Assembly: GCA_041484255.1 (NCBI GenBank) | Contig: JBGPHE010000001.1 | Coordinates: forward strand, 6,240-70,239 | Direction: 5' to 3' | Length of the DNA stretch: 64,000 nucleotides | From: Candidatus Nanoarchaeia archaeon | Lineage (GTDB): Archaea; Nanobdellota; Nanobdellia; Woesearchaeales; ARS49 | Shown: positions 1 through 64,000 of the stretch, piece after piece | Layout of the letters: the number at the start of each line of letters is the position of its first letter | How positions within the stretch are numbered: the first letter of the stretch is position 1 | Translations under genes and position numbers: made by a program | The notes under the pieces: generated by a model | What the model was told of the DNA's origin: nothing | What the model saw: only the letters and a program-made list of their open reading frames with translations | The model's database searches: none

Positions 1-482
1 CACTCATCTTTTTGATCCCTGTCGCGCTCGCGCTGGCGGTCGTGCTGGGCTACATTGTCGCTCCGGCGCTGTACAAGAAGATGTACAACGCGCAGCCGTT
101 GAAAGGAACGCGTTATCGTCAGCTTGCGCAGTACGCAGGTGTCGCGAATGCGCGTTTCTTCCTATTGGACACGGCAAAGCCGCTCGCGTTTTCCTTTGGC
201 CGCGATGTGTTGATGAGCGTCGGCATGTTTGAGGTCTTGAAGCAGAAGGAGCAGGACGCTGTTTTGTTCCACGAGCTGGGCCATGTCAAGCAGCAGTCGT
301 CTGTTTCCAAGTTCTCGCTGTGGCTTGCGCGCTTGTTTTCGCCGCTTGCATACTTTTCTTCGGTGAGCGCGGCGATTTCCGCGGAAGAGAAGTCCGCGGA
401 CGCGTTTGCCGCGCAGCTGCAGGGCACGATGAAGCACGTGCAGGCTGCGAAGCAGGCGATGCGCGCGTTTGCGCGCCTGTAA
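1..482 (+). CDS. M48-family zinc metallopeptidase (HtpX-like), C-terminal part; 5' end lies outside the window. The ORF track start at 12 is a TTG; the frame is open back to position 3.
   Basis: HExxH motif (FHELGHVKQ) in the translated frame, with no stop upstream in frame. Family assignment from motif only. Confidence 0.5.
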   Translation, partial: LIFLIPVALALAVVLGYIVAPALYKKMYNAQPLKGTRYRQLAQYAGVANARFFLLDTAKPLAFSFGRDVLMSVGMFEVLKQKEQDAVLFHELGHVKQQSSVSKFSLWLARLFSPLAYFSSVSAAISAEEKSADAFAAQLQGTMKHVQAAKQAMRAFARL

Positions 483-484
483 AC

Positions 485-492
485 TTTATATA
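485..492 (+). promoter_or_regulatory. Archaeal TATA box (TTTATATA) for gltX
   Basis: 23 bp upstream of the ATG at 515; implies a leaderless or short-leader transcript. Confidence 0.5.
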
Positions 493-514
493 GTACGCTC
501 CTTCTCGCACGTGT

Positions 515-2221
515 ATGGAAAAAGAGCTTGAGTCCCAGATTCGCAAGTGGGCATTGCAGAATGCGTTCCGCTACGAAGGAAAGGCGAATCCGGGAACGGT
601 TATTGGGAAATTGCTGGCTGAGAAGCCTGAGCTGCGCGACCAGCTGAAGACGATTGCAAAGGATGTTTCTGTCATTGTTGCCGCAGTAAACGGCATGACT
701 CCCGAAGACCAGAAGAAAGAGCTTGAGGCGACCGCTCCTGAATTGCTGATTGTGAAGCACGAGAAGCAGGAGCACGTGCTGAAAGAGCTTCCGAACGCCG
801 TGCAGGGCAAGGTTGTAATGCGCATGGCGCCTTCGCCGTCTGGTCCGCTGCACATCGGCCACGCGTTCGTGACGAATCTGAACTCCGAATACTGCCGCAA
901 GTACGACGGCGCGATGATCCTGCGCATCGAAGACACGAATCCTGAGAACATTTACGCTCCCGCATACAAGATGCTTGAGGATGACGCGCAGTGGCTGACC
1001 AAGAACAATGTCAAGAAGGTCGTCGTGCAGTCTGACCGGTTGCATTCCTATTATGATTACGGCGAAAAGCTGGTCGGCATGGGCAAGGCGTACATTTGCA
1101 CGTGCAATCCTGACATTTTCCGCGAATTGATGCAACGCAAGACCGCGTGCCCGTGCCGCGAACTGCCGCTCAAAGAGCACCAGTCGCGCTGGGACAAGAT
1201 GTTCAATGGCTTCGAGCCAGGACAGGCAGTAATGCGCATCAAGACCGATGTCGCTGACCCGAATCCTGCGATGCGCGATTGGCCTGCGATGCGCATCAAC
1301 CATCACACGCACCCGAAGACCGGCACGACCGAAAAAGTCTGGCCGCTGATGAACTTCTCTGTCGCGATTGACGACCACGAATTGGGCGTCACGCACACGA
1401 TCCGCGGTAAAGATCACAAGGACAACGAGAAGCGCCAAAGACACATCTTTGACGCGATGGGCTGGAAGACGCCCACGCACTTGTATGTCGGTCGCATTAA
1501 CTTCGAGGACTTTGAAGTCAGCACCACGCAGACGCGCTTGGCGATCGAGCAGGGCAAGTACTCAGGATGGGACGATATCCGGTTGCCGTTCCTGCTTGCG
1601 CTTCGCCGCCGCGGCTACCAGCCCGAGACGTTTATTCAATGGGCTTTGGATATGGGCCTCGGAGAGAACGACAAGACTGTTTCCCGTGAAGAGTTTTTCA
1701 AAAGCATTGATGCGCACAATCGCAAACTGCTTGAGCCTATCGCGAACAGGTACTTTTTCATCTGCAATCCGGTTGAAGTGCGTGTGATTGGCGCGCCGAA
1801 GCAGACGGTTGAGCTTGAATTGCACCCTGACCATCACGATCGCGGCAAACGAAAGCTGGAAGTTGGAGAAACGTTCTATTTCGCAAAGGACGACGTTGAA
1901 GCAATCAAGGACGGTATGGTGAATCGCCTCATGGAGTGCGGCAACTTTGTCAAGACAGGAAATGATTTCACGTTCCATTCGCGCGAAGTCGAGAAGTTCC
2001 GCGAGAAGCCGGGCGGAAGGATCATGCACTGGCTGCCGATCTCTGACGATTTGGTGAAAGTCGAAGTGCTGATGCCAGACAATTCCAAGAGATTGGGCTT
2101 CGGCGAGCCTGCGATGAAGCAATTGAAGGAAGGCGACATGGTTCAGCTCGAGCGCTTCGGCTTTGTCAGGCTTGACGCGAAGCGCGGCGACAAGCTGAGC
2201 TTCTGGTTTACGCACAAGTGA
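515..2221 (+). CDS. gltX: Glutamyl-tRNA synthetase, archaeal/eukaryal-type class I aaRS
   Basis: 568 aa with HIGH signature PSPSGPLHIGHA near residue 105 and a length typical of archaeal GluRS. TATA TTTATATA at 485-492, 23 bp upstream. Confidence 0.88.
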   Translation: MEKELESQIRKWALQNAFRYEGKANPGTVIGKLLAEKPELRDQLKTIAKDVSVIVAAVNGMTPEDQKKELEATAPELLIVKHEKQEHVLKELPNAVQGKVVMRMAPSPSGPLHIGHAFVTNLNSEYCRKYDGAMILRIEDTNPENIYAPAYKMLEDDAQWLTKNNVKKVVVQSDRLHSYYDYGEKLVGMGKAYICTCNPDIFRELMQRKTACPCRELPLKEHQSRWDKMFNGFEPGQAVMRIKTDVADPNPAMRDWPAMRINHHTHPKTGTTEKVWPLMNFSVAIDDHELGVTHTIRGKDHKDNEKRQRHIFDAMGWKTPTHLYVGRINFEDFEVSTTQTRLAIEQGKYSGWDDIRLPFLLALRRRGYQPETFIQWALDMGLGENDKTVSREEFFKSIDAHNRKLLEPIANRYFFICNPVEVRVIGAPKQTVELELHPDHHDRGKRKLEVGETFYFAKDDVEAIKDGMVNRLMECGNFVKTGNDFTFHSREVEKFREKPGGRIMHWLPISDDLVKVEVLMPDNSKRLGFGEPAMKQLKEGDMVQLERFGFVRLDAKRGDKLSFWFTHK

Positions 2222-2225
2222 TCTC

Positions 2226-3107
2226 ATGCAAAAGATAGTCCCGTATCTCTGGTTCGATAGAAATGCCGAAGAGGCTGTGAACTTTTACGTTTCTGTGTTC
2301 AAGAACTCGAAAGTCCTGAACACGAGTAGGTATGGCGACGCAGGACCGGGGCCGAAGGGCGAAATCATGGTCATGACGTTCTCGCTCAATGGCCAGGAGT
2401 TCGGCGCATTGAACGGCGGACCGATGTTCACGTTCTCGCCAGGAATCTCGTTCATGGTGCACTGCAAGACCGAGGGCGACCTTGATGCATTGTTCAAGAA
2501 GCTCTCGCCGGGCGGCAAAATCATGATGCCGCTGGACAAATACCCGTTCGCAGAACGCTACGCATTCTTCTCGGACAAGTTCGGCGTGTCGTGGCAGCTG
2601 ATGCTGTCGCCGCCGAAGGAGCACATCACTCCTTGTTTGCTCTTTGTCGGCAAGGATTTGGGCAAAGCCGAGGAAGCGGTGAAGTTTTACACGTCGGTGT
2701 TCAAGAACGCGAAGATCGACCACGTGCTCAAGTACGGGAAAGGCGAGCCGGGCAAGGAAGGAACGGTCAAGCACTCGTCGTTCTTCCTGGAAGGCCAGGA
2801 ATTCATGGCAATGGACGGCACCGGACCGCACAAGTTTGACTTCAAGCAGTCTATCTCGTTCCTCATCAACTGCGATACGCAGGAAGAAGTGGATTATTTC
2901 TGGGAAAATCTTTCGAAAGGCGGAAACACCTACCCGTGCGGCTGGCTTGGCGACAAGTTCGGCGTGCCGTGGCAGGTTGTTCCGACCGCGTTCAGCAAGA
3001 TGATGTCGGACAAGGACCCTGCGAAAGTAAAACGCGTCATGGAAGCCATGCTCAAAATGAAGAAGCTGGACATTCCGACATTCGAGCGCGCGTACAAAGG
3101 CGTCTAG
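2226..3107 (+). CDS. Tandem two-domain VOC-fold protein (PhnB/3-demethylubiquinone methyltransferase-like, glyoxalase/bleomycin-resistance superfamily)
   Basis: Two internal repeats of about 140 aa (VPYLWFD...FYVSVFKN and ITPCLLFVG...FYTSVFKN), each ending ...KFGVSWQ/KFGVPWQ. Start is 4 nt after the gltX stop, so probably co-transcribed. Confidence 0.65.
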   Translation: MQKIVPYLWFDRNAEEAVNFYVSVFKNSKVLNTSRYGDAGPGPKGEIMVMTFSLNGQEFGALNGGPMFTFSPGISFMVHCKTEGDLDALFKKLSPGGKIMMPLDKYPFAERYAFFSDKFGVSWQLMLSPPKEHITPCLLFVGKDLGKAEEAVKFYTSVFKNAKIDHVLKYGKGEPGKEGTVKHSSFFLEGQEFMAMDGTGPHKFDFKQSISFLINCDTQEEVDYFWENLSKGGNTYPCGWLGDKFGVPWQVVPTAFSKMMSDKDPAKVKRVMEAMLKMKKLDIPTFERAYKGV

Positions 3108-3114
3108 AAGTAAT

Positions 3115-3124
3115 CTTTATATAC
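3115..3124 (+). promoter_or_regulatory. TATA box CTTTATATAC for the small histone-fold-like gene
   Basis: 24 bp upstream of the ATG at 3147. Confidence 0.45.
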
Positions 3125-3146
3125 TCGGTGAACACATATTCTCTCT

Positions 3147-3311
3147 ATGTCTATCGTTGTGAAAGCGAAAATCAAGGAGATTGCGGGCACGTTTAACGTG
3201 TCCGGAGACTTCGCTGACGCGCTGGCCAAGAAGGTCGAGCAGATGGTCAAAGACGCTATCGAACGCGCGAAGTCGAACAATCGAAGAACGGTTATGCCGA
3301 AGGATATCTAG
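3147..3311 (+). CDS. Small (54 aa) histone-fold-like protein, DUF1931-like; not in the ORF track because it is under 60 aa
   Basis: ATG at 3147 is preceded by an in-frame stop at 3129. TATA CTTTATATAC at 3115-3124, 24 bp upstream. Translation MSIVVKAKIKEIAGTFNVSGDFADALAKKVEQMVKDAIERAKSNNRRTVMPKDI ends in an RRTV..DI motif resembling archaeal histone alpha3 (GRKTI..DI). Confidence 0.35.
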   Translation: MSIVVKAKIKEIAGTFNVSGDFADALAKKVEQMVKDAIERAKSNNRRTVMPKDI

Positions 3312-3838
3312 AGTTTCTTTTCCGCTTTCCTGACTTTTTCCTTGATCTTGTCGATGACTTTCTTGATTTTGGCGAGCTGCTTCTTCGGGTGCTTCTTGTT
3401 TTTCGCCAAACTCTTGTGGATGCGCTCGATTTTGTTCAAAGATTGGCGAATCGCGCCCAATTGCTCGGCCTTGCTTTCGGTTTCGGTCGTGAGCGCGGTT
3501 TCTAAGAGCTTGACGCGCTCGGCGCGGGCTTCGTGGATCGTCATGTAATGCGCGAGGCGCGCTTCAAGCTCCTGGATTTGCGCGCGGACGTCGCCGTGGA
3601 AGATGTCGTCCTTGGACTGGTGCTTGAGAATGCGCTGTTCTTTGTTGATGGCTTCGGTGATGGAATGCTCGAGCTTCTGCATGTAGCCCTTCATCGAGTG
3701 CGTGCTGATTTTCTTTAAGCGGGAGAGCTCGATCTTGAGTTTTTTTCTCGCGTGCTGGCGTTCTTCCCAGTGCTGCGTGGCTCTGCCAAGGAAAGAAAGC
3801 ATGGTCCTTGCGCTGCCGATGTCGTAGCCTTTGCTCAT
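3308..3838 (-). CDS. Hypothetical coiled-coil, Lys-rich protein (176 aa)
   Basis: Long ORF in genome-like composition with heptad-like charged repeats. Overlaps the upstream minus-strand gene by 4 nt. Confidence 0.45.
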   Translation of the reverse strand: MSKGYDIGSARTMLSFLGRATQHWEERQHARKKLKIELSRLKKISTHSMKGYMQKLEHSITEAINKEQRILKHQSKDDIFHGDVRAQIQELEARLAHYMTIHEARAERVKLLETALTTETESKAEQLGAIRQSLNKIERIHKSLAKNKKHPKKQLAKIKKVIDKIKEKVRKAEKKL

Positions 3839-4380
3839 GGTCCAAAGCGTCTGCGTCTTGCGGGCGGCGGAGGCGGCGGCATTCCGGGCATCGGGCGCAT
3901 GCCCTGCATGGGCTGCGGCATCGTGCGCTGCGGCATCATCGGCTGGCTGAATTGGCCAGCAGGATACGATGCAGGCGCAGGCGGCGCGATTTCCGACTCG
4001 CGGATGTTGACGCCCTTGCCGAGGTCTTCGCGCAAATCCTTGACGAGGTCAGCGACCGCGACAATGCCCTGCGCGATTTCCGAGTTTTGCTCGAGAATCT
4101 TGTTCATTTTCTCGGCGAGCGGCTTCATCTTGTCTTTGAAGCTGAGTCCGCCTTCTTCCATCTGCAACGCGGTCGTCGCTTCTTCGAAGATAGAGAGTAA
4201 CTTGTCGAGCTTGGTGTTCAATTCAACGAGCTGCACGCCCATTTTCTTGCTGGGCATGATCTCAAAGTCCTTGAGCTTCTGCAGTTCGCTCTTCAAATCC
4301 TGAATTTCGCGTTCAGGAAGAATTTCGTATTCGTCCCCCTCGTCCGAAGGAGAACTGGTCATCTTGTTAGCGTCTGGCAT
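3835..4380 (-). CDS. Hypothetical coiled-coil protein with Pro/Met/Gln-rich C-terminal tail (181 aa)
   Basis: Long ORF. C-terminus is PMMPQRTMPQPMQGMRPMPGMPPPPPPARRRRFGP. Overlaps the downstream partner by 4 nt. Confidence 0.45.
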   Translation of the reverse strand: MPDANKMTSSPSDEGDEYEILPEREIQDLKSELQKLKDFEIMPSKKMGVQLVELNTKLDKLLSIFEEATTALQMEEGGLSFKDKMKPLAEKMNKILEQNSEIAQGIVAVADLVKDLREDLGKGVNIRESEIAPPAPASYPAGQFSQPMMPQRTMPQPMQGMRPMPGMPPPPPPARRRRFGP

Positions 4381-4532
4381 AGTATCACCACTTTTTGGAG
4401 TCGTACGACTTCCACCCTTAAGACGACAAAGAGCAGAATGGGTATATAAACATTTCGTCCGAGGGCGGTGGTTACTTCACTAGACATACAGACGTAACGT
4501 TTAATAGCGAAATCAGCAAACTTGTAAACTAA

Positions 4533-5393
4533 ATGAGCAAAGACAAAAAAGAAGAAATGGAAGAGTTTAATGCAGAGAACCCAGTATGGCGTTACAGATT
4601 AATAGAACTATTGAACAAAAGCGGGTTTATTCTAGAACAAAGAGTGAAGACCATCCTTGAAAGAATTCTGCCATCGATGCAAGTCAGTCGTTGTCCATGG
4701 CAGTTAGAATTGAGGTTACCTAATGAACCAATAGTAAAAGTAGATATTGACGCGTATGCCGCAACCAAAAATATAGAGGCCGTAATTGAATGCAAACGGG
4801 CAAATAATTATTGGTTGTTTACTCGAAACATAGGAAACCCTAACATCTTGCATCTTCTTTATGAAAACGAAGGTTACAAACTTAGAACAATGAGTTCTGA
4901 CCTTGATTCAATCCCAATAAACTCATCAATTCACTCAATGGGGTTTGACGAAGACTTGTTATCAAATCCCAACACCGGCAAAAACAAAATAGAAGATTCT
5001 TCGCGATCACAAGAAAAAGGGATATACCAACTACTAAATCTAGAAATTGCAGCAGTCTTACAACAAAAGAATCCATTGCGCAAAAGAGTAGTGCTACCAG
5101 TTCTCGTAACAAATGCACCATTGTTCTTTGCAGAAATTGGAGATAACGCTATCGACGGCACTGGAAATTTATTAGAGTTTAAGTCTATCAAAAATGTTAA
5201 TTGGATCGCATTAAATTTTAACCAACAATTACGATGGGACAACTTAAGCAACCAAATCGTTAAGAATGTTAACGATCAAACTTGTAAAAGTGTGAGCGTT
5301 TTCGTTGTTAATATTGTGTACCTTGCAGAATTTCTAACAGCAATGGACGAATGGGTCGAGAAACATCAAGTGAAAATTGGAATTGAGAACTAG
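4533..5393 (+). CDS. Hypothetical PD-(D/E)xK-like nuclease-fold protein encoded in an AT-rich island
   Basis: Candidate nuclease motif VDIDAYAATKNIEAVIECKR (D...ExK). About 38% GC versus about 60% in flanks, estimated by eye. Possible TATA GTATATAAAC at 4441-4450. Confidence 0.4.
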   Translation: MSKDKKEEMEEFNAENPVWRYRLIELLNKSGFILEQRVKTILERILPSMQVSRCPWQLELRLPNEPIVKVDIDAYAATKNIEAVIECKRANNYWLFTRNIGNPNILHLLYENEGYKLRTMSSDLDSIPINSSIHSMGFDEDLLSNPNTGKNKIEDSSRSQEKGIYQLLNLEIAAVLQQKNPLRKRVVLPVLVTNAPLFFAEIGDNAIDGTGNLLEFKSIKNVNWIALNFNQQLRWDNLSNQIVKNVNDQTCKSVSVFVVNIVYLAEFLTAMDEWVEKHQVKIGIEN

Positions 5394-5395
5394 AA

Positions 5396-7024
5396 TCAAT
5401 CCATTCCGCCCATTCCGGGAGGCATTCCGCCGCCGCGTGAGGGTTTGCCGCCGGCGATGACGTCGTCGATGCGGAGAATCATCTGCGCGACTTCGGATGC
5501 CGACGAGATGGCTTGCGTCTTGATCTTGAGGGGCTCGAGCACGCCTGCTGCCCAGGCGTCCATGACTTTGCCCTTGAAGACGTCCACGCCTGCCCACTTC
5601 TGCTTCTTGTCGTGCGCGGCCTTCAATTCGGTGAGAATGTCGATCGGGTCGATGCCTGAGTTCTCGGCGAGCGTGCGCGGGATGACTTCGATGGCATCGG
5701 CGAACGCGAGAACTGCGAGCTGTTCGCGGCCGGAAAGCGAGTCTGCGTATTTGCGCAGACCCTTGGCGACTTCGATTTCAGGCGCTCCTGCGCCGGCAAC
5801 GATCTTGCCGTTCTTCAAAGCGGCTGCGACGTCGCCGATGGCGTCGGTCATCGACCGCTTCAGCTCGTCAACGACGTGATTCGTGCCGCCGCGGCACAGA
5901 ATGGTGACTGATTTCGGGTTTTTGCAGTTCGTGACAAAGGTCATTTCTTCGTCGCCGAGCTTCTTCTCGGCAACGTGGCCTGCCTTGCCGAGTTCTTTTG
6001 CGGACAATGAGTCCAAGTTCGTGATGATGGTCGCGCCGGTTGCGCGCGCCAATGCTTCCATATCGCTCTTCTTGACGCGTCGCGCGGCATAGATGCCCTT
6101 TTGCGCGAGGAAGTGCTGGGCGAGGTCGTCGATGCCCTTCTGGCAGAACACGACGTTCGCGCCGGAAGCGGCAATCTTGTCGACCATGTCGCGGATCATC
6201 TTTTCTTCCTGCTCGATGAATTCCTGCATTTGCAGCGGATTGGTAATTTGAATCTTGGCGTCGATTTCCGTGTCTTTAATCTCGATAGCGGAATCAATCA
6301 GCGCGATCTTTGCGTCGTGGACGTCGTGCGGCATGCCCGGGTGCACGGCTTCTTTCTCGAGCACGATGCCTTCGATGAGTTCGGTGTCTTCAACTGCGCC
6401 GCCAACGCGCTTTTCGAGCTTGATGTTTTCCTTGTCAAAGACTGCCTTGCCGTCCTGCTCGTCCATCACGCGCTTGACTGCCTTGACCGAGATGTCTGCG
6501 AGCTTTTCTTTCGCGATTTCGGCGTTCTTGCCCGTGACCGCGGTCATCGCGATCTTGCGGAGCAGGCCGTCGTCTTTGAACGTGATATCTTCTGCGATGC
6601 TGTTCAGGATTTCCATGGCTTTTTCTTCAGCCATGCGGTAGCCGCGCGCGACCATGGTCGGGTGCACTTGCTGGTCCAGGAGCGTTTCTGCCTGCTTGAG
6701 CAGTTCGCCGGCAATCACGACCGCGGTCGTGGTGCCGTCGCCGACTTCGGCTTCCTGCGTCTTGGCAACTTCGACAATCATCTTTGCCGCAGGGTGCTCG
6801 ATCTGCATTTCTTCGAGAATCGTGACGCCGTCGTTCGTGACTGTGATGTCGCCCATGGAGTCGACAATCATCTTGTCCATTCCTTTCGGGCCGAGCGTGG
6901 TGCGGACGGTTTCAGCAACCAGCTTGGCTGCCATGATGTTGTTGCGCTGGGCATTCTTGCCCGTGGTGCGCTGCGTGCCTTCCGGCAAGATGAAGATCGG
7001 TTGGATTTGGTTATTGTTACTCAT
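5396..7024 (-). CDS. ths: Thermosome subunit (group II chaperonin)
   Basis: 542 aa with ...[29 protein letters not shown]...[17 protein letters not shown]... and a C-terminal GGM repeat tail. Confidence 0.95.
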
Positions 7025-7061
7025 GAACTCACCCCACTATGAAGGAAAACCCTTGACGGCG

Positions 7062-7071
7062 CTTTATAAAG
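7062..7071. promoter_or_regulatory. Palindromic TATA element CTTTATAAAG in the thermosome upstream region (divergent intergenic 7025-7126)
   Basis: About 40 bp upstream of the ths start (minus strand), with GGGGTGAG SD-like sequence between. Reads identically on both strands. Confidence 0.4.
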
Positions 7072-7126
7072 ATTATGAACGTTCAACCGCTATGTCACAA
7101 GCTTAATAAAAAGCATCATTTCACCG

Positions 7127-7456
7127 TTGTTCATGAGTGAAGCGACCCAAGTGAAGACTCAGTCAATGCGCTTGCTGTACAAGCAGTTTGACGACGCGCT
7201 GGTTTCTTATTTCACGACGCAGGCAATGGCGCAGGGCCCTGCGGACGAGCGCGTGTTCGGTCTCGCGCAGCGCGTGATGGCCGCTGTCGACCGCCTGCCG
7301 CAGTCGCTGCAAAAGCAGTTCGAGCGCAGGCGCGACGTCGCTGATTCGTTTATGCGAGTATACGCGCGGCCCATCCGCTGCGTTGCTACCTCACCTGAAA
7401 CCGTGCAGCGCATTGCCGACCAGGTGTGCTGCGTCGGAGCATACGCTCCGTTTTAA
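7127..7456 (+). CDS. Hypothetical protein (109 aa)
   Basis: ORF only; no recognisable motif. Confidence 0.3.
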   Translation: MFMSEATQVKTQSMRLLYKQFDDALVSYFTTQAMAQGPADERVFGLAQRVMAAVDRLPQSLQKQFERRRDVADSFMRVYARPIRCVATSPETVQRIADQVCCVGAYAPF

Positions 7457-7466
7457 TGGTGTTCTC

Positions 7467-7958
7467 ATGGATTTGACGTTTACGTATCTCCGCGACCATG
7501 ACCGCACGGAGCCGTTCTATAAGGCGGCGACGAAAGGTTTGGAATGGCACCTCAATAATCCTGATCCTGGCTCGGAGTTTGAGACGACCGTGCAGAAGCT
7601 GGGGAATATTCCCGTGCAGCAGAAAATAACTCGCCTGCTCGCGCACGGCTATGACGTGCTGTTCAGCCTGGACGGCGCGACCATGGCTAATTTTCTCGCG
7701 CTCAGGCATCGCACCGAGCACAAGCCGACGAGCGTGTTCCGCGTGTATACACACGAGAACTACCGCGGCAATGGCATCGGCGCGCAGGCCGTGCAGAAGC
7801 TGATGCACGACTGCTTCGCGCAGGGCCACACGTCGTTGCGCGTGGGCGAAGGCAAGAGCGAAGGCGTTATCGGCGTGCTGAATCAGCTCAAGACGATGTA
7901 TCAGGGCCCGTACACGATTGACGTCACGCCTGACACCGGATGGATCAAGCGCATCTGA
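7467..7958 (+). CDS. GNAT-family N-acetyltransferase
   Basis: Motif A-like VYTHENYRGNGIGAQAVQKLM. The ATG at 7467 (MDLTF...) is taken as start rather than the 7383 start in the ORF track. Confidence 0.55.
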   Translation: MDLTFTYLRDHDRTEPFYKAATKGLEWHLNNPDPGSEFETTVQKLGNIPVQQKITRLLAHGYDVLFSLDGATMANFLALRHRTEHKPTSVFRVYTHENYRGNGIGAQAVQKLMHDCFAQGHTSLRVGEGKSEGVIGVLNQLKTMYQGPYTIDVTPDTGWIKRI

Positions 7959-7969
7959 CGCCGCTAGAT

Positions 7970-7977
7970 TTTTATAA
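7970..7977 (+). promoter_or_regulatory. TATA box TTTTATAA for cmk
   Basis: 22 bp upstream of the ATG at 7999. Confidence 0.45.
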
Positions 7978-7998
7978 CCGCACGACACTGTTCTCGGA

Positions 7999-8544
7999 AT
8001 GATTATCACGATTTCTGGCACGCCGGGCTCGGGCAAGAGCACGATCGCGAAGCTGCTCGCGCAAACGCTCGGCTTTCGGCATTATTCTGCGGGCGACTTT
8101 ATGCGCGCGATGGCAACCGAACGCAAGACCACGCTCGCCAAGCTGACGCAGGACGCACTGAAAGACCGCACGATTGACGAGGAAATCGACCGCAGGACGC
8201 AGGAGCTGGGCGTATTCGAGGACGATTTCGTCATCGATTCGCGGCTTGGCTGGAAGTTTATCCCGCGCGCGATCAAGATTTTGCTCACGATTTCGCCCGA
8301 TGTTGCCGCAAAGCGCATTTTCGCGAATCACCGACCGGACGAAAAGGAAAACACGACGCTCGCGAAGACGAAAAAGAACATCGCGACGCGCTTGGCCGCG
8401 GAAATCGAGCGCTACAAAACCATGTACGGCACGGATTACACGGACAGGAAGCACCACGACCTCGTCATCGACACCACAGACTTGACGGCAGAGAAGGTCG
8501 TGGACAAAATCGTGGATTTCCTGAAAGAGAAGAGAAAGCTTTAA
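7999..8544 (+). CDS. cmk: Cytidylate kinase, archaeal type
   Basis: P-loop MIITISGTPGSGKSTIAK...FRHYSAGDFMR, similar in organisation to archaeal CMP kinases. TATA TTTTATAA at 7970-7977. Confidence 0.72.
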   Translation: MIITISGTPGSGKSTIAKLLAQTLGFRHYSAGDFMRAMATERKTTLAKLTQDALKDRTIDEEIDRRTQELGVFEDDFVIDSRLGWKFIPRAIKILLTISPDVAAKRIFANHRPDEKENTTLAKTKKNIATRLAAEIERYKTMYGTDYTDRKHHDLVIDTTDLTAEKVVDKIVDFLKEKRKL

Positions 8545-8569
8545 GAATAATCACGATGGAAGTTCTTCT

Positions 8570-9283
8570 ATGCCTATCAAACTCAACGACTTCATCGAGA
8601 TTGAATATACCGGCAGGATCAAGGACGGCAATATCATTTTCGACACGACGGACGAAGCCATCGCCAAGGCAAACGACTTGCCCAAGGCGATGTACGGTCC
8701 GGTTGTCGTGGTTGTCGGCCAGGGCCAATTGCTGAAGGGCTTGGAAGAGAAGCTCGTCGGCAAGGAGCCGGGCAAGTACACTATTGACGTTCCCACGGAG
8801 CAGGCGTTCGGCAAGAAGAACGCCAAGCTCATTCAGATGATTCCGACGAAGAAGTTCCACGAGCAGAAAATCCAGCCCGTTCCCGGTTTGCAGTTGAACA
8901 TCGACGGAATGGTGTGCACGGTCCGCCAAGTCACGGGCGGCCGCGCGATGGTGGACTTCAACCACCCGCTCTCCGGCAAGGACGTTGTCTACGAAATCAA
9001 AATCATCAAGCTCGTCACGGACAAGAAAGAGCAGCTCAAGGCAGTGTTCGCGATGCTGCTGAACATCAGCGACGAAACCATCACGATTGACGGAACCAAG
9101 GCGAAGATTACGCTCAAGCAGCAGCTGCCTGAGCAGATTGTTCCCGAACTCCAGAAAAAAATCAAGGAGCTCACCGCGATTGACGCGGAAATAACTTTGC
9201 CTCTGAAGAAGGAAGGCGAAAAGGACGAGCACGCAGGCCACAATCACGGCCCGGGCGAGCACGCGCACGAGAAGAAAGCATAG
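8570..9283 (+). CDS. FKBP-type peptidyl-prolyl cis-trans isomerase (SlyD-like) with His-rich C-terminal tail
   Basis: FKBP core with insert-in-flap region; the C-terminus HAGHNHGPGEHAHEKKA is a typical metal-binding tail. Confidence 0.78.
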   Translation: MPIKLNDFIEIEYTGRIKDGNIIFDTTDEAIAKANDLPKAMYGPVVVVVGQGQLLKGLEEKLVGKEPGKYTIDVPTEQAFGKKNAKLIQMIPTKKFHEQKIQPVPGLQLNIDGMVCTVRQVTGGRAMVDFNHPLSGKDVVYEIKIIKLVTDKKEQLKAVFAMLLNISDETITIDGTKAKITLKQQLPEQIVPELQKKIKELTAIDAEITLPLKKEGEKDEHAGHNHGPGEHAHEKKA

Positions 9284-9314
9284 TTTTCCGACCACGTTCT
9301 CCAGCACAATAATA

Positions 9315-9322
9315 CTTATATA
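9315..9322 (+). promoter_or_regulatory. TATA box CTTATATA for ftsZ
   Basis: About 45 bp upstream of the ATG at 9368, with GGGTGA SD-like sequence at 9355-9360. Confidence 0.4.
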
Positions 9323-9367
9323 GTTCTTTCGACGATGAAGCGGTCATAGAGAAAAGGGTGACTACAC

Positions 9368-10483
9368 ATGGACTTTGCACGACCGAATGCTCCGACGAAC
9401 GATCCTAAGCTGATGCAGCGCAGGCCGCAGACGCAGCACAGCGCTGATGCTGAATTGGAAGAATTGCTTTCGAAGCAGCGCGCCACCATCAAGGTGGTGG
9501 GCTGCGGCGGCGGCGGTAACAACACGATCAACCGAATCACCGAAGTCGGCATTCAGGGCGCGGAAACCATCGCCGTGAACACGGACGCGCAGGACCTGCT
9601 GTACACGACGGCGGACAAGAAAATTCTCATCGGGCGCGAGGTCACGAAAGGGCTCGGCGCTGGCGCTGACCCCAAGGTCGGCGAGGAAGCCGCGCGCGAG
9701 AACGAGCACGATATCAAGACCGCGCTGCAGGGCGCGGACATGGTCTTTATCACCGCAGGCCTCGGCGGCGGCACGGGCACTGGCTCAGCGCCGGTCGTTG
9801 CCGATATCGCGAAGCGCATGGGCGCATTGACCGTCGGCGTCGTCACCATGCCGTTCGTGATGGAAGGAAACAGGCGTTATGATAACGCAGTCATCGGTCT
9901 GGAGAAATTGGAGCAGATCGTGGACACGCTCATCGTCATTCCGAACGACAAGTTGCTTGAATTGGCTCCTGATTTGCCGTTGCACACCGCGTTCAAGGTC
10001 GCGGACGAGATTCTGACGAATGCCGTCAAAGGCATCGCAGAGCTTGTCACGCGCGCAGGTCTCGTAAACCTGGACTTCGCAGACATCCGCGCAGTGATGC
10101 GCAATGGCGGCGTCGCATTGATCGGCGTCGGCGAAAGCGATTCTGAGAATCGCGCGACCGAAGCGGTCGAGAAAGCCATCAACAACCCGTTGCTCAATGT
10201 CGACATCACCGGAGCGTCTGGCGCGCTGATCAACATCGCAGGCTCCAAGGACTTGACGCTGAACGAAGCGCGCAAAGTCGTGGAAACCATCTCGTCGAAG
10301 CTCTCCGAGGATGCCAAAATCATCTGGGGCGCGCAAATCTACGAGGACCTCGGCAGCTCATTGCGTTGCATGCTCATCGTGACCGGCGTGAAGAGCCCGC
10401 AAATCTTCGGCCAGGGCAAGACGATTTCCAGCGCAGAGAAGAAGGAAATCGAAAACGAGCTCGGCATCGAGTTTGTGGATTAA
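9368..10483 (+). CDS. ftsZ: Cell division GTPase FtsZ
   Basis: Tubulin/FtsZ GTP-binding signatures GCGGGGNN and [23 protein letters not shown] at 9315-9322. Oligo-T run at 10484-10494 after the stop. Confidence 0.95.
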
Positions 10484-10494
10484 TTTTTTCTTTT
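10484..10494 (+). terminator. Oligo-T archaeal-type terminator after ftsZ (TTTTTTCTTTT)
   Basis: T-run immediately after the TAA. Confidence 0.4.
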
Positions 10495-10503
10495 ACTCGA
10501 AAT

Positions 10504-10512
10504 CTATATAAA
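10504..10512 (+). promoter_or_regulatory. TATA box CTATATAAA for the AT-rich island gene
   Basis: 22 bp upstream of the ATG at 10534. Confidence 0.45.
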
Positions 10513-10533
10513 GCCGCTTTTATTAAGAGCGTC

Positions 10534-11298
10534 ATGAAAAAGCAGTTATGCCTTATCTGGCTCGTTTTACTCTTGACCCCTTTAGTGCTTGCAGATGATT
10601 TTCCAGTAGACGTCAACGCAAACATTAGCACAAAGGAGATTAAAGATGCGTATGTTGTGGGCGACTTTTTCTATTACGACATCACGTTATCGTATAGAGG
10701 GGAGAAACCAGTAAACAACACATTCACAGTCAACATTCTCAAACCGAATAACGCAATAGTAAGCACAATCAACTACCCGTTTGAGCTTCAACCGAACACA
10801 AGCGTAGAAATAATCACGAAAGGTGCAACAAAAGGGAACGAAACAAACTGGTATTACCCATTTGACATTGAAGGAGACTACGAGATAGAAATAGTATCCG
10901 CAATTCCTGTCGACTTTTATCGATGGTTCCCAATAAGTAATGATGCCAACACCAAATCGGCAATTAGACAAACGAAGTTTACACAATTCTTTGATGTAAT
11001 GCCTCGCTGGCAATACACATTATGGAAGCGAACTGAAAAAACGAATGAAGATGCGCAAAAGGCGAATGACGAGATGCTTAAATTAAACAAAGACGCTAAT
11101 AAGACAAATTTGATTATGCTTGTCATTACGTTTTTTGCTTTGTTTATCTCAGGTGCAGATCTTATACGGCAAATTCGTAAAGATAATGAGAAAACCAAGC
11201 TTGGATGTTTCTTACAAGCCGTCGAGATTGCGTTTTGGCTTGTTGGTTTTTACTTTTTGATTCACGTGCTTCTAATTTTTATTAATAACGGAATTTAA
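10534..11298 (+). CDS. Secreted/membrane protein of unknown function encoded in an AT-rich island
   Basis: N-terminal signal peptide MKKQLCLIWLVLLLTPLVLA and C-terminal TM helices. TATA CTATATAAA at 10504-10512, 22 bp upstream. The ORF-track TTG start at 10366 would overlap ftsZ and is rejected. Confidence 0.5.
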   Translation: MKKQLCLIWLVLLLTPLVLADDFPVDVNANISTKEIKDAYVVGDFFYYDITLSYRGEKPVNNTFTVNILKPNNAIVSTINYPFELQPNTSVEIITKGATKGNETNWYYPFDIEGDYEIEIVSAIPVDFYRWFPISNDANTKSAIRQTKFTQFFDVMPRWQYTLWKRTEKTNEDAQKANDEMLKLNKDANKTNLIMLVITFFALFISGADLIRQIRKDNEKTKLGCFLQAVEIAFWLVGFYFLIHVLLIFINNGI

Positions 11299-11325
11299 AC
11301 TGACTAACACACAATTGCTCGAAAT

Positions 11326-11333
11326 CTATATAA
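11326..11333 (+). promoter_or_regulatory. TATA box CTATATAA for secE
   Basis: 24 bp upstream of the ATG at 11357. Confidence 0.45.
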
Positions 11334-11356
11334 ACTGACTATTAGTTTTGAACTCT

Positions 11357-11710
11357 ATGAGCAACGAAAAGAAGCTTCCTGAATCAGAAGCGCAGATTCC
11401 GACGGTTCCCGAGCCCAAGCTCGACCCGTCCGAAGTCTCTGCCGAGCTCGAGAACGAGCCTCAGGAAATCGCCAAGCCCACTTCGTCGCAAGTCTATGTC
11501 CCGAAGAGCGCTGGCGCAGTGGAAGTCAAGCCTTCCAAGATCCAGAAACTCAAGGACTTCTGGGTCGAGTGCGTCCGCGTCATCCGCGTGACCAAGAAGC
11601 CCGACAAAGGAGAATACAAGACCATCGTCAAGATCTCCGGCATCGGCATGGCTGTCATCGGCTTTATCGGGTTCTTCATCCACTTCCTCAAGGAACTCTT
11701 CTTCCACTGA
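11357..11710 (+). CDS. secE: Preprotein translocase subunit SecE (Sec61 gamma)
   Basis: C-terminal ...KLKDFWVECVRVIRVTKKPDKGEYKTIVKISGIGMAVIGFIGFFIHF matches the archaeal SecE amphipathic plus TM region. Sits just upstream of spt5-rpl11. TATA at 11326-11333. Confidence 0.7.
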   Translation: MSNEKKLPESEAQIPTVPEPKLDPSEVSAELENEPQEIAKPTSSQVYVPKSAGAVEVKPSKIQKLKDFWVECVRVIRVTKKPDKGEYKTIVKISGIGMAVIGFIGFFIHFLKELFFH

Positions 11711-11793
11711 GCCCGTACGAAAGCTTTTTAAACACCCCTTCGATTTCAAGAGTATTCTTCTGGCTTGAACGTTTCGAGCTAGGGTCCGGAAAC

Positions 11794-12366
11794 ATGGCTG
11801 ACGAACAACCTGCAAAGGCAATCGGAACGCTTATTTTTGCGCTGCGCACGACGGCAAACCGCGAAGACCAGGTCATGGACTTCGTGGCGAGCAATGTCAA
11901 GAAGCGCAACCTGGACGTTTTCGCAGTCATCAGGCCGCACGGCATGCGCGGCTATATCTTCCTCGAGGCTCTCGATCGCCAGGCCGCTGAGCAGGCGGCA
12001 TTCAACGTCCCGTACGCGCGCGGCATCCTGCCGAAGGAAATCGAATACAAGGAAATCGAGCACATGCTCGAGCAGGTCAAGCGCGAAGTCGACATCCGCG
12101 TCAATGACATCGTCGAAATCATCACCGGCCCGTTCAAGCGCGAACAGGCCAAGATCAAGCGCCTCGACAAGGCAAAGGAAGAAGTCGTCGTCGAGCTTCT
12201 CGGCGCGGCGGTTCCGATTCCGATCACCGTCAAGATGGACGCAGTCAAGGTCATCCGCCGCGACACCGCGGGCGGAGAGTCCAAGCCGGAAGAGACGTCC
12301 GAAGAGGACGAGATGCCCGAGGCGCCGTCGGGTGGCGGCGGACCCCTGGGCCCGCTCGGACCGTAA
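11794..12366 (+). CDS. spt5: Transcription elongation factor Spt5 (NusG homolog) with acidic Gly/Pro-rich C-terminal tail
   Basis: NGN domain (IFALRTTANREDQVMDFV...) followed by a KOW motif (DIVEIITGPFKREQAKIKRLD). Position between secE and rpl11 fits the conserved cluster. Confidence 0.85.
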   Translation: MADEQPAKAIGTLIFALRTTANREDQVMDFVASNVKKRNLDVFAVIRPHGMRGYIFLEALDRQAAEQAAFNVPYARGILPKEIEYKEIEHMLEQVKREVDIRVNDIVEIITGPFKREQAKIKRLDKAKEEVVVELLGAAVPIPITVKMDAVKVIRRDTAGGESKPEETSEEDEMPEAPSGGGGPLGPLGP

Positions 12367-12368
12367 GC

Positions 12369-12376
12369 TTTATAAC
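12369..12376 (+). promoter_or_regulatory. TATA box TTTATAAC for rpl11
   Basis: 23 bp upstream of the ATG at 12399, immediately after the spt5 stop. Confidence 0.4.
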
Positions 12377-12398
12377 ACGTTCATAGGTTTTCAAAAAC

Positions 12399-13187
12399 AT
12401 GGCCAAGCAAAGCATCGAGCAACTCGTGGAAGGCGGAAAAGCGTCAGCTGCGCCTCCGCTCGGTCCGGCGCTCGGCCCGATGGGCGTCAATATCGGCCAG
12501 GTTATCCAGGAAATCAACAAGAAGACCGCGGCATTCAAGGGAATGCAGGTTCCCGTCAAGATCACCGTCGACACCGATGACAAGTCGTTCACCATCGAAG
12601 TCGGCACTCCTCCTGTTTCTGCATTGATCAAGAAAGAAGCCAACATCGAGAAGGGCTCGGGCGCACCGAACGTCGACAAGGTCGCCGACCTCAAGATCGA
12701 GCAAATCATCAAGATCGCAAAGATGAAGGCCGACGCATTGCTCGGCAAGGACATGTTCGCAAAGGTCAAGGAAGTCATCGGCACGTGCACGTCCATGGGC
12801 GTGCTTGTCGAGGGCAAGGAGCCCCGCGCAATCATCGCCGAAATCAACGACGGCGGATTTTCCGTGGAAATCAAGTCCGAGAAGACCGAATTGTCGGCCG
12901 AAGAGCTCAAGCAGCTCGATGAAGAGCGCAAGAAGCTCCAGGAAGACATCACCAAGCGTCGCGCGGAATTGGAAGCGCTCGCCAAGAAGATCATCGCCGA
13001 GTTCACGGGCAAGCCGCGTGGAGAAATCAAGGCCAAGCTCATCGAAGCCAAGATCCCCACCCTTATCATCGACGAATTGCTGCCCGTGGAAAGCGCTGCT
13101 GCGCCTGGCGGAGCTGCTGCTGCAGGCGGCGCGAAGGGCGCTGCTCCGGCGGCTGGCGGCGAGAAGAAGGAAGCCGCGAAGAAGTAA
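12399..13187 (+). CDS. rpl11: Ribosomal protein L11 (uL11) with an unusual C-terminal extension of about 100 aa
   Basis: L11 signature [16 protein letters not shown]. At 262 aa it is far longer than the usual about 160 aa. TATA at 12369-12376. T-run 13188-13200 after the stop. Confidence 0.85.
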
Positions 13188-13200
13188 TTTTTGTTCTTTT
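13188..13200 (+). terminator. Oligo-T terminator after rpl11 (TTTTTGTTCTTTT)
   Basis: T-run immediately after the TAA. Confidence 0.4.
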
Positions 13201-13237
13201 CTCGGAAGTAAATGTTTAAATAGGAGAACATTCGTTC

Positions 13238-13801
13238 TTGCACGCTATGGCAGTCAACTGGAAGCGCATACTCACATGGGTTATCGCGCTCGCCGTTCTG
13301 ACCGCGATCATTTACGCGCTCATTATAGCATTCAGCACGCCTCCGTCTCCGACCGAGCTAATGCTGGACACGATCGTCCTGCACGAGACCAACGAAACGG
13401 TCCAGCGCGCCCAGCTCATCACCGAGATGGACGATATCGTCCGCGAGCTGAAGGACCCTGCGATCTCCGCGCAGTGGGCAGGGCTGACGAACTGCGTTTC
13501 GGGCAATGTCTGCACGCAGGACGACTACTTTGACTTCCTCCTGATGGTCGCCATCGAGAAGCAGAAGGAAGTGCCGCACGCGGAACTGATCGCGAATGCC
13601 ATCACTGTGAACCGCTACTGGGGCAATTCCGAGAAGATCATCGACTTCTCCAAGGCATTGAGCGACGCGAACACCGAAGTGGAGCAGCTCGGCCTGAAGA
13701 CGATCGCCAACAAGTGGCGCGACATCGTCGCCTGCGACGGCAAGTGCCCGCAATATCACGATTTGTTCTTTGACTTCAACCGGCTGTTGCTGTCAGTGTG
13801 A
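13238..13801 (+). CDS. Hypothetical membrane-anchored protein (N-terminal TM, Cys-containing ectodomain)
   Basis: ORF with one N-terminal hydrophobic helix (ILTWVIALAVLTAIIYALIIAF). TATA-like TTTAAATA at 13215-13222. Confidence 0.4.
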   Translation: MHAMAVNWKRILTWVIALAVLTAIIYALIIAFSTPPSPTELMLDTIVLHETNETVQRAQLITEMDDIVRELKDPAISAQWAGLTNCVSGNVCTQDDYFDFLLMVAIEKQKEVPHAELIANAITVNRYWGNSEKIIDFSKALSDANTEVEQLGLKTIANKWRDIVACDGKCPQYHDLFFDFNRLLLSV

Positions 13802-13839
13802 GCCGAAGCTTTTTATAGAGCGGAATGCTTCTCAGAACC

Positions 13840-14157
13840 ATGTCCAAGGAATTTTATAACGGCGAAGAAACTGGAATGTATGCGCGTTCTGAGTTTTCTA
13901 AAGTGATGCAATCATACAAAGCAGAATTGGTTGCGGAACAACAACCAATTGAGCCATACTTGCAATCAGCAAGTATTTGGCATCTCAAAGGCGTGACGCT
14001 CCACTACCGCGCAGGCTTCGGTTTTGACGCGCGTCAGCAAGTCGTACCCAACTGCGCAGAGCTCATCGCCCATGGCACGCCTGAAGGCATCGCAACAATC
14101 GAGGGCATCATTAAATCAGAAGAACAGAAGCACGCCCCGGTTGCCAAATCCTTATAA
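13840..14157 (+). CDS. Hypothetical protein (about 105 aa)
   Basis: ORF. Start moved to the ATG at 13840 because a TATA-like TTTTTATAG at 13810-13818 lies too close to the 13825 ATG. Confidence 0.3.
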   Translation: MSKEFYNGEETGMYARSEFSKVMQSYKAELVAEQQPIEPYLQSASIWHLKGVTLHYRAGFGFDARQQVVPNCAELIAHGTPEGIATIEGIIKSEEQKHAPVAKSL

Positions 14158-14180
14158 ACCGTTCTTTTCTTCTTGTAGTC

Positions 14181-15128
14181 ATGTTCGAGCTGAAGCCTAT
14201 TCCGAATACGGAAACCATCGAGTTCAAGCCCAAGTTCATTGAGCGCTATAGCAAGCTGACCAACTGGGACGAGTACAAGAAGTTCTCGCTGAGCTTTCTG
14301 AGGAAGAGTATCCGCATCAACACGCTCAAGAAGCCGGTGCAAGAAGTGATTGGCCGCCTGGAGAAGGACTGGAACTTTGAGCAGGTGCCGTGGTGCAAGG
14401 AAGGGTTCTGGATTGAGCACAAGCGCGGCCGTCTCGACGTGGGCAACACCGTGGAGCACACGCTCGGCTATTACTACGTGCAGGAAGCTGCCTCGATGAT
14501 TCCTCCGCTCGTGCTTGACCCGCAGCCCGGCGAACGTGTATTAGACATGGCTGCGGCTCCGGGAAGCAAAGCGTCGCAGATGGCGCAGATGATGAAGAAC
14601 GAAGGCATCCTGATCGCAAACGACGTCGCGGGAATCCGCCTGGCGGCGCTCGGCATCAACCTCCAGCGCTGCGGCGTGCTCAATGCAATCACGACGCAGA
14701 TGATGGGTGAGCAGATGAAGGACGCGCAGTATGACAAAATCCTGTTGGACGCGCCGTGCTCGGGCTCGGGCACCATCCGCAAGAGCCTCAAGACCATCAG
14801 AATGTGGAATCCTGAAATGATCAAGCGCATCGCGGCCATGCAGCGCAAGCTGATTCTGGTCGCGTACAAGCTCCTCGCGCCGGGCGGAACGCTCGTGTAC
14901 AGCACGTGCTCGACCGAGCCTGAGGAAGACGAGGCGATTGTCAGTTTCCTGCTGGACAACACGGACGCGCAGGCGGTTCCGATCGAGCTGAACCTCAAGC
15001 ACGGCCCTGCGGTCGCGGAATTCGAAGGCAATGTCTACCGAAAAGAAGTTAAACACTGCCTGCGTCTGTGGCCTCAGGATAATGACACCGAAGGGTTTTT
15101 CGTCGCAAAGATTGTGAAGCCACAATGA
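14181..15128 (+). CDS. RNA (cytosine-C5)-methyltransferase, NOL1/NOP2/Sun family (RsmB/Trm4-like)
   Basis: SAM-binding DMAAAPGSK, catalytic DAPCSGSG and TCS motifs. TATA CTTATAAA at 14151-14158. Confidence 0.85.
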   Translation: MFELKPIPNTETIEFKPKFIERYSKLTNWDEYKKFSLSFLRKSIRINTLKKPVQEVIGRLEKDWNFEQVPWCKEGFWIEHKRGRLDVGNTVEHTLGYYYVQEAASMIPPLVLDPQPGERVLDMAAAPGSKASQMAQMMKNEGILIANDVAGIRLAALGINLQRCGVLNAITTQMMGEQMKDAQYDKILLDAPCSGSGTIRKSLKTIRMWNPEMIKRIAAMQRKLILVAYKLLAPGGTLVYSTCSTEPEEDEAIVSFLLDNTDAQAVPIELNLKHGPAVAEFEGNVYRKEVKHCLRLWPQDNDTEGFFVAKIVKPQ

Positions 15129-15319
15129 AAACGATGCATCATTTGCTGACGCGGTACACGATTATGGTCGTGTTATTCGTCATTCTGTTCACGTTCGTCA
15201 TCTATTCGACCAATCCGAGCGCAGGAGAAGTGTTCAATATGGCATTGTCCATCGCGATGTTTGCGCTCATCCCGTTCGGATTGATTTATCTCATCTGGCG
15301 CCACCAGAAGCACCACTGA
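15125..15319 (+). CDS. Small hydrophobic membrane protein (64 aa)
   Basis: ATGA overlap with the upstream stop; two predicted TM helices. Weak support. Confidence 0.3.
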   Translation: MKTMHHLLTRYTIMVVLFVILFTFVIYSTNPSAGEVFNMALSIAMFALIPFGLIYLIWRHQKHH

Positions 15320-15393
15320 ATTCTGCAGTCTCCAGACGATAAAAGCTTATTAATCCGTCACTATTCGCGAATAGTACTAGTGGGGGTACACTG

Positions 15394-17175
15394 ATGACAA
15401 GCAATCCTATCATCGCGGCGCATTTGAAGAGAACCGGCGGCTATCAGGACGTCAATCCCGTCATTCTTACATCCGGCGAGATCGGCATCTATTACGTCAA
15501 CACCGAGAAGCTCATCGAAGACAATGGCGAGTTCATCGACTACGGCGACAATGCCGGCGATATGTACAAACACGCCATCAGCATGATGGACAAGAACAAG
15601 AACTTCCGCCAAATCATCGAGATTCTCGCAGACACGGCAAAGACCCTGCTGCCGCACGATAACGCGGCCATTTCCGGCGGCCAGCGCCGCGACTGGCTGT
15701 TTTCAGCGCCCGTGGCAAAGCTGCTCGGCGTGCCGCACATCTCACTCTACAAGCAGGAAGACGGAAAGGAAGACCGCATCGAGGTGCACGCGAACGGCGG
15801 AACCCGCCAGCACATCTCCATCAAGGACTTCCACGTGGTCCACGTCGCAGACCTCATCACTGAGGGCTCGAGCTACTACACTGGCAAGGACGGCAAAGTG
15901 AGCGGCTGGCTGCCGATGCTCGCGCAGGCAGGTGCGAAGGTCAAGGACTCGCTCATCGTCGCGACCCGCCTGCAGGGCGGCGAGGAAATGCTCCGCGAGC
16001 GCGGCGTTACCGCGCACACGTTTGTCTCGATCGATGACACGTTCTTGCAGGAGCACTCGAACAATCCTGAGCGCGCAGTCGCGTACTTCAAGGATCCGGA
16101 GAAGTGGAGCAAGGAATACTTGAGCACGAACGGCGCTCGCGCGCTGGCCAAGAACTTTGACCCGTGCGGCAAGAATGTTGACCGCGCCAGCAAGTTCATG
16201 TCGCGCTACATCGGTCACCTCCTGGACGTCGGCAAGCTGCACGAGCTCGATGACTTGGTCGCCGAGCACTACGGTATATCTGCGCGAAAGATTGCCACCG
16301 GCGTCACGCGCTACGCAAAGGGCGACACGTTCGCAGACAAGTGGGACCGCGCCGTGCAGGAAAAGAATTCCAATCTCTGCATCGGTTTGGACCCGGTTGA
16401 ATACTGGCAGCGCCAGGACAAGACGCTTCCGGAAGGCGCGAACAAGCTCGAATGGTGCCTCGCATACATTGACAAGGTCGCGGAGTTCGCTGCCGCAGTC
16501 AAGCCCAACCGCAAATTCATGGCAGACTTGTCGCGCGAGGACCGCAAGGTGCTGACAGACCACATCCGCGCGCGCGGCTTGGTCTCGATTGACGACGAAA
16601 AGCTCGCGGACATCGGCGACACGAACGATTCAGGCCTCTACCACACGTGGAACGAAGGCTATGACGCCGTGACGTACTCGCCGTTCCCGGGCAACGTGCA
16701 GGAAGCAGCAGTGCAGGCGCACAAGCGCGGCCTCGGCCTCATCGGCATGTGCATCATGAGCAATCCTGAGCACAAGCGGGAGAAGAACAAGTGGGTCGAG
16801 GTTGCTGCAGACGAAGAGAGCGAGTACAACTTCACCGACCTTCATCTGATGGAAGGCACCCAGCACGTCCGCCAGTATGTCCAGCTCGCGAAGGACGCGG
16901 CAAAGTACAACTGGGACGGCATCGTCATCGGCGCGCCGAGCAAGAAGAACCACATCACCGAGGACGAAGTGCGCAGGATCAACCGCTATGTCGGACCGCG
17001 GATGAAGGTCCTGATGCCCGGCATCGGCACCCAGCAGGGCGAAGCCCAGCTGATCGTGGACATTTTCGGCTGGAAGAACGTCATCGCGAACGTGGGCTCG
17101 GCAGTGATGTATGCCAAGGACCCGGTCAGCGAAGCCGCGAAGTACCGCGACATGCTGAACTCGCTGAGAAAATAG
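15394..17175 (+). CDS. pyrEF: Bifunctional orotate phosphoribosyltransferase / orotidine-5'-phosphate decarboxylase (PyrE-PyrF fusion, UMP-synthase-like)
   Basis: N-terminal half carries PRTase elements (ILTSGEIGIYYVN; PRPP loop VVHVADLITEGSS). C-terminal half carries OMP-decarboxylase signatures (NLCIGLDP; DEKLADIGDT). 593 aa in one frame. Confidence 0.7.
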   Translation: MTSNPIIAAHLKRTGGYQDVNPVILTSGEIGIYYVNTEKLIEDNGEFIDYGDNAGDMYKHAISMMDKNKNFRQIIEILADTAKTLLPHDNAAISGGQRRDWLFSAPVAKLLGVPHISLYKQEDGKEDRIEVHANGGTRQHISIKDFHVVHVADLITEGSSYYTGKDGKVSGWLPMLAQAGAKVKDSLIVATRLQGGEEMLRERGVTAHTFVSIDDTFLQEHSNNPERAVAYFKDPEKWSKEYLSTNGARALAKNFDPCGKNVDRASKFMSRYIGHLLDVGKLHELDDLVAEHYGISARKIATGVTRYAKGDTFADKWDRAVQEKNSNLCIGLDPVEYWQRQDKTLPEGANKLEWCLAYIDKVAEFAAAVKPNRKFMADLSREDRKVLTDHIRARGLVSIDDEKLADIGDTNDSGLYHTWNEGYDAVTYSPFPGNVQEAAVQAHKRGLGLIGMCIMSNPEHKREKNKWVEVAADEESEYNFTDLHLMEGTQHVRQYVQLAKDAAKYNWDGIVIGAPSKKNHITEDEVRRINRYVGPRMKVLMPGIGTQQGEAQLIVDIFGWKNVIANVGSAVMYAKDPVSEAAKYRDMLNSLRK

Positions 17176-17190
17176 TTTTTTCTTTTATTT
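17176..17190. terminator. T-rich run (TTTTTTCTTTTATTT) shared by convergent pyrEF and the 2-hydroxyacid dehydrogenase gene
   Basis: Lies between or over the two stop codons at 17173-17175 (plus) and 17185-17187 (minus). Confidence 0.4.
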
Positions 17191-18150
17191 GACCGTATTC
17201 GCCGGCTTGCCGGCGAGGAACGCGTTGATATTGTCGACCGTGGTGTCGAGGATGCGCTGCAGCGCTTCGCGGCTGTAGAACGCAGAGTGCGGCGTGATGT
17301 ACGCGCGCGGGTCGCTGAGCAGGATGGAGCACGTCTTGCTGGTCGTTCCTTCTTTGATGTCGCATTCTTCCTCGAGCACGTCGGTTCCGACGCCGCGCAG
17401 GATGCCTTTGTTCAGCCCTTCCACGAGCGCGGCGGTTTCCACGACCGCGCCGCGCGCGGTGTTGATGACGATTGCTCCTTTCTTGACCTTGGAAATGTTC
17501 TTGCGGTTGAGCATGTGGGTTGTTTCAGGCAGCAGCGGAACATGGAACGTGATGACGTCGGACTGCGCGAGCAGTTTTTCGAACGGAACGTACTCGATGC
17601 CGCATTCCTTGGCCCATTCTTTGTTCGGGAAGGCGTCGTACGCGAGGACTTTCATGCCGAAGCCTTCGCCGCCGATGTGCGCGACGTTTCTCCCGATCTT
17701 TCCTGTGCCGACCACACCGAGCGTCTTGCCGTGGATGTCGGTGCCGAGCAGGCCTTCGAAGTCAAAGCGGCCTTCGCGCGTGCGCTGCACGCTTTCCACG
17801 ATGCGGCGCGTGACCGAAAGCAGCAATGCGAACGTGTGCTCGGCGACCGTGTGCTCGCCGTAGCTGGGCACATTGCACACCGTGATCTTCTTTTTGGCGC
17901 AGAACGGCAGGTCGATGTGGTCAAAGCCCGTGCTCATCGTGGTGATGAGCTTGACCTTGGGCATTTTCGCGATGAGGTCTTTGCCGACTTTGGAATAGAT
18001 GAACGTGGCAAAGATGTCTGCGGCTTTCGCCTGAGAGACATTCTTGTCCGAGAGCGAGCCGTCGATGAAGACGAGCGTGTGCTTGGGCAGTTTTTTCTTG
18101 ACGTAGTCTTCCTGCCACGGCTCCAGCTGGTCGAACGCGATGGTTGCCAT
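17185..18150 (-). CDS. D-isomer-specific 2-hydroxyacid dehydrogenase (D-lactate/glycerate/phosphoglycerate dehydrogenase family)
   Basis: Rossmann motif GVVGTGKIGRNVA and the conserved catalytic region ...ARGAVVET..L. Convergent with pyrEF. Confidence 0.85.
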   Translation of the reverse strand: MATIAFDQLEPWQEDYVKKKLPKHTLVFIDGSLSDKNVSQAKAADIFATFIYSKVGKDLIAKMPKVKLITTMSTGFDHIDLPFCAKKKITVCNVPSYGEHTVAEHTFALLLSVTRRIVESVQRTREGRFDFEGLLGTDIHGKTLGVVGTGKIGRNVAHIGGEGFGMKVLAYDAFPNKEWAKECGIEYVPFEKLLAQSDVITFHVPLLPETTHMLNRKNISKVKKGAIVINTARGAVVETAALVEGLNKGILRGVGTDVLEEECDIKEGTTSKTCSILLSDPRAYITPHSAFYSREALQRILDTTVDNINAFLAGKPANTVK

Positions 18151-18186
18151 TGCTGCAACGGAAGAATGCGCGTATTTAAGCGTTTC

Positions 18187-18771
18187 TTACTTCTTCGGCC
18201 TGCCGAGAATGTCGTTCACGAGCTTCGTGCGGATGGAGGAGTAGTCCGCAATCTTCTGGTCGACGCGGTTCAGTTCTATATTGACCGGAATCGCGTAGCC
18301 CGAGTGCGCGGCAGTCAGGCTTACATAGCCCTTGAGCTGGATGTAGAATCCGCGCAGCGGGTGCAGTTCGTCAAGCGAGGAATCGACCAGATTGAGCCGG
18401 TCGGTCTTTGCCGTGAGCTGCGAGCGAAGCTGATCGTAATTGGCGACTTTCGCGAATATCCGGTCAGTCTTGTCCTTTGCGATAAAAGGCATGGAATTCT
18501 TGAGCATGCGGTCCATGTCGGTGTGGAACATCGGCTGGTAGGGCGGCGGATCGTAGTGCTCGATGTCGGCGAACAAGTCCTTGGGCGTGGGCTTTTCCGG
18601 CTCGGGCGGCACGATAATCGCGCGAGAAAGCATCAGGTTCGCGCGATCGCGGCTCATGCGCTCGGTCTCGCGCTGGAACGCGCCGATGAAGTCAAATCCC
18701 TCGGCAGAAACGCGGTCTTCGAGGCGCTTGCCATCCAACGGATTGCGCCAGTCGCTGTGTTTTTCACCCAT
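18187..18771 (-). CDS. Hypothetical protein
   Basis: ORF. The start at 18771 (MGEKHSDW...) is chosen over the longer ORF-track start. Confidence 0.35.
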   Translation of the reverse strand: MGEKHSDWRNPLDGKRLEDRVSAEGFDFIGAFQRETERMSRDRANLMLSRAIIVPPEPEKPTPKDLFADIEHYDPPPYQPMFHTDMDRMLKNSMPFIAKDKTDRIFAKVANYDQLRSQLTAKTDRLNLVDSSLDELHPLRGFYIQLKGYVSLTAAHSGYAIPVNIELNRVDQKIADYSSIRTKLVNDILGRPKK

Positions 18772-18962
18772 GTTGTCCCACTCACTCACCGTGCAGGCCC
18801 GCACGAATGGAAAAAGAGTGGGCAAAAATGGCTTTAAACATTATGACACATTATCCCATGAAGACTGCATTTACTCCTCATTTGTGTCAAATGTGACAAA
18901 TGACGAAAAGTATATATAGCACAATTCCTCACCGAATGCACAGCGATTGGGGGTGTACAGTG

Positions 18963-19607
18963 ATGCAGAAACCAAACATCAACCAGACCGTCTGGAAAAT
19001 CCTCGCGAGCGACCTCGCCGTGCAGAAAGGATTCAGCAAGAAAATCATCAACACGCGCGCGCTCGCCAAGCACATTCTGAAAACGTACGAGTTGCCGGCA
19101 TCGCTGGACTCGATCATCTCCGCAATCCGCAGATTCCAGGGAGCGGACCACTTCGAGGAGAACGAGAAAGACCTGCTCCACATTTTCCGCGACGCGGTCG
19201 TGAGCACCAAGAACAATGTCGCGTGCATCACGCTCGGCATCCGCTCGATGGACCTGTTCAACAAGATCTGCCGCGCAGGCGACCACCTCATCCCGTTCAA
19301 GGTCACGACCGGCAGCGAGGAAATCAAGGTCTTGGTGGAACAGCCGCACCTCGACGAAGTCAAGGCGTGGTTTGACAAGAAGGACGTCATCGATATCGAC
19401 AAAGACCTGAGCGAACTGCTCGTCGTGGTGTCGGACAAGTCCGTGCACACCAAGGGCGTGCTTTCGCGCATCGCGAACGAGCTGTCGCTCGCGAACATCA
19501 ACATCCACGAGCTCATCATGTGCCCGCCCGAGTTCGTCCTGTACGTCAAGGAGAAGGACATCGTCAAGGCGCACGAGGCCATCCTGAAGCTGTGCGAAGA
19601 GCGCTGA
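18963..19607 (+). CDS. ACT-domain-containing putative regulatory protein (COG2150-like)
   Basis: C-terminal ACT-like region (LLVVVSDKSVHTKGVLSRIANELSLANINIHEL). TATA TATATATA at 18911-18918. T-run after the stop. Confidence 0.45.
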   Translation: MQKPNINQTVWKILASDLAVQKGFSKKIINTRALAKHILKTYELPASLDSIISAIRRFQGADHFEENEKDLLHIFRDAVVSTKNNVACITLGIRSMDLFNKICRAGDHLIPFKVTTGSEEIKVLVEQPHLDEVKAWFDKKDVIDIDKDLSELLVVVSDKSVHTKGVLSRIANELSLANINIHELIMCPPEFVLYVKEKDIVKAHEAILKLCEER

Positions 19608-19618
19608 TTCTTTTCTTC
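19608..19618 (+). terminator. Oligo-T terminator after the ACT-domain gene (TTCTTTTCTTC)
   Basis: T-run after the TGA at 19605-19607. Confidence 0.3.
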
Positions 19619-19666
19619 AGGAGTAGTAACAAAGATTATTAGAGCGCAAGCGCTCGACGGAAGCAT

Positions 19667-20659
19667 ATGACCATCCGCGTCGCCATCAATGGCTTCGGCC
19701 GCATCGGCAGGCAGGTGCTTCAGGCAGGGCTGCACGACCCCAAGATCGAGTGGGTCGCGGTCAATGACCTCACCGACACCAAGACGCTCGCATACTTGCT
19801 CAAGCACGACTCGGTCTATGGCATGTCGCCGAACAAAATCGTCGCGAAAGATAAGAGCATCGTGATTGACGGCACCGAAGTCAAGGTCTTCGCGGAAAAA
19901 GATCCCGCTGCATTGCCGTGGGGCAAGCTCGACGTCGATGTCGTCGTGGAAAGCACTGGCTTTTTCACCAACAGAGAAGGCGCAGAATTGCACTTGAAGG
20001 CAGGCGCGGGCAAAGTGTTCATCTCTGCGCCGGCAAAGAATCCCGACATCACGGTCGTCAAGGGCGTGAACGAGCATATGTACAACAAGAAGAAGCACAA
20101 CATCATCAGCAATGGCAGTTGCACGACCAACTGCATCGCGTTGCTGTTCAAAGTCCTCAATGACAATTTCACGGTCGAGCGCGGATTTTTGCAGACCGTG
20201 CACGCGTACACGGCGACGCAGAAGCTTGTCGATACTCCTGATGCAAAAGACTGGAGACGCGGACGAGCGGCAGCGGTCAACATGGTTCCGACGTCGACAG
20301 GCGCGGCAACGACCGTAGAAGAAGTCATTCCTGAACTGAAAGGCAAGCTCAATGGCATCGCAGTCCGTGTTCCGGTCGTCTGCGGCAGCTTTGGCTCGGT
20401 ATTTGCCCAGCTCAAGAAGCCCGCGACCGTGGAAAAAATCAACTGGCTGTTCAAGGAAGTGAGCAAGTATCACTTGAAGGGCATCCTGGAATACAGCGAG
20501 GACGCATTGGTCAGCACAGACATTCTCAAGAACCCGCACTCGTGCGTCTTTGACTCGGCGATGACGCAGGTCATCGGCAACATGGTCACGGCAAGCGGCT
20601 GGTATGACAACGAGTGGGGCTTCTCGAACCGCATGATTGACATGCTCAAGCTGTTGTGA
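19667..20659 (+). CDS. gap: Glyceraldehyde-3-phosphate dehydrogenase, type I (bacterial/eukaryotic type)
   Basis: N-terminal NAD motif INGFGRIGR and active-site SNGSCTTNCIA (type I ASCTTNCLAP signature). Confidence 0.9.
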   Translation: MTIRVAINGFGRIGRQVLQAGLHDPKIEWVAVNDLTDTKTLAYLLKHDSVYGMSPNKIVAKDKSIVIDGTEVKVFAEKDPAALPWGKLDVDVVVESTGFFTNREGAELHLKAGAGKVFISAPAKNPDITVVKGVNEHMYNKKKHNIISNGSCTTNCIALLFKVLNDNFTVERGFLQTVHAYTATQKLVDTPDAKDWRRGRAAAVNMVPTSTGAATTVEEVIPELKGKLNGIAVRVPVVCGSFGSVFAQLKKPATVEKINWLFKEVSKYHLKGILEYSEDALVSTDILKNPHSCVFDSAMTQVIGNMVTASGWYDNEWGFSNRMIDMLKLL

Positions 20660-20669
20660 GTTCACAAAT

Positions 20670-20677
20670 CTTAAATA
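20670..20677 (+). promoter_or_regulatory. TATA-like CTTAAATA for pgk
   Basis: 23 bp upstream of the ATG at 20700. Confidence 0.35.
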
Positions 20678-20699
20678 GCCATAGTTCTCGTGCAAATGT

Positions 20700-21899
20700 A
20701 TGCCTGCCTTCGCGTCGCTGAAAGAGTTGCCGATTCGCGAAGGCAAGCGTGTTCTTGTGCGCGCTGATTTGAACGTTCCGCTGGACAAGCAGGGCAACAT
20801 CACAGACGACACGCGCATCCGCGAGTCCTTGCCGACGATTCAATTCCTTCTGAAAAAGAAAGCGATTGTGCTCCTCTTGTCGCATCTCGGCCGTCCGGAA
20901 GGCGTGGACGAGCATTTGCGCATGGACGCGGTCGCTGCGCGGCTGAGCAAGCTGCTGAAACAGCCGGTGCTGAAACTTGAGGACTGCATCGGCGCAGAAG
21001 TAGATGAAGAAATCGGCGAGATGCGCTCAGGCGAGGTCATGATGCTCGAAAACGTTCGCTTCCACCCTGAAGAAGAGGCGAACGACGACGCGTTTGCGCG
21101 CTCATTTGCAGAAATTGCGGATTTTTACGTTGATGATGCGTTCGGCAGCTGCCATCGCGCGCACGCGAGCGTTGTCGGCGTGCCGCAGTACCTGCCGAGC
21201 GCTGCGGGATTCCTGCTCGAGAAGGAAATCGCGATGCTGAGCAAGGCAGTGTCGCCGAAAAAACCGTTCGTGGTCGTGCTGGGCGGCGCGAAAGTGAGCG
21301 ACAAGATCGGCGTGATTGAGAATCTCGCCAAAAAGGCAGACCAAGTCTTGATCGGCGGCGCGATGATGTTCACGTTCCTGAAAGCGCAGGGCAAAAATGT
21401 CGGCAGCAGCAGGTTCGAGAGCGACAAAGTCGCGCTCGCGAAGAAATTGCTTGCGAAGTTCAAGGGCAAAATCATGCTTCCTGAGGACGTGGTCGTCGCA
21501 AAGAAGGCAGATGCCAAGTCAGCGACCAAGATTGTCGCGAGCAACAGCATTCCCGCGGGCTGGATGGGCTTGGACATCGGCCCGAAGACCGTCAAAAGCT
21601 ACACGATCTCGCTCAAGAAGGCAAAAACAGTGTTCTGGAACGGCCCGATGGGTATGTTTGAGCTCGCGCCGTTCGCAAAAGGCACAAAAGCCATCGCGCT
21701 CGCCGTCGGCAAGCTCAACGCAACAACAATCGTCGGTGGCGGCGACAGCGCGGCAGCCGTTCAGGAATGGAAGCTCGCGAACAAGTTTTCGCACGTCTCC
21801 ACTGGCGGCGGAGCATCGCTGGAATTCCTGGAAGGAAAGACATTGCCAGGCATTGCCGCGTTAGAAGCGAGCGCAAAGCGATTCGGTCTTAGAAAGTAA
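20700..21899 (+). CDS. pgk: Phosphoglycerate kinase (bacterial-like)
   Basis: [31 protein letters not shown]-terminal signature and hinge/ATP motifs. TATA-like at 20670-20677. Confidence 0.9.
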
Positions 21900-23145
21900 C
21901 CGTCACCGATGTTCCTGTCGCGCCTTTCAGTTTCTCTTCGAGCGCTTTCTTGAGCGATTCCACATTGATGCGCTCTATATCTTTCTTCAATTGCGCGCTG
22001 CGCTGCTCATTGAGCTGGGCATTGCGTCGCGTTTCCTCACGAAGCCGCTGGATGCGCGCAAGTGTCTTGGACGCTTCGCACGCTTCAACGGCAAGCTGGG
22101 CGTCTTTCTCTGCCTTTGCAACCTGGCCGTACTCGCGCATCCAGATGCCGAGATAGCTCTTGGTCAGAATCGCCATTGCCTCGTTCACCTGCGATTTCTT
22201 GTCGCCGAGCGCGAGGCGATCGAACGTGAGAAGCCGCTCGATGTCCGACAGCACTTCAAGCAAGTCGAGGTGCAGGTCTTCGGTGAGCGTCTTGACCGGG
22301 TCGCGGAGATACTTTTCGACGAGCGTGACGTGGCGCGTGGCCATGCGGTAGAATTTTCTGAGCGCGGGCTCGAGCAGGATGAACACATTGCGGACTTTTT
22401 GCTCGTGCGACTGGACGCGTTTCTGCGCTTCTGCGACTTTGCCGAGCGCTTCTTGTCGGAGAGCGTCTTTCAGCAGGCGTTCTTCTTCGGTGGCAAGGGC
22501 CTTGACCGAGTGCGCGGCTTCGGCGGTCTGTTTTTCCAGATCCGCGCGCTCGCGCTGCAGTCCGATGAACTGCTGCCGGCGGATGGCGATGAGCGCGATG
22601 TCGCGGCGTGCCGCTTCGTACACGACAGGGTTTGCTTGCGCGTGCAATGCCTTGAGCGCGATGATTTCCTGCTCCATTTGCGCGAGCAACGATGTTATTT
22701 CCTTGCTTTCGTGGGAAAAGAACTCTTGCAGAATCTGGAACGGGCGCAGGATGCCTTGGGTGAATTCCGCGGCGTCCTTGTGGTGCTGGTCAAAGAACGC
22801 GCCGAGCTGTTCGGTCGCGTTGGGAACAACGAGCTTGTCGAGATAGGTCGTGACCCTGCGCGAGTATTCCTCGCGGTTTCCCTGCATGAAGTCCTTGGCA
22901 CGCTCAGGAATGTCAGGATTGAGCAGCTGAGCGGACTGCAAGACTGAGACTTTCTCGCGCACGGTCGCGGCAAATTGGTCGATGCGCATGCGCGTCGCGG
23001 CCAATTGCTCGACGATGCGCGCGTTCAGCGGCGAACGGCTCTGCCGCAGCCAATCCTCAAGCTCGGCGAGCGGCACGGTCGCGACGCTCTGCGCTTCGGC
23101 GCGCGGCTTTCCGCCTCCGAACAGCGCCTTCAACAGCTTCAGCAT
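21889..23145 (-). CDS. Hypothetical coiled-coil protein (419 aa)
   Basis: Long ORF. Start chosen at MLKLLKALFGG (23145), with TATA-like (revcomp of GTTTTTATAG) at 23166-23175. Highly helical with charged repeats. Confidence 0.4.
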   Translation of the reverse strand: MLKLLKALFGGGKPRAEAQSVATVPLAELEDWLRQSRSPLNARIVEQLAATRMRIDQFAATVREKVSVLQSAQLLNPDIPERAKDFMQGNREEYSRRVTTYLDKLVVPNATEQLGAFFDQHHKDAAEFTQGILRPFQILQEFFSHESKEITSLLAQMEQEIIALKALHAQANPVVYEAARRDIALIAIRRQQFIGLQRERADLEKQTAEAAHSVKALATEEERLLKDALRQEALGKVAEAQKRVQSHEQKVRNVFILLEPALRKFYRMATRHVTLVEKYLRDPVKTLTEDLHLDLLEVLSDIERLLTFDRLALGDKKSQVNEAMAILTKSYLGIWMREYGQVAKAEKDAQLAVEACEASKTLARIQRLREETRRNAQLNEQRSAQLKKDIERINVESLKKALEEKLKGATGTSVTVTF

Positions 23146-23198
23146 ATGCACGGCAGAATGGCGAAAGGTTTTTATAGGTTCGTGACAGGCAGAAGGTA

Positions 23199-23513
23199 GT
23201 GAAAAAGGGGGAGTACGCAAAAGCGAAACAGCAGCAGCGCCAGAGCGCTCTCCAGCAAATTCACGTATTGTTCGACGCCGCGGCGCTGGCGTTCCCGTCC
23301 GATGCAGCAAAAGCAGACGCGATGGTGGCGAAAGCGCACAAATTGATGCAGCGGAGCAAGGTGAAGCTGCCTGTTCTGCTCAAAAAACGCTTTTGCAAGG
23401 AGTGCAAGGCGCTTTGGGTGCCCGGAAACACGGTGCGCGTGCGGCTGACCAAGGGAAGGCTCGTGTACACCTGCCTGAAATGCAAGCGTATCCAGCGCAT
23501 GCCACTCAGATAG
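23199..23513 (+). CDS. rnp4: Ribonuclease P protein component 4 (Rpp21/Rpr2 family)
   Basis: Rpr2 zinc ribbon RFCKECKALWVPGNTVRVRL...LVYTCLKCKRIQR (CxxC...CxxC) preceded by a basic helical region. Confidence 0.7.
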   Translation: MKKGEYAKAKQQQRQSALQQIHVLFDAAALAFPSDAAKADAMVAKAHKLMQRSKVKLPVLLKKRFCKECKALWVPGNTVRVRLTKGRLVYTCLKCKRIQRMPLR

Positions 23514-23570
23514 CCATTCTGTTAACCTATTTAACAAAAGAGCCTTTTCGTTCAAGGTAACACCACAAAC

Positions 23571-23578
23571 CTTATATA
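23571..23578 (+). promoter_or_regulatory. TATA box CTTATATA, candidate promoter of the giant-gene operon (small ORF 23627 plus genes 1-3)
   Basis: 49 bp upstream of the GTG at 23627. Followed by the inverted repeat 23584-23604. Confidence 0.45.
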
Positions 23579-23583
23579 CCTCT

Positions 23584-23604
23584 AATGTTAGTCTAACTAA
23601 CATT
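23584..23604. promoter_or_regulatory. Perfect 9-bp inverted repeat AATGTTAGT-cta-ACTAACATT at the predicted transcription start of the giant operon
   Basis: Seen directly in the sequence. Centred about 20 bp downstream of the TATA. Confidence 0.4.
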
Positions 23605-23626
23605 CGCATCGTCGGGGACAACAAGA

Positions 23627-23917
23627 GTGAAAAAAGAGGGTGTTGAGAGTAAAGAGTACGAGAAATTCATACCGAGAGTCATCTTCACCTACTCGACGGA
23701 GCATCTTCTCAAGAAAGACAAGGTCAGATTCTATTACGCGCTGAAGGGCCGCGACGGAAAAACCGGCATCGTCAAGCGCTGCGCCATCGAACAGCTCGGC
23801 CGCACCGTGCTTCTCGTCCCGACGAAACACGCGGCAGATGTCGATGAATTCCTGAAGTACTGGAAGTGCGAATTCCAGCAGCGCCGCGTGCTCGTCGAGC
23901 CGGGAGTGGGCAAATGA
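23627..23917 (+). CDS. Small basic protein (96 aa) heading the giant-gene operon; GTG start, no internal Met
   Basis: ORF with GTG start 49 bp after TATA 23571-23578. Its TGA overlaps the ATG of giant gene 1 (ATGA at 23914-23917). Confidence 0.4.
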   Translation: MKKEGVESKEYEKFIPRVIFTYSTEHLLKKDKVRFYYALKGRDGKTGIVKRCAIEQLGRTVLLVPTKHAADVDEFLKYWKCEFQQRRVLVEPGVGK

Positions 23918-26900
23918 CTCCTGAAAAGCGCGTCGCGTTCGCCGTGCTCCTCTGCGCGGCGATTATCGGCGCAGGCGTGATGCTGCGCGATGCGCACGTG
24001 ACCGGCGATGCGACGTTCGGCACAACAGACTTCACGACGCAGGCAGTCGTCGCGCCCAAGCAGGTCATCCTCATCATCGTCGACGGAATGCAGTACAACC
24101 ATTACGTCACCATGCTGGGCTTCGGCAACCTGTCGAACTTCACGCGGCTGCTGAGCCGCGGCGGCTTCAACACCACGCTGAACATCACAAAGCACACCAG
24201 CACGGTCACCGCGCCGGGCAACGCAGAAATCTACACCGGATTGGGCAGCAGCATCACCGGCGTGACCTCGGACAACTGCAGCACGCCGGTGCCGGTCAAC
24301 ACCACCATCTTTGAGCGGCTCAAACAGTTCAACGCAAGCATCGCGACCGGGACTGTCTACGGCAAGCAGACCTGCTACATTCCGAACGGCGTGCTCGGCA
24401 ATGCCATGTCCGCAATCGACTGGTTCCAGAACCGGTCGCTGTACACGAATACGAACTGGACCGACAACGGCGATATTTGCGCATACGCCCGCAATGCCTC
24501 CACCAAGGCACAGGAGTTCATCGTCAACAACACCAACCGGTCGTTCTTCCTGGTACCGTACTTCGGCAACCCCGACTGCTCAGGCCATGTCGGCACGGAC
24601 AACTCGGTCAATTACAATAACTCCTTCATCGAGGTTGACTACGCGCTCGGCATCCTGCTGGACACGCTGCGCGACCAGGGCATCGAGAACAACACGGCGA
24701 TCATCATCAGCACCGACCACGGCTGGAACGAGGGAACCACAGGCCACTCAACGTTCAATGCGGACACCGCAATCATCCCCCTCATCACCAACAACCGCAG
24801 TGTCATTGCGAACGCGACCATCCTGGGCGTGCGCCAGCAGTGCGACATCGCACCGACCGTGCTGAGCTATTTCGGCGTGCCCTCGGCGAATTACTCAGAC
24901 ATCATCGCCAATGGCTGCTACTCGATGTACGACTCGCTGTTTGACACGCTCACCGGCTGCGCGACTATCAACGCGAGCACGACGCTCGGCCAGAACATCC
25001 AGGCGCCGGGCTCGGGAAGCTGCATCATCGTGAACGCGGACAATATCACGCTCAGCTGCGCAGGGTTCAGCATCGGCGGCAATGCGGCCGGCACCGGCAT
25101 CAATGTCACGAACCGCGCGAATGTCACCATCAAGGACTGCGTTCTTGAGAATTTCACCAACAACATTGTCCTCAACAGCACCAATGCAAGCGTCATCGTC
25201 AACACCACCGCCCGAAAGTCGACGTCCACAAGCATTCTTGTCAGGCAGGGCTTGCGCAACCTCCTCGCAAACAACACAGTCTCCGGCGATTTCATCGGCA
25301 TTCTGCTCTTCAACGGATCCAATAACACCCTGCGCAGCAACAACGTCAGCGGAATCTCGACCGGAATCACGCTGTTTTTCACGCAGAACAACACACTGAT
25401 CAATGATACCGGCGCGAGCACGTCAGGCACCGGCATTTTCCTCACCGCGTCTATCAACAACACGCTGAACAGCGTGCTCGCAACAAGCGTCAGCGGCAAC
25501 GGCCTGATGTTTTCCAGCATGGGTTTGGGAAACAACGTCATCGCGAATACGACCGGCCGCAGCAGCAGCGGCATCGGTGTGTACCTTACGAGCGGCGCGA
25601 ATCTCAATACCCTGCTGAACGTCACTGCCGCAAGCGACAGCAATGCGGCGCTCGCGTTTGACTTTTCCAGCGGAAGCAACCTGTTCAATGACACCACGCT
25701 CCTCAGCAACAGCACGTGGCTGTCGGCAGACAGCGACAGCTACTTCAATACCCTCACCAATGCCAGCTTCGTGTCCCAGTTTGGCGGCATCGCCGTCCTG
25801 AGAAACTTCACCCTTCCGAACGCGACGACCGTCACCCTCGCATCACTGAACATCACGAGCAACCGCGCGTTCCTGAACAGCACGAACCTGTCGTTCCTGA
25901 ACCAGACCGCAGTCATCACGCTGAACGGCGTCACGTCCGTCGACCCGAAGCCGCAGGTGGCCTTGGTCGATGGCGGGGCGTTCTCGGACTGCCTGCCGAC
26001 CGCAGACCCGTTCTGCACCGAACTGAGCTTCAGCGGCGGCGTGTTTGTCTTCAATGTCTCGCATTTCACGACCTTTGCGTCGTTTGAGAGCGCGGACGTG
26101 AATGTGACGCTGACCAAGTCAGACTCGCCCGACCCGGTGAACGCGAGCGGCTATCTGACCTACACTATTACAGTCAATGTCTCAGTGGGCAACGCAAGCA
26201 ATGTAACGCTTACCGATGTCTACCCTGCGCAAGTCATCTTCAATGGCTCCCAGCCCGCGCCGCTTGCCGGAACGAACAACACGTTTGTCCTGGGCAACCT
26301 GTCGCTGAACACCAGCACCGTCGTCAATATCACTGTGCTCGTGCTGAACGTGAGCAACAACACCATCATCAACAATACCGCGAACATCTCGTTCCAGAAC
26401 TCGACCGGCGGCATCGGACGGCTGAACGTGACTGAGAACACTACGGTCATCAACCTCACGTTCCCCGCGCCCTCGCCTTCGCCGACAAGCAGCGGCGGAA
26501 CCAGTGGCGGAGGCGGCTACAGCGTCAGGCCCACACCGAACGCTCCGTCAGTCGCTGCGTCGCAGAACTGCTTCGAAGGCTGGGCGTGCGAAGGCTGGAG
26601 CAGGTGCGAGAATGGCGCGCAGGAGCGCGCGTGCGTTGACCTGAATCACTGCGGCACCGAATCGCTCAAGCCCGCGACGACGCAGTCGTGCGCGAGCCCG
26701 CACGTGCAGGAGCTGGTGCAGGAAGAAGTCGTGGAGCAGCCCGCCGAGCTGCCCCCGCAGCAACCGCAACAGCCTATCCAGTTGCAGATGCAGGGTACAG
26801 AAACGTCTGCCGTGAAGACCGCGTTCTTCACATCCGGAAGCGCGCTGCTCTGGCTGCTCTTGTTCATCATCCTCGGCGGAATCATCGTCACGATCGCATA

Positions 26901-27228
26901 CGCGAAGTTCATGCACCGCGCTCCCGAAGCGCCCGAACCCGACCTTCCGCCCGCGCCGGGACGCGAAGAGCCGCTGCCCGCGCCTGAGCTTGACAATGGC
27001 CTTGCGCAAGAGCACGAAACGCCCTTTACTGAGGAGCTTGAGCTGCAGCCCGCGATAAGCAAGCCCGAACCAGAAGTGCAACGCGCGCTTCCCAAGCCTC
27101 GCGTGGCACGCAGCCGCGAAGAATTGGAGCAGATTGAACGCAAGCTCGCAAGCATTGAGAGTTCATTATCACGCAGCCGGCGCGCCGCACCAAAGCGCAG
27201 CAGCGCACGCAGGAGGACGCGCAAATGA
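23914..27228 (+). CDS. Giant surface protein 1 (1104 aa): signal anchor, nucleotide pyrophosphatase/phosphodiesterase (AlkP-superfamily) domain, parallel beta-helix repeats, DUF11 domain, six-Cys stalk module, TM helix, basic tail
   Basis: Single open frame; domain motifs described in findings; N-x-S/T-rich; C-terminal TM about 26830-26905. Stop overlaps the gene 2 ATG. Confidence 0.8.
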   Translation: MTPEKRVAFAVLLCAAIIGAGVMLRDAHVTGDATFGTTDFTTQAVVAPKQVILIIVDGMQYNHYVTMLGFGNLSNFTRLLSRGGFNTTLNITKHTSTVTAPGNAEIYTGLGSSITGVTSDNCSTPVPVNTTIFERLKQFNASIATGTVYGKQTCYIPNGVLGNAMSAIDWFQNRSLYTNTNWTDNGDICAYARNASTKAQEFIVNNTNRSFFLVPYFGNPDCSGHVGTDNSVNYNNSFIEVDYALGILLDTLRDQGIENNTAIIISTDHGWNEGTTGHSTFNADTAIIPLITNNRSVIANATILGVRQQCDIAPTVLSYFGVPSANYSDIIANGCYSMYDSLFDTLTGCATINASTTLGQNIQAPGSGSCIIVNADNITLSCAGFSIGGNAAGTGINVTNRANVTIKDCVLENFTNNIVLNSTNASVIVNTTARKSTSTSILVRQGLRNLLANNTVSGDFIGILLFNGSNNTLRSNNVSGISTGITLFFTQNNTLINDTGASTSGTGIFLTASINNTLNSVLATSVSGNGLMFSSMGLGNNVIANTTGRSSSGIGVYLTSGANLNTLLNVTAASDSNAALAFDFSSGSNLFNDTTLLSNSTWLSADSDSYFNTLTNASFVSQFGGIAVLRNFTLPNATTVTLASLNITSNRAFLNSTNLSFLNQTAVITLNGVTSVDPKPQVALVDGGAFSDCLPTADPFCTELSFSGGVFVFNVSHFTTFASFESADVNVTLTKSDSPDPVNASGYLTYTITVNVSVGNASNVTLTDVYPAQVIFNGSQPAPLAGTNNTFVLGNLSLNTSTVVNITVLVLNVSNNTIINNTANISFQNSTGGIGRLNVTENTTVINLTFPAPSPSPTSSGGTSGGGGYSVRPTPNAPSVAASQNCFEGWACEGWSRCENGAQERACVDLNHCGTESLKPATTQSCASPHVQELVQEEVVEQPAELPPQQPQQPIQLQMQGTETSAVKTAFFTSGSALLWLLLFIILGGIIVTIAYAKFMHRAPEAPEPDLPPAPGREEPLPAPELDNGLAQEHETPFTEELELQPAISKPEPEVQRALPKPRVARSREELEQIERKLASIESSLSRSRRAAPKRSSARRRTRK
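24052..24900 (+). other. Nucleotide pyrophosphatase/phosphodiesterase (type I phosphodiesterase, AlkP-superfamily) domain of giant protein 1
   Basis: Motifs in NPP-like order: IIVDG (24079-24093), KHTSTVTAPG...YTG (Thr nucleophile context, about 24205-24240), PYFGNPDCSGHVG (24571-24594), STDHGW (24707-24724). Confidence 0.6.
26569..26691 (+). other. Six-Cys membrane-proximal module, copy in gene 1 (CFEGWACEGWSRCENGAQERACVDLNHCGTESLKPATTQSC)
   Basis: Conserved pattern shared with 35943-36065 and 52951-53073. Confidence 0.7.
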
Positions 27229-30200
27229 GCGGCAACGCACAGAAGCGGACCGTGATGCTGCTCGTGCTTGCCTTGGGCCTGCTCGGCGTAGGTACTATGA
27301 TATTCGGCTCGACGCACAGCCCTGCCGCGCTGACCGGACTTGTTACTGACAATGCAAGCGTTCAGCCGGAAGCGCCTGCTGAGCAGCAGCCGATTCCCGA
27401 ATTGCAGGCAGAAGCGACGCCAGAACCGTCATTCTCCACCGAAGCGGCCGCTCCGCGGCTCGTCGATCCTGCGGTGGAACGAGCGCTTGCGGAGAACGGC
27501 ACCGCAGACATCATCATCATCCTCAAAGAAGACGCCGCGTCGCTGTTCGAAACCGAAACGAGCCAAGCAGATGCGCTCGCGCAGCGAAAGGCGTCTGTCG
27601 CGGCCGTGCGCACGGCGTTCGCCGCGGAAATGGGCGGCGGATTCGGAACTGCGAGCAACGCGTTCGAAGTCACGCGCGAGTATGATACGCTCAATGCCAT
27701 CGCGGCAACCATCACCAGCGTCGGCCTGGAAATCTTGAAGACGCGCCAGTCGGTCGAACAGATCGTGCTGGACCGCAGGCTCACGGTCGACCTTACCGTG
27801 AGCGTGCCGCTCATCGATGCGGACGACGTCTGGAACCTCACCGTCAACGGAAGCAACCTCACCGGCAAGGGCGAGGTCATCTGCATCATCGACACAGGCA
27901 TCGACGCCACGCACGTCGCGTTCACCAACAAGATTTTGCCCGGCCAGGACTATGTCAATGAAGACAGCAATCCCGCCGACGACGCGGGCCACGGCACGCA
28001 CGTCTCGGGCATCGCCGCGGGCAACAGCAGCCCGGTGCTCGGCGTCGCAAAGGACGCGAAGATCCTGCCCGTCAAGGTGTGCGACAGCGGCGGCACGTGC
28101 CAGGACACGGATATCCTTGCAGGCATCGACTTCTGCAACAACAACTCGGCGACCTACAACATCAGCGCGATTTCCGGCTCGCTCGGCGACAACAGCCAGT
28201 ACAACTCGACGACCTGCCCGACCACGTACGACAGCATCTTCGCGACGTCGAACTCCTTGGGGCTTATTCCGGTCTTCGCGTCGGGCAACAATGCGTTCAC
28301 GAACGGCATCAGCCACCCTGCCTGCTCGCCGTACGCCATCAGCGTGGGCTCCACGACCAAGGCAGACGCGATGAGCTCGTTCACAAACAGAGGGGGCGAC
28401 CGCCTGGACGTTCTCGCGCCCGGCAGCAGCATTGTTTCCGCGCTCATCACTGGCGGAACCGTCTCCGCATCGGGAACATCGATGGCCACGCCGCACGTCT
28501 CGGGAGCGATCGCGCTCATCCAGCAGAACCAGCGCGCGCTGAACCGCGCCATTGTCAACATCACCGACATGCGCACATTGCTCCAGCAGACCGGCGTGAA
28601 TGTCACGAGCTGGCAGCGCATCGACGTGTACAACGCGATCGCCAAGCTCAACCAGAACTACACCATCAACATCACGGACAACTCTATCGCGAACGGAACG
28701 ACACGCGGCGCAAAGGTGCGGTTCAGCAACTTCACCGATATGAGCAGGTTCGTGGATTGCGGCGTAGTCAGACCCAACTTTGTAGGCATCGACTCCGCAG
28801 CATGCCCGCAGCTGAACAAGAGCGCGCACATCACGTTCGCGAACATCACTGGCATCGGCGCCAGGCCGCTGCGCAACGGCGTGCCCTGCCCGCCCAGCAT
28901 CTGCCAGAACTTCACGTTCGGCAACGGCACGGTCGACTTCGACGTCACGGAGTTTTCAAACTACAGCAGCTTCAACCTGACGAACCTCACCGGCTGCGCG
29001 AACGTGAACGTCAGCTCGGTGCTGACGCAGAACGTCTCCAGCACGAGCAACTGCATCAACATTACTGGAAACAATGTCATCCTGTTCTGCAACGGATTCA
29101 CAATTGCGTTCGACACGGCAGGCGGCGGGCTTGACAACGGCATCAGGGCCAACCAGCGCCGCAATATCACGGTCGACAGCTGCATCATCAGAGATACCAA
29201 TGCAGGAGGCGCGGGCGCTGTGGGAATCGTCGTCAATGGGACGAACAACAGCATCTTCATCAACAACTTTATCCAAGTCAACGGAACGGCGAACAACAAC
29301 GGCTTCATCCTGGACTTGTTTGCGAATAATGTCACCATCGCCAACAACACCGTCAACTCGCGCGGAACGCTCGCGTTCGATTTCCCCATCCAAGTCAGGA
29401 ACCCCGTCAGCAATATCACCATCGCCAACAACACGCTCGTGACGGTGGGCTTGGGCAACAGCGAATGGGGCATTGACGACAGCGGGCTCCAGGACACAGT
29501 CGTCACCAATAATATAATCATTGCACTTTCGGACGGCGGCCTCAACTTCGGCTTTCGCGTGAATGCAGTGCCCCTCAATCTTCAGGTAAGCGACAACAAC
29601 ATCAGCGTGAACGGGAGCGGAAGCTATGCGCTCGTGTTCCCCGACTCTTTAGGGAGCACGCCCAATACCACATTCTCCAACAACGTACTGGGCACGACCA
29701 GCGGCTGGATTACCGTGGGCGCCTTCGCGCGAGTCAACATCACCAACACCACGTTCCGCATGCCGAACGGCAGCATCACCATCCCCGGAACGGTGCAGCT
29801 CAACGAATCGACGGACGTGCTGATTTCCAAGCTGAACATTTCTGCAAATCAGGCGTACCTGAACAGCACAAACCTGACCGCGCTCAACACGACCGCGATC
29901 ATCGCGCTGAACAGTGTCGGCTTCAATGATCCCAAGCCGCAGTTCAGGTTCGGCGAGACCGGCGCGTTCACCGACTGCACACCCACCGTCAACCCGTTCT
30001 GCACCGAGCTGGGCTTCAGCGGCGGCGTCTTCACGTTCAATGTCTCGCACTTCACCGGCTACATCAGCGCGGAAGGCGGCAGCGTCAACCTCACCGGCTG
30101 CGCGACCGTCAACGCGAGCACGGTGCTGACGCAGAACATCGCGTCCAATGACACGTGCCTCTTCACGAACGCGAGCAATATCGTCATCTCCTGCGCAGGG

Positions 30201-33200
30201 CACACCATCACGTACAATGCCAACGGAAGCGGCGCCCTGAGCGATTTCGGAATCAATGTCACGCGCTCATCCAACCTGACCATCACTGACTGCATCGTCC
30301 GCAACGGCAACCTGTCGAGCACCATCGGCGACGCGATGAGCGTGTTCTTCACGAATTACAGCACCTTCAACAACATCTCGCTTGCGGACAACGGCTCCAA
30401 CATCGGGCTGTTCATCATGACGTCGCACAATAACACGTTCGGAAACGATACTGTCCTGACAGGATCTGTTGAGCTGAACGCCATCGCGGAGAACAACTTC
30501 ACCGGCAATGCGTTCAATGGCTCCATTGACAATAGCAACAGCAGGCGGGACATCTTCACGTTCAACACGATGAACGCATCCGTCTCCCTCCAGTCAGGCG
30601 ACGCACGCCTGCGCTTCAACAACATCACCGTCTCCGGCGCGGGTCCGGGCATCAACACCGATCCCGCCGGACCGTTCGAGTTCACCGGCAACCGCGTCGA
30701 GGTGAACGGCGTGAACCCGACCGCGTTCCGCCTTGCCGCGAGCAACGGCAACTTCACCAACAACACGTTCCTTGCGAACGCGTCCGGCACGTCTGTCGCA
30801 ATCAGCATCGAGGCGAGCTCGTCAGGGAACTTCACCGGCAACAATTTCACCGCGCGCGGGACCGCCTCGACCGCGATCCGCTGGCAGTTCTCAGTCCCCA
30901 ACACGACGAGCTTCAGGGACACCGTCATCTCTTCAGACGCAAGCTGGATTGACATGAATCCGAGCGGCGCGGTCACGCCGTCCATCAATTACACGAACAC
31001 GACGTTCGTTTCGGGCAACGGCAGCATTAACATCATCGGCTTCGCGCAGCTGAACAACACCCAGAACGTCACGCTTGCCCGGCTCAATATCTCATCCAAC
31101 CGCGCGTTCCTGAACACTACGAACATCTCCGCATTCAACCAGACCGCAGTCATCGCGCTGACCGGCATCGGCTTCACTGACCCGAAGCCACAGGTCGCCT
31201 TTGTGGATGGCGGCGCGTTCTCGGACTGCTCGCCGACCGCGAACCCATTCTGCACTGAGATAAGTTATACGGGCGGCGTGTTCACGTTCAACACGTCGCA
31301 CTTTACCAGCTTTGACAGCGCGGAAAGCACCGTGACAAACTGCACGCTCGGACCTGTGCTGGTCAACAGCAGCCTCACGCTCGCGCAGGACCTTACCGGC
31401 AACGGCACCTGCCTCATCGCGAACACGAACAACATCGCCATTGACTGCGCAGGATTCGCCATCAACTTCGACCGCGGCGGAGGATTCGGCCCCATATTCG
31501 GCATCGCCGCGCAGAGAAAGACGAACATCAGCATCACCAGCTGCATCATCAGAAGCATCAACGCTTCGGGCCAGAACGGATACTCCATCAACTTCTCGAA
31601 CGTAACACAGTCGGTCATCACCAACAACACGCTCATCGCGAACGGGTCGAACTCGATCGGCATCTACATCGGGGTGAGCTCAGTCGGCGTCAATGTCACC
31701 AACAACACCATCGGCGCATCGCCTATCGGGTTCGTGGTCGGCGTCTCTATCGACAACTCGTCGTTCATCAACGTCAGGAACAGCATACTTATCGCCAACA
31801 GCAGCACCGGCCCTGCCGAGGGCATCCAAGCGACCTCCAACGCGCAATTCATCGCGGTGAGCAACAACAGCATCCGCGTGCTGCAGACTTCAGGCTCCCA
31901 GCCGACAGGATTTGTCATCAATGGCGGCAACGCCACATTCGCAGGCAATACTGTTGTAGTAAATCTGTCCGACACGAGCGACGCGACGGGAATCAGCGTG
32001 GGCGGCGGCGCGGACTTCGTGGTCGAGAACAACACCATTATCCTCGCAATCAACACGACAGACACCATCAACACCAAGCGGGCGTTCCAGCTCGCGTCGC
32101 TGAGCAACGCGGTCGTACGCAACAACACAATCGTCCTGCTTGGCTCTGCCAAGTTCTTCATGGGCATGCTGCTCTCCATCCTGAGCAACGTGACCATCGC
32201 GAATACGAACATCACGTCATTGGCAGAGACGAACACTTCGCTGATAGTCATCGACGGCGTCTTTGGCACAACAACCGTGACGCTGACGAACACAACCCTT
32301 TCCGCGCTCAATGACCCTTGGATCCAGCAAGAAGGAACCGCCGCAACCTCCTCGAACTTCACCAACACAACATTCATCGCGCAGAACGGCTCGGTCCAGT
32401 TCCCTGGATTGGTCCAGATAAACGGCACCAACAACGTGAGCGCGCAGCGGCTCAATATCACCGCGAACCTCGCCTTCCTCAACAGCACCAACCTGACGTT
32501 CCTCAACCAGACTGCAATCATCGCGCTGAAAGGCATCGTATCGGTCAGCCCGAAAGCGCAGGTCGCGTTCGTTGACGGCGGCGCATTCAGCGACTGCATC
32601 AGCACGGCGAACCCGTTCTGCACCAACCTCAGCTACGCAGGGGGCGTCTTCACGTTCAACACGTCGCACTTCACCAGCTACCAGAGCGCGGAGAGCGGGA
32701 CGAACATCACCGGATGCCCCATCACCATTAATGTGAGCACGACGCTGACGCAGAACTTGCAAAGCAACAGCAGCTGCATCACGTTCGGCAATGACAGCAT
32801 CGCGCTCGACTGCGGCGGATTCGCCCTCAACGGCACGCAGAACGGCACCGGCATCAATGCGACCGCAAGGAACAACATCTCCATCGTCAACTGCTTCGTC
32901 AATAACTTCACGCAGGATATCGTGCTCGACCGCGTCAACAACAGCGTGATGCGCAATGACACCGCGCGCAGCGCGGCGCAGGAAGGCGTCCTGCTCTACT
33001 CGGCCGTCAACGACCTCCTCGTGAACGTCTCGGGCGAGGGCGCGGTCAACCGGGACGGAATCCAGCTGGTCAATTCCACCACTGCAGGCACCAACAACAC
33101 GCTCATCGGCGTGAACGGCACGAGCAACAGCTCGTCAGGCGTGGGGCTGAATATCCAAATTGACAATACGACCGTCAATGACAGCAGGGGCGTAAGCCTC

Positions 33201-36200
33201 AACCACCGCGGCATCCAAATCCTCAGTTCGGGCAACCGCGCGACCAACCTCACCGGCATCGGCGTAGACGTCGGAATGCTGGTCACCACCGGCAGCTTCA
33301 ACAACGTGACGGGAAGCACCGGCATCGGCGTCCCCGGCCTCTCATTCAGCAGCGCAAGGAGCACGTACGCCAACAACCTCGGCATCAGCACGAATGGCAT
33401 CGCAATCAGCGTCGCGGGCGGCAACCTCACGCTCGTCAATAACACTGGCAGGAGCAATGCGACCTCAGGCATCAGAATCGACGGGGCAGACTTTAACCTG
33501 ACCGGCAACACCGGCGTCAGCAACACATCGGTCGGCATCCACTCGCCATTGAGTTTCGTCAACAGCATCGTTGTGGGCAACAACGGAACCGGTCCCGCCG
33601 GCATCTCCATCGGCGCAGGCGGCGGCGCGTTCAATGACACGTTCCTCAATAACGTCGGAACGGGCGTTGCAAGCGTGGGATTCGCGATCGGCGGCGACAA
33701 TCAGACTGCCATCAACAACACCGGAACAAGCAACGGCTCGTTCGGCATGCAATTCCTTACCGGCGGCGATAACCTTGCAGTGAACAACACAGGAATCAGT
33801 ACGGCAAGCAGCGGTATCGACGTGCGCGTCTACAGCAGGTCGCGGTTCCTGAATAATACCGCCAGCAGCGGGAGCGCCACGGCACTGGCAATCCTGGTCT
33901 TAAGCACTAATAACACCTTTGCCAACACCACACTCTTCACCAATGCGACTTGGATTATTACCGACGGGACAAGCCCCGACAACAACATCACGAACACGCT
34001 CTTCCAGGGCAGCGCAGGCAGCATCCGCGTCTTCGGCCTCGCGAACATCCCGGGAAGCGCCAACGTGAGCATTGCGCGGCTGAACACGAGCGCGAACCGC
34101 GCGTTCCTGAACAGCACGAACCTGACGTTCCTCAACCAGACCGGACAAGTCACGTTCACCGGCGCGACGAGCAACCAGGTGCTGGTGGACTTTGACGACG
34201 ACAACTCGTTCTCGTTCTGCGACGCGAGCATCTGTTCAGTCGTCAGCTTCGCGGGCGGCACGCTGGTTGTCAATGTCACGCACTTCACGACGTTCTCGTC
34301 GACCACCGGCAACTCGAACATCACGCTGACCAAGACCGACTCGCCCGACCCGGTCAATGCCAGCAGTAATCTGAGCTACCAGATTTCGGTCAATGTCACG
34401 TCCGACAGCCCGAGTAATATTACGCTGACCGACCAATACCCTGCGCAAGTCATCTTCCTCACGGCGCAGCCGTCGCCCATCGGCGGAACGAACAATACGT
34501 TCATTGTCGGCAATCTGACCGCGAATATGTCGTTCACGGTAAACGTCACCGTGCTCGTGCTGAACATCACCAACGGCACCGTCATCAACAACACTGCAAA
34601 CATCTCGTTCCAGAACAGCACGGGCAGCGTCATCGCGCTGAGCGTGACCGAGAACACCACCGTCAGCAATCCGCCGCAGATTAACGACAGCACGATCAGC
34701 GTGACCAAGACCGACACCCCCGACCCGGTCGAGAACGGCACGCAGCTCAACTATACTATCACGGTGACGGTCATCAGCGGCGTTTCCGCGTTCAATGTCA
34801 CGGTCAATGACACGTATCCGTCGCAGGTCATCTTCAACAGCGGCCAGCCGTCTCCGGTGCCGGGAACGAACACCACGTTCATCCTCGGCAACCTGTCTGC
34901 GGGCGCGGTCGTCGTGCTCAATATCACTGTGAATGTCTCGGCAGGCGTCATCAACGGCACCGTCATCAACAACACCGTCAATGTCACATTCCAGAACACG
35001 ACCGGCGGCCTGCTGAGCGCGCTCGCGAACGCGAGTACGACTGTGCAGAACGTGACGGTCAATGTCACAACGTTGTTCAACCTGAGCAACATCAGTGTCA
35101 TCAAGACCGACACGCCCGACCCGGTGACTGCAGGCGACATACTGACCTACCAAATCAATGTCACGAGTAACGGCAACGGCACCGCGTTCAACGTGATTGT
35201 CAATGACACGTACCCTGCGGAAGTTATCGCGTTCATGTCCTCCCCTCCGCTCGTTCCGGGAACGAACAACACGTACACGCTCGGCAACCTGACGCCCGGC
35301 ACGCTCTTCACCATCAACTTCAGCGTCGCGGTCAGGAACATCACGAACGGCACGGTCATCAACAACACCGTCAATGTCACGTTCCAGAACGAGACCGGTG
35401 GATTGTTCAGCAGAGTCACCACGCAGAACACCACCGTCCTGAACCCGCCAGTCTTCAACCTCAGCAATGTCAGCGTGACGAAGAGCGACACGCCCGACCC
35501 GGTCGAGAACGGCACGCAGCTCAACTATACTATTACGGTCACGAGCACGGGCAACGGCACGGCGTTCAATACAACCGTCATCGACACGTACCCTGCTGAA
35601 GTCGTCTTTAACACCGCCCAGCCGACGCCGAGTTCGGGCAATAACACGTTCATCATCGGCAACTTGACCGCGGGAACGGTTGTCGTGCTGAACATCACGG
35701 TCAATGTGACGCAGGTCGCAAACGGAACCGTCATCAACAACACCGTCAATGTCACGTTCCAGAACGAGTCGAGTGACTTGCTGAGCGCGCTTGCGAACAC
35801 GAGCACGCTGGTGCAGAACGTCACGCCGACGCCCACGCCTCCGACGCCGCAAGGCAGCAGCGGCGGAAGCGGTGGCGGCGGAGGATTCAGCATCAGACGC
35901 AATGAGACTGTCGCGGCAGGAGTTCCCGCCCCGTCAGGACCGTGCGTCGAAAGCTGGGCGTGCGAGCAGTGGGGCCAGTGCCAGGACGCCAGCCAGGCAA
36001 GAATCTGCGTCGACTTGAGCCAGTGCGGCACGGCGACATTGAAGCCGGCGACCGAGCAGCGCTGCGCGATTACGCCGCTGCGCGAGCAGCCGATACCTGT
36101 GGAGCCTGAACAGCCTGCGCCCGTGCAAGTGAGCGCGCCCGTTCCGGTTGTTGTGCAGGAGAAATCAAAGAGCTGGACGCTTGTAGGCATCCTGCCGGTC

Positions 36201-36731
36201 GCGATTGACGTATTGCTCATCCTCTTCGCGCTTATCGCAATGACGCACATGCTGCGTTACCGCAGCGATCGCGCGAGCGGGCACTGGCTGGCGGCAGTGG
36301 ACATCATCGGAGGAATCACACTCATCGCGCTTGTCGCACACTACATCATCAGCAGGGCATTCCTGCCGGTCGAGTACATCACCTTTGTCGTATTGCTGCT
36401 GTTTGTCGCAGTGCTGCGGCTTGCCGAGCGCGGCAGGGACTTCGGAGGAGCGCCGCGCGTTCCGCGCATCCCTGCATTGCCTGATGCGCCTGAGGAAATA
36501 GTCCTTGAAGACGAGCCCGCGCCGAAGAAAGCAGCAATCAAGGCTCCGAAGGCAGAGCACAAGCACGCGGGCCCGAAGAAGCCCTTGTTCAGCTTCTTCC
36601 AGCCCAAACCGAAGGTCGAGGACGACATGAAGGACGTCTTTGACTCGCTCGACCGCATCAGCACGCTGCTGGAGAGGAACAAAGTCACGATCAGAGCTCC
36701 GAAAAAGAAGAGCCGGGTGAGAAAAAAGTAA
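27225..36731 (+). CDS. Giant surface protein 2 (3168 aa): signal anchor, I9 propeptide, subtilisin S8 protease, four beta-helix blocks separated by two-Cys junction modules, 4 DUF11 units, six-Cys stalk module, 3 C-terminal TM helices, basic tail
   Basis: Single open frame of 9.5 kb. Catalytic triad motifs IIDTGID / HGTHVSG / GTSMATPHVSG. Confidence 0.8.
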   Translation: MSGNAQKRTVMLLVLALGLLGVGTMIFGSTHSPAALTGLVTDNASVQPEAPAEQQPIPELQAEATPEPSFSTEAAAPRLVDPAVERALAENGTADIIIILKEDAASLFETETSQADALAQRKASVAAVRTAFAAEMGGGFGTASNAFEVTREYDTLNAIAATITSVGLEILKTRQSVEQIVLDRRLTVDLTVSVPLIDADDVWNLTVNGSNLTGKGEVICIIDTGIDATHVAFTNKILPGQDYVNEDSNPADDAGHGTHVSGIAAGNSSPVLGVAKDAKILPVKVCDSGGTCQDTDILAGIDFCNNNSATYNISAISGSLGDNSQYNSTTCPTTYDSIFATSNSLGLIPVFASGNNAFTNGISHPACSPYAISVGSTTKADAMSSFTNRGGDRLDVLAPGSSIVSALITGGTVSASGTSMATPHVSGAIALIQQNQRALNRAIVNITDMRTLLQQTGVNVTSWQRIDVYNAIAKLNQNYTINITDNSIANGTTRGAKVRFSNFTDMSRFVDCGVVRPNFVGIDSAACPQLNKSAHITFANITGIGARPLRNGVPCPPSICQNFTFGNGTVDFDVTEFSNYSSFNLTNLTGCANVNVSSVLTQNVSSTSNCINITGNNVILFCNGFTIAFDTAGGGLDNGIRANQRRNITVDSCIIRDTNAGGAGAVGIVVNGTNNSIFINNFIQVNGTANNNGFILDLFANNVTIANNTVNSRGTLAFDFPIQVRNPVSNITIANNTLVTVGLGNSEWGIDDSGLQDTVVTNNIIIALSDGGLNFGFRVNAVPLNLQVSDNNISVNGSGSYALVFPDSLGSTPNTTFSNNVLGTTSGWITVGAFARVNITNTTFRMPNGSITIPGTVQLNESTDVLISKLNISANQAYLNSTNLTALNTTAIIALNSVGFNDPKPQFRFGETGAFTDCTPTVNPFCTELGFSGGVFTFNVSHFTGYISAEGGSVNLTGCATVNASTVLTQNIASNDTCLFTNASNIVISCAGHTITYNANGSGALSDFGINVTRSSNLTITDCIVRNGNLSSTIGDAMSVFFTNYSTFNNISLADNGSNIGLFIMTSHNNTFGNDTVLTGSVELNAIAENNFTGNAFNGSIDNSNSRRDIFTFNTMNASVSLQSGDARLRFNNITVSGAGPGINTDPAGPFEFTGNRVEVNGVNPTAFRLAASNGNFTNNTFLANASGTSVAISIEASSSGNFTGNNFTARGTASTAIRWQFSVPNTTSFRDTVISSDASWIDMNPSGAVTPSINYTNTTFVSGNGSINIIGFAQLNNTQNVTLARLNISSNRAFLNTTNISAFNQTAVIALTGIGFTDPKPQVAFVDGGAFSDCSPTANPFCTEISYTGGVFTFNTSHFTSFDSAESTVTNCTLGPVLVNSSLTLAQDLTGNGTCLIANTNNIAIDCAGFAINFDRGGGFGPIFGIAAQRKTNISITSCIIRSINASGQNGYSINFSNVTQSVITNNTLIANGSNSIGIYIGVSSVGVNVTNNTIGASPIGFVVGVSIDNSSFINVRNSILIANSSTGPAEGIQATSNAQFIAVSNNSIRVLQTSGSQPTGFVINGGNATFAGNTVVVNLSDTSDATGISVGGGADFVVENNTIILAINTTDTINTKRAFQLASLSNAVVRNNTIVLLGSAKFFMGMLLSILSNVTIANTNITSLAETNTSLIVIDGVFGTTTVTLTNTTLSALNDPWIQQEGTAATSSNFTNTTFIAQNGSVQFPGLVQINGTNNVSAQRLNITANLAFLNSTNLTFLNQTAIIALKGIVSVSPKAQVAFVDGGAFSDCISTANPFCTNLSYAGGVFTFNTSHFTSYQSAESGTNITGCPITINVSTTLTQNLQSNSSCITFGNDSIALDCGGFALNGTQNGTGINATARNNISIVNCFVNNFTQDIVLDRVNNSVMRNDTARSAAQEGVLLYSAVNDLLVNVSGEGAVNRDGIQLVNSTTAGTNNTLIGVNGTSNSSSGVGLNIQIDNTTVNDSRGVSLNHRGIQILSSGNRATNLTGIGVDVGMLVTTGSFNNVTGSTGIGVPGLSFSSARSTYANNLGISTNGIAISVAGGNLTLVNNTGRSNATSGIRIDGADFNLTGNTGVSNTSVGIHSPLSFVNSIVVGNNGTGPAGISIGAGGGAFNDTFLNNVGTGVASVGFAIGGDNQTAINNTGTSNGSFGMQFLTGGDNLAVNNTGISTASSGIDVRVYSRSRFLNNTASSGSATALAILVLSTNNTFANTTLFTNATWIITDGTSPDNNITNTLFQGSAGSIRVFGLANIPGSANVSIARLNTSANRAFLNSTNLTFLNQTGQVTFTGATSNQVLVDFDDDNSFSFCDASICSVVSFAGGTLVVNVTHFTTFSSTTGNSNITLTKTDSPDPVNASSNLSYQISVNVTSDSPSNITLTDQYPAQVIFLTAQPSPIGGTNNTFIVGNLTANMSFTVNVTVLVLNITNGTVINNTANISFQNSTGSVIALSVTENTTVSNPPQINDSTISVTKTDTPDPVENGTQLNYTITVTVISGVSAFNVTVNDTYPSQVIFNSGQPSPVPGTNTTFILGNLSAGAVVVLNITVNVSAGVINGTVINNTVNVTFQNTTGGLLSALANASTTVQNVTVNVTTLFNLSNISVIKTDTPDPVTAGDILTYQINVTSNGNGTAFNVIVNDTYPAEVIAFMSSPPLVPGTNNTYTLGNLTPGTLFTINFSVAVRNITNGTVINNTVNVTFQNETGGLFSRVTTQNTTVLNPPVFNLSNVSVTKSDTPDPVENGTQLNYTITVTSTGNGTAFNTTVIDTYPAEVVFNTAQPTPSSGNNTFIIGNLTAGTVVVLNITVNVTQVANGTVINNTVNVTFQNESSDLLSALANTSTLVQNVTPTPTPPTPQGSSGGSGGGGGFSIRRNETVAAGVPAPSGPCVESWACEQWGQCQDASQARICVDLSQCGTATLKPATEQRCAITPLREQPIPVEPEQPAPVQVSAPVPVVVQEKSKSWTLVGILPVAIDVLLILFALIAMTHMLRYRSDRASGHWLAAVDIIGGITLIALVAHYIISRAFLPVEYITFVVLLLFVAVLRLAERGRDFGGAPRVPRIPALPDAPEEIVLEDEPAPKKAAIKAPKAEHKHAGPKKPLFSFFQPKPKVEDDMKDVFDSLDRISTLLERNKVTIRAPKKKSRVRKK
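27462..27798 (+). other. Subtilase propeptide (inhibitor I9-like) of giant protein 2
   Basis: IIIILKEDAASLFE...FEVTREYDTLNAIAATITSVGLEILKTRQSVEQIVLDRRL precedes the catalytic domain. Confidence 0.55.
27850..28630 (+). other. Subtilisin-like serine protease (S8) catalytic domain of giant protein 2
   Basis: Asp at about 27888-27906 (IIDTGID), His at 27990-28010 (HGTHVSG), Asn at about 28279-28296 (ASGNN), Ser at 28471-28498 (GTSMATPHVSG). Confidence 0.8.
34310..35830 (+). repeat. Array of 4 DUF11-type (TIGR01451 conserved repeat domain) units in gene 2, about 380 nt each
   Basis: Each unit: [IV]T[KL]TD.PDPV......L.Y.I.V.......NVT..D.YP..V.F...QP.P..GTNNTFI.GNLT.....V.NITV.V.N.....VINNT.N..FQN. 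Confidence 0.65.
35943..36065 (+). other. Six-Cys membrane-proximal module, copy in gene 2 (CVESWACEQWGQCQDASQARICVDLSQCGTATLKPATEQRC)
   Basis: Same Cys/Trp spacing as the gene 1 and gene 3 copies. Confidence 0.7.
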
Positions 36732-36738
36732 TCAATTG

Positions 36739-39700
36739 ATGGGGGACATGGGCAGAAACAGACGAGGGGTGGTGTCTGAACGGACGCTTATTGGCATTGT
36801 GCTACTTGCAGGGCTGCTCGGCATCGGCGTGATGCTCTGGGCGACGGGAATCGTCTCCTTTGCGCAGCAGCACGGCGTCACCGGCAGCGCGGTCGCGTCC
36901 ATCACCGGCCTCGCAGCGGATGATCTCGAAACGCAGCCGTCATTCACGGCCACGCCCGCTCCGAACACGGCGCCTATCTATAGAGGCCCTGCCAGCTTCA
37001 GCACGCCGCAGGACACAGCACTCACGATTGACTTGTCGCAGTACTTCTCCGATGCGGAAAACGACGAACTCACCTTCATCGCGTCGTCCGAAGACGTCAT
37101 CGCAGTCGCCATCGACGGCAACGCGCTCACGCTGACGCCTGCGGCAGGCTTCGCGGGCGAGCGTTCGCTGACCGTCATCGCGTCAGACGGCGTCAACCTC
37201 GCGCGCACGCCGGTCAAGATTGTCGTGGAAGGCACGCAGGCCACGCCGCCTGCACCGCAGCAGGAAGCTCCTGCGCCTGTGGAGCAGCCGCCCGCGACCA
37301 ACGAGTCCGCAGCGAACGAGACGCCGTTCAATACGCAGGAAGAAGAATTCACCAATCCTGTATTCAACACGCAAGTCACGAGCATCAGCGCCTGCACGAA
37401 CATCAGCACGCCGGGCGAGTACGCGCTCAGCACCGACCTCTCGCGGAACATCACCTGCATCGTCATCCAGACAGACAACGTGAGCTTCAGCTGCGCAGGC
37501 CACACTATCACCTGGGACACGCAAGGTCTGCGAAACATCTCAGGCTTCACGAGCTTCATCTCCGCGATCAACATCAACAAATCAGGCAGGACGCTCTTCA
37601 ATGTCACAGTCAGGGACTGCCGCCTGATCGACGGCACTGTCGGCGGATTCAACGACCACGCGATCGTGCTGCAGGACACGAACGATTCGCTCATTTTCAA
37701 CAACACCCTCGTTGCATCCGGCGAGACGTCGCTGGGAATTGAGATTGTTCGGACGGGAAACATCAACATCTCAAGCAACCGCATCAATGCGTCGTCGTTC
37801 GGAGGCGCTCAGGCGATCGCCAACGCGATCCAGTTCAATCTTTTCAGCAATAATGTCAGCATCTCCGACAATGACATCCGCGGATTCCTTTCCGGCAGCG
37901 GAATCAGGACGGTCGGCGTGATGGTTGACGCGACCTCGAATCCCCACGATGTGGAAGTCGTCGGGAACAGTATCACCGTCAACTCGACCGGTGGAAGCGC
38001 AACCTCAACAGGGATGAACGGCGTCACCGGCTTCGGCACATTCCTCAACGCGACCAACAATGACGTGCAGGCGTTCGGCTCAGGACCGAGCGGCGTGCTG
38101 GCAAATGGGGCGTTCTTCAACCGCATCCTCGCGCGGGGTTCCACCGCAGAGGGTCTGCGTGTCGGAGAGCTTGCAGACTCCAATAATATCACTGTGAATG
38201 GCAGCACCACTGGCGCGCTCGTGGGGTTTAACGGCAACTCGACATACAGCAACAACCGGCTCATCGCGACCGGCAGCTGGATATATACTTCCTTGAACGG
38301 GAACACTACTTTCATCAACACCACGTTTGTCAACGCAAATGGCACCCTCCTGTTCTACAATTTCTACATTGATGATGTCGTCATTGTCCAGCAGAGCGAC
38401 CTCAATACCACCATCAACCACGCCTATGTGAACAGCGTCGACTTCCCGTTCCTGAACACGAGCGCGGAGATCTTCCTGCAAGGATTCAATCTCACGAACA
38501 ACAAGCCCGTGGTCGACTACACGGACACCAACCACTTCCAGGGCTGCCCGGACACCTGCACGCTGCTCGAGACGGGCGACAACTTCATCCGCTTCACCGT
38601 CACGCACTTCACGACCTACTCGTCTTCGGACCTGGTCCTGCTGCTCGAAAAGTCCGACAGCACCGACCCGGTGCGCATCGGCTCGCTGTTCAATTACAGC
38701 GTCGCCGTGAGCGTGCTGAACGGCAACGCGAACAATGTCACGCTCACCGACCTGTACCCGCTTGAAGTTGTCTTCAATTCCTCGCAGCCTGACCCGATCG
38801 ACGGCACGAACGACACGTTCATCCTGGGCAACCTGACCGAGAACACGACGTTCATAGTGAACATCACGGTGCAGTCGCTGACGAACGATTCAGGCATCGT
38901 CAACGTCACCAACGGCACCGTCATCAACAACACCGTGAACATCACGTTCCAGAACGACACGAGCGACGTGTTCACGCTGAACGACACCGAGGAGACGACG
39001 CTCGTTGAGGCGACCGAGAACTTCGAGCCGCTCTCGGACTGCGCAGTCATCAATACCAGCTCGTTCCTGACGACGAGCGTTTCGGGCACGGGCACGTGCA
39101 TCACCATCGGCAATAACAGCATCACGCTGGAATGCGCAGGGAACACGATAACGTATGCGACAACAGGCCCGGGAAGCGCTATTTTCGCGGAAGACAAGTA
39201 TAATTTCACGGTGCGGAACTGCACGCTCGTGCTCGGCGACCTCAACAGGCTCTCCCTGTATGACTCGCCAGCCATCAACGCGACGAACACCACGAGCGGA
39301 GTCAACAACCGTATCGACGGCTCCTCGTTCCGCCTGCTCAATTACTTCTACCAGGACGGTTTGCCGCAGCAGAACTGCGGCGACCTCTCATTGAATGACT
39401 CAGCCTTCACCGGCAACGCCACGTGCACGAACATCACCTTTGTTGCGCGGGCGCGTATCAGGGTGAACTCGACCGCGGTCTCCAACAACTCAATCGCGTT
39501 TATCACGGACAACTTCCTGCTCGGGGTGCGCGCGTTCATCAACGCGAACGGCACCGGATACCCTGGAGGCGCGGATGGTAATGCGAACGGCTCCGGCCCC
39601 GGAGGCGGCATCGACCCGGTCAGTATCAATCGCGGCGGCGGCGGCGCAGGACACGGCGGAATCGGCGGCCAGAGCAATGTGCCGCAGGGCGCAGGCGGAA

Positions 39701-42700
39701 GGCCGTACGGCAGCTCCCTGAGCCCGATGACGCCCGGCAGCGGCGGCGCAACCGGTGACGGCGGCACCCACACCGGCGGAAACGGCGGCGGCGCGGTCTC
39801 CATCTTCGGCCAGAACGTCGTGCTGAACGGTGTCATCAGTGCGAGCGCAGGCAATGGGTCTGACGGCACCAATTCCGGCGGCGGCGGCTCGGGAGGAAGC
39901 ATCCTCGTGGTCGCAAATACGCTCTTCGGAAACGGCAGCTTCACTGCGCGCGGCGGCTTCGGCGGCAATGACCAAAGCACAGGAATCCAGTCCGGCGGCT
40001 CGGGCTCGGGTGGCCACATCGCAGTGAAGTTCAACACGAGCACGATGAATATCACGAGCGCGCACGCGCCCGGAGCGGAGAACGTGACCGCATTGGTCAA
40101 TCTCGGACAGCCGGGAACGGTCGGTTTCCTGGACATGGACGACAGCATCCTGTCCATCACTGAAGGCTGGAGATGGTCCAGCGAGGACGCGGCAGTCTGG
40201 AACTACACCGTCATCAACCTCACGAACGCGTACACGCACACGAACGAGAGCACGGTGAACATCACCGCAGTCCTGATTGTCCTGCACAACGCGAGCATCA
40301 GCAAAGAGAACGTGACCACCGGCATCGACGTCAATGTCTCCCTCACCATAAGCGCGGAGAATTTCGTGATGGACCCCTCGGAGATTGACGGAGCAGTCAT
40401 CAATATCACCGCAGGGAACTTCACGCTGGGCGCAGACTCGCTCATCAATGCGACCGGCACGGGCTTTGAAGGCGGTTTCAATGGCAATTCGAATGGTTCC
40501 GGTCCCGGAGGCGGCATCGATCCGGTCAACTTCAACCGCGGCGGCGGTGGAGCGGGCCACGGCGGCATCGGCGGCCAGAGCAATGTCGTCCAGGGCGCGG
40601 GCGGCAGGCCGTACGGCAGCGCGCTCAACCCGTTCACCTTTGGAAGCGGCGGGGGAACCGGCGAAAGCGGCAACCACCCAGGCGGAAACGGAGGCGGCAT
40701 CGTCATTATCAGCGCGAGCCACATCATTCTCAATGGCACCATTAATGCAGACGGCGGCAATGGGTCTGACGGCACCAATTCCGGCGGAGGCGGCTCGGGC
40801 GGCTCCATCAATATCATCACCGATGCGCTTGAGGGCAGCGGCAACCTGAGCGCGCGCGGCGGCTATGGCGGATGGGACCAGAGCACAGGCATCCAAGCCG
40901 GCGGCTCGGGAGCGGGCGGCCACATCATCGCGCGGTTCAATGCCAGTACGTTCCCGGTGACCAACGCGCACGTCGAACAAACAGAGAACGTCTCCGGGCT
41001 GGGCTTCTTCAGCCAGCCGGGAACGCTCGGCTTCATCGACATCGACGACGACATCCTCACGATTGTAGAAGGCTGGCGATGGACAAGCGAGGACACGGAC
41101 GTCTGGAACTTCACCGTCATCAACCTGAGCAATGCGTACACGCGCACGAACGAAAGCGCCGTGAGCGTCGATGCGCTGCGGTTCACGCTGGAGAACTCGT
41201 CGATCACCCAGGAAAACCTGACCTTCGGCATCCACGTGAACACGACATTCAGCGTCAATGCGAGCGTGGTGCTGATGAACCGCTCGCTCATCGTCAACCT
41301 GACGGTTGTGAACATCACCGCGGCGGACGTCACCATCCTCGAAGACGCAGCCATCAACCTGACCGGCACGGGCTTTGAGGGTGGCTTCAACGGCAACTCC
41401 AACGGCTCAGGTCCCGGTGGAGGCATCGACCCGGTTAACTTCAACCGCGGCGGCGGTGGAGCGGGCCACGGAGGCATCGGCGGCCGGAGCAATGTCGTCC
41501 AGGGCGCAGGCGGCAGGCCGTATGGAAGCTCGCTCAACCCGCTCACCTTGGGCAGCGGCGGGGGAACCGGCGAAAACGGCAACCACCCTGCAGGAAACGG
41601 CGGCGGCCTCGCCATCATCAGCGGCACACGCGTGAATATCAGCGGAACGGTAAGCGTGGACGGCGGCAATGGAACTGACGGCACCGATTCCGGCGGCGGC
41701 GGCTCAGGAGGAAGCATTTTCATCACCGCAGACTCCTTTGACGGCACCGGCGGATTGCTCTCGAGCGGCGGCTTCGGCGGCTGGGACCAGAGCACAGGCA
41801 TCCAGTCCGGCGGTTCGGGCGCGGGCGGACACATCATCGCGCAGTTCAACACCAGCACGTTCCCCATCGCCAACGCGCACGTCACCGGAACGGAAAACGT
41901 CAGCGCGCTGGTCTTTTACAGCCAGCCCGGAACGCTCGGATTCATTGATATCGATGACGATACGCTCACGATTTCAGAAGGCTGGCGCTGGACAAGCGAG
42001 GACACAGACGTCTGGAACTTCACCGTCATCAATGTGACCGACGCGTTCACCCGTTCGAATGACAGCAGCGTGACTATCTCCTCAGGCACGCTCACGTTCA
42101 CCAATGCGTCGTTCACGCAGGAGAACCTGACGGTCGACTACCAGCTCAACCTGACGCTCAGCGCCGCCGCAGACACCATCGCGCTGAACAATTCGCTCAT
42201 CACCAACCTCACACAGGTGAACCTCAGCGCAGGCAACCTGAGCGTGCAGGATGATGCAGTCATCGCCGTCGTCGGGACAGGATTTGCCGGCGGCGCAATC
42301 AGCCAGAACGGTTCCGGACCGGGCGGTGGCGTCATCAATGACGGCTTCACGCGCGGCACCGGCGCAGCACACGGCGGCAAGGGAGGACAGCCGGCAGGAG
42401 GAATCATCACGGTCGCGCGCGGCCCGTACGGAAGCACACTGAATCCTGACACGCTCGGTTCGGGAGGCTCGGGAAGCGCGCAGACGCCCGGCGGCTCAGG
42501 CGGCGGCGTCATCTTCATCAGCGCGGCGCGCGCAAGCATCAACGGCACGCTCAACGCGGACGGCGCGAACGGCACGGACGGATCAAGCGTCAACACCGGC
42601 GGAGGAGGCTCGGGAGGCAGCATCGCCATCGTCGCAGGAATCTTTGAAGGCACCGGCACCATCACTGCCCGCGGAGGAAACGCAGGAACGTCGTTCTTCG

Positions 42701-45700
42701 CGGACGCGTCAAGCGGCGGAGCAGGTGGAGGACGCATCATCGTGCGGTTCAATACCAGCACGTTCCCCGTCGCGCAGGCGTCCGTGGCCGGCGGCCAGAA
42801 CGGAAGCGGATCATCGTCAACGGGCGAGCCCGGAACGCTCGGCTTCCTCGACATCGACAACGACATCCTCACCGTTGTGGAAGGCTGGCGCTGGCAGAGC
42901 GACGACAAGAGCATTTGGAACTTTACCATCATCAATATCACCGACGCGCTCACGCGCGCAAATGACACCACGCTGAACTTCTCCGTGGGAACGCTCGTGA
43001 TGAGCAACGCCACCCTGCGCGCGGACAACGCGAGCGGCAACATCACACTCTTCATCAACATCTCCGCGGCCAATGTCTCGCTCCTGGATGGCGCGTTCAT
43101 CCTGCTGAACGGCTCGGGCTTTATGGGCGGCGCAATCAGCCAGAACGGTTCCGGACCGGGCGGCGGCGTCATCAATGACGGCTTCACGCGCGGCACGGGC
43201 GCATCCCATGCAGGCAAGGGAGGACAGGCGGCAGCAGGAATCATCTCGGTCGTGCGCGGCCCGTACGGCAGCTCATTGAATCCTGACACGCTCGGAAGCG
43301 GAGGCTCGGGAAGCGCGCAGACGCCCGGCGGCTCGGGCGGCGGAACGATCGCAATCAGCGCCGCGCGCGTGAGCGTCAACGGATCCATCATTGCCGATGG
43401 CGTGAACGGCACATCTGGCTCGAGCGTCAACACCGGCGGAGGAGGCTCGGGCGGCTCCATCAACATCATCACCGGCATCTTCGAGGGCAATGGCACGCTC
43501 AGCGCGCGCGGAGGCGATGCGGGAGTGTCGTTCTTCGCGGACGCGTCCAGCGGCGGAGCAGGCGGCGGACGCATCATCGTGCGCTTCAACACCAGCGCAT
43601 ATTTCCTTTCGCGCGCGGCAGTGACCGGCGGGGAGAACGGAAGCGGGAGCTCCTACCGGGGCCAGCCGGGAACGCTCGGATTCTATGACGTTGACGATAA
43701 CGTGCTCACCCTGCAGGAGGGCTGGAGATGGGAGCAGGAGGACGAGCCGATGAGCTTCGGCAATGTCACGACAAACCACACGCTCATCTTCAGCAACGCG
43801 ACCGTGCTCGTGACGGACACGTTCCGCGCAAACCGCATCAACTGGAGCGCGGACGAGAACCAGACGACGGTGTTCAACACGTCGCGCCTCATCATCGGCA
43901 ACTCGAGCGTGAACGCAACGGGAAGGCTCGTGTTCATTTACAGCAGCCAATTCAACGACAGCAACACGCTGTATCTCCAGGGCGCAAACTTCTCGCTGGA
44001 AAACCAGACCGTCGCGCGCGTCTCGTGGACCGAGTTCAGCGCGAACGTCGGCAACATCAGCGCGCGGACGCGGCTGCAGACGCGCAGGGCCTTCGTGAAC
44101 GCGACCGGCATGCAAGGCATGAACACGACGGCGAACATCACGTTCTTCGGTGTGAACTTCGGCACGCCCAAGGCGCAGGTCGACCTCGCGGACACCGGAA
44201 CGTTCGTGAACTGCGTGCCGTTCATCAACCCGTTCTGCACCACGCAGAGCTATGCGGACAATGTCTTCACGTTCAACACCTCGCACTTCACCACCTATAC
44301 TGTCGTGGAAGGAGGCGTTTCGCTTGCCCTGACCAAGACCGATACCCCTGACCCTGTGTTTGCAGGCAACACGCTGAGCTATGCAATACTGCTCAACCTC
44401 ACCGCGCAGGACGCGTTCAATGTCACGCTCACCGACATCTATCCCAACCAGACTATTTTCGTGAGCGCAGAGCCGTCGCCCATCAGCGGAACGAACAACA
44501 CATTCATCGTGGGCAACCTGACTGAGAACGATACGTTCATCATCAACATCACCGTCATGGTGCGTTCGGATACGTCGAACGGCATCGACATCAACAACAC
44601 GGCAAACATCAGCTTCCAGAACAGCACCGGCGCGATGTTCACGGCAAATGTCACGGAAAGCACGCACGTGGTGACGTCCAACAGGCCCGTCATCGCGCAG
44701 GTCATCCTGAACACGACAGATGTCACGCTGAACGACACCAACCAGAACCTGACCCTGTTCATCATCAACGCGACCGACGCGGACGATAACACCGTCTGGA
44801 ACATCACCGACTTCCGCAGGAACAACATCAGCATCGCGGTCGTGAACTACGCGTTCGAGACCAATATCAGCACGGTCTCGGCAAGCGTCCGCGACTACAG
44901 CACGTACAGCGCGAACGGCACGCTGGGCACTGCAGGCCAGAATCCCACGTGGAACCTCTCGGGACCGCTGGGCGGCGCGTACTACTTTGACGGCAATGAC
45001 TTCATCACCGCACCTGCGACCGCGCCGACCCTCCCGCTGACGTTCGAATTCTGGGTGAAGCCAGCGACGAGCAGCCCTGTCGGCATCTTCGACACTGCGC
45101 CTGGCTCGGGCGGCGTGCTGCGCAACTTCCCCGGTGGAGTGATTGAATGGCACGGCGGCGACCCCACGCTCGCCCTTGACGTGGTCGGCGGCAACTGGTA
45201 CCACATCGTGCTTATCTTCAGCTTTGACGGCGCACGGCACATCACGTATTACCGCAACGGCACGTTCATCGCGACCGCCAATGGCAGCGCGAGCAGCGGC
45301 TTCGCGTGGACGACGATGCGGCTGGGCGACATCAACAACGGCGGCGCAGGAACGTATACTGGCGAGATGAGCGAATTCCGCGTCTACAACCGCTCGCTCA
45401 CCGCATCAGAGATCGAACAGCTGTACATCGAGGGCGTCGCAGGAAGGCACCCGCAGATCATCACCCGCGGCAACACCGTCGCAGGCGATGTCTGGCAGGC
45501 CTGCGCCACGCCGAACGACAACAACCTCACCGGAAGCAGCGGCGATGGCACGACTGTCTGCAGCAACAACGTCACCATCAACAGCGTGCAGACGGTCGCG
45601 CCGGTCATCGCGCAGGTCATCCTCAACTCGACCGACCCGAGCAAGAACGACACCAGCCAGAATCTCACCTTGTTCGTCATCAACGCGACCAGCGCCAGCA

Positions 45701-48700
45701 ATGCTGCGGTGCGGAACATCACCGACTTCCGCAGGAACAACGTGAGCATCGCAGTCGTGAACATGCCGTTCGAGACCAATGTCACCAGCGTCGCGACCGG
45801 ACTCATTCGCGACTACGGGACCTGGGGCAACAACGGCACGCTGGGCGGCGGCACCGCGGCGAACGCCCCGCTCTGGAACAACTCCGGCAAGGTCGGCGGA
45901 GACTATGTCTTTGACGGAAGCAACGACTTCATCTCACTCACCGAGCCGCCTGCGGGCTCCACCAACCTCGCCAACGGCAGCGTCTTTGCGTGGATACGCA
46001 CGGCAAACGCGGGCGCGAGCTACCGCGGCATCGTGATCAAGCAGGACGCCTATGGTATGTTCCTGCTGGACAATGTGTTCATCATCCACGACTGGAACGC
46101 CGCGGCCGACCGCACCACGGGCATCAATGTCGCGGACGGCGAATGGCACCTGGTCGGCTTCACGTTCCAAAGCGGGGTCGCGGGCGGCACCAAGCTGTCC
46201 ATCGACGGCCAGATCAACCTGACCACAACACTCACCATCAACTCGCAGAGCGAGGGAATCGTCATCGGCGCAGGAGACAACCCCGGCACCCTCCAGTTCT
46301 TCGGCGGCCAGATTGACGAAGTGATGGTCTTCAATGGCACGCTCACCCCGACGCAGATAAGCCAGCTCTACCAGGACGGCATCCAGAACAAGAGCCTGGA
46401 CGTGATCACCGCGGACGAGCTCGCGGCAGGCGATGTCTGGCAGGGCTGCGCAACTCCGAACGACAACATCAGCGACGGCAACACCACCTGTAGCAACAAC
46501 GTGACCATCCTTGCGGTACAGAACGGCACGAATGTCGCGCCAACCATTGCGCAAGTCATCCTGAACACGACGAACCCGTTGCTGAATGACACGAACCAGA
46601 ACCTGACCGTCTTCATCATCAACGCGACGGACGCGAATGGCGATGCAGTGCAAAACATCACGGACTTCCGCACGAACAACTTCAGCATTGCCTTGCTGAA
46701 CATGCCGTTCGAGACGAACGTCAGCTCCGTGAGCGCGCGCGCGATCAGGGACTACTCCACCGATGAGGCAAATGGAACGCTCGGCAATGGCGCCGCAGGA
46801 CAAGCGCCCGTCTGGGACACGCAGTGCAAGGTTGGCGGATGCTACCAGTTCGACGGAACCGACGACTATATTGATGTCGGCAACGAAAGCCTCTTCGACA
46901 TCGAATTCAATCAGCCATTCACGCTTTCCTCCTGGATAAACACCACGAACAGCGCGAACGACGACTTCATCATCGCAAAGGAAGAGAACAGCGGAAACTT
47001 CAGGGGATACTACTATTTGATTGACAACGGAGCGGGCGGTGTTATCAACTGCCTCATTGAGAGCAGTGCCGCCAATCTCATTCAAGTGCGAGGCTCCACC
47101 GTCGTGCGCGACGGCAGCTGGCACAATGTCGTCTGCGCATATAACGGCTCAGGGACCGCGGCAGGAGTGACTCTCTACGTTGACGGCAACCTCGAGTCGA
47201 TGACGACCGTGAGCGACAACCTTGCAGGCAACACCATTCTGAACAATGTCGATGTCACCATCGGCTCACGGGCTTCGGCAGGAGTGCCGCTCCAGGGACG
47301 CGTCGACGAGGCATACATCTTCAACCATTCGCTCTCTGCCGCGCAGGTCAAGCAGCTCTACCTCGACGGCAACGCGAGCAAGCACGTGATGACGATCGTG
47401 CAGCCGGAAACGCAGGCAGGCGACATCTGGCAGGCCTGCGCCACACCTAATGACAACCTCACGGACGGCAACACGACGTGCAGCAACAACGTGACCATCT
47501 TCGCGCAGCAGAACTCGACCTACAGCCCGCCGACCATCGCGCAGGTCATCCTCAACACCACGAATGTCTCCCTCAATGACACCAACCAGAACCTGACCGT
47601 CTTCATCATCAACGCGACCAGCGCCCAGAATTACTCCGTGCAGAACATCACGGACTTCCGCCGCAATGCGACAAGCATCGCAGTCATCAACCTGCCGTTC
47701 GAGACGAACGTCACGAACGCGACGCTGGGGAACGGCATCCGCGACTACAGCTCGTTCAACAACAGCGGCACGCTTGGCGGCGGAACGCAGGCGAACGCGC
47801 CGGTCTGGAACGCGACAGGCCAGATTGGCGGCTACTATGACTTTGACGGCACGAACGATTTCATCCAGTTCAACGACTCGCCCTCGCTGAGCATCGCAGG
47901 AAGCGCGCTGACCATGGAAGCATGGGTGCAGACGCCGGAATCGGCGCCGGCATTGTTCGACAGGATCGTGGTGAAAGAGGTCAACACAAACGCAGATCCG
48001 TTCATCAGGTATGCACTGTATCGCACCGGCGGCACAAACACAGTGAAATTCGGCGTTTCCACCGGCGGCGCAGGAACGATAGGCCAAGTCACAAGCAACT
48101 TCAGCATCCCGCTGAACACGTGGTTCCATATGGTGGGAACGTACGATGGCGCGAACCTGCGGCTGTACCTCAACGGCGAGCTGAACAACACCGTGGCAAA
48201 TACCGGCGCAATCGCCACGAGCACGACGCCGCTCGTCATCGGCGGCAACACGGAAATCAGCGACGAGTTCTTCAACGGCTTCATCGACGAAGTGCGCGTC
48301 TACAACCGCACGCTGACGCCCGACCAGATCAGGCAGGACTACCAGGCAGGCGTCGCGCACCACCAGCCGCTCATCATCGCGAGCAACGAGACCATTGCAG
48401 GAGATATCTGGTCTGCGTGCGCCACGCCGAACGACAACATCAGCGACGGCAACACGACGTGCAGCAACAACGTGACCATCACTGCGGTGCAGAACAACAC
48501 CGTGTTCAACCTGAGCAATGTCACGCTCACGAAGCTGGACAGCCCTGACCCGGTGAACGCGAGCAGCAACCTCAGCTATACTATTATTATCAACGCGACC
48601 GCTGACTCGCCGGCGAACATCACGCTGACCGACACTTACCCTGCGCAAGTCATCTTCCTGGACTCGCAGCCCAGCCCGCTGGCAGGAACCAACAACACGT

Positions 48701-51700
48701 TCATAGTGGGCAATCTGACCGAGAACAACACATTCATTGTCAATATCACTGTGTTGGTGCTGAATGTGACGAACGGCACCGTCATCAACAACACGGCGAA
48801 CATCAGCTTCCACAACCAGACCGGCTCACAGGTCGCCGTGACTGCGACACAGAGCACGACCGTGCTCGCTGCCCCGAACGCCACGTTCAACTCGAGCAAT
48901 ATCAGCGTCGTCAAGACCGACTTCCCCGATCCGGTCGAAAACGGCTCGCAATTGAGCTACACGATCGCGGTCGCGAGCAATGGCAACGGCACGGCGTACA
49001 ATGTGACCGTGAACGACACGTATCCGCCGCAGGTCGTCTTTGATAGTGCCCAGCCAAGCCCGCTCGCAGGAACGAACAACACATTCATCCTGGGCAACCT
49101 CACCGCGGGAACGAACATCCTCATCAATATCACGGTAAACGTCTCCGGCAGCGTGCCGAACAACACACTCATCAATAACACGGTGAATGTGACGTTCCAG
49201 AACGAGACCAGCGACGTCCTGAGCCGCATTTCGACGGCAAGCACGCAAGTCATCGTAATCATCAGCACGCTGACCGGCTGCCCCGTGACCATCAATGAGA
49301 CCACGACACTGACGCAAAGACTGCAGAGCAATAGCTCGTGCATCACGTTCGGCACGGACAACATCTCGCTGGACTGCTCGGGCTTCAGCATCGGCGGCAA
49401 TTACTCCGGCAACGGCATCTCCGCAACGAACCGGCTGAACATCAGCATCAGGAACTGCTTCATCGAGAACTTCACGACCAACATCATCCTCCAGGGAACG
49501 AACCGGAGCACGGTCGCCAGCAACATCGCGCGCAACTCCAGCCAGCAGAGCATGGAAATCCAAACCAGCGCGCACGACTCCATCGAAAATAACACTGCAC
49601 AGAGCAGGACGAACGTCGGCATCAATGTCACGACGGGAATAAACGTCACGCTGGCGAACAACAACGGGACGTCTGTCTCGGGCGTGGGCATCAGCATCGA
49701 CACGGGAAGCGTCAACAATACGCTCACCAACAACAACGGAACCAGCACGTCAGGACAGGGCATCTTCCTGTCGTCAGCGTTCAACAACACGCTCAGGAAC
49801 AACAAGGCAACCACTGCAGGCGCGCCTTCTGCGCTCCAGCTGTCAAGCAGCAACGGCAATCTGCTGGTGAACAACAGCGGAATCCATACGGGCTCAGGCG
49901 CGGGAATCGCAATCTCTGTCAGCGACTACAACGTGCTGGTGAACAACACCGGAATCGGCAACCAAGGCATTGCGCTTGGGGACATAAACTCAGACTGGAA
50001 CAATTTCACGAACAACATCGGCCAAGGAACGAGCTTGGGCGCGAGTGTCAGCGCGAGCCAGAACAACACGTTCGTCAATAACACGTTCGCGACAAACACG
50101 GGAACAAGCATTACGCTGGCAGGCCTTGCAGGCACTGCCGCACTCAACAACACGTTTACGAATACGACGCTGTTGACTAATGGGACGTGGTTCTCTACGA
50201 ACGGCGACGGCCTGAACAATTCGTTCACCAACACTGTGTTTGTCAGCTTCAACGGCACCATCCGCATCCTGCCGACCGTGCAGCTGCCCAACGCGACCAC
50301 GGTGGACGTCCGACAGCTGAATGTCTCGTTCAACCGTGCGCACCTGAACTCGAGCAACCTGTCCTTCCTCAATACGACCGGCCAGATCACGCTCACGGGC
50401 GCCGTGAGCAACCAGCCGCTCGTTGACTTCGAGGACGACAACACGTTCACGCTCTGCGACGCAAGCATCTGCACCGTGCAAAGCTTCGCAGGCGGCGCGC
50501 TCATCTTCAACGTGACGCACTTCACGACGTACTCGTCGACCGCGGGCAACTCCAACTTGACGCTCACGAAGACTGACTCGCCAGACCCGGTCAATGCGAG
50601 TAGCAACCTGAGCTACCAGATTTCGGTCAATGTCACGTCCGACAGTCCGAGCAACATCACGCTGACTGACCAGTATCCTGCGCAGGTGATCTTCCTGACC
50701 GCGCAGCCGTCGCCCATCACGGGAACGAACGACACGTTCATCATCGGTAACCTGACGAACGGAAGCTCGTTCAGCGTCAACATCACTGTGCTCGTGCTGA
50801 ACGTGACGAACGGCACCGTCATCAATAACACGGCGAACATCAGCTTCCAGAACGCGTCCGGAGTCACGTTCTTCGCGACCGTGACCGAGAACACAACGGT
50901 GCGCGCACAGGTAATCCAATTCAACCTCACGAATGTCACGCTGACCAAGACCGACTCGCCCGACCCGGTCAACGCGAGCGGCATCCTGAACTATACTGTA
51001 ACGGTGAATGCGACCGCGGACTCGCCTGCGAACATCACGCTGACTGACCAGTACCCTGCACAAGTCATCTTCTTGAGCGCCCAGCCTTCACCGCTTGCAG
51101 GAACGAACAACACGTTCATTGTGGGCAACTTGACCGCGGGCCAGGCGTTCATCGTGAACATCAGCGTGCTCGTGCTGAACGTGACCAATGGCACGATTAT
51201 CAATAACACTGCCAATATCACCTTCACCAACCAGACCGGAAGCGTGCTGACGCTCAACGCGACACAGTCGACGACTGTGCTTGCGGCCGGCAACGCCACG
51301 TTCAACAACAGCAACATCTCGGTCACGAAGATTGACGCTCCTGACCCGGTGAACACGAGCGCGCAGCTGAACTACACCATCAACGTGACGAGCAATGGCA
51401 ACGGAACCTCGTACAATGTGACTGCGAACGACACATACCCTGCGCAAGTCATCTTCTTGAGCGCCCAGCCGACGCCGCTGGCAGGAACCAACAACACCTT
51501 CATCCTAGGCAACCTGACCGCAGGCCAGAGTGTCCTGATTAACGTGACCGTGCTGGTGCTCAACATCAGCAACGGCACGCTCATCAACAACACCGTGAAC
51601 GTGACATTCCAGAACGAGACCAGCGCAGTGCTCAGCAGGATTGCGAGCACGAGCACGCTGGTCATCAACCTCACCTTCACGCCGCTCTTCAACGCGAGCA

Positions 51701-53535
51701 ATGTCTCAATCACGAAGACGGACACGCCTGACCCCGTCAACACCAGCCAAAACCTGACGTATCAAATTAACGTGACGAGCACGGGCAACGGCACGGCGTT
51801 CAATGTGACCGTGAACGACACGTATCCGAATGAAGTCATCTTCCTGACTGCCCAGCCGTCGCCGAGCGTTGGCAACAACACGTTCACCCTGGGCAATTTG
51901 ACGCCGGGAACGGTCCGCAGCATCAACATCACCCTGCTGGTGCTCAACATCAGCAACAGCACGCTCATCAACAACACTGCGAATGTGACCTTCCAGAACG
52001 AATCCAGCGGATTGTTCAGCAGAATCGCGAACACCAGCACGACAGTGCAGAACATCACCATCATCCCGCTGTTCAACCTGAGCAATGTCAGCATTACGAA
52101 GACTGACTCACCAGACCCTGTGAACACGAGCCAGAACCTCACTTACCAGATCAACATCACGACCTCAGGCAATGGCACGTCGTTCAATATCACTGTCAAT
52201 GACACCTACCCCAACGAAGTCATTTTTGTGAGCGCACAGCCGTCGCCGACCGTCGGCAACAACACATTCCTGCTCGGCAACCTGACTGCGGGAATCACAC
52301 GCAGCATCAACATCACTGTGATGGTGCTGAATATCAGCAACAGCACCGTCATCAACAACACCGCAAATGTGACCTTCCAGAACGAGACGAGCGGATTGTT
52401 CAGCAGAATCGCGACCGCGAGCACGACGGTGCAGAACTTCAGCATCTTCCAGCTCTTCAACACAAGCAACATCAACATCACCAAGACCGACACACCCGAC
52501 CCGGTTGAGAACGGCACGCAACTGAACTACACCATTGTCGTCAATGTCACGGGCAATGGCACGTCGTTCAATACGACAGTGGTAGACACCTATCCTAATG
52601 AAATTGTCTTCACCAGCGCTCAGCCCACGCCGAGTTCAGGTAATAACACGTTCATCCTGGGCAATTTGACGCCAGGAACAGTCATCCGCATCAACATCAC
52701 GGTGAATGTGATGCAAGTAGTCAACGGAACAGTCATCAACAACACTGCGAATGTCACATTCCAGAACGAATCCAGCGGACTGTTCAGCAGGATTGCGAAC
52801 ACGAGCACAACCGTGCAGAACGTAAGCCCTGCGCCAGTGCAGAACATCCAGGTCGGAGGCGGCGGCTACCGCACGCCTACAATTGGCGGAGTGATCCCTG
52901 CGCAGCCAGTACCACCCGCAGTACCTCCTGCAGTTCAGTCGCCGCAGGCCTGCATTGAGAACTGGGTGTGCGAAGGCTGGGGACCGTGCACGGACGGCAA
53001 GCAGACGCGCCTGTGCGAAGACCAGAGCTCCTGCGGAACCGTAGCGCGCAAGCCTTCAACAGAGTTTGACTGCGGTGAAACGCCGCAGCCGGCTTCAGTT
53101 GCTGTAGAAACGCCAGCAGAAGTGCCTGCTTCCGAGCAGCCGATCTCGCTGCCGACAGTCGCAGGCACAAGTCAGGCAATAACGCAGCGTTTGCAGTCAG
53201 TCAGCGCGCTGCCGTGGACGTGGATACTCATCGGTTTCATTGTCCTAGGCGTGCTTGTCACGCTGGGCTTCTCCTATCCGCGCGGACGAAGCGACGAGCC
53301 GCCGCAAATGCCCAAGCCAGTGATGGAAGTGCGCGCTCCGCCGCGTCGGGAAGCGCCAAAAGCGCAGCCAAAGCCTGTTGAAAAGCCCTTGCCGAAGCTT
53401 CCCGTCATCGCGCCTGCCAAGATGGACCACGAACAGCTCCACGAGACTGACGTGCAGGCCAAGCAGCGCATGAAGGAGCTCGACGAGCGCCTGAAGAAGC
53501 TCGAACGCACGCTCAGCAGGCACAGAAAGCGCTGA
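36739..53535 (+). CDS. Giant surface protein 3 (5598 aa): signal anchor, He_PIG/cadherin-like Ig domain, beta-helix, DUF11, 5 Gly-rich 300-aa repeats, 4 LamG-like repeat units, 8 more DUF11 units, six-Cys stalk module, TM, coiled basic tail
   Basis: Single 16.8 kb open frame. First ATG at 36739, 7 nt after the gene 2 stop (the ORF-track start at 36736 is a TTG). Confidence 0.8.
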   Translation: MGDMGRNRRGVVSERTLIGIVLLAGLLGIGVMLWATGIVSFAQQHGVTGSAVASITGLAADDLETQPSFTATPAPNTAPIYRGPASFSTPQDTALTIDLSQYFSDAENDELTFIASSEDVIAVAIDGNALTLTPAAGFAGERSLTVIASDGVNLARTPVKIVVEGTQATPPAPQQEAPAPVEQPPATNESAANETPFNTQEEEFTNPVFNTQVTSISACTNISTPGEYALSTDLSRNITCIVIQTDNVSFSCAGHTITWDTQGLRNISGFTSFISAININKSGRTLFNVTVRDCRLIDGTVGGFNDHAIVLQDTNDSLIFNNTLVASGETSLGIEIVRTGNINISSNRINASSFGGAQAIANAIQFNLFSNNVSISDNDIRGFLSGSGIRTVGVMVDATSNPHDVEVVGNSITVNSTGGSATSTGMNGVTGFGTFLNATNNDVQAFGSGPSGVLANGAFFNRILARGSTAEGLRVGELADSNNITVNGSTTGALVGFNGNSTYSNNRLIATGSWIYTSLNGNTTFINTTFVNANGTLLFYNFYIDDVVIVQQSDLNTTINHAYVNSVDFPFLNTSAEIFLQGFNLTNNKPVVDYTDTNHFQGCPDTCTLLETGDNFIRFTVTHFTTYSSSDLVLLLEKSDSTDPVRIGSLFNYSVAVSVLNGNANNVTLTDLYPLEVVFNSSQPDPIDGTNDTFILGNLTENTTFIVNITVQSLTNDSGIVNVTNGTVINNTVNITFQNDTSDVFTLNDTEETTLVEATENFEPLSDCAVINTSSFLTTSVSGTGTCITIGNNSITLECAGNTITYATTGPGSAIFAEDKYNFTVRNCTLVLGDLNRLSLYDSPAINATNTTSGVNNRIDGSSFRLLNYFYQDGLPQQNCGDLSLNDSAFTGNATCTNITFVARARIRVNSTAVSNNSIAFITDNFLLGVRAFINANGTGYPGGADGNANGSGPGGGIDPVSINRGGGGAGHGGIGGQSNVPQGAGGRPYGSSLSPMTPGSGGATGDGGTHTGGNGGGAVSIFGQNVVLNGVISASAGNGSDGTNSGGGGSGGSILVVANTLFGNGSFTARGGFGGNDQSTGIQSGGSGSGGHIAVKFNTSTMNITSAHAPGAENVTALVNLGQPGTVGFLDMDDSILSITEGWRWSSEDAAVWNYTVINLTNAYTHTNESTVNITAVLIVLHNASISKENVTTGIDVNVSLTISAENFVMDPSEIDGAVINITAGNFTLGADSLINATGTGFEGGFNGNSNGSGPGGGIDPVNFNRGGGGAGHGGIGGQSNVVQGAGGRPYGSALNPFTFGSGGGTGESGNHPGGNGGGIVIISASHIILNGTINADGGNGSDGTNSGGGGSGGSINIITDALEGSGNLSARGGYGGWDQSTGIQAGGSGAGGHIIARFNASTFPVTNAHVEQTENVSGLGFFSQPGTLGFIDIDDDILTIVEGWRWTSEDTDVWNFTVINLSNAYTRTNESAVSVDALRFTLENSSITQENLTFGIHVNTTFSVNASVVLMNRSLIVNLTVVNITAADVTILEDAAINLTGTGFEGGFNGNSNGSGPGGGIDPVNFNRGGGGAGHGGIGGRSNVVQGAGGRPYGSSLNPLTLGSGGGTGENGNHPAGNGGGLAIISGTRVNISGTVSVDGGNGTDGTDSGGGGSGGSIFITADSFDGTGGLLSSGGFGGWDQSTGIQSGGSGAGGHIIAQFNTSTFPIANAHVTGTENVSALVFYSQPGTLGFIDIDDDTLTISEGWRWTSEDTDVWNFTVINVTDAFTRSNDSSVTISSGTLTFTNASFTQENLTVDYQLNLTLSAAADTIALNNSLITNLTQVNLSAGNLSVQDDAVIAVVGTGFAGGAISQNGSGPGGGVINDGFTRGTGAAHGGKGGQPAGGIITVARGPYGSTLNPDTLGSGGSGSAQTPGGSGGGVIFISAARASINGTLNADGANGTDGSSVNTGGGGSGGSIAIVAGIFEGTGTITARGGNAGTSFFADASSGGAGGGRIIVRFNTSTFPVAQASVAGGQNGSGSSSTGEPGTLGFLDIDNDILTVVEGWRWQSDDKSIWNFTIINITDALTRANDTTLNFSVGTLVMSNATLRADNASGNITLFINISAANVSLLDGAFILLNGSGFMGGAISQNGSGPGGGVINDGFTRGTGASHAGKGGQAAAGIISVVRGPYGSSLNPDTLGSGGSGSAQTPGGSGGGTIAISAARVSVNGSIIADGVNGTSGSSVNTGGGGSGGSINIITGIFEGNGTLSARGGDAGVSFFADASSGGAGGGRIIVRFNTSAYFLSRAAVTGGENGSGSSYRGQPGTLGFYDVDDNVLTLQEGWRWEQEDEPMSFGNVTTNHTLIFSNATVLVTDTFRANRINWSADENQTTVFNTSRLIIGNSSVNATGRLVFIYSSQFNDSNTLYLQGANFSLENQTVARVSWTEFSANVGNISARTRLQTRRAFVNATGMQGMNTTANITFFGVNFGTPKAQVDLADTGTFVNCVPFINPFCTTQSYADNVFTFNTSHFTTYTVVEGGVSLALTKTDTPDPVFAGNTLSYAILLNLTAQDAFNVTLTDIYPNQTIFVSAEPSPISGTNNTFIVGNLTENDTFIINITVMVRSDTSNGIDINNTANISFQNSTGAMFTANVTESTHVVTSNRPVIAQVILNTTDVTLNDTNQNLTLFIINATDADDNTVWNITDFRRNNISIAVVNYAFETNISTVSASVRDYSTYSANGTLGTAGQNPTWNLSGPLGGAYYFDGNDFITAPATAPTLPLTFEFWVKPATSSPVGIFDTAPGSGGVLRNFPGGVIEWHGGDPTLALDVVGGNWYHIVLIFSFDGARHITYYRNGTFIATANGSASSGFAWTTMRLGDINNGGAGTYTGEMSEFRVYNRSLTASEIEQLYIEGVAGRHPQIITRGNTVAGDVWQACATPNDNNLTGSSGDGTTVCSNNVTINSVQTVAPVIAQVILNSTDPSKNDTSQNLTLFVINATSASNAAVRNITDFRRNNVSIAVVNMPFETNVTSVATGLIRDYGTWGNNGTLGGGTAANAPLWNNSGKVGGDYVFDGSNDFISLTEPPAGSTNLANGSVFAWIRTANAGASYRGIVIKQDAYGMFLLDNVFIIHDWNAAADRTTGINVADGEWHLVGFTFQSGVAGGTKLSIDGQINLTTTLTINSQSEGIVIGAGDNPGTLQFFGGQIDEVMVFNGTLTPTQISQLYQDGIQNKSLDVITADELAAGDVWQGCATPNDNISDGNTTCSNNVTILAVQNGTNVAPTIAQVILNTTNPLLNDTNQNLTVFIINATDANGDAVQNITDFRTNNFSIALLNMPFETNVSSVSARAIRDYSTDEANGTLGNGAAGQAPVWDTQCKVGGCYQFDGTDDYIDVGNESLFDIEFNQPFTLSSWINTTNSANDDFIIAKEENSGNFRGYYYLIDNGAGGVINCLIESSAANLIQVRGSTVVRDGSWHNVVCAYNGSGTAAGVTLYVDGNLESMTTVSDNLAGNTILNNVDVTIGSRASAGVPLQGRVDEAYIFNHSLSAAQVKQLYLDGNASKHVMTIVQPETQAGDIWQACATPNDNLTDGNTTCSNNVTIFAQQNSTYSPPTIAQVILNTTNVSLNDTNQNLTVFIINATSAQNYSVQNITDFRRNATSIAVINLPFETNVTNATLGNGIRDYSSFNNSGTLGGGTQANAPVWNATGQIGGYYDFDGTNDFIQFNDSPSLSIAGSALTMEAWVQTPESAPALFDRIVVKEVNTNADPFIRYALYRTGGTNTVKFGVSTGGAGTIGQVTSNFSIPLNTWFHMVGTYDGANLRLYLNGELNNTVANTGAIATSTTPLVIGGNTEISDEFFNGFIDEVRVYNRTLTPDQIRQDYQAGVAHHQPLIIASNETIAGDIWSACATPNDNISDGNTTCSNNVTITAVQNNTVFNLSNVTLTKLDSPDPVNASSNLSYTIIINATADSPANITLTDTYPAQVIFLDSQPSPLAGTNNTFIVGNLTENNTFIVNITVLVLNVTNGTVINNTANISFHNQTGSQVAVTATQSTTVLAAPNATFNSSNISVVKTDFPDPVENGSQLSYTIAVASNGNGTAYNVTVNDTYPPQVVFDSAQPSPLAGTNNTFILGNLTAGTNILINITVNVSGSVPNNTLINNTVNVTFQNETSDVLSRISTASTQVIVIISTLTGCPVTINETTTLTQRLQSNSSCITFGTDNISLDCSGFSIGGNYSGNGISATNRLNISIRNCFIENFTTNIILQGTNRSTVASNIARNSSQQSMEIQTSAHDSIENNTAQSRTNVGINVTTGINVTLANNNGTSVSGVGISIDTGSVNNTLTNNNGTSTSGQGIFLSSAFNNTLRNNKATTAGAPSALQLSSSNGNLLVNNSGIHTGSGAGIAISVSDYNVLVNNTGIGNQGIALGDINSDWNNFTNNIGQGTSLGASVSASQNNTFVNNTFATNTGTSITLAGLAGTAALNNTFTNTTLLTNGTWFSTNGDGLNNSFTNTVFVSFNGTIRILPTVQLPNATTVDVRQLNVSFNRAHLNSSNLSFLNTTGQITLTGAVSNQPLVDFEDDNTFTLCDASICTVQSFAGGALIFNVTHFTTYSSTAGNSNLTLTKTDSPDPVNASSNLSYQISVNVTSDSPSNITLTDQYPAQVIFLTAQPSPITGTNDTFIIGNLTNGSSFSVNITVLVLNVTNGTVINNTANISFQNASGVTFFATVTENTTVRAQVIQFNLTNVTLTKTDSPDPVNASGILNYTVTVNATADSPANITLTDQYPAQVIFLSAQPSPLAGTNNTFIVGNLTAGQAFIVNISVLVLNVTNGTIINNTANITFTNQTGSVLTLNATQSTTVLAAGNATFNNSNISVTKIDAPDPVNTSAQLNYTINVTSNGNGTSYNVTANDTYPAQVIFLSAQPTPLAGTNNTFILGNLTAGQSVLINVTVLVLNISNGTLINNTVNVTFQNETSAVLSRIASTSTLVINLTFTPLFNASNVSITKTDTPDPVNTSQNLTYQINVTSTGNGTAFNVTVNDTYPNEVIFLTAQPSPSVGNNTFTLGNLTPGTVRSINITLLVLNISNSTLINNTANVTFQNESSGLFSRIANTSTTVQNITIIPLFNLSNVSITKTDSPDPVNTSQNLTYQINITTSGNGTSFNITVNDTYPNEVIFVSAQPSPTVGNNTFLLGNLTAGITRSINITVMVLNISNSTVINNTANVTFQNETSGLFSRIATASTTVQNFSIFQLFNTSNINITKTDTPDPVENGTQLNYTIVVNVTGNGTSFNTTVVDTYPNEIVFTSAQPTPSSGNNTFILGNLTPGTVIRINITVNVMQVVNGTVINNTANVTFQNESSGLFSRIANTSTTVQNVSPAPVQNIQVGGGGYRTPTIGGVIPAQPVPPAVPPAVQSPQACIENWVCEGWGPCTDGKQTRLCEDQSSCGTVARKPSTEFDCGETPQPASVAVETPAEVPASEQPISLPTVAGTSQAITQRLQSVSALPWTWILIGFIVLGVLVTLGFSYPRGRSDEPPQMPKPVMEVRAPPRREAPKAQPKPVEKPLPKLPVIAPAKMDHEQLHETDVQAKQRMKELDERLKKLERTLSRHRKR
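36967..37235 (+). other. He_PIG/cadherin-like Ig domain at the N-terminus of giant protein 3
   Basis: PIYRGPASFSTPQDTALTIDLSQYFSDAENDELTF...LTLTPAAGFAGERSLTVIASDG; paralogous to 54166-54435 in gene 4. Confidence 0.55.
39540..43700 (+). repeat. Five tandem Gly-rich repeats of about 300 aa in gene 3 (periods 906, 909, 906, 837 nt)
   Basis: The anchor NGSGPGGG recurs at 39586, 40492, 41401, 42307, 43144. Each unit is a Gly-rich half (GGGGAGHGGIGGQSNV...GGGGSGGSI...) plus an FNTSTFP...WRWTSEDTDVWNFTVINL half. Confidence 0.75.
44690..48490 (+). repeat. Four LamG-like (Laminin_G_3 / concanavalin-A-like jellyroll) repeat units of about 300 aa in gene 3
   Basis: Unit starts (IAQVILNTT...) at about 44691, 45603, 46546, 47533. 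Core ...YYFDGNDFI....FEFWVKP.......G.WYH......G....YRNG......G.......FRVYNRSLTA.EI.QLY. Confidence 0.65.
50545..52850 (+). repeat. Array of 6 consecutive DUF11-type units in gene 3 (8 after 48.5 kb counting two at about 48510-49260)
   Basis: Same unit consensus as gene 2. Unit starts at about 50560, 50935, 51310, 51700, 52090, 52475. Confidence 0.65.
52951..53073 (+). other. Six-Cys membrane-proximal module, copy in gene 3 (CIENWVCEGWGPCTDGKQTRLCEDQSSCGTVARKPSTEFDC)
   Basis: Same Cys/Trp spacing; followed by a Pro-rich stalk, a TM helix (about 53207-53272) and a coiled basic tail. Confidence 0.7.
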
Positions 53536-53570
53536 TTCTGCCCGTATTCCCCCTATTATATAGTGCGGGC

Positions 53571-53728
53571 ATTCATGAACAATCGTTCATATGAATAGCC
53601 AGATGGAAAAATTCTTAAACTAAACTCCACCTACGACGCGCGGGGTGAGTAAATTGAAGGGGATAGACCACTGTCTACGCTTTACTTCTTTTTGCTCCAC
53701 GATACGTTCATATGAATTTTCATATGAA
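53571..53728. promoter_or_regulatory. Cluster of palindromic motifs in the AT-rich region upstream of the AbrB-like gene and giant gene 4
   Basis: CGTTCATATGAA at 53584-53595 and 53705-53716, TTCATATGAA at 53719-53728, TTCATGAA at 53573-53580. TATA-like TATTATATA at 53555-53563 and TTTATCAAAA at 53759-53768. Confidence 0.45.
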
Positions 53729-53785
53729 AAATCATATTGATTATGTAGGAAATCAGTCGTTTATCAAAAAAGGGGAGAATTAGGG

Positions 53786-53965
53786 GTGGGTTTAACCAGA
53801 AAGCTTCAGCGGACGAAGAAAGATCAGTATACGCTGACGATTCCAAAAGCATTAGTGGAACTGCTCAACCTCAAGGAGCAGGACGAGATCGAGTTTAACC
53901 TTGTTGACGGCAATATCACGCTGAAGAAGTCGGCGCGCAAGCGGGGTGAGAAGGATGCGAAGTAA
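53786..53965 (+). CDS. AbrB/MazE (SpoVT-AbrB, swapped-hairpin) family small DNA-binding protein (59 aa), GTG start
   Basis: Translation VGLTRKLQRTKKDQYTLTIPKALVELLNLKEQDEIEFNLVDGNITLKK... matches the AbrB-type pattern (..tiPk.l.e.l.l..gd.v....dg..i.L.k). GGGGAG lies 8 nt upstream. Under 60 aa, so absent from the ORF track. Overlaps the giant gene 4 start by 11 nt. Confidence 0.5.
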   Translation: MGLTRKLQRTKKDQYTLTIPKALVELLNLKEQDEIEFNLVDGNITLKKSARKRGEKDAK

Positions 53966-56900
53966 GCGCGCAGCCCTCTCGGACAGGCTTCTTATCGGGC
54001 TTGTCCTCCTTGCAGGCGTTTTCGGCATCGCAGTGATGCTCTGGGGCACGGGAATCATTACCGCTCCGCAGTTCGGCAGCGGCGCAGTCACGGGAAGCGT
54101 CGTTGCAACGCCTGCAGCGTCGCCTATCACTGGAATGGACGCAGCAGCAGTCGTCAATGAAGCGCCAATCTATACAGGACCTGCAAGCTTCAGCACGCCG
54201 CAAGATACGGCGCTCACCATTGATTTGTCGCAGTACTTCTCTGACCCCGAGCACGATGAGCTTTCGTTCAGCGCGGCAGAGGAAGACCAGATTGCGGCCG
54301 CGGTTGACGGCAGCCTGCTCACGCTCACGCCCGCAGCAGGCTTCGCAGGCGAACGCACGCTCACTATTGTTGCGTCTGACGGCGTCAATGTCCTGCGCGC
54401 GCCGGTCAAGATTGTCGTGGAAGGCACGGCAGCGCCTGAACAGCCGCCCGCGCCTGCACCGAGCGCGCCGCAGCCAGAACCGCAGCCGCCTGCGCCAGTG
54501 ACGCAAAACGCGACACAGCCGCCTGAAATCACCACAAGCGACTTCACCAATCCAGGATTCACCTCGCAGGACGTCATCACGTCCTGCCCGGCGACGATGA
54601 ACACCAGCACGGTGCTGACGCAGAGCATTACGTCGACGACCACGTGCATCACGTTCGGCGCGGACAACATCGCGCTGGACTGCGCGGGATTCAATATCAC
54701 GTTCGGCACCGGCGGCGGCTCGGCAAACGGCATTGTCGCGCGCAATCGCACCAATGTCACAATCACCGGCTGCACCATCCGCGACACGAACGCGGCAGGA
54801 ACGTTCGGCATCGGCATCAACTTCACGAACGTCAACAACAGCCTTATCGTCAACACCAGCGTATTCACCAACGGCACCAACGACGACTACGGCATCTACT
54901 TTGTCTCGAACGACAGCAACAACACCGTCACCAATGTGAGCGTCTTCGCGCGCGGCACCTCCATCAACAACATCGGCATCTACTTCATCACCAACGCGAA
55001 CAACAATACCGTCGACAACAGCACCATCAGCGGGTTAAGCACGGCGAACGTCAACAACCACGGCGTCAGGATTGAGGCTGCCTCGTCCAACAACCTTTTC
55101 ACGAACAACACGGTCAGGACAAACGGAAGCAGCAGCGACTTCGGCTTCTACCTCTTCAACAACGTCACGCTGAACACTATCGCGAACAACAATATCACCG
55201 CGGACGGCACGAGCGGCACGAATATCGGCATCCGCCTGGAGGGCTCGGGCAACGGCGGCGTCAACAGCAATTTCATCGCGAACAACACGATCCAGACCTT
55301 CCCGCCCGGCGCGAGCAACAACTACGGCATCTACCTCTTCACGTCGGTCTCGAACAACATTGTCACGAACAATACCGTCCGGACGAACGGCACGTCGACG
55401 AATGTCGGCATCCGGCTCGAGAGCACGGCCAGCAACAACACGGTCGCGAACAACAACATCACGGTGCGCGGCACGGGCTCCAACAATAATGGCGTCCTCC
55501 TGACCACCACTGCGAACAACAACACCGTCGCCAACAACACGATTGACATGAGGGCGGGAACCACCACGAACGACGGCATCCTGCTGCAGACCACTGCCAA
55601 CAACAACACCATCAGCAATAACAGCATCATGATTGCGCAGATGTCGTCAACCGACAACCGCGGAATCGTATTGTTTAGCACCGCGTTCAACAACATCCTC
55701 GTCAACAACACCATCAACACGACGGGAACAATCAATAATTACGGCATCGTCCTGAGCACGAACGTCGGCAACACGACCATCGCGAACAACAGCATCCAGA
55801 CGAACGGCAGCAGCATCAATTACGGCATCTGGCTGACGGCGGTTTCAGACAATACCACCATCGCAAACAACCTCATCACGACCGCGGGAGCCGACAGCTA
55901 CGGCATCCGCCTGGACAACAGCCGCGGAAACAACATCACAGGCAACAACATCACCAGCGCGCAGTATGACGGCTTGTTCATCGAAGGAACCGACATCACG
56001 CACTTCACGAACAACACGATCACCAGCTCAAACACCATCAACGGCTCGCCCATCTTCTACTATGGCGGCGCGTACGACTCGCCGGCCTGCCCGAACAACC
56101 AGCTGCTGCCGGTTAACGGAACGGCATCGCACATTGACTTCCTGGGCTGCAACAACGTGACGCTGACCAATTACACTAGTATCGAGGTGCTCACGCTGGT
56201 GAACACCAGCAACATGACCATCACCCAAATCCAGCAGCGCAGCAGCAAGTACGGCATCCGCGTGTTCTTCACGACCGGCCCGAACAACATTTCATTCAGC
56301 AACATCACTGCGTCGAACACGACGGTCTCGGACAATTACGGAGTGTACCTGCTGGTCGCGGGCAACACGACCATCGCAAACAACAACGTCACGACCATAA
56401 GCGCTCTGGCGAACAACCACGGCATCTACCTGCTCACGAACGCGACCAACAATACGGTTGCGAACAACATCGTGAACACGACCGGCACGAGCAACAACAA
56501 CGGCATCCGCGTCGAAGGCAATGGCAACAACAACACCATCGTAAACAATACAGTCAGCACCAAGGGCTCGAGCACGAACAACTACGGCATCGTCCTGTTC
56601 AATACCGCGTCCGGCAACCTGGTGCTGAACAACACGGTCAGGGCGAACGGAAGCAGCAGCGATTACGGCATCTATGTCATCACTGCTGCGAGCAACAACA
56701 CGGTCGCGAACAACAGCATCACCACGGACGGCACGAGCGGCACGAACATCGGCATCCGCATTGAGGGCGCGAACAACGTTCCGGTCGTCAACAACCTCGT
56801 GGCGAACAACCTGATCCAGACCTTCCCACCGGGCGCGAACAGCAACTACGGAATCCAGCTGGTTACGGTCGTATCGAACAATATCATCACGAACAACACC

Positions 56901-59900
56901 ATCCGCACGAACGGCACATCCATAACCCAAGGCATCCGGCTGGAAAGCGTCGTCGGCAACAACACGGTCGCGAACAATAATATCACGGTGAGGGCTTCGG
57001 GAACGCTCAACCACGGCATCTATATGCTCTCCACGGCGAACAACAACACCATCGCCAACAACACGATCGACATCAGGGGCGGCACGACCACCAACAACGG
57101 CATCCGCGTGGAGGCAATCGCCAACAACAACACGCTCAACAACAATACCATCACCATCGCGATGATGTCCGGCAGCGACAACTACGGCATCTATTTGTTT
57201 AACGCCGCGTTCAACAACATCGTCATCAACAATACGGTGAATACCAGCGGAACCACCAGCAACATCGGCATCTTCCTCTTCACCAATGTCGGCAACGCGA
57301 TCATCGCGAACAACAGCATCCAGACCAATGGCAGCAGCATCAATTACGGCATCTATATGGTCACGCAGGCGGACAACACCACCATCGACAACAACATCAT
57401 CACGACTGCGGGCGCCGACAGCTACGGCATCAGGATGGACAACAGCCGCGGCAACAACATCACGCGCAACAATATCACCGGCGCGCAGTATGACGGCTTG
57501 TTCATCGAAGGAACCGACATCACGCACTTCACGAACAACACGATCACCAGCTCAAACACCATCAACGGCTCGCCCATCTTCTATTACGGCGGCGCATACG
57601 ACTCGCCCGCGTGCCCGAACAACCAGCAATTGCTCGTCAACAACACCGCGTCGCACATCGACTTCCTGCGATGCAACAACGTCACGCTGACAAACTACAC
57701 CAGCATGGAGGTCTTGTCGCTCATCAACACGAGCAACATGACGATTACCCAAATCCAGCAGCGCAGCAGCAAGTACGGCATCCGCGTGTTCTTCACGACC
57801 GGCCCGAACACTATCAGCAACAGCAACATCACCGCGTCGAACACGACGGTCACGGACAACTACGGCATCTTCGTGTCGGTCGCAGGCAACACGACCATCA
57901 TCGGCAACAACGTCACCACGATGAGCGCACTGGCGAACAACCACGGCATCTACCTCGTCACCAATGTCACCAACAACACGGTCGCGAACAACATCGTGAA
58001 CACGACCGGCACGAGCAACAACAACGGCATCCGCGTGGAAGGCAATGGCAACAACAACACGATTGTGAATAACTCAGTCAACACGAAGGGCTCGGGCGCG
58101 AGCAACTACGGCATCGTCCTGTTCAACACCGCGTCCGGCAACATGGTGCTGAACAACACCGTCAGGGTGAACGGAAGCAGCAGCAACTTCGCAGTCTATG
58201 TCATCACCCAAGCGAGCAACAACACCATCGCCAACAACAACATCACCGCCGACGGCCCGAGCGGCAGCAACATAGGCATCCGCCTCGAGGGCGCGGGTGG
58301 CAACGTGCCGCCGATCACGAACAACCTCATCGCGAACAACACGATTGCGGTGCTTCCGCAGAGTGCCAGCACCAACTTCGGCATCTATCTTATTACGGTT
58401 GTCTCGAATAATGTTATCACCAACAACACTATCCGCATAAACGGCACGAGCAACGACAGGGGCGTTCAGCTGGATAACACCGTCAGCAACAACACCATCG
58501 CAAACAACAATATCACCATGCGCACGACCGGCAGCGGCAACATCGCAGTCTATATCGTCACCGCCTCGCACAACAACACCGTCGCGAACAACAGCATCAC
58601 GATGTCGGGCTACGCGAACAGCAATCAGGGCATCCGCCTCGAGAGCACAGTCACCAACACCACCATCGCGAACAACACCATCTTCATGAACCAGTCGACG
58701 TCGAGCGACAACTACGGCATCCACTTCTTCAACACCGTCTTCAACAACAGCGTCACCGGCAACACCATCTTTGTCAACGCGACGACGAACGTGTACGGCA
58801 TCCTGCTCCAAAACACTGTCGGCAGCAGCTTCTTCGACAACAACAACCTCGCCACGCAAGGCACGACGCCCGGCTACGGCGTCTTCCTCTTAACCACGTC
58901 CACGGGGTCGTTCTTCAACCGCACAGTCCTGAACAACCCGACAGACTGGCTTGACGCAGACTCCACGTCGGCAGGAAACTTCACCAACACGACATTCCAG
59001 CAGCCGAACGGCAGCATCGCCATCCCCGGCAGGTTCCAATTCAACAACTCGGTGCTCCTGAAGAACAAGCTCAACATCAGCGCGAACAAGGCGTTCCTCA
59101 ACAGCACTGCCTTCGCCATCCTGAACCAGACGGGCATCATCACGCTGAACGGCGTGAACTCCAGCCAGCCGCGGCCCACCGCGGACTTCGATACCGGAAC
59201 GTTCGTCGACTGCCCCGCGACGCAGTGCACCGTCCTGAACTTCGCCAATAACGTCCTCACGTACAACACGACCGGCTTCACGACCTATTCCTGGGCGGAG
59301 AACGGGCTCAATATCTCGTTCACGAAGACCGACAATCCCGACCCCGTGAGCCCGGGCACGACGCTGAATTACACCATCACGTTCATGGTCAACACGGGCA
59401 ACGCGAGCAATGTCACGGTGACCGACCAGTATCCTGCACAAGTTATCTTCCTCAGCGCGCAGCCGTCGCCGCTCGCGGGAACGAACGACACGTTCATCGT
59501 CGGCAACCTCACGAACGGGACGAGCTTCAGCGTCAACATCAGCACGCAGGTGCTCGGCAATGCCGCGGGCCTGCGCCTCAACAACACCGCGAATGCCTCA
59601 TTCCAGAACGAGACCGGCGCGGCGCGCACGGTGAACGTGACCGAGGCCACCACCGTCCTCTCCATACCGACCATTGCGCAGGTCATCCTGAACACCACCA
59701 ACCCGCTCACGAACGACACCAACCAGAACCTGACCCTGTTCATCATCAACTCCTCCGATCCGGATAATGACATCACCAGGAACATCACCGACTGGCGCAG
59801 GAACGGCACGAGCATCGCGGTGACGAACTTCCCGTTCGAGACCAACACGAGCAGCACCGCCTCGAGCGCCATCCGCGACTACAGCACGTACCGGGCGAAC

Positions 59901-62900
59901 GCCACGCTGGGCTCGGGCGCGCAGACGCCGACCTGGAACCTCTCCGGACCGCTGGGCGGCGCGTACAGCTTTGACGGCAATGACTTCCTGACCTCTCCGA
60001 CTCCCACGCCCACCCTGCCGCTGACGTTCGAGTTCTGGGTGAAGCCCGCCACGAGCACGCCGGTCGGCATCTTCGACACCGCGCCGAACGTGGCTGCCGT
60101 GCTCCGCAACTTCCCCGGCGGCTCGGTCGAATGGCACAGCGGCGACCCGTCGGTCAGCCTCGGCCTGACCGCAGGCGCGTGGCAGCACTTGGTCCTGATT
60201 TTCAGCTTCGACACCAACCGCCACATCACGTACTACCGCAACGGCGTGCTGAACCTGACCGCGAACGGCAGCGCGAGCAGCGGCTTTGCGTGGAGCAACC
60301 CCATCCGCTTCGGCGACATCAACAACGGCGGCGCGGGAACGTACACCGGCGAAATAAGCGAGATCCGCATCTACAACCGCTCGCTCACGGCGTCGGAAGT
60401 GCAGAAACTCTACGTGGAAGGCAATGCGAGCATCTACCCGCTCACGATAACGGGCGGCAACACCATCGCCGGCGACAACTGGAGCGCGTGCGCGACGCCG
60501 AACGACAACAACCTCACCGGCTCATTCGGCGATGGCACGACCGTGTGCAGCGGCACCGTGACCATCAATGCCGTGCAGAACGCGAGCTACAGCTCGCCGG
60601 TCATCGCGCAGGTCATCCTGAACACGACCACTGTCGCGCTGAACGACACCAACCAGAACCTGACGCTGTTCATCATCAATGAGACCAGCGCGACCAACCT
60701 CGCGGTGCAGAACATCACGGACTGGCGGCTGTTCAACAGCAGCGTTTATACAAACAATGGCAGCATCGCATTCCTGAACCTGCCCTTTGAGACCAACCAG
60801 AGCGGCAACGTGACCGCAGGAGCCATCCGCGACTACAGCACGTTCGGCAGCAACGCGACGCTGGGCGACGGAAGCGCAGCCGCGGCCCCTGTCTGGAACA
60901 ACACCGACCGCATTGGCGGCGCGTACCGCTTTGACGGCAGCAACGACTTCATCACCGTTCCGGACAGCCCGCTCTGGGCATACGGCACGAGGAACTTCAC
61001 CATTGACCTGTGGGTGAACTTCAACGCGGTCAACGGCGGCGGCTTCTCGAGCATCCCGAACGTGTTTATCGCGCAGGATGACGGCGGCGGAGCCACCAAC
61101 AAGTGGATTTTCTCGCTCGGCGGCGGCGTGCTCAACCTACACATCAACAACCCAGGCCAAGGCGTGAGCGTCTTCCTCGCGCAGGCGCCGTTCTCGCCCG
61201 TGCTCAACCAATGGTACCACATCGCAATCCGCAGGGACGCGACGAATTTCACCACGTTCATCAACGGCACGGCTGCCGCGTCGGAAGTGAACACCGTCGC
61301 AGTACCTGACGCGAGCGCCAAGGTCACCATCGGCGAGTCCGAGGGCACCGGCTTCATCAACGCCGAGCTGGACGAAGTCCACATCTGGAACCGCTCGCTC
61401 ACCGACGCCCAGATCGCGGACATTTTCCGCGAGGGCAATGCCACGAACAAGCACCGCATCCAGACATTCATCAGCAACGAGACGCGCGCCGGCGACATAT
61501 GGCAGTCCTGCGTGACGCCGAATGACAACATCACGGACGGCAACACGACGTGCAGCAACAACGTGACCGTCAACGCAGTACAGAACGCGAGCAATGTCGC
61601 CCCTGCTATCGCGCAGGTCATCCTGAACACGACAAATGTCACGCTGAACGACACCAATCAGAACCTGACCTTATTCATCATCAACGAGACTGCGGGAAGC
61701 AACCCTGCAATTACGAACATCACTGCATGGAGCGTCAACAATAGGTCGTACTTCCTGCTGAACACGCCGTTCGAGGCGACTATCAGCAACAGCACGTTCA
61801 TCAAGGACTACGCGCTGGGCAACAACGGAACGAACTACAGCGGCACGACGCCCACGCTCAACGCAACCACTGGCCCGGACGGCTTTGGCGCGGTCAACTT
61901 CAGCGGCACGACCAACCAGTTCTACAACTTCGGAAGCAATGACGCGTTCCGCCCGCCCGCCAAGATTTCGCTCGAGGCGTGGGTAAATGTCACCACGTTT
62001 GTCGAATTCGCAGGCATCGTGAGCACGGTCTTTGACAGCGGCGCGGTCGAGAGCGGCTACGGCCTGCTGACGCACAGCGGCGGTTCCATTTACTTTGTGC
62101 TCGCTCCCGAAGGCTCAGGCATCGTCTACCTCACCGCACCTGCATCGTCGCTGACCGCGAACCGATGGGCGCACGTGGTCGGCACGTATGACGGCCTCAC
62201 GATGCGTCTCTATGTGGACGGCGTGCAGGTTGCGACCCAGGCGACGAACACGAAGATCGACTACAATCCGCTCAACAACCTGACCATCGGCGCGTACAAG
62301 GACGACGACGAGTTCTACGGATTCAATGGCGTCATCGCGCAGGTGCGCGTCTGGAACGCCACGCTGAACGATTCGCAGGTCGCGCTGCTTAACAACACGC
62401 GGCTGGATAACGCGCGTGTCGACACGCTGGTGGGTGCACAGCTCCTGCAGGGACAGGTCTGGCAGTCGTGCGTCACGCCCAATGACCGCAGCGCGGACGG
62501 CAACGCGACGTGCAGCAACAACCTGACCGTCGCGACGCACACGCTGAACTACACGCAAGTCATCCTCAACACGACCAATGTCGCGACGAACGACACCAAT
62601 CAGAACCTGACGCTCTTCGTCATCAACGCGAGCGATTCCAGCGCGAGCCCCATCCAGAACATCTCGGACTTCCGCCGCAATGGCACGAGCATCGCGTTCG
62701 TGAACCTGCCGTTCGAGACCAACACCAACCTGACGCAGGGCGGCAATATCCGCGACTACAGCTCGTTCAACAACCCCATCTCGCTGGGCAATAGCTCAGT
62801 CTTCGCGACGCCGTTCTGGAACAGCACCGCGAAAGTCGGCGGCGGCTACCGGTTTGACGGAGCGAACGATTTCCTCGAGACAGACAACCTCGACATCGGC

Positions 62901-64000
62901 AACAACTTCACGGTCGAACTGTGGATCTTGCCGCAGAGTGCGGGCGCGTTCCAGCACCTCGTGTCCAATGCGTTCGGCGCATCAAATTACGGCGCGCTCT
63001 ATTTCAATGCAGACCACTTAGATTACTACCAAGGCAGCTCCTCACGAGTGACCACTGCAGGAGGAACCATCGGCCAGAACGCCTGGACGCACGTCGCGCT
63101 TGTGTACAACGGAAGCATAGCAACTCTTTATCTGAACGGAACAACAGCCGGAACGAGCGCGGCGTTCACCACGACGTTCAACAACTCCGTGCGCATCGGC
63201 CAGGCAATCCCCTTCGAGTCCGCATACTTCACCGGCTTCATGGACGAGGTGAAGATCTACAACCGCGCATTGAGCGTCGAGCAGATCCGTCAGGACTTCG
63301 TGCTCGGCAACGCGAGCCTGCGCTCGACCGTCATCGCGCGCAATGAGACCATCGCAGGGGACATCTGGACTGCGTGCGCGACGCCGAACGACAACTTTAC
63401 CGATGGCGGCACGTTCTGCAGCAATAACGTGACCATCAATCCAGTGCAGAACGTGACCGTGAACAATAGCGCCCCATCCATCGCGCAGGTCATCCTGAAC
63501 ACGACGAACGTCTCAAGCAATGACACCAACCAGAACCTGACTGTCTTCATCATCAACGCGACCGATGTGGACAATGACGTCGTGCAGAATATCACGGACT
63601 TCCGCAGGAACAACCTCAGCATCGCCATCATCAACTTCCCGTTCGAGACCAACACGAGCAACATAACCAATGCGTCGCTCCGCGACTACAGCACGTTCAA
63701 CAACAACGGCACGCTCGGCGGAGGAGCTGCGGCGTTCGTGCCGCGCTGGAACAACTCCGGCAGGCCGGGCGGCGCGTACGTCTTCGACGGCGTGGACGAT
63801 TATATCAACGTCTCCGACAGCACGTCGCTGGACAGCCTGCAGAACTTCACGCTTGAGTTCTGGCTGAGCCCGTCGCCGACCCAAGCTGCGTCCGCAAACA
63901 TCCTCAGAAAAGAAAGCAGCCCGTTCACGAACGGCTTCGGCATCGAGATGGACGGAACGCCGAACAGCAATACGTACATCGCGGGCTGGAAGGACGGCTC
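53955..64000 (+). CDS. Giant surface protein 4 (more than 3348 aa, 3' end outside window): signal anchor, He_PIG-like domain, about 1400 aa of PbH1 beta-helix coils including a 508-aa tandem duplication, junction module, DUF11, at least 5 LamG-like units
   Basis: Open frame from the ATG at 53955 to the window end with no stop. Absent from the ORF track, presumably because it lacks a stop. N-terminus paralogous to gene 3. Confidence 0.75.
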   Translation, partial: MRSKRAALSDRLLIGLVLLAGVFGIAVMLWGTGIITAPQFGSGAVTGSVVATPAASPITGMDAAAVVNEAPIYTGPASFSTPQDTALTIDLSQYFSDPEHDELSFSAAEEDQIAAAVDGSLLTLTPAAGFAGERTLTIVASDGVNVLRAPVKIVVEGTAAPEQPPAPAPSAPQPEPQPPAPVTQNATQPPEITTSDFTNPGFTSQDVITSCPATMNTSTVLTQSITSTTTCITFGADNIALDCAGFNITFGTGGGSANGIVARNRTNVTITGCTIRDTNAAGTFGIGINFTNVNNSLIVNTSVFTNGTNDDYGIYFVSNDSNNTVTNVSVFARGTSINNIGIYFITNANNNTVDNSTISGLSTANVNNHGVRIEAASSNNLFTNNTVRTNGSSSDFGFYLFNNVTLNTIANNNITADGTSGTNIGIRLEGSGNGGVNSNFIANNTIQTFPPGASNNYGIYLFTSVSNNIVTNNTVRTNGTSTNVGIRLESTASNNTVANNNITVRGTGSNNNGVLLTTTANNNTVANNTIDMRAGTTTNDGILLQTTANNNTISNNSIMIAQMSSTDNRGIVLFSTAFNNILVNNTINTTGTINNYGIVLSTNVGNTTIANNSIQTNGSSINYGIWLTAVSDNTTIANNLITTAGADSYGIRLDNSRGNNITGNNITSAQYDGLFIEGTDITHFTNNTITSSNTINGSPIFYYGGAYDSPACPNNQLLPVNGTASHIDFLGCNNVTLTNYTSIEVLTLVNTSNMTITQIQQRSSKYGIRVFFTTGPNNISFSNITASNTTVSDNYGVYLLVAGNTTIANNNVTTISALANNHGIYLLTNATNNTVANNIVNTTGTSNNNGIRVEGNGNNNTIVNNTVSTKGSSTNNYGIVLFNTASGNLVLNNTVRANGSSSDYGIYVITAASNNTVANNSITTDGTSGTNIGIRIEGANNVPVVNNLVANNLIQTFPPGANSNYGIQLVTVVSNNIITNNTIRTNGTSITQGIRLESVVGNNTVANNNITVRASGTLNHGIYMLSTANNNTIANNTIDIRGGTTTNNGIRVEAIANNNTLNNNTITIAMMSGSDNYGIYLFNAAFNNIVINNTVNTSGTTSNIGIFLFTNVGNAIIANNSIQTNGSSINYGIYMVTQADNTTIDNNIITTAGADSYGIRMDNSRGNNITRNNITGAQYDGLFIEGTDITHFTNNTITSSNTINGSPIFYYGGAYDSPACPNNQQLLVNNTASHIDFLRCNNVTLTNYTSMEVLSLINTSNMTITQIQQRSSKYGIRVFFTTGPNTISNSNITASNTTVTDNYGIFVSVAGNTTIIGNNVTTMSALANNHGIYLVTNVTNNTVANNIVNTTGTSNNNGIRVEGNGNNNTIVNNSVNTKGSGASNYGIVLFNTASGNMVLNNTVRVNGSSSNFAVYVITQASNNTIANNNITADGPSGSNIGIRLEGAGGNVPPITNNLIANNTIAVLPQSASTNFGIYLITVVSNNVITNNTIRINGTSNDRGVQLDNTVSNNTIANNNITMRTTGSGNIAVYIVTASHNNTVANNSITMSGYANSNQGIRLESTVTNTTIANNTIFMNQSTSSDNYGIHFFNTVFNNSVTGNTIFVNATTNVYGILLQNTVGSSFFDNNNLATQGTTPGYGVFLLTTSTGSFFNRTVLNNPTDWLDADSTSAGNFTNTTFQQPNGSIAIPGRFQFNNSVLLKNKLNISANKAFLNSTAFAILNQTGIITLNGVNSSQPRPTADFDTGTFVDCPATQCTVLNFANNVLTYNTTGFTTYSWAENGLNISFTKTDNPDPVSPGTTLNYTITFMVNTGNASNVTVTDQYPAQVIFLSAQPSPLAGTNDTFIVGNLTNGTSFSVNISTQVLGNAAGLRLNNTANASFQNETGAARTVNVTEATTVLSIPTIAQVILNTTNPLTNDTNQNLTLFIINSSDPDNDITRNITDWRRNGTSIAVTNFPFETNTSSTASSAIRDYSTYRANATLGSGAQTPTWNLSGPLGGAYSFDGNDFLTSPTPTPTLPLTFEFWVKPATSTPVGIFDTAPNVAAVLRNFPGGSVEWHSGDPSVSLGLTAGAWQHLVLIFSFDTNRHITYYRNGVLNLTANGSASSGFAWSNPIRFGDINNGGAGTYTGEISEIRIYNRSLTASEVQKLYVEGNASIYPLTITGGNTIAGDNWSACATPNDNNLTGSFGDGTTVCSGTVTINAVQNASYSSPVIAQVILNTTTVALNDTNQNLTLFIINETSATNLAVQNITDWRLFNSSVYTNNGSIAFLNLPFETNQSGNVTAGAIRDYSTFGSNATLGDGSAAAAPVWNNTDRIGGAYRFDGSNDFITVPDSPLWAYGTRNFTIDLWVNFNAVNGGGFSSIPNVFIAQDDGGGATNKWIFSLGGGVLNLHINNPGQGVSVFLAQAPFSPVLNQWYHIAIRRDATNFTTFINGTAAASEVNTVAVPDASAKVTIGESEGTGFINAELDEVHIWNRSLTDAQIADIFREGNATNKHRIQTFISNETRAGDIWQSCVTPNDNITDGNTTCSNNVTVNAVQNASNVAPAIAQVILNTTNVTLNDTNQNLTLFIINETAGSNPAITNITAWSVNNRSYFLLNTPFEATISNSTFIKDYALGNNGTNYSGTTPTLNATTGPDGFGAVNFSGTTNQFYNFGSNDAFRPPAKISLEAWVNVTTFVEFAGIVSTVFDSGAVESGYGLLTHSGGSIYFVLAPEGSGIVYLTAPASSLTANRWAHVVGTYDGLTMRLYVDGVQVATQATNTKIDYNPLNNLTIGAYKDDDEFYGFNGVIAQVRVWNATLNDSQVALLNNTRLDNARVDTLVGAQLLQGQVWQSCVTPNDRSADGNATCSNNLTVATHTLNYTQVILNTTNVATNDTNQNLTLFVINASDSSASPIQNISDFRRNGTSIAFVNLPFETNTNLTQGGNIRDYSSFNNPISLGNSSVFATPFWNSTAKVGGGYRFDGANDFLETDNLDIGNNFTVELWILPQSAGAFQHLVSNAFGASNYGALYFNADHLDYYQGSSSRVTTAGGTIGQNAWTHVALVYNGSIATLYLNGTTAGTSAAFTTTFNNSVRIGQAIPFESAYFTGFMDEVKIYNRALSVEQIRQDFVLGNASLRSTVIARNETIAGDIWTACATPNDNFTDGGTFCSNNVTINPVQNVTVNNSAPSIAQVILNTTNVSSNDTNQNLTVFIINATDVDNDVVQNITDFRRNNLSIAIINFPFETNTSNITNASLRDYSTFNNNGTLGGGAAAFVPRWNNSGRPGGAYVFDGVDDYINVSDSTSLDSLQNFTLEFWLSPSPTQAASANILRKESSPFTNGFGIEMDGTPNSNTYIAGWKDG
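54166..54435 (+). other. He_PIG/cadherin-like Ig domain at the N-terminus of giant protein 4
   Basis: PIYTGPASFSTPQDTALTIDLSQYFSDPEHDELSF...LTLTPAAGFAGERTLTIVASDG. Confidence 0.55.
55115..58830 (+). repeat. Tandem duplication of a 1524-nt (508-aa) PbH1 beta-helix unit in gene 4: two full copies (55115-56638, 56639-58162) and a diverged third (58163 to about 58830)
   Basis: Near-identical stretch GCGCAGTATGACGGCTTGTTCATCGAAGGAACCGACATCACGCACTTCACGAACAACACG... at 55959 and 57483 (period 1524 nt, in frame), about 95% nt identity over about 680 nt by eye. Unit starts RTNGSSSDFG / RANGSSSDYG / RVNGSSSNFA. Confidence 0.8.
59672..64000 (+). repeat. At least five LamG-like repeat units in gene 4, continuing past the window end
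   Basis: Unit starts at about 59683, 60601, 61607, 62563, 63480, with the same VILNTT...NDTNQNLT.FIIN leader and W..C.TPNDN..DG.T.CSNNVT linker. Confidence 0.65.

What the first reader, a model, noticed from the sequence alone, without database searches (positions are those of the whole stretch)
44690..48490. Arrays of LamG-like jellyroll units, each framed by conserved leader and two-Cys linker modules, in genes 3 and 4
Gene 3 has four units and gene 4 at least five (59672-64000), each about 300 aa. Every unit has three parts:
- a 60-aa leader: VILNTT..(NDTNQNLT).FIINAT......V.NITDFRRN..SIA..N.PFETN;
- a concanavalin-A-like/Laminin_G_3 core: ...YYFDG.DDFI...P.....FT.EFWV.P......WYH......G....YRNG...FRVYNRSLTA.EI.QLY;
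- a linker: GDIW.AC.TPNDN..DGNTTCSNNVTI.

Tandem lectin-like domains point to multivalent carbohydrate or ligand binding, consistent with an adhesion or host-recognition role. Units are diverged at about 40-60% aa identity, so the array is old rather than a recent expansion.
Basis: partly seen in the sequence, partly recalled or inferred. Interest (0 to 1): 0.6.

Follow-up and report, generated by a model that had tools for sequence, protein, structure and literature searches.

The report
LamG domains nested in Ig-like scaffolds
Two giant, sugar-coated surface proteins of a tiny symbiotic-type (DPANN) archaeon carry rows of divergent LamG binding domains. Each LamG is spliced into a loop of a conserved Ig-like "stalk" domain, a tidy refinement of a known kind of putative host-attachment protein.

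Summary
Gene 3 (36739-53535, 5,598 aa) holds four ~305-330 aa units at 44692-48516. Gene 4 holds four complete units and one cut unit from 59673 to the window end, and eight in the full-length database copy. All eight complete units hit Pfam Laminin_G_3 above cut-off.

The "leader" and "two-Cys linker" are not separate framing modules. They are the N- and C-terminal halves of one ~89-aa Ig/PKD-like beta-sandwich domain, with the LamG inserted into it.
- An exhaustive HMMER search finds this domain in 6,659 representative proteins.
- In the top 150 it is mostly uninterrupted and tandemly repeated, or else split by an insert of ~210 aa.
- AlphaFold2 models the whole unit as one rigid body (pLDDT 90.8, pTM 0.91).

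The scaffold halves are conserved (68-69% identity) and rich in N-glycosylation sequons. The LamG cores are diverged (29%) and often closer to units in other genomes.

The host is an archaeon and the same unit recurs across DPANN lineages. The literature already proposes LamG-rich, heavily glycosylated giant proteins as DPANN host-attachment factors. The likely function, a multivalent adhesin, is therefore inferred and not new. The nested cassette and the scaffold domain, which no Pfam model captures, are the new part.

The parts
36739..53535 (+). Gene 3: 5,598-aa membrane-anchored giant surface protein. Order: N-terminal hydrophobic anchor/signal, cadherin-like segment, beta-helix, Gly-rich repeats, DUF11, four nested units, DUF11 array plus beta-helix, Cys-rich module, C-terminal TM helix, ~90-aa charged tail.
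   Evidence: Translation. Pfam hits on the parts. Called as a 5,598-aa gene on NCBI contig JBGPZU010000001.1. 375 N-X-S/T sequons against 127+/-10 in shuffles.
44692..45606 (+). g3 unit 1. Scaffold N-half 44692-44865, LamG insert 44866-45471, scaffold C-half 45472-45582, connector 45583-45606.
   Evidence: PF13385 E 2.3e-16. Sub-boundaries from the unit alignment. 71% identical to g4 unit 1.
45607..46545 (+). g3 unit 2. Scaffold N-half 45607-45780, LamG 45781-46416, scaffold C-half 46417-46512, connector 46513-46545.
   Evidence: PF13385 E 4.2e-16. Boundaries.
46546..47535 (+). g3 unit 3. Scaffold N-half 46546-46719, LamG 46720-47406, scaffold C-half 47407-47502, connector 47503-47535.
   Evidence: PF13385 E 1.1e-22. 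Boundaries.
47536..48516 (+). g3 unit 4 (the unit modelled). Scaffold N-half 47536-47709, LamG 47710-48387, scaffold C-half 48388-48483, connector 48484-48516. A DUF11 domain follows.
   Evidence: PF13385 E 6.3e-33. AF2 model m592035f06c2e: pLDDT 90.8, pTM 0.91. Boundaries.
53955..64000 (+). Gene 4 (cut by the window end). A paralogous giant surface protein: beta-helix/NosD repeats, DUF11-like segment, then the nested-unit array.
   Evidence: Translation. Pfam hits. The full-length product P0270 is 6,387 aa with eight units.
59673..60602 (+). g4 unit 1. N-half 59673-59846, LamG 59847-60458, C-half 60459-60569, connector 60570-60602.
   Evidence: PF13385 E 4.4e-18. Boundaries.
60603..61607 (+). 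g4 unit 2. N-half 60603-60797, LamG 60798-61478, C-half 61479-61574, connector 61575-61607.
   Evidence: PF13385 E 1.3e-24. Boundaries.
61608..62549 (+). g4 unit 3. N-half 61608-61781, LamG 61782-62438, C-half 62439-62534, connector 62535-62549.
   Evidence: PF13385 E 2e-26. Boundaries.
62550..63479 (+). g4 unit 4. N-half 62550-62723, LamG 62724-63344, C-half 63345-63440, connector 63441-63479.
   Evidence: PF13385 E 3.1e-27. Boundaries.
63480..64000 (+). g4 unit 5, cut by the window end. N-half 63480-63653, then the start of the LamG.
   Evidence: The unit is complete in P0270.

Best explanation
Each ~310-aa unit is a nested two-domain cassette.

A ~89-aa Ig/PKD-like beta-sandwich serves as the scaffold:
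- its C-half is the 'linker' and carries the last two strands, stapled by an all-or-none Cys pair.

A ~210-aa LamG (Laminin_G_3) jelly roll is inserted into one loop, probably the E-F loop.

In genes 3 and 4, four and eight cassettes are joined head to tail through 5-13-residue connectors. The scaffolds would form a rod-like segment covered by N-glycans, with at least five invariant N-X-S/T sequons per N-half. Each scaffold would display a different, sparsely glycosylated LamG head.

The proteins have an N-terminal hydrophobic segment (signal or anchor) and a C-terminal TM helix in the membrane of a DPANN-type archaeon. The array most likely acts as a multivalent, multi-specificity adhesin that binds glycans or proteins on a partner or host cell envelope.

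Shown here:
- LamG identity of the cores;
- homology of leader plus linker to an uninterrupted domain;
- the discrete ~210-aa insertion state;
- a confident single-body AF2 model;
- the conservation asymmetry between scaffold and core;
- the sequon enrichment.

Inferred, not shown:
- the exact insertion loop;
- the rod geometry;
- glycan occupancy and the disulfide;
- the ligand and the adhesion role.
For: LamG identity:
- PF13385 is above cut-off in 8/8 units.
- Foldseek top hits are lectin-like jelly rolls.

Nesting:
- Complete arrays start with the leader and end with the linker. This holds in gene 3 and in 39 other loci, including single-unit genes.
- A profile of the fused leader plus linker aligns across the junction to uninterrupted domains. 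P0138 gives hhalign probability 97%, E 1e-10. P0133 gives 97.5%, E 9e-12. P0127 is similar.
- An exhaustive HMMER search of 1.84 billion representatives gives 6,659 proteins at E<=1e-3.
- In the top 150 there are 1,504 uninterrupted copies (median 89 aa) and 403 half-only stretches. Where an N-half is followed by a C-half the gap is about 180-240 aa (median 210, n=133, only two below 180). At least 90 of 127 such gaps hold a LamG HMM hit.
- AF2 with a 41-sequence alignment gives mean pLDDT 90.8 and pTM 0.91. The leader blocks score 82-98 and the linker blocks 87-96. Strands fall at 3-8, 20-25, 36-43, 49-53 and 291-299, plus short ones at 304-316.

Cys pair: both Cys are present in 52 units and both absent in 99 of 151. 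No unit has only one.

Conservation asymmetry:
- Mean identity is 68%/69% for the scaffold halves and 29% for the core.
- Divergence at 4-fold sites is about equal in all modules, which argues for purifying selection rather than recent gene conversion.

Sequons:
- The leader has 12.3 per 100 aa and the core 2.7.
- Gene 3 has 375 against 127+/-10 in shuffles.
- Housekeeping proteins have 0-0.5 per 100 aa.

Archaeal host: thermosome, archaeal GluRS and FtsZ are in the window.

Distribution: the unit occurs in Woese-, Pace-, Nano-, Aenigmat-, Micr- and Iainarchaeota records.

Literature: LamG proteins are expanded in DPANN and proposed to mediate host attachment (PMC5498576, PMC7443923, PMC7414124, PMC6642349).
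Against: - I could not read the model coordinates or PAE, so direct leader-linker strand pairing was not seen. It rests on homology, strand count and pTM.
- Direct-coupling analysis did not separate same-unit from next-unit pairing.
- The fused scaffold has no significant Pfam or PDB sequence match. The best is Leptospira Lig Big_2 at E 0.04.
- No ligand-binding or Ca2+ site was identified in the LamG cores.
- The best structural neighbours (BoNT HcN) have no established sugar-binding role (my own knowledge).
- Conservation of LamG 'types' between genomes (35-54%) fits stable partners. It fits a structural envelope role equally well.
Confidence: 0.65

Rival explanations
1. One reading: three sequential, independent modules per unit. 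An N-terminal leader module and a C-terminal two-Cys linker module merely frame a LamG domain, like spacers.
For: The three segments are contiguous in sequence, and neither flank has a Pfam hit. AF2 with a shallow alignment gave no fold for the flanks.
Against: - The flanks are homologous to the two halves of a single uninterrupted 89-aa domain, which is the commoner form among the top 150 hits.
- Four leader strands alone or two linker strands alone are not a stable sandwich (inference).
- With a deeper alignment AF2 gives pTM 0.91 for the whole unit.
Confidence: 0.07
2. Alternative register: the linker of unit i and the leader of unit i+1 form one contiguous domain between successive LamG domains, with no nesting.
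For: They are adjacent in sequence and together have the right size (~95-105 aa). DCA couplings for next-unit pairs are as high as for same-unit pairs.
Against: - Arrays begin with an unpaired leader and end with an unpaired linker. Single-unit genes have L-G-K.
- In uninterrupted homologues the order within one domain is leader-like half followed by linker-like half, not the reverse.
- A single unit folds confidently on its own.
Confidence: 0.05
3. Same nested architecture, but a mainly structural role. The arrays would be part of a glycosylated envelope, S-layer-like coat or spacer that sets cell-cell distance, rather than specific adhesins.
For: - Extreme sequon density and membrane anchoring.
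- One PDB sequence relative is an 'S-layer domain-containing protein', 4qvs, E 1e-4.
- LamG types are conserved between genomes rather than hypervariable.
Against: - Eight different LamG heads per protein at 20-38% core identity is more diversity than a purely structural spacer seems to need.
- The uninterrupted scaffold already makes rods without LamG.
- The literature consensus favours host interaction (PMC7443923, PMC5498576).
Confidence: 0.2
4. The ConA-like cores are enzymes (glucanase-like) acting on host polysaccharide together with the neighbouring subtilase (gene 2) and phosphodiesterase/sulfatase-like protein (gene 1).
For: The ConA-like lectin/glucanase superfamily includes glycoside hydrolases. 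Genes 1 and 2 in the same cluster carry hydrolase domains.
Against: - Only Laminin_G_3 and related non-catalytic families are hit. No GH family appears.
- The structural neighbours are binding domains.
- No invariant acidic catalytic pair appears among the invariant columns.
Confidence: 0.03

Closest known systems
LamG / Concanavalin A-like domain proteins of DPANN archaea (e.g. arCOG07813; Mia14, Nanohalobium, Undinarchaeales proteins)
   Same: - Secreted or anchored archaeal proteins with Laminin_G_3 domains.
- Expanded in DPANN, with many N-glycosylation sites, and proposed to mediate host attachment (PMC5498576, PMC7443923, PMC7414124).
- Database relatives of the unit are named 'LamG domain-containing protein' from Woese-, Nano-, Pace- and Micrarchaeota.
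   Different: None of the papers read describes the repeating cassette, in which each LamG is nested inside a conserved Ig-like scaffold. None describes the contrast between conserved scaffold and diverged heads. The proteins here are among the largest of the kind (5,598 and 6,387 aa).
SPEARE proteins of Nanohaloarchaeota (PMC6642349)
   Same: Giant (3,300-8,500 aa) DPANN surface proteins. They are mostly extracytoplasmic with a TM helix near the C-terminus, carry at least one laminin-G domain plus other adhesion domains, and are proposed to attach to the host.
   Different: [quoted passage not shown] Genes 3 and 4 have no protease or endonuclease domain. Their cytoplasmic tails are short or low-complexity. 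The subtilase lies in the separate gene 2.
Uninterrupted ~89-aa 'TPNDG' Ig/PKD-like tandem-repeat domain of bacterial and archaeal giant surface proteins (no dedicated Pfam model; weak Big_9/PKD_3/PKD_2 matches)
   Same: It is homologous to leader plus linker across the junction, at hhalign 97%. It shares the motifs D.DGD..., Y.W..NG and GD...V.VTPNDG..G...S..V.I, and is tandemly repeated up to ~35 times.
   Different: It has no LamG insert. The bacterial-context examples lack the conserved N-X-S/T sequons and the Cys pair.
Clostridial neurotoxin Hc N-terminal lectin-like jelly roll (PF07953) and PAPP-A LamG-like module
   Same: These are the best structural matches to the modelled unit: 2vxr at E 4e-12, TMq 0.51, ~243 aligned columns. 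Several sequence relatives also carry precomputed PF07953 hits.
   Different: Sequence identity is 11-18%. There is no beta-trefoil partner domain and no toxin context. The resemblance is at fold level only.
AbnA domain 4 of Geobacillus stearothermophilus arabinanase (5ho0/5hon)
   Same: It is the closest solved sequence relative of a LamG core, at E 1.4e-5 over ~78 residues. It has a ConA-like sandwich with a structural Ca2+ and is proposed to act as a carbohydrate-binding module (PMC9110388).
   Different: The match is partial and weak. AbnA domain 4 is appended to a GH43 enzyme and is not nested or arrayed.

Membership tests
Laminin_G_3 (PF13385), ConA-like lectin/glucanase superfamily | Profile-HMM score above the curated gathering threshold | tested here: met
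   8/8 complete units score 60-115 bits against a cut-off of 27.6.
Laminin_G_3 (PF13385), ConA-like lectin/glucanase superfamily | Two-sheet jelly-roll beta-sandwich fold | tested here: met
   The AF2 core has pLDDT mostly 84-99 with about 13 strands. 491 PDB matches have E<=0.001, and the top-ranked are ConA-like jelly rolls.
Lectin (carbohydrate-binding LamG/CBM) | Identifiable sugar- or Ca2+-binding site, or demonstrated glycan binding | not testable with these tools
Only framework residues are invariant (G99, F103, G105, W130, W196, G214, G236, N257, L260). Glycan arrays are needed.
Ig/PKD-like beta-sandwich (E-set) scaffold domain | Homology of leader plus linker to a contiguous single domain | tested here: met
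   hhalign gives 97% for P0138 and 97.5% for P0133, both across the junction. There are 1,504 uninterrupted copies in the top 150 hits.
Ig/PKD-like beta-sandwich (E-set) scaffold domain | Significant match to a curated PKD/Big/cadherin Pfam model or to a solved Ig-like structure | tested here: not met
   The fused halves have no Pfam family above cut-off. The best PDB match is Lig Big_2 at E 0.04 and a PKD domain at E 0.17. Uninterrupted relatives give only summed weak Big_9/PKD_3/PKD_2 scores.
Ig/PKD-like beta-sandwich (E-set) scaffold domain | Six or seven strands from both halves packed in one sandwich | tested here: inconclusive
   The strand count (4 plus at least 2) and pLDDT 82-98 fit, and pTM is 0.91. 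Strand pairing could not be read, and DCA was not discriminating.
SPEARE proteins | Serine protease domain in the same polypeptide | tested here: not met
   Genes 3 and 4 have no protease hit. Peptidase_S8 is in the separate gene 2.
SPEARE proteins | Cytoplasmic type III restriction-enzyme-like domain after the C-terminal TM helix | tested here: not met
   The gene 3 tail is ~90 aa, charged, and has no Pfam hit. The P0270 tail is Lys/Pro-rich and low-complexity.
SPEARE proteins | Giant, mostly extracytoplasmic protein with laminin-G adhesion domains and a C-terminal membrane anchor | tested here: met

The most novel reading that the evidence does not exclude
The nested Ig-LamG cassette may be a dedicated display platform of DPANN archaea.
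- A slowly evolving, glycan-shielded, disulfide-stapled scaffold is kept homogeneous within a genome.
- Ancient, distinct LamG 'heads' are slotted into it and possibly exchanged between lineages.
- Each giant protein would then carry a combinatorial panel of receptors that determines host range.

The discordance between scaffolds and cores would be its signature. Scaffolds have their nearest neighbour in the same genome in 52 of 96 units, and cores in only 29 of 96.
Probability: 0.2. Interest if true: 0.65.

Novelty: new variant of a known kind. Interest (0 to 1): 0.4.

Why it matters
DPANN archaea are thought to depend on physical attachment to hosts, yet the molecules involved are largely unassigned "LamG domain-containing" giants.
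- Recognising the repeat as a nested cassette gives correct domain boundaries for expression, structure work and binding assays.
- It defines a widespread ~89-aa scaffold domain (6,659 representative proteins) that no current Pfam model captures.
- It shows which part is constrained (the scaffold) and which part carries the diversity (the LamG heads). The heads are the part to test for host specificity.
- The function itself is not new and not proven here.

Tried and rejected
- AF2 on unit g3_u4 with a 15-sequence alignment. The leader and linker had pLDDT <50, so it was uninformative. A 41-sequence alignment solved this.
- Pfam and PDB sequence searches with the fused leader plus linker gave nothing significant. 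The same was true for uninterrupted P0127, P0133 and P0138.
- Mean-field DCA on 151 fused scaffolds. The top coupling was the Cys pair, a positive control. Leader-linker couplings exceeded random re-pairing, but the next-unit control was equally high when sample sizes were matched. It therefore cannot decide the register.
- The first mixed alignment for the exhaustive search misplaced the end of the leader (A6). I rebuilt it with truncated leaders (A7).
Gene 2 gave the source contig instead.
- tRNA and Rfam scans of the window found nothing.
- Recent gene conversion as the cause of scaffold conservation was rejected. Synonymous-site divergence equals that of the cores.
- SPEARE membership was rejected: no protease or endonuclease domain in genes 3 and 4.

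Full report
**What is there**

The window carries four consecutive plus-strand giant genes.
- Gene 1, 23866-27228: phosphodiesterase/sulfatase-like domain plus beta-helix.
- Gene 2, 27225-36731: subtilase plus DUF11.
- Gene 3, 36739-53535: 5,598 aa.
- Gene 4, from 53955 to beyond the window end.

The first 23 kb encode a thermosome subunit, an archaeal-type glutamyl-tRNA synthetase and FtsZ, so the host is an archaeon.

Gene 3 begins with a hydrophobic segment. It ends with a hydrophobic helix followed by a ~90-aa charged tail. This fits a membrane-anchored, largely extracellular protein.

**Check of the observation**

They recur five times in the window part of gene 4 (59673-64000, the last copy cut).
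- Units are 305-335 aa long.
- All eight complete units match Pfam Laminin_G_3 at E 2e-16 to 6e-33, far above the gathering score. The match covers roughly unit residues 103-265.
- Neither flank has a Pfam match.
- Overall unit identity is 32-48%, with g3_u1/g4_u1 at 71%. This is somewhat lower than the 40-60% stated.
- The full-length gene 4 product is in the protein library as P0270 (6,387 aa, 3347/3348 identical over the shared part). It has eight units.

**The unit elsewhere**

- A scan of one genome per GTDB species with the unit alignment returned 39 loci. They come from Woesearchaeota, Nanoarchaeia/Nanoarchaeota, Pacearchaeota and Aenigmatarchaeota records. Several bins labelled 'uncultured Methanosarcinales' also appear, and I do not trust that label.
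- Nearly all of these matches cover most of the unit.
- HMMs for leader (L), core (G) and linker (K) give the order L-G-K everywhere. Arrays reach 12 units.
- Arrays that are not cut by a contig end start with L and end with K. Single-unit L-G-K genes exist.
- A profile search of the 5.8-billion-protein collection found 373 proteins at E<=1e-10. Sources name them 'LamG domain-containing protein', mostly from DPANN lineages including Micrarchaeota and 'ainarchaeum'.

**Leader and linker are one split domain**

1. I fused leader and linker from 38 diverse units into one profile (A3) and searched with it. Besides fragments of ordinary units, it hit short proteins in which a leader-like half is followed within 15-25 residues by a linker-like half, with no LamG. 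These are P0138, P0133 and P0127.
2. hhalign aligns P0138 and P0133 straight across the fusion junction, at probability 97-97.5% and E 1e-10 to 9e-12.
3. I then made an alignment of three contiguous domains plus window leader halves and window linker halves as separate rows (A7). It was run exhaustively against 1.84 billion representatives. The result was 6,659 proteins at E<=1e-3 and 3,130 at E<=1e-10.
4. In the best 150 there are 1,504 uninterrupted full-span copies (median 89 aa, up to ~35 per protein) and 403 half-only stretches. Where an N-half is followed by a C-half, the gap is about 180-240 aa (median 210, n=133, only two below 180). 119 proteins are mostly uninterrupted and 26 mostly split.
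5. At least 90 of 127 such gaps contain a hit to my LamG-core HMM. The examples I inspected among the rest look like diverged LamG.

The domain thus exists in two discrete states: intact, or interrupted by one LamG.

Uninterrupted relatives get only weak summed Pfam scores to Big_9, PKD_3 and PKD_2. The fused halves get nothing significant in Pfam or PDB: Lig Big_2 at E 0.04 and a PKD domain at E 0.17. I therefore call the scaffold Ig/PKD-like but do not assign it to a curated family.

**Structure prediction**

- With 15 sequences AF2 modelled only the LamG core.
- With 41 sequences (window units plus unit-length substrings of database hits) the whole 327-aa unit came out at mean pLDDT 90.8 and pTM 0.91.
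- Leader strands lie at 3-8, 20-25, 36-43 and 49-53. The LamG runs from about 78 to 256, followed by a helix at 262-273. The linker has a strand at 291-299 plus short strands to 316.
- Four plus at least two strands is what one Ig-like sandwich needs. A pTM of 0.91 means the three segments are placed as one body.
- I could not read coordinates, so leader-linker strand pairing is inferred, not seen.
- From the hhalign register, the conserved 'SIAVLNMPFE' strand corresponds to the E strand of the uninterrupted domain. That places the insertion in the E-F loop, which is also an inference.
- Foldseek against the PDB returns lectin-like jelly rolls: the HcN domain of clostridial neurotoxins (2vxr, E 4e-12, TMq ~0.5, ~243 columns) and PAPP-A.
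- By sequence, the closest solved relative is domain 4 of the arabinanase AbnA (E 1.4e-5, partial). It has a ConA-like sandwich with a structural Ca2+ and is proposed as a carbohydrate-binding module (PMC9110388).

**Evolutionary pattern**

- Among the eight window units, mean identity is 68% for the leader, 69% for the linker and 29% for the core.
- At 4-fold degenerate sites of identical residues, third-base differences are 0.39, 0.40 and 0.43. The scaffold is therefore conserved by selection on the protein, not by recent gene conversion.
- Apart from the u1 pair, every window core has its best match in another genome (35-47%) rather than in the window (32-38%). Every window scaffold has its best match inside the window.
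- Over 96 units from 15 genomes, the nearest neighbour lies in the same genome for 30% of cores and 54% of scaffolds.
- The two linker cysteines are all-or-none: both present in 52 of 151 units, both absent in 99, never one alone. They are also the strongest DCA coupling. This fits a disulfide between the last two strands.

**Glycosylation signal**

- Genes 1-4 carry 5.5-6.8 N-X-S/T sequons per 100 aa, two to three times the shuffled expectation. Gene 3 has 375 against 127+/-10.
- Five housekeeping proteins have 0-0.5 per 100 aa.
- Within units, the leader has 12.3 per 100 aa with five invariant sequons, the linker 7.5 and the LamG core 2.7.
- The bacterial-context uninterrupted relatives I read lack these sequons.
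- Occupancy is not shown. The pattern suggests a glycan-coated scaffold with comparatively bare heads.

**Function**

Nothing here tests binding. The papers read report that LamG-like proteins are expanded in DPANN (PMC5498576). They describe large nanohaloarchaeal lectin-like proteins with many N-glycosylation sites as predicted host-specific attachment systems (PMC7443923). They propose Undinarchaeales LamG proteins as adhesion proteins (PMC7414124). They also note that SPEARE giants carry laminin-G domains (PMC6642349).

Genes 3 and 4 are not SPEARE proteins, because protease and endonuclease domains are absent.

The best-supported reading is a multivalent adhesin with several different heads. 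A mainly structural envelope role is the serious rival.

**Verdict**

This is a real, well-delimited feature of a known general kind. One substantive correction applies: it is a nested two-domain cassette, not three modules. A by-product is a widespread scaffold domain that no Pfam model captures. Interest is moderate.

Noticed in passing
53786-53965 (+) and 53586-53728: A 59-aa MazE/AbrB-type DNA-binding ORF (PF04014, E 6e-8) lies between genes 3 and 4. Its end overlaps the gene 4 ATG (53955) by 11 nt. The g3-g4 intergenic region holds three exact copies of the palindrome TTCATATGAA (53586, 53707, 53719). There are none elsewhere in the window, against an expectation of 0.03. These are candidate operator sites for a regulator of gene 4.
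   Followed up: partly
about 39400-44000 (+), gene 3 aa ~880-2400: Five ~330-aa repeats with Gly-rich segments (GGGGAGHGGIGG..., GGGGSGGSI...) and a conserved 'EGWRW..ED' motif. A two-repeat sample (39400-41400) and the whole N-terminal part of gene 3 gave no Pfam hit. This is an unassigned repeat family within the same protein.
   Followed up: partly
23866-64000 (+), genes 1-4: All four giant genes are enriched 2-3 fold in N-X-S/T sequons (5.5-6.8 per 100 aa). They are poor in Lys and Glu compared with housekeeping proteins of the window. Genes 1 and 2 add a phosphodiesterase/sulfatase-like domain and a subtilase to the cluster.
   Followed up: partly
gene 4 beyond the window (P0270, 6,387 aa): The full-length gene 4 product has eight nested units (aa 1909-4480). 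These are followed by DUF11-like repeats, a Cys-rich module, a TM helix and a ~330-aa Lys/Pro-rich repetitive cytoplasmic tail with recurring 'FYG.LRDLDK..' motifs.
   Followed up: partly
linker Cys pair, e.g. 48418-48420 and 48460-48462 in g3 unit 4: The two linker cysteines are strictly all-or-none across 151 units from many genomes: 52 with both, 99 with neither, 0 with one. The commonest replacement is Ala...Leu.
   Followed up: yes
loci L002-L040 and the window units: Scaffold halves tend to be most similar within a genome (54% of 96 units, 8/8 in the window). LamG cores tend to be most similar between genomes (70%). This suggests scaffold homogenisation or lineage-specific constraint, or exchange of heads.
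   Followed up: partly
L004, L006, L007, L010 and others; P0162, P0188, P0204: Many loci with this DPANN-type unit come from bins titled 'uncultured Methanosarcinales archaeon'. A few proteins are labelled Gammaproteobacteria, Eisenbacteria or Daviesbacteria. These may be mislabelled or misbinned, or may reflect transfer.
   Followed up: no
whole window: The window matches NCBI contig JBGPZU010000001.1 (GCA_041493925.1, 87,567 bp) and a JGI metagenome contig (3300052987). The closest unit matches are in a ~57% G+C groundwater Woesearchaeota bin, in line with the window's 55-63% G+C.
   Followed up: partly

Follow-up and report, generated by a model that had tools for sequence, protein, structure and literature searches.

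The promoter of Escherichia coli mazEF contains three adjacent sites for MazE, only one being a perfect AT-rich palindrome (ATATAT); MazE reads this operator through its N-terminal strand together with a hairpin (PMC4333400). MraZ, a member of the AbrB superfamily encoded by the first cistron of the bacterial dcw operon, binds cooperatively to four evenly spaced boxes (PMC12957436), and Sso7c4 has been described as a chromatin-like protein that curves DNA (PMC3159460). Among the papers searched, none links AbrB-type proteins with Woesearchaeota or with the giant genes of DPANN archaea, and those on DPANN giant proteins do not mention a regulator of this kind. Bacillus AbrB is a global regulator of loose sequence specificity that carries a C-terminal tetramerisation domain. 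To our knowledge, gene regulation in DPANN archaea is almost unexplored, and the giant surface proteins of these organisms are the foremost candidates for mediating host-cell attachment.

The locus analysed here lies in a stretch of 64,000 nucleotides, referred to below as the window, which belongs to contig JBGPZU010000001.1 (assembly GCA_041493925.1). As in the MazE and MraZ systems, a small gene of the AbrB/MazE type stands first in its operon; here it is followed by a gene for a giant surface protein.

The 59-residue protein and the overlapping giant gene

Four very large genes on the forward strand fill the window from 23.9 to 64 kb, encoding proteins of 1,104–1,120 (depending on the start), 3,168, 5,599 and more than 3,472 residues with many N-glycosylation sequons and with beta-helix/NosD, DUF11/CLIPPER and LamG domains. 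An RNase P Rpr2 gene ends at 23513 and the promoters of the window have TATA-like boxes, both of which are archaeal traits. The spacer of interest, 250 bp between giant genes 3 and 4, has a small open reading frame at its end, and the coding features around this junction are the following.

53786–53965, forward strand: abrB-like gene, 59 aa, GTG start; a single AbrB/MazE swapped-hairpin domain and a basic C-terminal tail
53955–64000, forward strand, running off the end of the window and of the contig: giant gene 4; N-terminal membrane anchor/signal, then beta-helix/NosD repeats
53772–53777, forward strand: Shine-Dalgarno-like GGGGAG, 8 nt 5' of the abrB-like GTG
53943–53954, forward strand: Shine-Dalgarno-like GGGGTGAGAAGG for gene 4, within the 3' end of the abrB-like gene, as read from the sequence

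The small gene opens with the GTG at 53786, is translated for 59 codons and stops with the TAA at 53963–53965, in agreement with an earlier reading made from the sequence alone (the sequence-only reading) in coordinates, start and sequence. That reading had also recognised an AbrB/MazE signature, and the Pfam comparison that it proposed bears this out: PF04014 (MazE_antitoxin, the SpoVT/AbrB domain) matches with 33.0 bits (E=5.9e-8) against a gathering cut-off of 24.7 bits. The looped-hinge model of AbrB, TIGR01439, scores 26.8 bits, slightly below its cut-off of 28.3, and the MraZ family is not among the Pfam and NCBIfam matches. The predicted fold agrees with the assignment. An AF2 model of the monomer, built with 13 homologues as input and of moderate confidence (pLDDT 71), has the order beta-beta-alpha-beta-beta, with strands at residues 8–10, 14–16, 35–40 and 43–48 and a helix at 21–26. 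When it was compared with the PDB using Foldseek, ranks 1–19 were nearly all AbrB-superfamily structures, the best matches including MazE (1mvf and 2mrn), the AbrB N-terminal domain (1yfb), C56, C68, SpoVT, Sso7c4 and VapB. TM-scores for these best matches were 0.5–0.7 (normalised to the target), with E-values that are weak (at least 0.02), as would be expected of a domain of about 45 residues. A profile search of PDB sequences reached AbrB (1z0r) at E=0.0025.

The protein belongs to a small family. Among 1.84 billion representative proteins, 175 relatives were found at E<1e-3 and just 29 at E<1e-10, and 13 homologue clusters with 63–82% identity were retrieved from a collection of 5.8 billion proteins. 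These 13 clusters share 18 invariant residues, all 18 of which are present in the window protein; the invariant N-terminal strand reads R-x-LQRT-xx-DQY-xx-TIPK, giving the signature RKLQRTxKDQYxLTIPK, and the conserved residues in this strand are basic or polar. The strand is family-specific, and in our own positional alignment the DNA-contact arginines of AbrB (R15, R23 and R24) have no counterparts at the equivalent positions. After the AbrB domain the protein has about ten basic residues and nothing more. Many relatives carry two domains in one chain (among them L022, L023, L040 and P0015–P0020), and one carries four (P0014), an arrangement consistent, as are palindromic sites, with two AbrB half-barrels forming each DNA-binding unit; the multi-domain chains also suggest that such units lie side by side. 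A distant relative present in two assemblies, P0046, has its AbrB-like domain fused to a transmembrane helix and a 700-residue ectodomain. A second abrB-like copy was found by tblastn neither in the window nor in any of the related loci collected. The 59-residue protein is thus a minimal predicted DNA-binding protein of the AbrB/MazE fold, in a small subfamily specific to DPANN archaea.

The ATG of giant gene 4 lies at 53955–53957, the start also given in the public record, which confirms the 11-nt overlap with the abrB-like gene that the sequence-only reading had noticed. The contig ends inside gene 4, whose product of more than 3,472 residues begins with a cytoplasmic N-terminus of about 11 residues and matches Beta_helix (E=1e-30) and NosD. 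From this overlap and the Shine-Dalgarno-like GGGGTGAGAAGG just ahead of the ATG, we infer that the two genes are translationally coupled. For comparison, about 40 related loci were collected, mostly from Woesearchaeota MAGs and one from an Aenigmatarchaeota genome. With two exceptions, the small gene in each of them runs into the beginning of a large open reading frame for a secreted protein, the overlap being 4, 8, 11, 17 or 20 nt; in L016 it is not the leading cistron and a short gene comes after it, and in L018 the downstream frame is short. The downstream frames encode a signal or anchor at the N-terminus and extend over 800 to more than 4,000 residues, or are ended by the contig edge. 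Their domains vary from locus to locus (beta-helix, LamG, Ig-like, DUF11, PT repeats), and therefore the regulator is conserved while the surface protein changes.

Palindromes in 12-bp phase upstream of the small gene

Across the 64 kb of the window, the palindrome TTCATATGAA occurs three times only, at 53586–53595, 53707–53716 and 53719–53728, all within the 250-bp spacer; a search allowing one mismatch yielded no extra copy in the window. The elements of the spacer, including those that we place by position or alignment, are listed here.

53704–53739, no strand assigned: proximal array of three 12-bp units, ACGTTCATATGA, ATTTTCATATGA and AAAATCATATTG; two perfect TTCATATGAA palindromes, the third unit imperfect
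53738–53749, forward strand: putative degenerate TATA box TGATTATGTAGG, placed by its position directly 3' of the last operator unit
53586–53595, no strand assigned: distal TTCATATGAA palindrome, 200 nt 5' of the GTG, conserved in the sister strain L002
53572–53579, no strand assigned: TTCATGAA, the half-variant of the sequence-only reading, replaced by TCCCTGAA in L002
53554–53563, forward strand: TATA-like TATTATATAG, 23 nt 5' of the distal palindrome
53646–53697, forward strand: hairpin followed by a T-rich tract, CTTCTTTTTGCTCC; folding MFE −25.5 kcal/mol, z=−1.7 (modest)

Shuffling the whole window produced a mean of 0.03 copies of TTCATATGAA, and none of 100 shuffles reached three. With a first-order Markov model fitted to the 250-bp spacer (GC 0.39), 0.001 copies are expected, and none of 100,000 simulations contained two or more; the core TCATATGA is absent from 3,220 nt of AT-rich sequence in eleven other parts of the window. 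The background-frequency check that the sequence-only reading had called for, run here within the window, thus sets three observed copies against about 0.001–0.03 expected, and the copies of TTCATATGAA and of its CG-extended form CGTTCATATGAA stand at the positions which that reading gave. The extended form, at 53584–53595 and 53705–53716, is not conserved, since L002 has AATTCATATGAA instead. The half-variant TTCATGAA had been placed one nucleotide too far downstream, at 53573–53580, and is probably not a site because it is not conserved in L002.

Comparison with the sister strain and with more distant loci revealed how the sites are laid out. Between L002 and the window, the giant genes share 55–73% nucleotide identity, the spacer 91% and the abrB-like gene 98.3%, and all three TTCATATGAA palindromes are intact in L002 despite changes in adjacent bases. 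The two proximal palindromes are continued in 12-bp phase by a third, imperfect unit, AAAATCATATTG (53728–53739), which the sequence-only reading had not reported, and the resulting array aligns column for column with those of L002, L007, L025 and L026. In the related loci, TCATATGA has 24 copies in 4,500 nt of upstream DNA and a single copy in 149,676 nt elsewhere. No other upstream 8-mer is shared as widely: 10 of the 11 non-redundant loci have it, with 18 copies where simulations give 0.09. The 8-mer at the Shine-Dalgarno-like site, AAAAGAGG, is also among the most widespread (8 of the 11). Pairs of half-sites ([TA]CATA) in the same orientation are spaced at exactly 12, 24 and 36 nt in 42, 29 and 20 cases, respectively, where about 0.1 is expected per distance, and almost none occur at other distances; 48 pairs in 12-bp phase fall in 7.9 kb of upstream DNA compared to 3 in 220 kb elsewhere. 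The arrays in the relatives consist of a full palindrome at one end and one to six further units with the consensus WWAWTCATATKW; there are seven units in L039 and ten, arranged as 4, 4 and 2, in L037.

A distal site is seen in many relatives. In L007 it takes the form of a symmetric variant, AATCATATGATT, at −226, and sites at −139 to −280 are present in L017, L019, L022, L023 and L037–L039; the palindrome at 53586 is their counterpart in the window. The sequence-only reading had pictured the operators as palindromes about 120 bp apart: the sites stand, whereas the layout is better described as an array. As judged from these alignments, the putative operator comprises one or two full palindromes and half-sites, arrayed in 12-bp phase beside the TATA box, and optionally a distal site. 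Gene overlap and motif position are conserved together in about 25 distinct related loci, and the window protein combines all three features of the subfamily, namely the signature strand, an 11-nt overlap with a gene for a large secreted protein and a three-unit array.

The remainder of the spacer contains other conserved features. A block, CCCCCTATTATATAGTG, that includes the TATA-like TATTATATAG is identical in L002 though its flanks differ, and tandem modules of promoter plus operator occur in L015, L018 and L031; TATTATATAG may therefore mark a second, distal promoter whose start site would fall on the distal palindrome. The central part of the spacer is a conserved block of 125 nt that contains the hairpin and differs by just 2 substitutions between the strains. 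The hairpin with its T-tract is probably the terminator of giant gene 3. A small RNA was considered and dropped, since the RNA folding z-score of a conserved 115-nt block of the spacer, −1.7 on the forward strand (+0.3 on the reverse strand) is too weak, and an Rfam scan of 53400–54100 at E<=1 returned no family. We also rejected an upstream open reading frame (TTG at 53654, 29 codons, following a Shine-Dalgarno-like GGGGTGA) as a conserved coding feature because its counterparts in L007, L011 and L014, compared by eye, differ in frame and length.

Proposed mechanism and alternative explanations

We consider it likely, with a probability of roughly 0.7, that the 59-residue protein is a MazE-like autoregulator without a toxin, that it controls (and probably represses) the operon formed by the abrB-like gene and the giant gene, and that it is dedicated to gene 4; its DNA binding we infer from family, predicted fold and motif. 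The co-occurrence of regulator gene and motif suggests that the protein itself binds these sites. A homodimer would form one swapped-hairpin barrel that recognises the palindrome TTCATATGAA, and from this nucleating site more dimers would load cooperatively onto the neighbouring 12-bp-phased units (consensus WWAWTCATATKW). The three-unit array would reach exactly to the BRE/TATA region of the promoter shared by the abrB-like gene and gene 4, and because it ends there its occupancy would most likely block the recruitment of TFB/TBP or of RNA polymerase, resulting in negative autoregulation. The distal palindrome, 120 bp further upstream, could add looping or govern a second promoter. As the product of a coupled first cistron, the regulator would be available seconds after initiation, the transcript of more than 10 kb needing minutes longer to be completed, and such early synthesis could provide a fast feedback that caps the entry of polymerase into a very costly gene.

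The sign of the regulation was considered in the light of promoter geometry, for which the TATA box and start site of the abrB–gene 4 promoter are placed by alignment. The stretch TGATTATGTAGG aligns with TTTAAATAGG, TTTATAAAGG and TTTATATAGG of the relatives, 34–40 nt before the start codon. In the group of loci that resemble the window, the last array unit (consensus ATTCATAGTAA) lies immediately 5' of the TATA box (TTTAAATA or TTTATATA), the predicted box of the window itself being degenerate (GATTATGTA). In three other subgroups the palindrome comes after the TATA box and ahead of the start site or start codon: where the proteins begin with LAKGITRKLQ, 12–14 nt separate the TATA box from the palindrome, which falls on the expected start site; the marine group has two tandem TATA-plus-operator modules ahead of a leaderless ATG; and the two-domain group has its sites about 10 nt beyond the TATA box. 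Operator positions such as all of these are typical of archaeal repressors, and since the positions in all groups would obstruct TFB/TBP or polymerase, autorepression is the simplest common reading. Archaeal activators usually bind upstream of the TATA box, and the array of the window-like group is so placed, which makes repression probable rather than certain. The same protein on the same sites might thus activate (or activate at low and repress at high concentration) by recruiting TBP/TFB to a weak TATA box, and the degenerate box of the window would suit such a role. We regard this as unlikely, although it is the alternative that deserves most attention: the three other subgroups show repressor geometry, the last unit in the window-like group comes within about 6 nt of the TATA box and thereby covers the BRE, and the characterised first-cistron regulators of the AbrB/MazE/MraZ type are mostly autorepressors (PMC12957436, PMC4333400).

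It is also conceivable that the TCATA arrays are bound by another factor, or are structural promoter DNA, and that the AbrB-like protein serves the giant protein as a partner, chaperone or membrane-tethered module. The fusion protein P0046 lends itself to this idea, as does the retention of the gene overlap irrespective of the cargo. We nevertheless consider it improbable, given that the protein has a DNA-binding fold with conserved basic and polar residues in its N-terminal strand, and that the motif follows the abrB-like gene rather than giant genes in general, a different motif being present at the other giant-gene operon of the window. The roughly 11 cytoplasmic residues of the gene 4 product also speak against such a partnership, and the P0046 gene itself still has a palindrome, of a sequence different from TTCATATGAA, adjoining its own TATA box.

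This other giant-gene operon has a small leader gene of its own.

23627–23917, forward strand: 96-aa leader open reading frame, overlapping its giant gene by 4 nt

The sequence-only reading had extended the proposed control to this operon by way of an inverted repeat at 23584–23604. The repeat (AATGTTAGT-cta-ACTAACATT) is present, right after a TTATATA box, and its sequence is unrelated to TTCATATGAA. Its conserved core, TGTTA-N7-TAACA, recurs together with an upstream GTTAAC-type element before homologues of the 96-aa frame in L044, L046 and L047, and the window search with one mismatch allowed found no TTCATATGAA-like site near this promoter. Given the different motifs, and with no TTCATATGAA-like site near the 96-aa leader, the two giant-gene operons have separate control regions. 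The proposed regulator–operator pair dedicated to gene 4 keeps its support from family and fold, from a motif unique in the window and from about 25 conserved loci, whereas its extension to the upstream operon is not supported, motif and leader gene both being different. The 96-aa protein belongs to a large and highly conserved DPANN family; its AF2 model is confident and ferredoxin-like, with only weak matches of the Cas2, VapD and UreE type. We dropped it as a recognisable transcription factor, as it has no match in Pfam or NCBIfam and no clear structural relative.

An antitoxin of a type II toxin–antitoxin module (MazE/PrlF/VapB type), either orphaned or paired with an unrecognised toxin, would account for the best Pfam name, MazE_antitoxin, for weak matches to PrlF, MazE and Doc-partner models, and for the classic layout of palindromic operators and overlap with the next gene. 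This reading was rejected as very improbable: there is no adjacent toxin gene, the overlapping downstream gene encoding a secreted beta-helix protein of more than 3,400 residues (and likewise at about 25 loci) and the upstream neighbour a surface protein of 5,599 residues; the protein lacks a C-terminal toxin-binding region; the NCBIfam equivalog scores are far under their cut-offs (PrlF 21.7 against 125, MazE 18.8 against 113); and the gene is stably, not patchily, conserved, as is its synteny. A role as a small general chromatin protein, with the palindromes as incidental AT-rich promoter sequence, is hardly credible, for all that the 59-residue protein resembles Sso7c4 in being a small, basic, lone AbrB domain (Foldseek rank 19; PMC3159460), since the motif statistics and exact 12-bp phasing are limited to its own promoter, the synteny is fixed and the family is very small, with the 29 representative clusters at E<1e-10 noted above.

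Returning to the autoregulator as the preferred reading, a more speculative version can be formulated, to which we give little weight: promoter, array and abrB-like gene might form a conserved, portable 'expression head' for fast-evolving giant surface or adhesin genes, the giant proteins probably mediating host contact. If this were true, the regulator would do more than repress itself: it would polymerise along the 12-bp-phased arrays, whose length (two to seven or more units) would set the switching threshold, and its activity might also be tied to giant-protein export or assembly, as the fusion P0046 hints; surface-protein biogenesis would then feed back on transcription, or the system would act as an on/off (phase-like) switch of host interaction.

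Whichever version applies, the locus offers a testable trio of conserved regulator, defined candidate site (TTCATATGAA with 12-bp-phased TCATA arrays) and target giant gene. Testing is practicable, as the protein has 59 residues, the putative operator 36 bp, and metatranscriptomes already exist. The motif also provides a simple annotation marker for abrB–giant gene operons. Small leader cistrons translationally coupled to giant genes appear to be a recurring layout, of which the 96-aa family is a second, unrelated case in the same window.

Comparison with known systems

The closest parallels are E. coli MazE and Rickettsia VapB2, which share with the 59-residue protein the PF04014 family, the best structural matches and a position as first operon gene overlapping the next. 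The mazEF operator and the array of the window each have three adjacent sites, of which one is perfect in mazEF (ATATAT) and two are perfect in the window, with a CATATG core. Unlike MazE and VapB2, the window system has neither a toxin partner nor a toxin-binding tail, its downstream gene encodes a giant surface protein, the organism is archaeal with a TATA/BRE promoter, and its arrays reach up to seven units in strict 12-bp phase. The MazE/AbrB autoregulatory layout would thus be used here without a toxin.

MraZ is likewise a first-cistron autoregulator of a long operon, and each of its chains contains two AbrB-like half-domains, as do the two-domain relatives of the window protein. The MraZ boxes, GTG(G/T) with 6-nt spacers, have a period of 10 bp compared to 12 bp here, and MraZ forms octameric or dodecameric rings via extra helices that are absent in the 59-residue protein; the cargo genes are unrelated. 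Membership in the MraZ family was rejected for want of a family match and in view of a context of giant surface-protein genes instead of dcw, so that the resemblance is functional only.

The N-terminal domains of Bacillus AbrB, Abh and SpoVT have the same fold and are the best sequence-profile matches among solved structures (1z0r, E=0.0025). In contrast to Bacillus AbrB, the 59-residue protein consists of the DNA-binding domain alone and has a sharply defined candidate site at a single promoter. Sso7c4 and the proteins C68 (pSSVx) and C56 (pSSVi) of Sulfolobus plasmid-viruses are likewise small archaeal proteins made of this domain only; they form dimers, as is proposed for the 59-residue protein, and are among the Foldseek matches (PMC3159460). 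Their identity to the 59-residue protein is just 17–33%, and neither 12-bp-phased arrays nor a coupling to giant genes has been reported for them. The underlying type, an AbrB/MazE first-cistron autoregulator, is already known, whereas the DPANN subfamily and its operator layout are new, the operator architecture being unusually regular and the target class unusual.

A second small leader gene

The 96-aa gene that precedes giant gene 1 is a second "small leader cistron" of the giant genes, unrelated to the abrB-like gene at the start of giant gene 4. The ORF and its promoter comprise the following features:

23520-23610, promoter of the 96-aa ORF
23522-23537, GTTAACC..TTAACA element, upstream in this promoter
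23586-23602, TGTTA-N7-TAACA in the same promoter, conserved together with a conserved TATA box
23627-23917, + strand, 96-aa ORF, with a 4-nt overlap onto the start codon of giant gene 1 (ATG at 23914)

Homologues of the gene overlap large or giant genes in other genomes too. The encoded protein is a member of a DPANN family that is both large and highly conserved, with more than 500 clusters and approximately 50-90% identity among the clusters listed, and it has no match in Pfam or NCBIfam. Its AF2 model is a confident ferredoxin-like fold (pLDDT 88) for which the structural matches, of the Cas2/VapD type, are weak only.

In two other Woesearchaeota contigs (L044 and L046), GAPDH, PGK, one opposite-strand gene, Rpr2 and the 96-aa gene are followed by giant genes, and in L044 an abrB-like gene and a giant gene lie further downstream of this gene order. 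Comparison with window positions 20700-27228 confirmed the matching order in the window from Rpr2 onward only; over this part the locus is syntenic, while the giant genes themselves differ.

A conserved island at the abrB-like gene

Alignment of window positions 53536-54260 with the sister strain L002 (9751-10480) revealed nucleotide identities of 91% in the spacer upstream of the abrB-like gene, 98% in the gene itself and 82% in the first ~300 nt of gene 4. The central 125 nt of the spacer (53576-53699) carry 2 substitutions. This island is flanked by giant genes that are merely 55-73% identical between the two strains. Possible causes of the island's conservation are regulatory constraint, the presence of a small transcript, or a role as recombination anchor when giant-gene cassettes are swapped. 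A 10-mer occurs twice here:

53640-53649, GCGGGGTGAG, copy 1, in the spacer ahead of a 29-codon TTG ORF
53941-53950, GCGGGGTGAG, copy 2, forming the Shine-Dalgarno region of gene 4

The 29-codon ORF at the spacer copy showed no demonstrable conservation of its reading frame. Several relatives carry GGGGGTG-like motifs ~100-130 nt 5' of the abrB-like gene.

Operators and domain architectures among relatives

Regulators with two and with four domains in a single chain exist (P0014-P0020 and three related archaeal loci), as does a fused protein, P0046, from another archaeon:

L022 5827-6207, L023 5812-6171 and L040, multi-domain regulators
L023 1-60 (Aenigmatarchaeota MAG), second TTCATATGAA followed by ATAGT-type repeats
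L042 4001-6376, P0046; promoter, 3915-4000

The three multi-domain loci have long 5' leaders (85 to ~105 nt), with GC-rich hairpins located between operator and start codon. The L023 1-60 motif, the sole copy outside regulator promoters in the 150 kb examined, lies 5' of an unrelated aminotransferase-like gene, hinting at a slightly larger regulon in this lineage.

P0046, present in two assemblies, is a single chain in which an AbrB-like domain is joined to a TM helix plus a 700-aa ectodomain, and its promoter features the palindrome ATTACTATTAA-tt-TTAATAGTAAT adjoining a TATA box. P0046 resembles a membrane-tethered DNA-binding protein.

Follow-up and report, generated by a model that had tools for sequence, protein, structure and literature searches.

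Gene 4 of the window, the 64,000-nt stretch of DNA analysed here, carries an in-frame tandem duplication of a 1524-nt block within its β-helix stalk. The first unit (55080..56603, + strand) and the second unit (56604..58127, + strand) encode 508 aa each. They align without gaps and share 80.8% of their nucleotides and 77.0% of their amino acids. The duplication is real and moderately old. Our preferred explanation, with a probability of about 0.8 for the whole of it, is that a 508-aa stalk block was duplicated in tandem and then diverged under selection with short gene conversion, and that the product is a surface protein with heavy N-glycosylation and a C-terminal membrane anchor, made by a Woesearchaeota-like DPANN archaeon.

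Gene 4 and its repeat

Gene 4 (53955..64000, + strand) is cut off by the window end, and its open frame is uninterrupted from 53925 to that end. The full product is P0222 (6387 aa), which is identical to the window product over 3348 aa except for N1762S. From the N-terminus, gene 4 encodes a signal/transmembrane segment, a cadherin-like domain, a Pro-rich linker, the β-helix stalk, a DUF11-like domain and a LamG array. The cadherin-like or bacterial Ig domain lies at the distal end (54153..54404, + strand; Pfam Big_9 3.3e-10, Cadherin_5 3.5e-10). The stalk of ~1460 aa, also near the distal N-terminus, starts with a Cys-rich N-terminal cap and the first coils (54585..55079, + strand; Cys at aa 211, 231, 243 and 273). 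It is closed by a C-terminal cap (NFTNTTF...NGSI...) and a small Cys-containing β domain (58905..59330, + strand), which were assigned from the sequence and its homologues. The C-cap motif is at aa 1675, and this element is common to most homologues. The array of LamG (Laminin_G_3) modules (59650..64000, + strand) gives 5 Pfam stretches with a period of ~930–1005 nt (repeat families D14, D17–D20) and extends past the window. Beyond the window end, P0222 adds more LamG, two β-helix domains, four DUF11, a C-terminal transmembrane segment and a cytoplasmic tail. It contains 411 N-X-S/T sequons and an N-terminal hydrophobic segment. A C-terminal hydrophobic stretch near aa 6000, read by eye, is the candidate transmembrane segment, and a basic K/P-rich tail follows it. 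The window also contains the archaeal housekeeping genes for thermosome, archaeal GluRS and FtsZ, and the best among the named GluRS matches is Woesearchaeota / Nanoarchaeia. The tRNA and Rfam searches of the entire window gave 0 matches.

The offset of 1524 nt (3 × 508, thus in frame) is the top self-match of 54000-60500, with 49% identity versus 38–41% at all other offsets. The ungapped repeat pairs 55080-56759 with 56604-58283 (1680 nt, 2.1 copies) in an unbroken open frame, which bears out the original prediction of an in-frame tandem duplication of a β-helix block in a giant gene. The 69-nt string quoted with that prediction does occur exactly twice, at 55959 and 57483 (0 expected by chance), and the longest exact runs common to both units are 103 nt (55957-56059), 64 nt and 53 nt. 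As proposed, RTNGSSSDFG, RANGSSSDYG and RVNGSSSNFA are spaced by 1524 nt, but their codons start at 55116, 56640 and 58164, and the boundaries first given (55115 and so on) are 1 nt out of frame. The identity of about 95% proposed for the second half was too high: it is 87.4% there (55877-56638) and 75.2% in the first half, and 94% is found only at 55890-56069. The N-terminal cap region is outside the high-identity repeat, with offset-1524 identity at background (27–43%).

The second unit is followed by a partial, older third copy of 259 aa (58128..58904, end approximate, + strand), which has coils only, without the junction. It shares 52.9% and 53.7% of its amino acids with the first half of unit 1 and of unit 2, respectively, against 77% between the full units, so it is indeed the more diverged copy. 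A 6-nt insertion after ~58284 changes its offsets to 1530 and 3054, and weak identity goes on to ~58904. Three ORFs inside the repeat (56292-57527 and 58074-58859 on the − strand, 57611-58072 on the + strand) gave no family matches and were set aside as shadow ORFs of the N/T-rich coding frame.

Unit 1, unit 2 and the partial third copy follow one another in the same order in three assemblies: the window, an NCBI contig (L016) that differs from it by 20 SNPs and no gaps, and a separate JGI contig of 26 kb encoding P0222, with 1 aa difference. Their concordance makes it very improbable that the duplicate was created or mis-counted during assembly and that the true gene has one unit or another number. 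Between the units, 19% of bases and 23% of residues are different, and a divergence of 19% is beyond what an assembler can invent; an assembler-made duplicate, the scenario set against the original prediction, is therefore excluded. Short-k assemblies do break at the repeat, which is a point in favour of an artefact, as is the end of the NCBI contig within the gene 4 LamG array. Three Logan contigs (L018–L020, k=31, 100% identical to the window) all end at 55986, which lies 30 nt inside the exact tract of 103 nt; the repeat thus breaks such assemblies up and does not collapse in them. The expected assembly trouble thus takes the form of breakage, and no collapse was seen. The proposed hotspot for length variation between strains is not supported by the equal copy number in the three assemblies, a comparison made at assembly level. 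Scans of genome contigs and metagenome contigs for strain-level copy-number variants found no close relative of the locus, and the P0222 protein cluster has a single member. Additional near-identical copies of the unit are formally possible, with the copy number being read from assemblies.

Coils, fold and junction

Each unit consists of ~14 regular coils of 27–29 aa and a conserved irregular Cys-containing junction of 117 aa. The coil length is given by the spacing of the GI-x-L anchor (27–29 aa, or 81–87 nt) and by the autocorrelation maximum at 27–28 aa; the ~22 aa suggested previously came from a 22-letter motif that spans part of one coil. In Pfam, gene 4 scored 110.5 bits for Beta_helix (cut-off 25.9), 67 bits for NosD (cut-off 23.6) and 272 bits for Laminin_G_3. 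Unit 1 alone was above the cut-offs for Beta_helix (71.8 bits) and NosD (63.1 bits), and TIGR03804 para_beta_helix gave 22.2 bits versus a cut-off of 19.45.

The AF2 model of aa 540-960 (pLDDT 90.2, pTM 0.90) is all-β with ~46 short strands. The model predicts one continuous β-helix that runs on through the junction, where a loop of 12 residues sits at the YYGG..CPNN motif. Foldseek matched the model to AlgG/AlgE epimerases with a probability of 1.0 and to tailspikes, NosD and PL6 lyases with 0.97–1.0. The TM-scores to solved β-helices were 0.3–0.36, which makes this a fold-level match only, and the identity to the enzymes was 10–14%. A catalytic (lyase/epimerase-like) role of the stalk instead of a spacer role is conceivable.

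Junction element 1 (55956..56264, + strand, aa 668-770) reads DGLFIEG...[FY]YYGG-x3-SPACPNN...C, and its two Cys are separated by 20 residues, as are Cys in the N-cap. Junction element 2 (57480..57788, + strand) is 92% identical to element 1 in amino acids. The junction is kept in relatives with the pattern DGLF-x-G ... [FY][FY]GG-x3-SP-x-CPN ... C over ~100 aa. A search with its profile gave 181 matches in 1.84 billion representative proteins; those strong matches that were examined are β-helix proteins several thousand residues long, from DPANN-like archaea. The junction had no Pfam match, and the PDB sequence search with its profile gave no meaningful match. As a so far undescribed element, it might act as a functional site (for instance a ligand-binding loop stapled by a disulfide, or a hinge), which the duplication would then have doubled, or it might be a natural module boundary where stalks are extended, trimmed or lost; we regard this as speculative. 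The junction was also considered as a relic N-terminal cap, with the unit as a former whole β-helix domain, and this was rejected because the cap-only alignment was no better than shuffles (z=0.45).

Divergence, possible gene conversion and order of events

Between the two units the overall dS is 0.52 (0.43–0.64), dN is 0.15 and dN/dS is 0.29. Such a dS does not agree with a recent expansion, as the repeat had been described. Because the units diverged under purifying selection (dN/dS ~0.3), both copies are functional parts of the protein. The silent divergence is patchy, with dS of 0.59, 0.17, 1.06 and 0.36 by segment. Two adjacent 180-nt segments have disjoint intervals: 0.17 (0.05–0.37) at 55890-56069 versus 1.06 (0.58–2.17) at 56070-56249. 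In addition, silent changes are missing from a stretch of 35 successive codons for identical amino acids (P=0.005; runs test z=-3.0). The 103-nt exact tract (55957..56059 and its identical copy at 57481..57583, both + strand), where the k=31 assemblies break, is a candidate gene-conversion tract. It suggests short intragenic gene conversion, in a single run that nucleotide-level selection could mimic.

That the units are more alike in their second half is due mostly to lower dN, a sign of protein-level constraint on the junction and not of recent homogenisation. dN is 0.08 in the second half and 0.23 in the first half, and at synonymous sites the two halves do not differ significantly (P=0.13). 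Purifying selection on the junction alone, in the absence of any gene conversion, is nevertheless an unlikely account. It agrees with these dN values and with the junction being the best conserved part between species (50% versus 43% overall), but the silent sites are clustered too, as the 35-codon run and the disjoint dS intervals of adjacent segments show. The units can therefore be called still homogenised for a short tract, to which the patchy dS and the 35-codon run point, but not for the second half at large, whose identity comes mostly from its lower dN. Four SNPs between the window and the NCBI contig in the repeat (56516, 56543, 56552 and 57788) were checked as possible inter-copy conversions and dismissed, as the paralogous base was matched at 1/4.

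A protein search with the stalk gave nothing above 39% identity, and the full-length P0222 emerged only when the representatives were searched exhaustively with the profile of the junction. One or two blocks are present in related proteins, and a close relative with 80% nucleotide identity is without the entire β-helix cassette. In the unit tree the two window units were grouped with 100% bootstrap. The deep nodes had a bootstrap of only 35–49%, so that the order of events could be either one duplication specific to this lineage or an ancestral duplication with homogenisation; both would fit.

It is possible, though we think it the lesser chance, that the two-junction architecture is ancestral and common to L001/P0224, and that the 77% identity is the outcome of concerted evolution by repeated conversion or replacement duplication. 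Both L001p and P0224 align collinearly with gene 4, and each likewise contains two junctions, 496–497 aa apart. For all units, the third included, identity is higher within the gene than between species at the corresponding position, and the dS is patchy, reaching 1.06 in one segment. However, the units of the L001/P0224 clade cluster strictly by position (100%/100%), so that clade has undergone no homogenisation, and the window's units had no positional affinity in sliding windows. Two single-junction proteins, P0223 and P0004, are joined to the window pair with weak support (35–73%), and the GC difference of 57.5% versus 44.7% can inflate within-genome similarity. The middle unit was also considered as a hybrid of one unequal crossover between two older modules; the sliding windows gave no mosaic affinity to the positional units of L001/P0224 and did not support this origin.

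For the preferred tandem duplication, unequal homologous recombination or replication slippage between in-register coil repeats would have duplicated the block, and recombination or slippage between in-register coils keeps the reading frame automatically. Both copies would then have diverged (dS ~0.5) under purifying selection (dN/dS ~0.3), and later at least one tract of ~100 nt would have been re-homogenised by intragenic gene conversion.

Proposed effect on the stalk and comparison with known surface proteins

The extra unit would add ~18 rungs, equal to ~9 nm of a rigid glycan-covered rod, and a second junction loop. The 9-nm figure was calculated from general β-helix geometry (508 aa / ~27.5 aa per rung × 4.8 Å). 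The longer stalk may serve as a spacer that sets the N-terminal cadherin-like domain at a greater distance from the membrane and the LamG lectin array.

The stalk resembles the right-handed parallel β-helix family (PF13229 Beta_helix, PF05048 NosD) in its HMM matches above threshold and in its predicted three-stranded rungs. β-helix proteins usually have rungs of 22–25 aa, and gene 4 with rungs of 27–29 aa is a long-rung variant. Its stalk is several times longer than β-helix enzymes. Unlike the family, it is interrupted twice by the conserved Cys-containing junction that lacks a Pfam or PDB sequence match.

Homogenised tandem-repeat adhesins, such as staphylococcal SasG/Aap, Bap, Candida Als and the RII region of Marinomonas MpIBP, have a strain-variable repeat number. 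Like them, gene 4 has gained length in a surface stalk by duplicating a structural module in frame, and it has traces of intragenic conversion. These adhesins contain many copies above 95% identity (criterion 90–95% nt), whereas gene 4 has only two full copies at 80.8%. Their copy number varies between strains, whereas that of gene 4 is equal in the three assemblies compared. Internal tandem duplication is a textbook route of growth for repeat and stalk proteins. The gene 4 duplication is an ordinary case of this growth mode and matters little alone. Its value is as a clean and dated example of module-by-module length change in giant surface proteins, the presumed host-contact machinery, taken from an uncultured DPANN archaeon. 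Among relatives the number of blocks is one or two, and the one close relative is devoid of the whole cassette. Such repeats fragment short-k metagenome assemblies, which explains why genes of this type are so commonly cut short in MAGs and absent from protein databases.

"Pectin lyase-like" glycosylated surface proteins have been described in the DPANN archaeon Nanobdella aerobiophila (bioRxiv 10.1101/2023.10.27.564410). Gene 4 is like these pectin lyase-like/β-helix proteins in N-X-S/T-rich composition, signal peptide, C-terminal transmembrane segment and DPANN host. Giant surface proteins of DPANN archaea include the nanohaloarchaeal SVXNc_0300/BNXNv_0298, the "SPEARE" proteins and LamG-domain surface proteins (PMC10266531). 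SPEARE proteins have a C-terminal VirB4/TraG-like ATPase domain (PMC10266531). In contrast, Pfam searches of both halves of the gene 4 product found Beta_helix, NosD, Laminin_G and DUF11 only, with no VirB4/TraG-like ATPase and no protease domain. Gene 4 is dominated by β-helix, LamG and DUF11, whereas Ig/fibronectin arrays are found in the DPANN giant surface proteins. The likeness lies in a membrane-anchored ectodomain protein of >6000 aa, a small-genome DPANN host, LamG lectin-like modules and a giant-surface-gene cluster. A role in host or substrate contact is presumed for these proteins and, by analogy, likewise presumed for gene 4. Gene 4 itself is placed within a cluster of giant surface genes.

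The tandem repeat and its irregular element

The stalk of gene 4 contains the in-frame tandem duplication that had been proposed, with a 508-codon spacing inside one open frame. The frame is open from 53925 to the window end, and its start ATG at 53955 is the same as in public records. When all offsets were scanned in 54000–60500, the strongest self-match was found at 1524 nt (49% identity), while the 81-nt coil period gave 41% over a background of about 38%. The ungapped repeat covers 55080–56759 versus 56604–58283, and is followed by a 6-nt insertion and weak similarity up to about 58904. Unit 1 (55080–56603, + strand) and unit 2 (56604–58127, + strand) align to each other without gaps and share 80.8% DNA and 77.0% protein identity; a partial third copy shows about 53% protein identity. 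The longest three exact runs common to both units are 103, 64 and 53 nt.

The original prediction is real but overstated. Its 69-nt string is present in exactly two copies, at 55959 and 57483 (0 expected by chance), and RTNGSSSDFG, RANGSSSDYG and RVNGSSSNFA are spaced exactly 1524 nt (508 codons) apart as claimed, but had been placed one base early; the in-frame starts are 55116, 56640 and 58164. An identity of about 95% had been given for the second half of the unit, but identity is 75.2% in the first half and 87.4% in the second, and 94% is reached only in 55890–56069. The coil period is 27–29 aa instead of about 22 aa.

In each 508-aa unit, about 14 regular coils are combined with an irregular stretch of 117 aa that has the motif DGLFIEG...[FY]YYGG-x3-SPACPNN...C, in which two cysteines are 20 residues apart. 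This Cys-containing element (the junction) locates at 55956–56264 and 57480–57788 (+ strand), and is also present in the database proteins P0003, P0004, P0028, P0223 and P0224 and in the DNA locus L001. In an AlphaFold2 model of aa 540–960 (pLDDT 90.2, pTM 0.90), the predicted all-beta solenoid is unbroken across the junction, and a loop of 12 residues is seen at the YYGG..CPNN motif. Foldseek matched the model to AlgG, AlgE, phage tailspikes, NosD and PL6 lyases with probabilities of 0.97–1.0 and TM-scores of just 0.3–0.36, which therefore define the fold class but nothing beyond it. The junction has no relative in a PDB sequence search and is not covered by a dedicated Pfam family; its Pfam matches are marginal beta-helix/NosD matches, all under the curated cut-offs. 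A junction profile searched against 1.84 billion representatives gave 6 matches below 1e-30, 27 below 1e-10 and 181 below 1e-3. The motif [FY][FY]GG-x3-SP-x-CPN...C is shared at 35–56% identity by a few very long archaeal beta-helix proteins. One unit contains about 18 rungs at about 27.5 aa per rung. The rise of a beta-helix is 4.8 Å per rung, and from the rung count and this general value we infer that one unit lengthens the rod by about 9 nm.

Age and origin of the two units

Between unit 1 and unit 2, the Nei-Gojobori dS is 0.52 (0.43–0.64), dN is 0.15 and dN/dS is 0.29. Therefore, contrary to what had been supposed, the duplication is not recent, and purifying selection acts on both copies. 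Along the unit, dS is 0.59 in 55080–55889, 0.17 (0.05–0.37) in 55890–56069, 1.06 (0.58–2.17) in 56070–56249 and 0.36 in 56250–56759. Silent differences are found in 23.5% of the 429 same-amino-acid codons and are not evenly mixed (runs test, z = −3.0), and the longest run without silent change has 35 codons (55950–56057; permutation P = 0.005). This pattern fits one short conversion tract laid on an older duplication. The 35-codon run would be a trace of the proposed homogenisation. Lower dN (0.08 versus 0.23 in the first half) accounts for most of the overall excess identity of the second half, and at silent sites the two halves do not differ significantly (P = 0.13). Duplications of this kind, inside a repeat stalk, are already known.

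The window encodes a thermosome, an archaeal GluRS and FtsZ, and among named proteins the best GluRS matches are from Woesearchaeota/Nanoarchaeia. L001 is a Woesearchaeota MAG whose GluRS is 72% identical and whose GC content is 44.7%, versus 57.5% for the window; P0117 is on the same 71,001-nt contig. Its gene-4 homologue shows 43% identity across 1544 aa, and the 8 kb upstream have little similarity to gene 3. In this orthologue, 497 aa separate the two junctions, and identity between its units is only 45%. P0224, closely related to the L001 protein, has the matching arrangement. P0223 has a single junction, in the first helix, and P0004 (= L010) and P0028 have one each. In a neighbour-joining tree, the units of L001 and P0224 group by position (100%/100%), whereas the two units of the window group together (100%); the deeper nodes are poorly supported (35–49%). 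Therefore, the duplication in the window is lineage-specific in its present form. An independent duplication has roughly even odds of being the origin of the pair, and an ancestral pair that was homogenised is rather unlikely; both fall within the main explanation.

Copy number and assembly

A copy diverged by 19% is beyond what an assembler can make. Window base 1 corresponds to base 23198 of the NCBI contig JBGPZU010000001.1 (GCA_041493925.1), which stops 370 nt past the window end, within the LamG array of gene 4. A 20,180-nt alignment of the window with the stored NCBI contig (L016) has no gaps and 20 SNPs, and in its first 12 kb the window shows no difference from the NCBI record. The substitutions lie in 44049–59239 and are clustered (4 in 45936–45971, 6 in 54582–54794 and 3 in 56516–56552), which suggests either microdiversity among strains that is focused on the giant genes or another version of the assembly. 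P0222, the full-length gene 4 product from another contig, has the same units as the window and L016; three assemblies therefore agree. Among these three no copy-number variant was found, and scans of genome and metagenome collections turned up no other sequence closely related to the locus. The original interpretation is therefore partly right (the duplication and the traces of homogenisation) and partly wrong (recency, length polymorphism between strains and assembly collapse), since copy number is equal and no collapse is seen in the three assemblies. Three Logan contigs from different runs (L018–L020) match the window at 100% identity, and each stops at 55986, which is 30 nt inside the 103-nt exact tract. 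This is as expected from a k=31 graph, the k that Logan assemblies use, and the repeat troubles short-k assembly.

In a related species (L017, ENA ERZ27248239 k141_2523609, and L021, SRR10861649), the gene 3 end and gene 4 start are 80% identical in nucleotides. Its gene-4 orthologue keeps the first 156 aa (84% identity) with LamG modules directly after, and the beta-helix and DUF11 block (about 5 kb, gene 4 aa ~160–1880) is wholly absent (L017 10170–13901 versus window 54430–59600). Thus, the length of this gene family varies between species by whole blocks and cassettes.

The surface-protein island and the full-length protein

Four consecutive giant + strand genes at 23866–64000 make up a surface-protein island that is at least 40 kb long and reaches the window end. 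They encode a phosphodiesterase/sulfatase with beta-helix (1120 aa), an S8 peptidase with DUF11 (3168 aa), gene 3 (36736–53535, 5599 aa; LamG and DUF11) and, fourth, gene 4, with a cadherin-like domain at its N-terminus and Pfam matches to Beta_helix, NosD and five Laminin_G_3 modules. Asn/Thr codons rich in AAC/ACC give the coding strand a strong skew (GC skew as low as −0.21, AT skew as high as +0.33); Asn and Thr make up 36% of residues in the repeat units. Giant and LamG surface proteins are known in nanohaloarchaea and are thought to mediate host contact (PMC10266531).

P0222, recovered by the junction profile search, is a 6387-aa JGI/IMG protein encoded on a separate 26,011-nt contig, with one difference (N1762S) across all 3348 residues of gene 4 in the window. 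Its part beyond the window adds four LamG modules and two beta-helix domains to those already described, together with four DUF11 domains, and its C-terminal region has a Cys-rich motif, a hydrophobic stretch near aa 6000 (a candidate TM, by eye) and a tail of about 370 aa that is rich in K and P. From this stretch and tail the protein appears, as read from sequence, C-terminally anchored, which would place the duplicated stalk distally, right behind the cadherin-like domain. N-glycosylation sequons (N-X-S/T) are very dense and number 215 in the 3348 in-window residues (6.4 per 100 aa), 411 in P0222 and 35–38 per repeat unit. When the stalk was the query, a word-indexed protein search did not recover the 100%-identical P0222, which was found by exhaustive search alone; giant low-complexity proteins can be invisible to fast protein search.

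Other repeats are present in the island. The LamG array (59650–64000 and on; P0222 aa 1900–4450) has modules of about 310–335 aa with nearly identical linker motifs, and a 39-nt linker stretch at 59711, 60641 and 61646 is 92–97% identical and encodes NDTNQNLTLFIIN. Near the 3' end of gene 3, a 384-nt tandem repeat (51367–52821, 3.8 copies, 75% identity) is probably an array of DUF11-type domains. Immediately 5' of gene 4, a 59-aa MazE/AbrB-like ORF (SpoVT-AbrB fold; 53786–53965, + strand; Pfam MazE_antitoxin, 5.9e-8) overlaps the gene 4 ATG by 11 nt, and its protein is 100% identical in L017/L021, where the flanking DNA is just 80% identical. The palindrome TTCATATGAA occurs in three copies (53586, 53707 and 53719) within 250 nt upstream and is absent from the rest of the 64 kb. 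The ORF and the palindromes may be a dedicated regulator and the operators of the giant gene.
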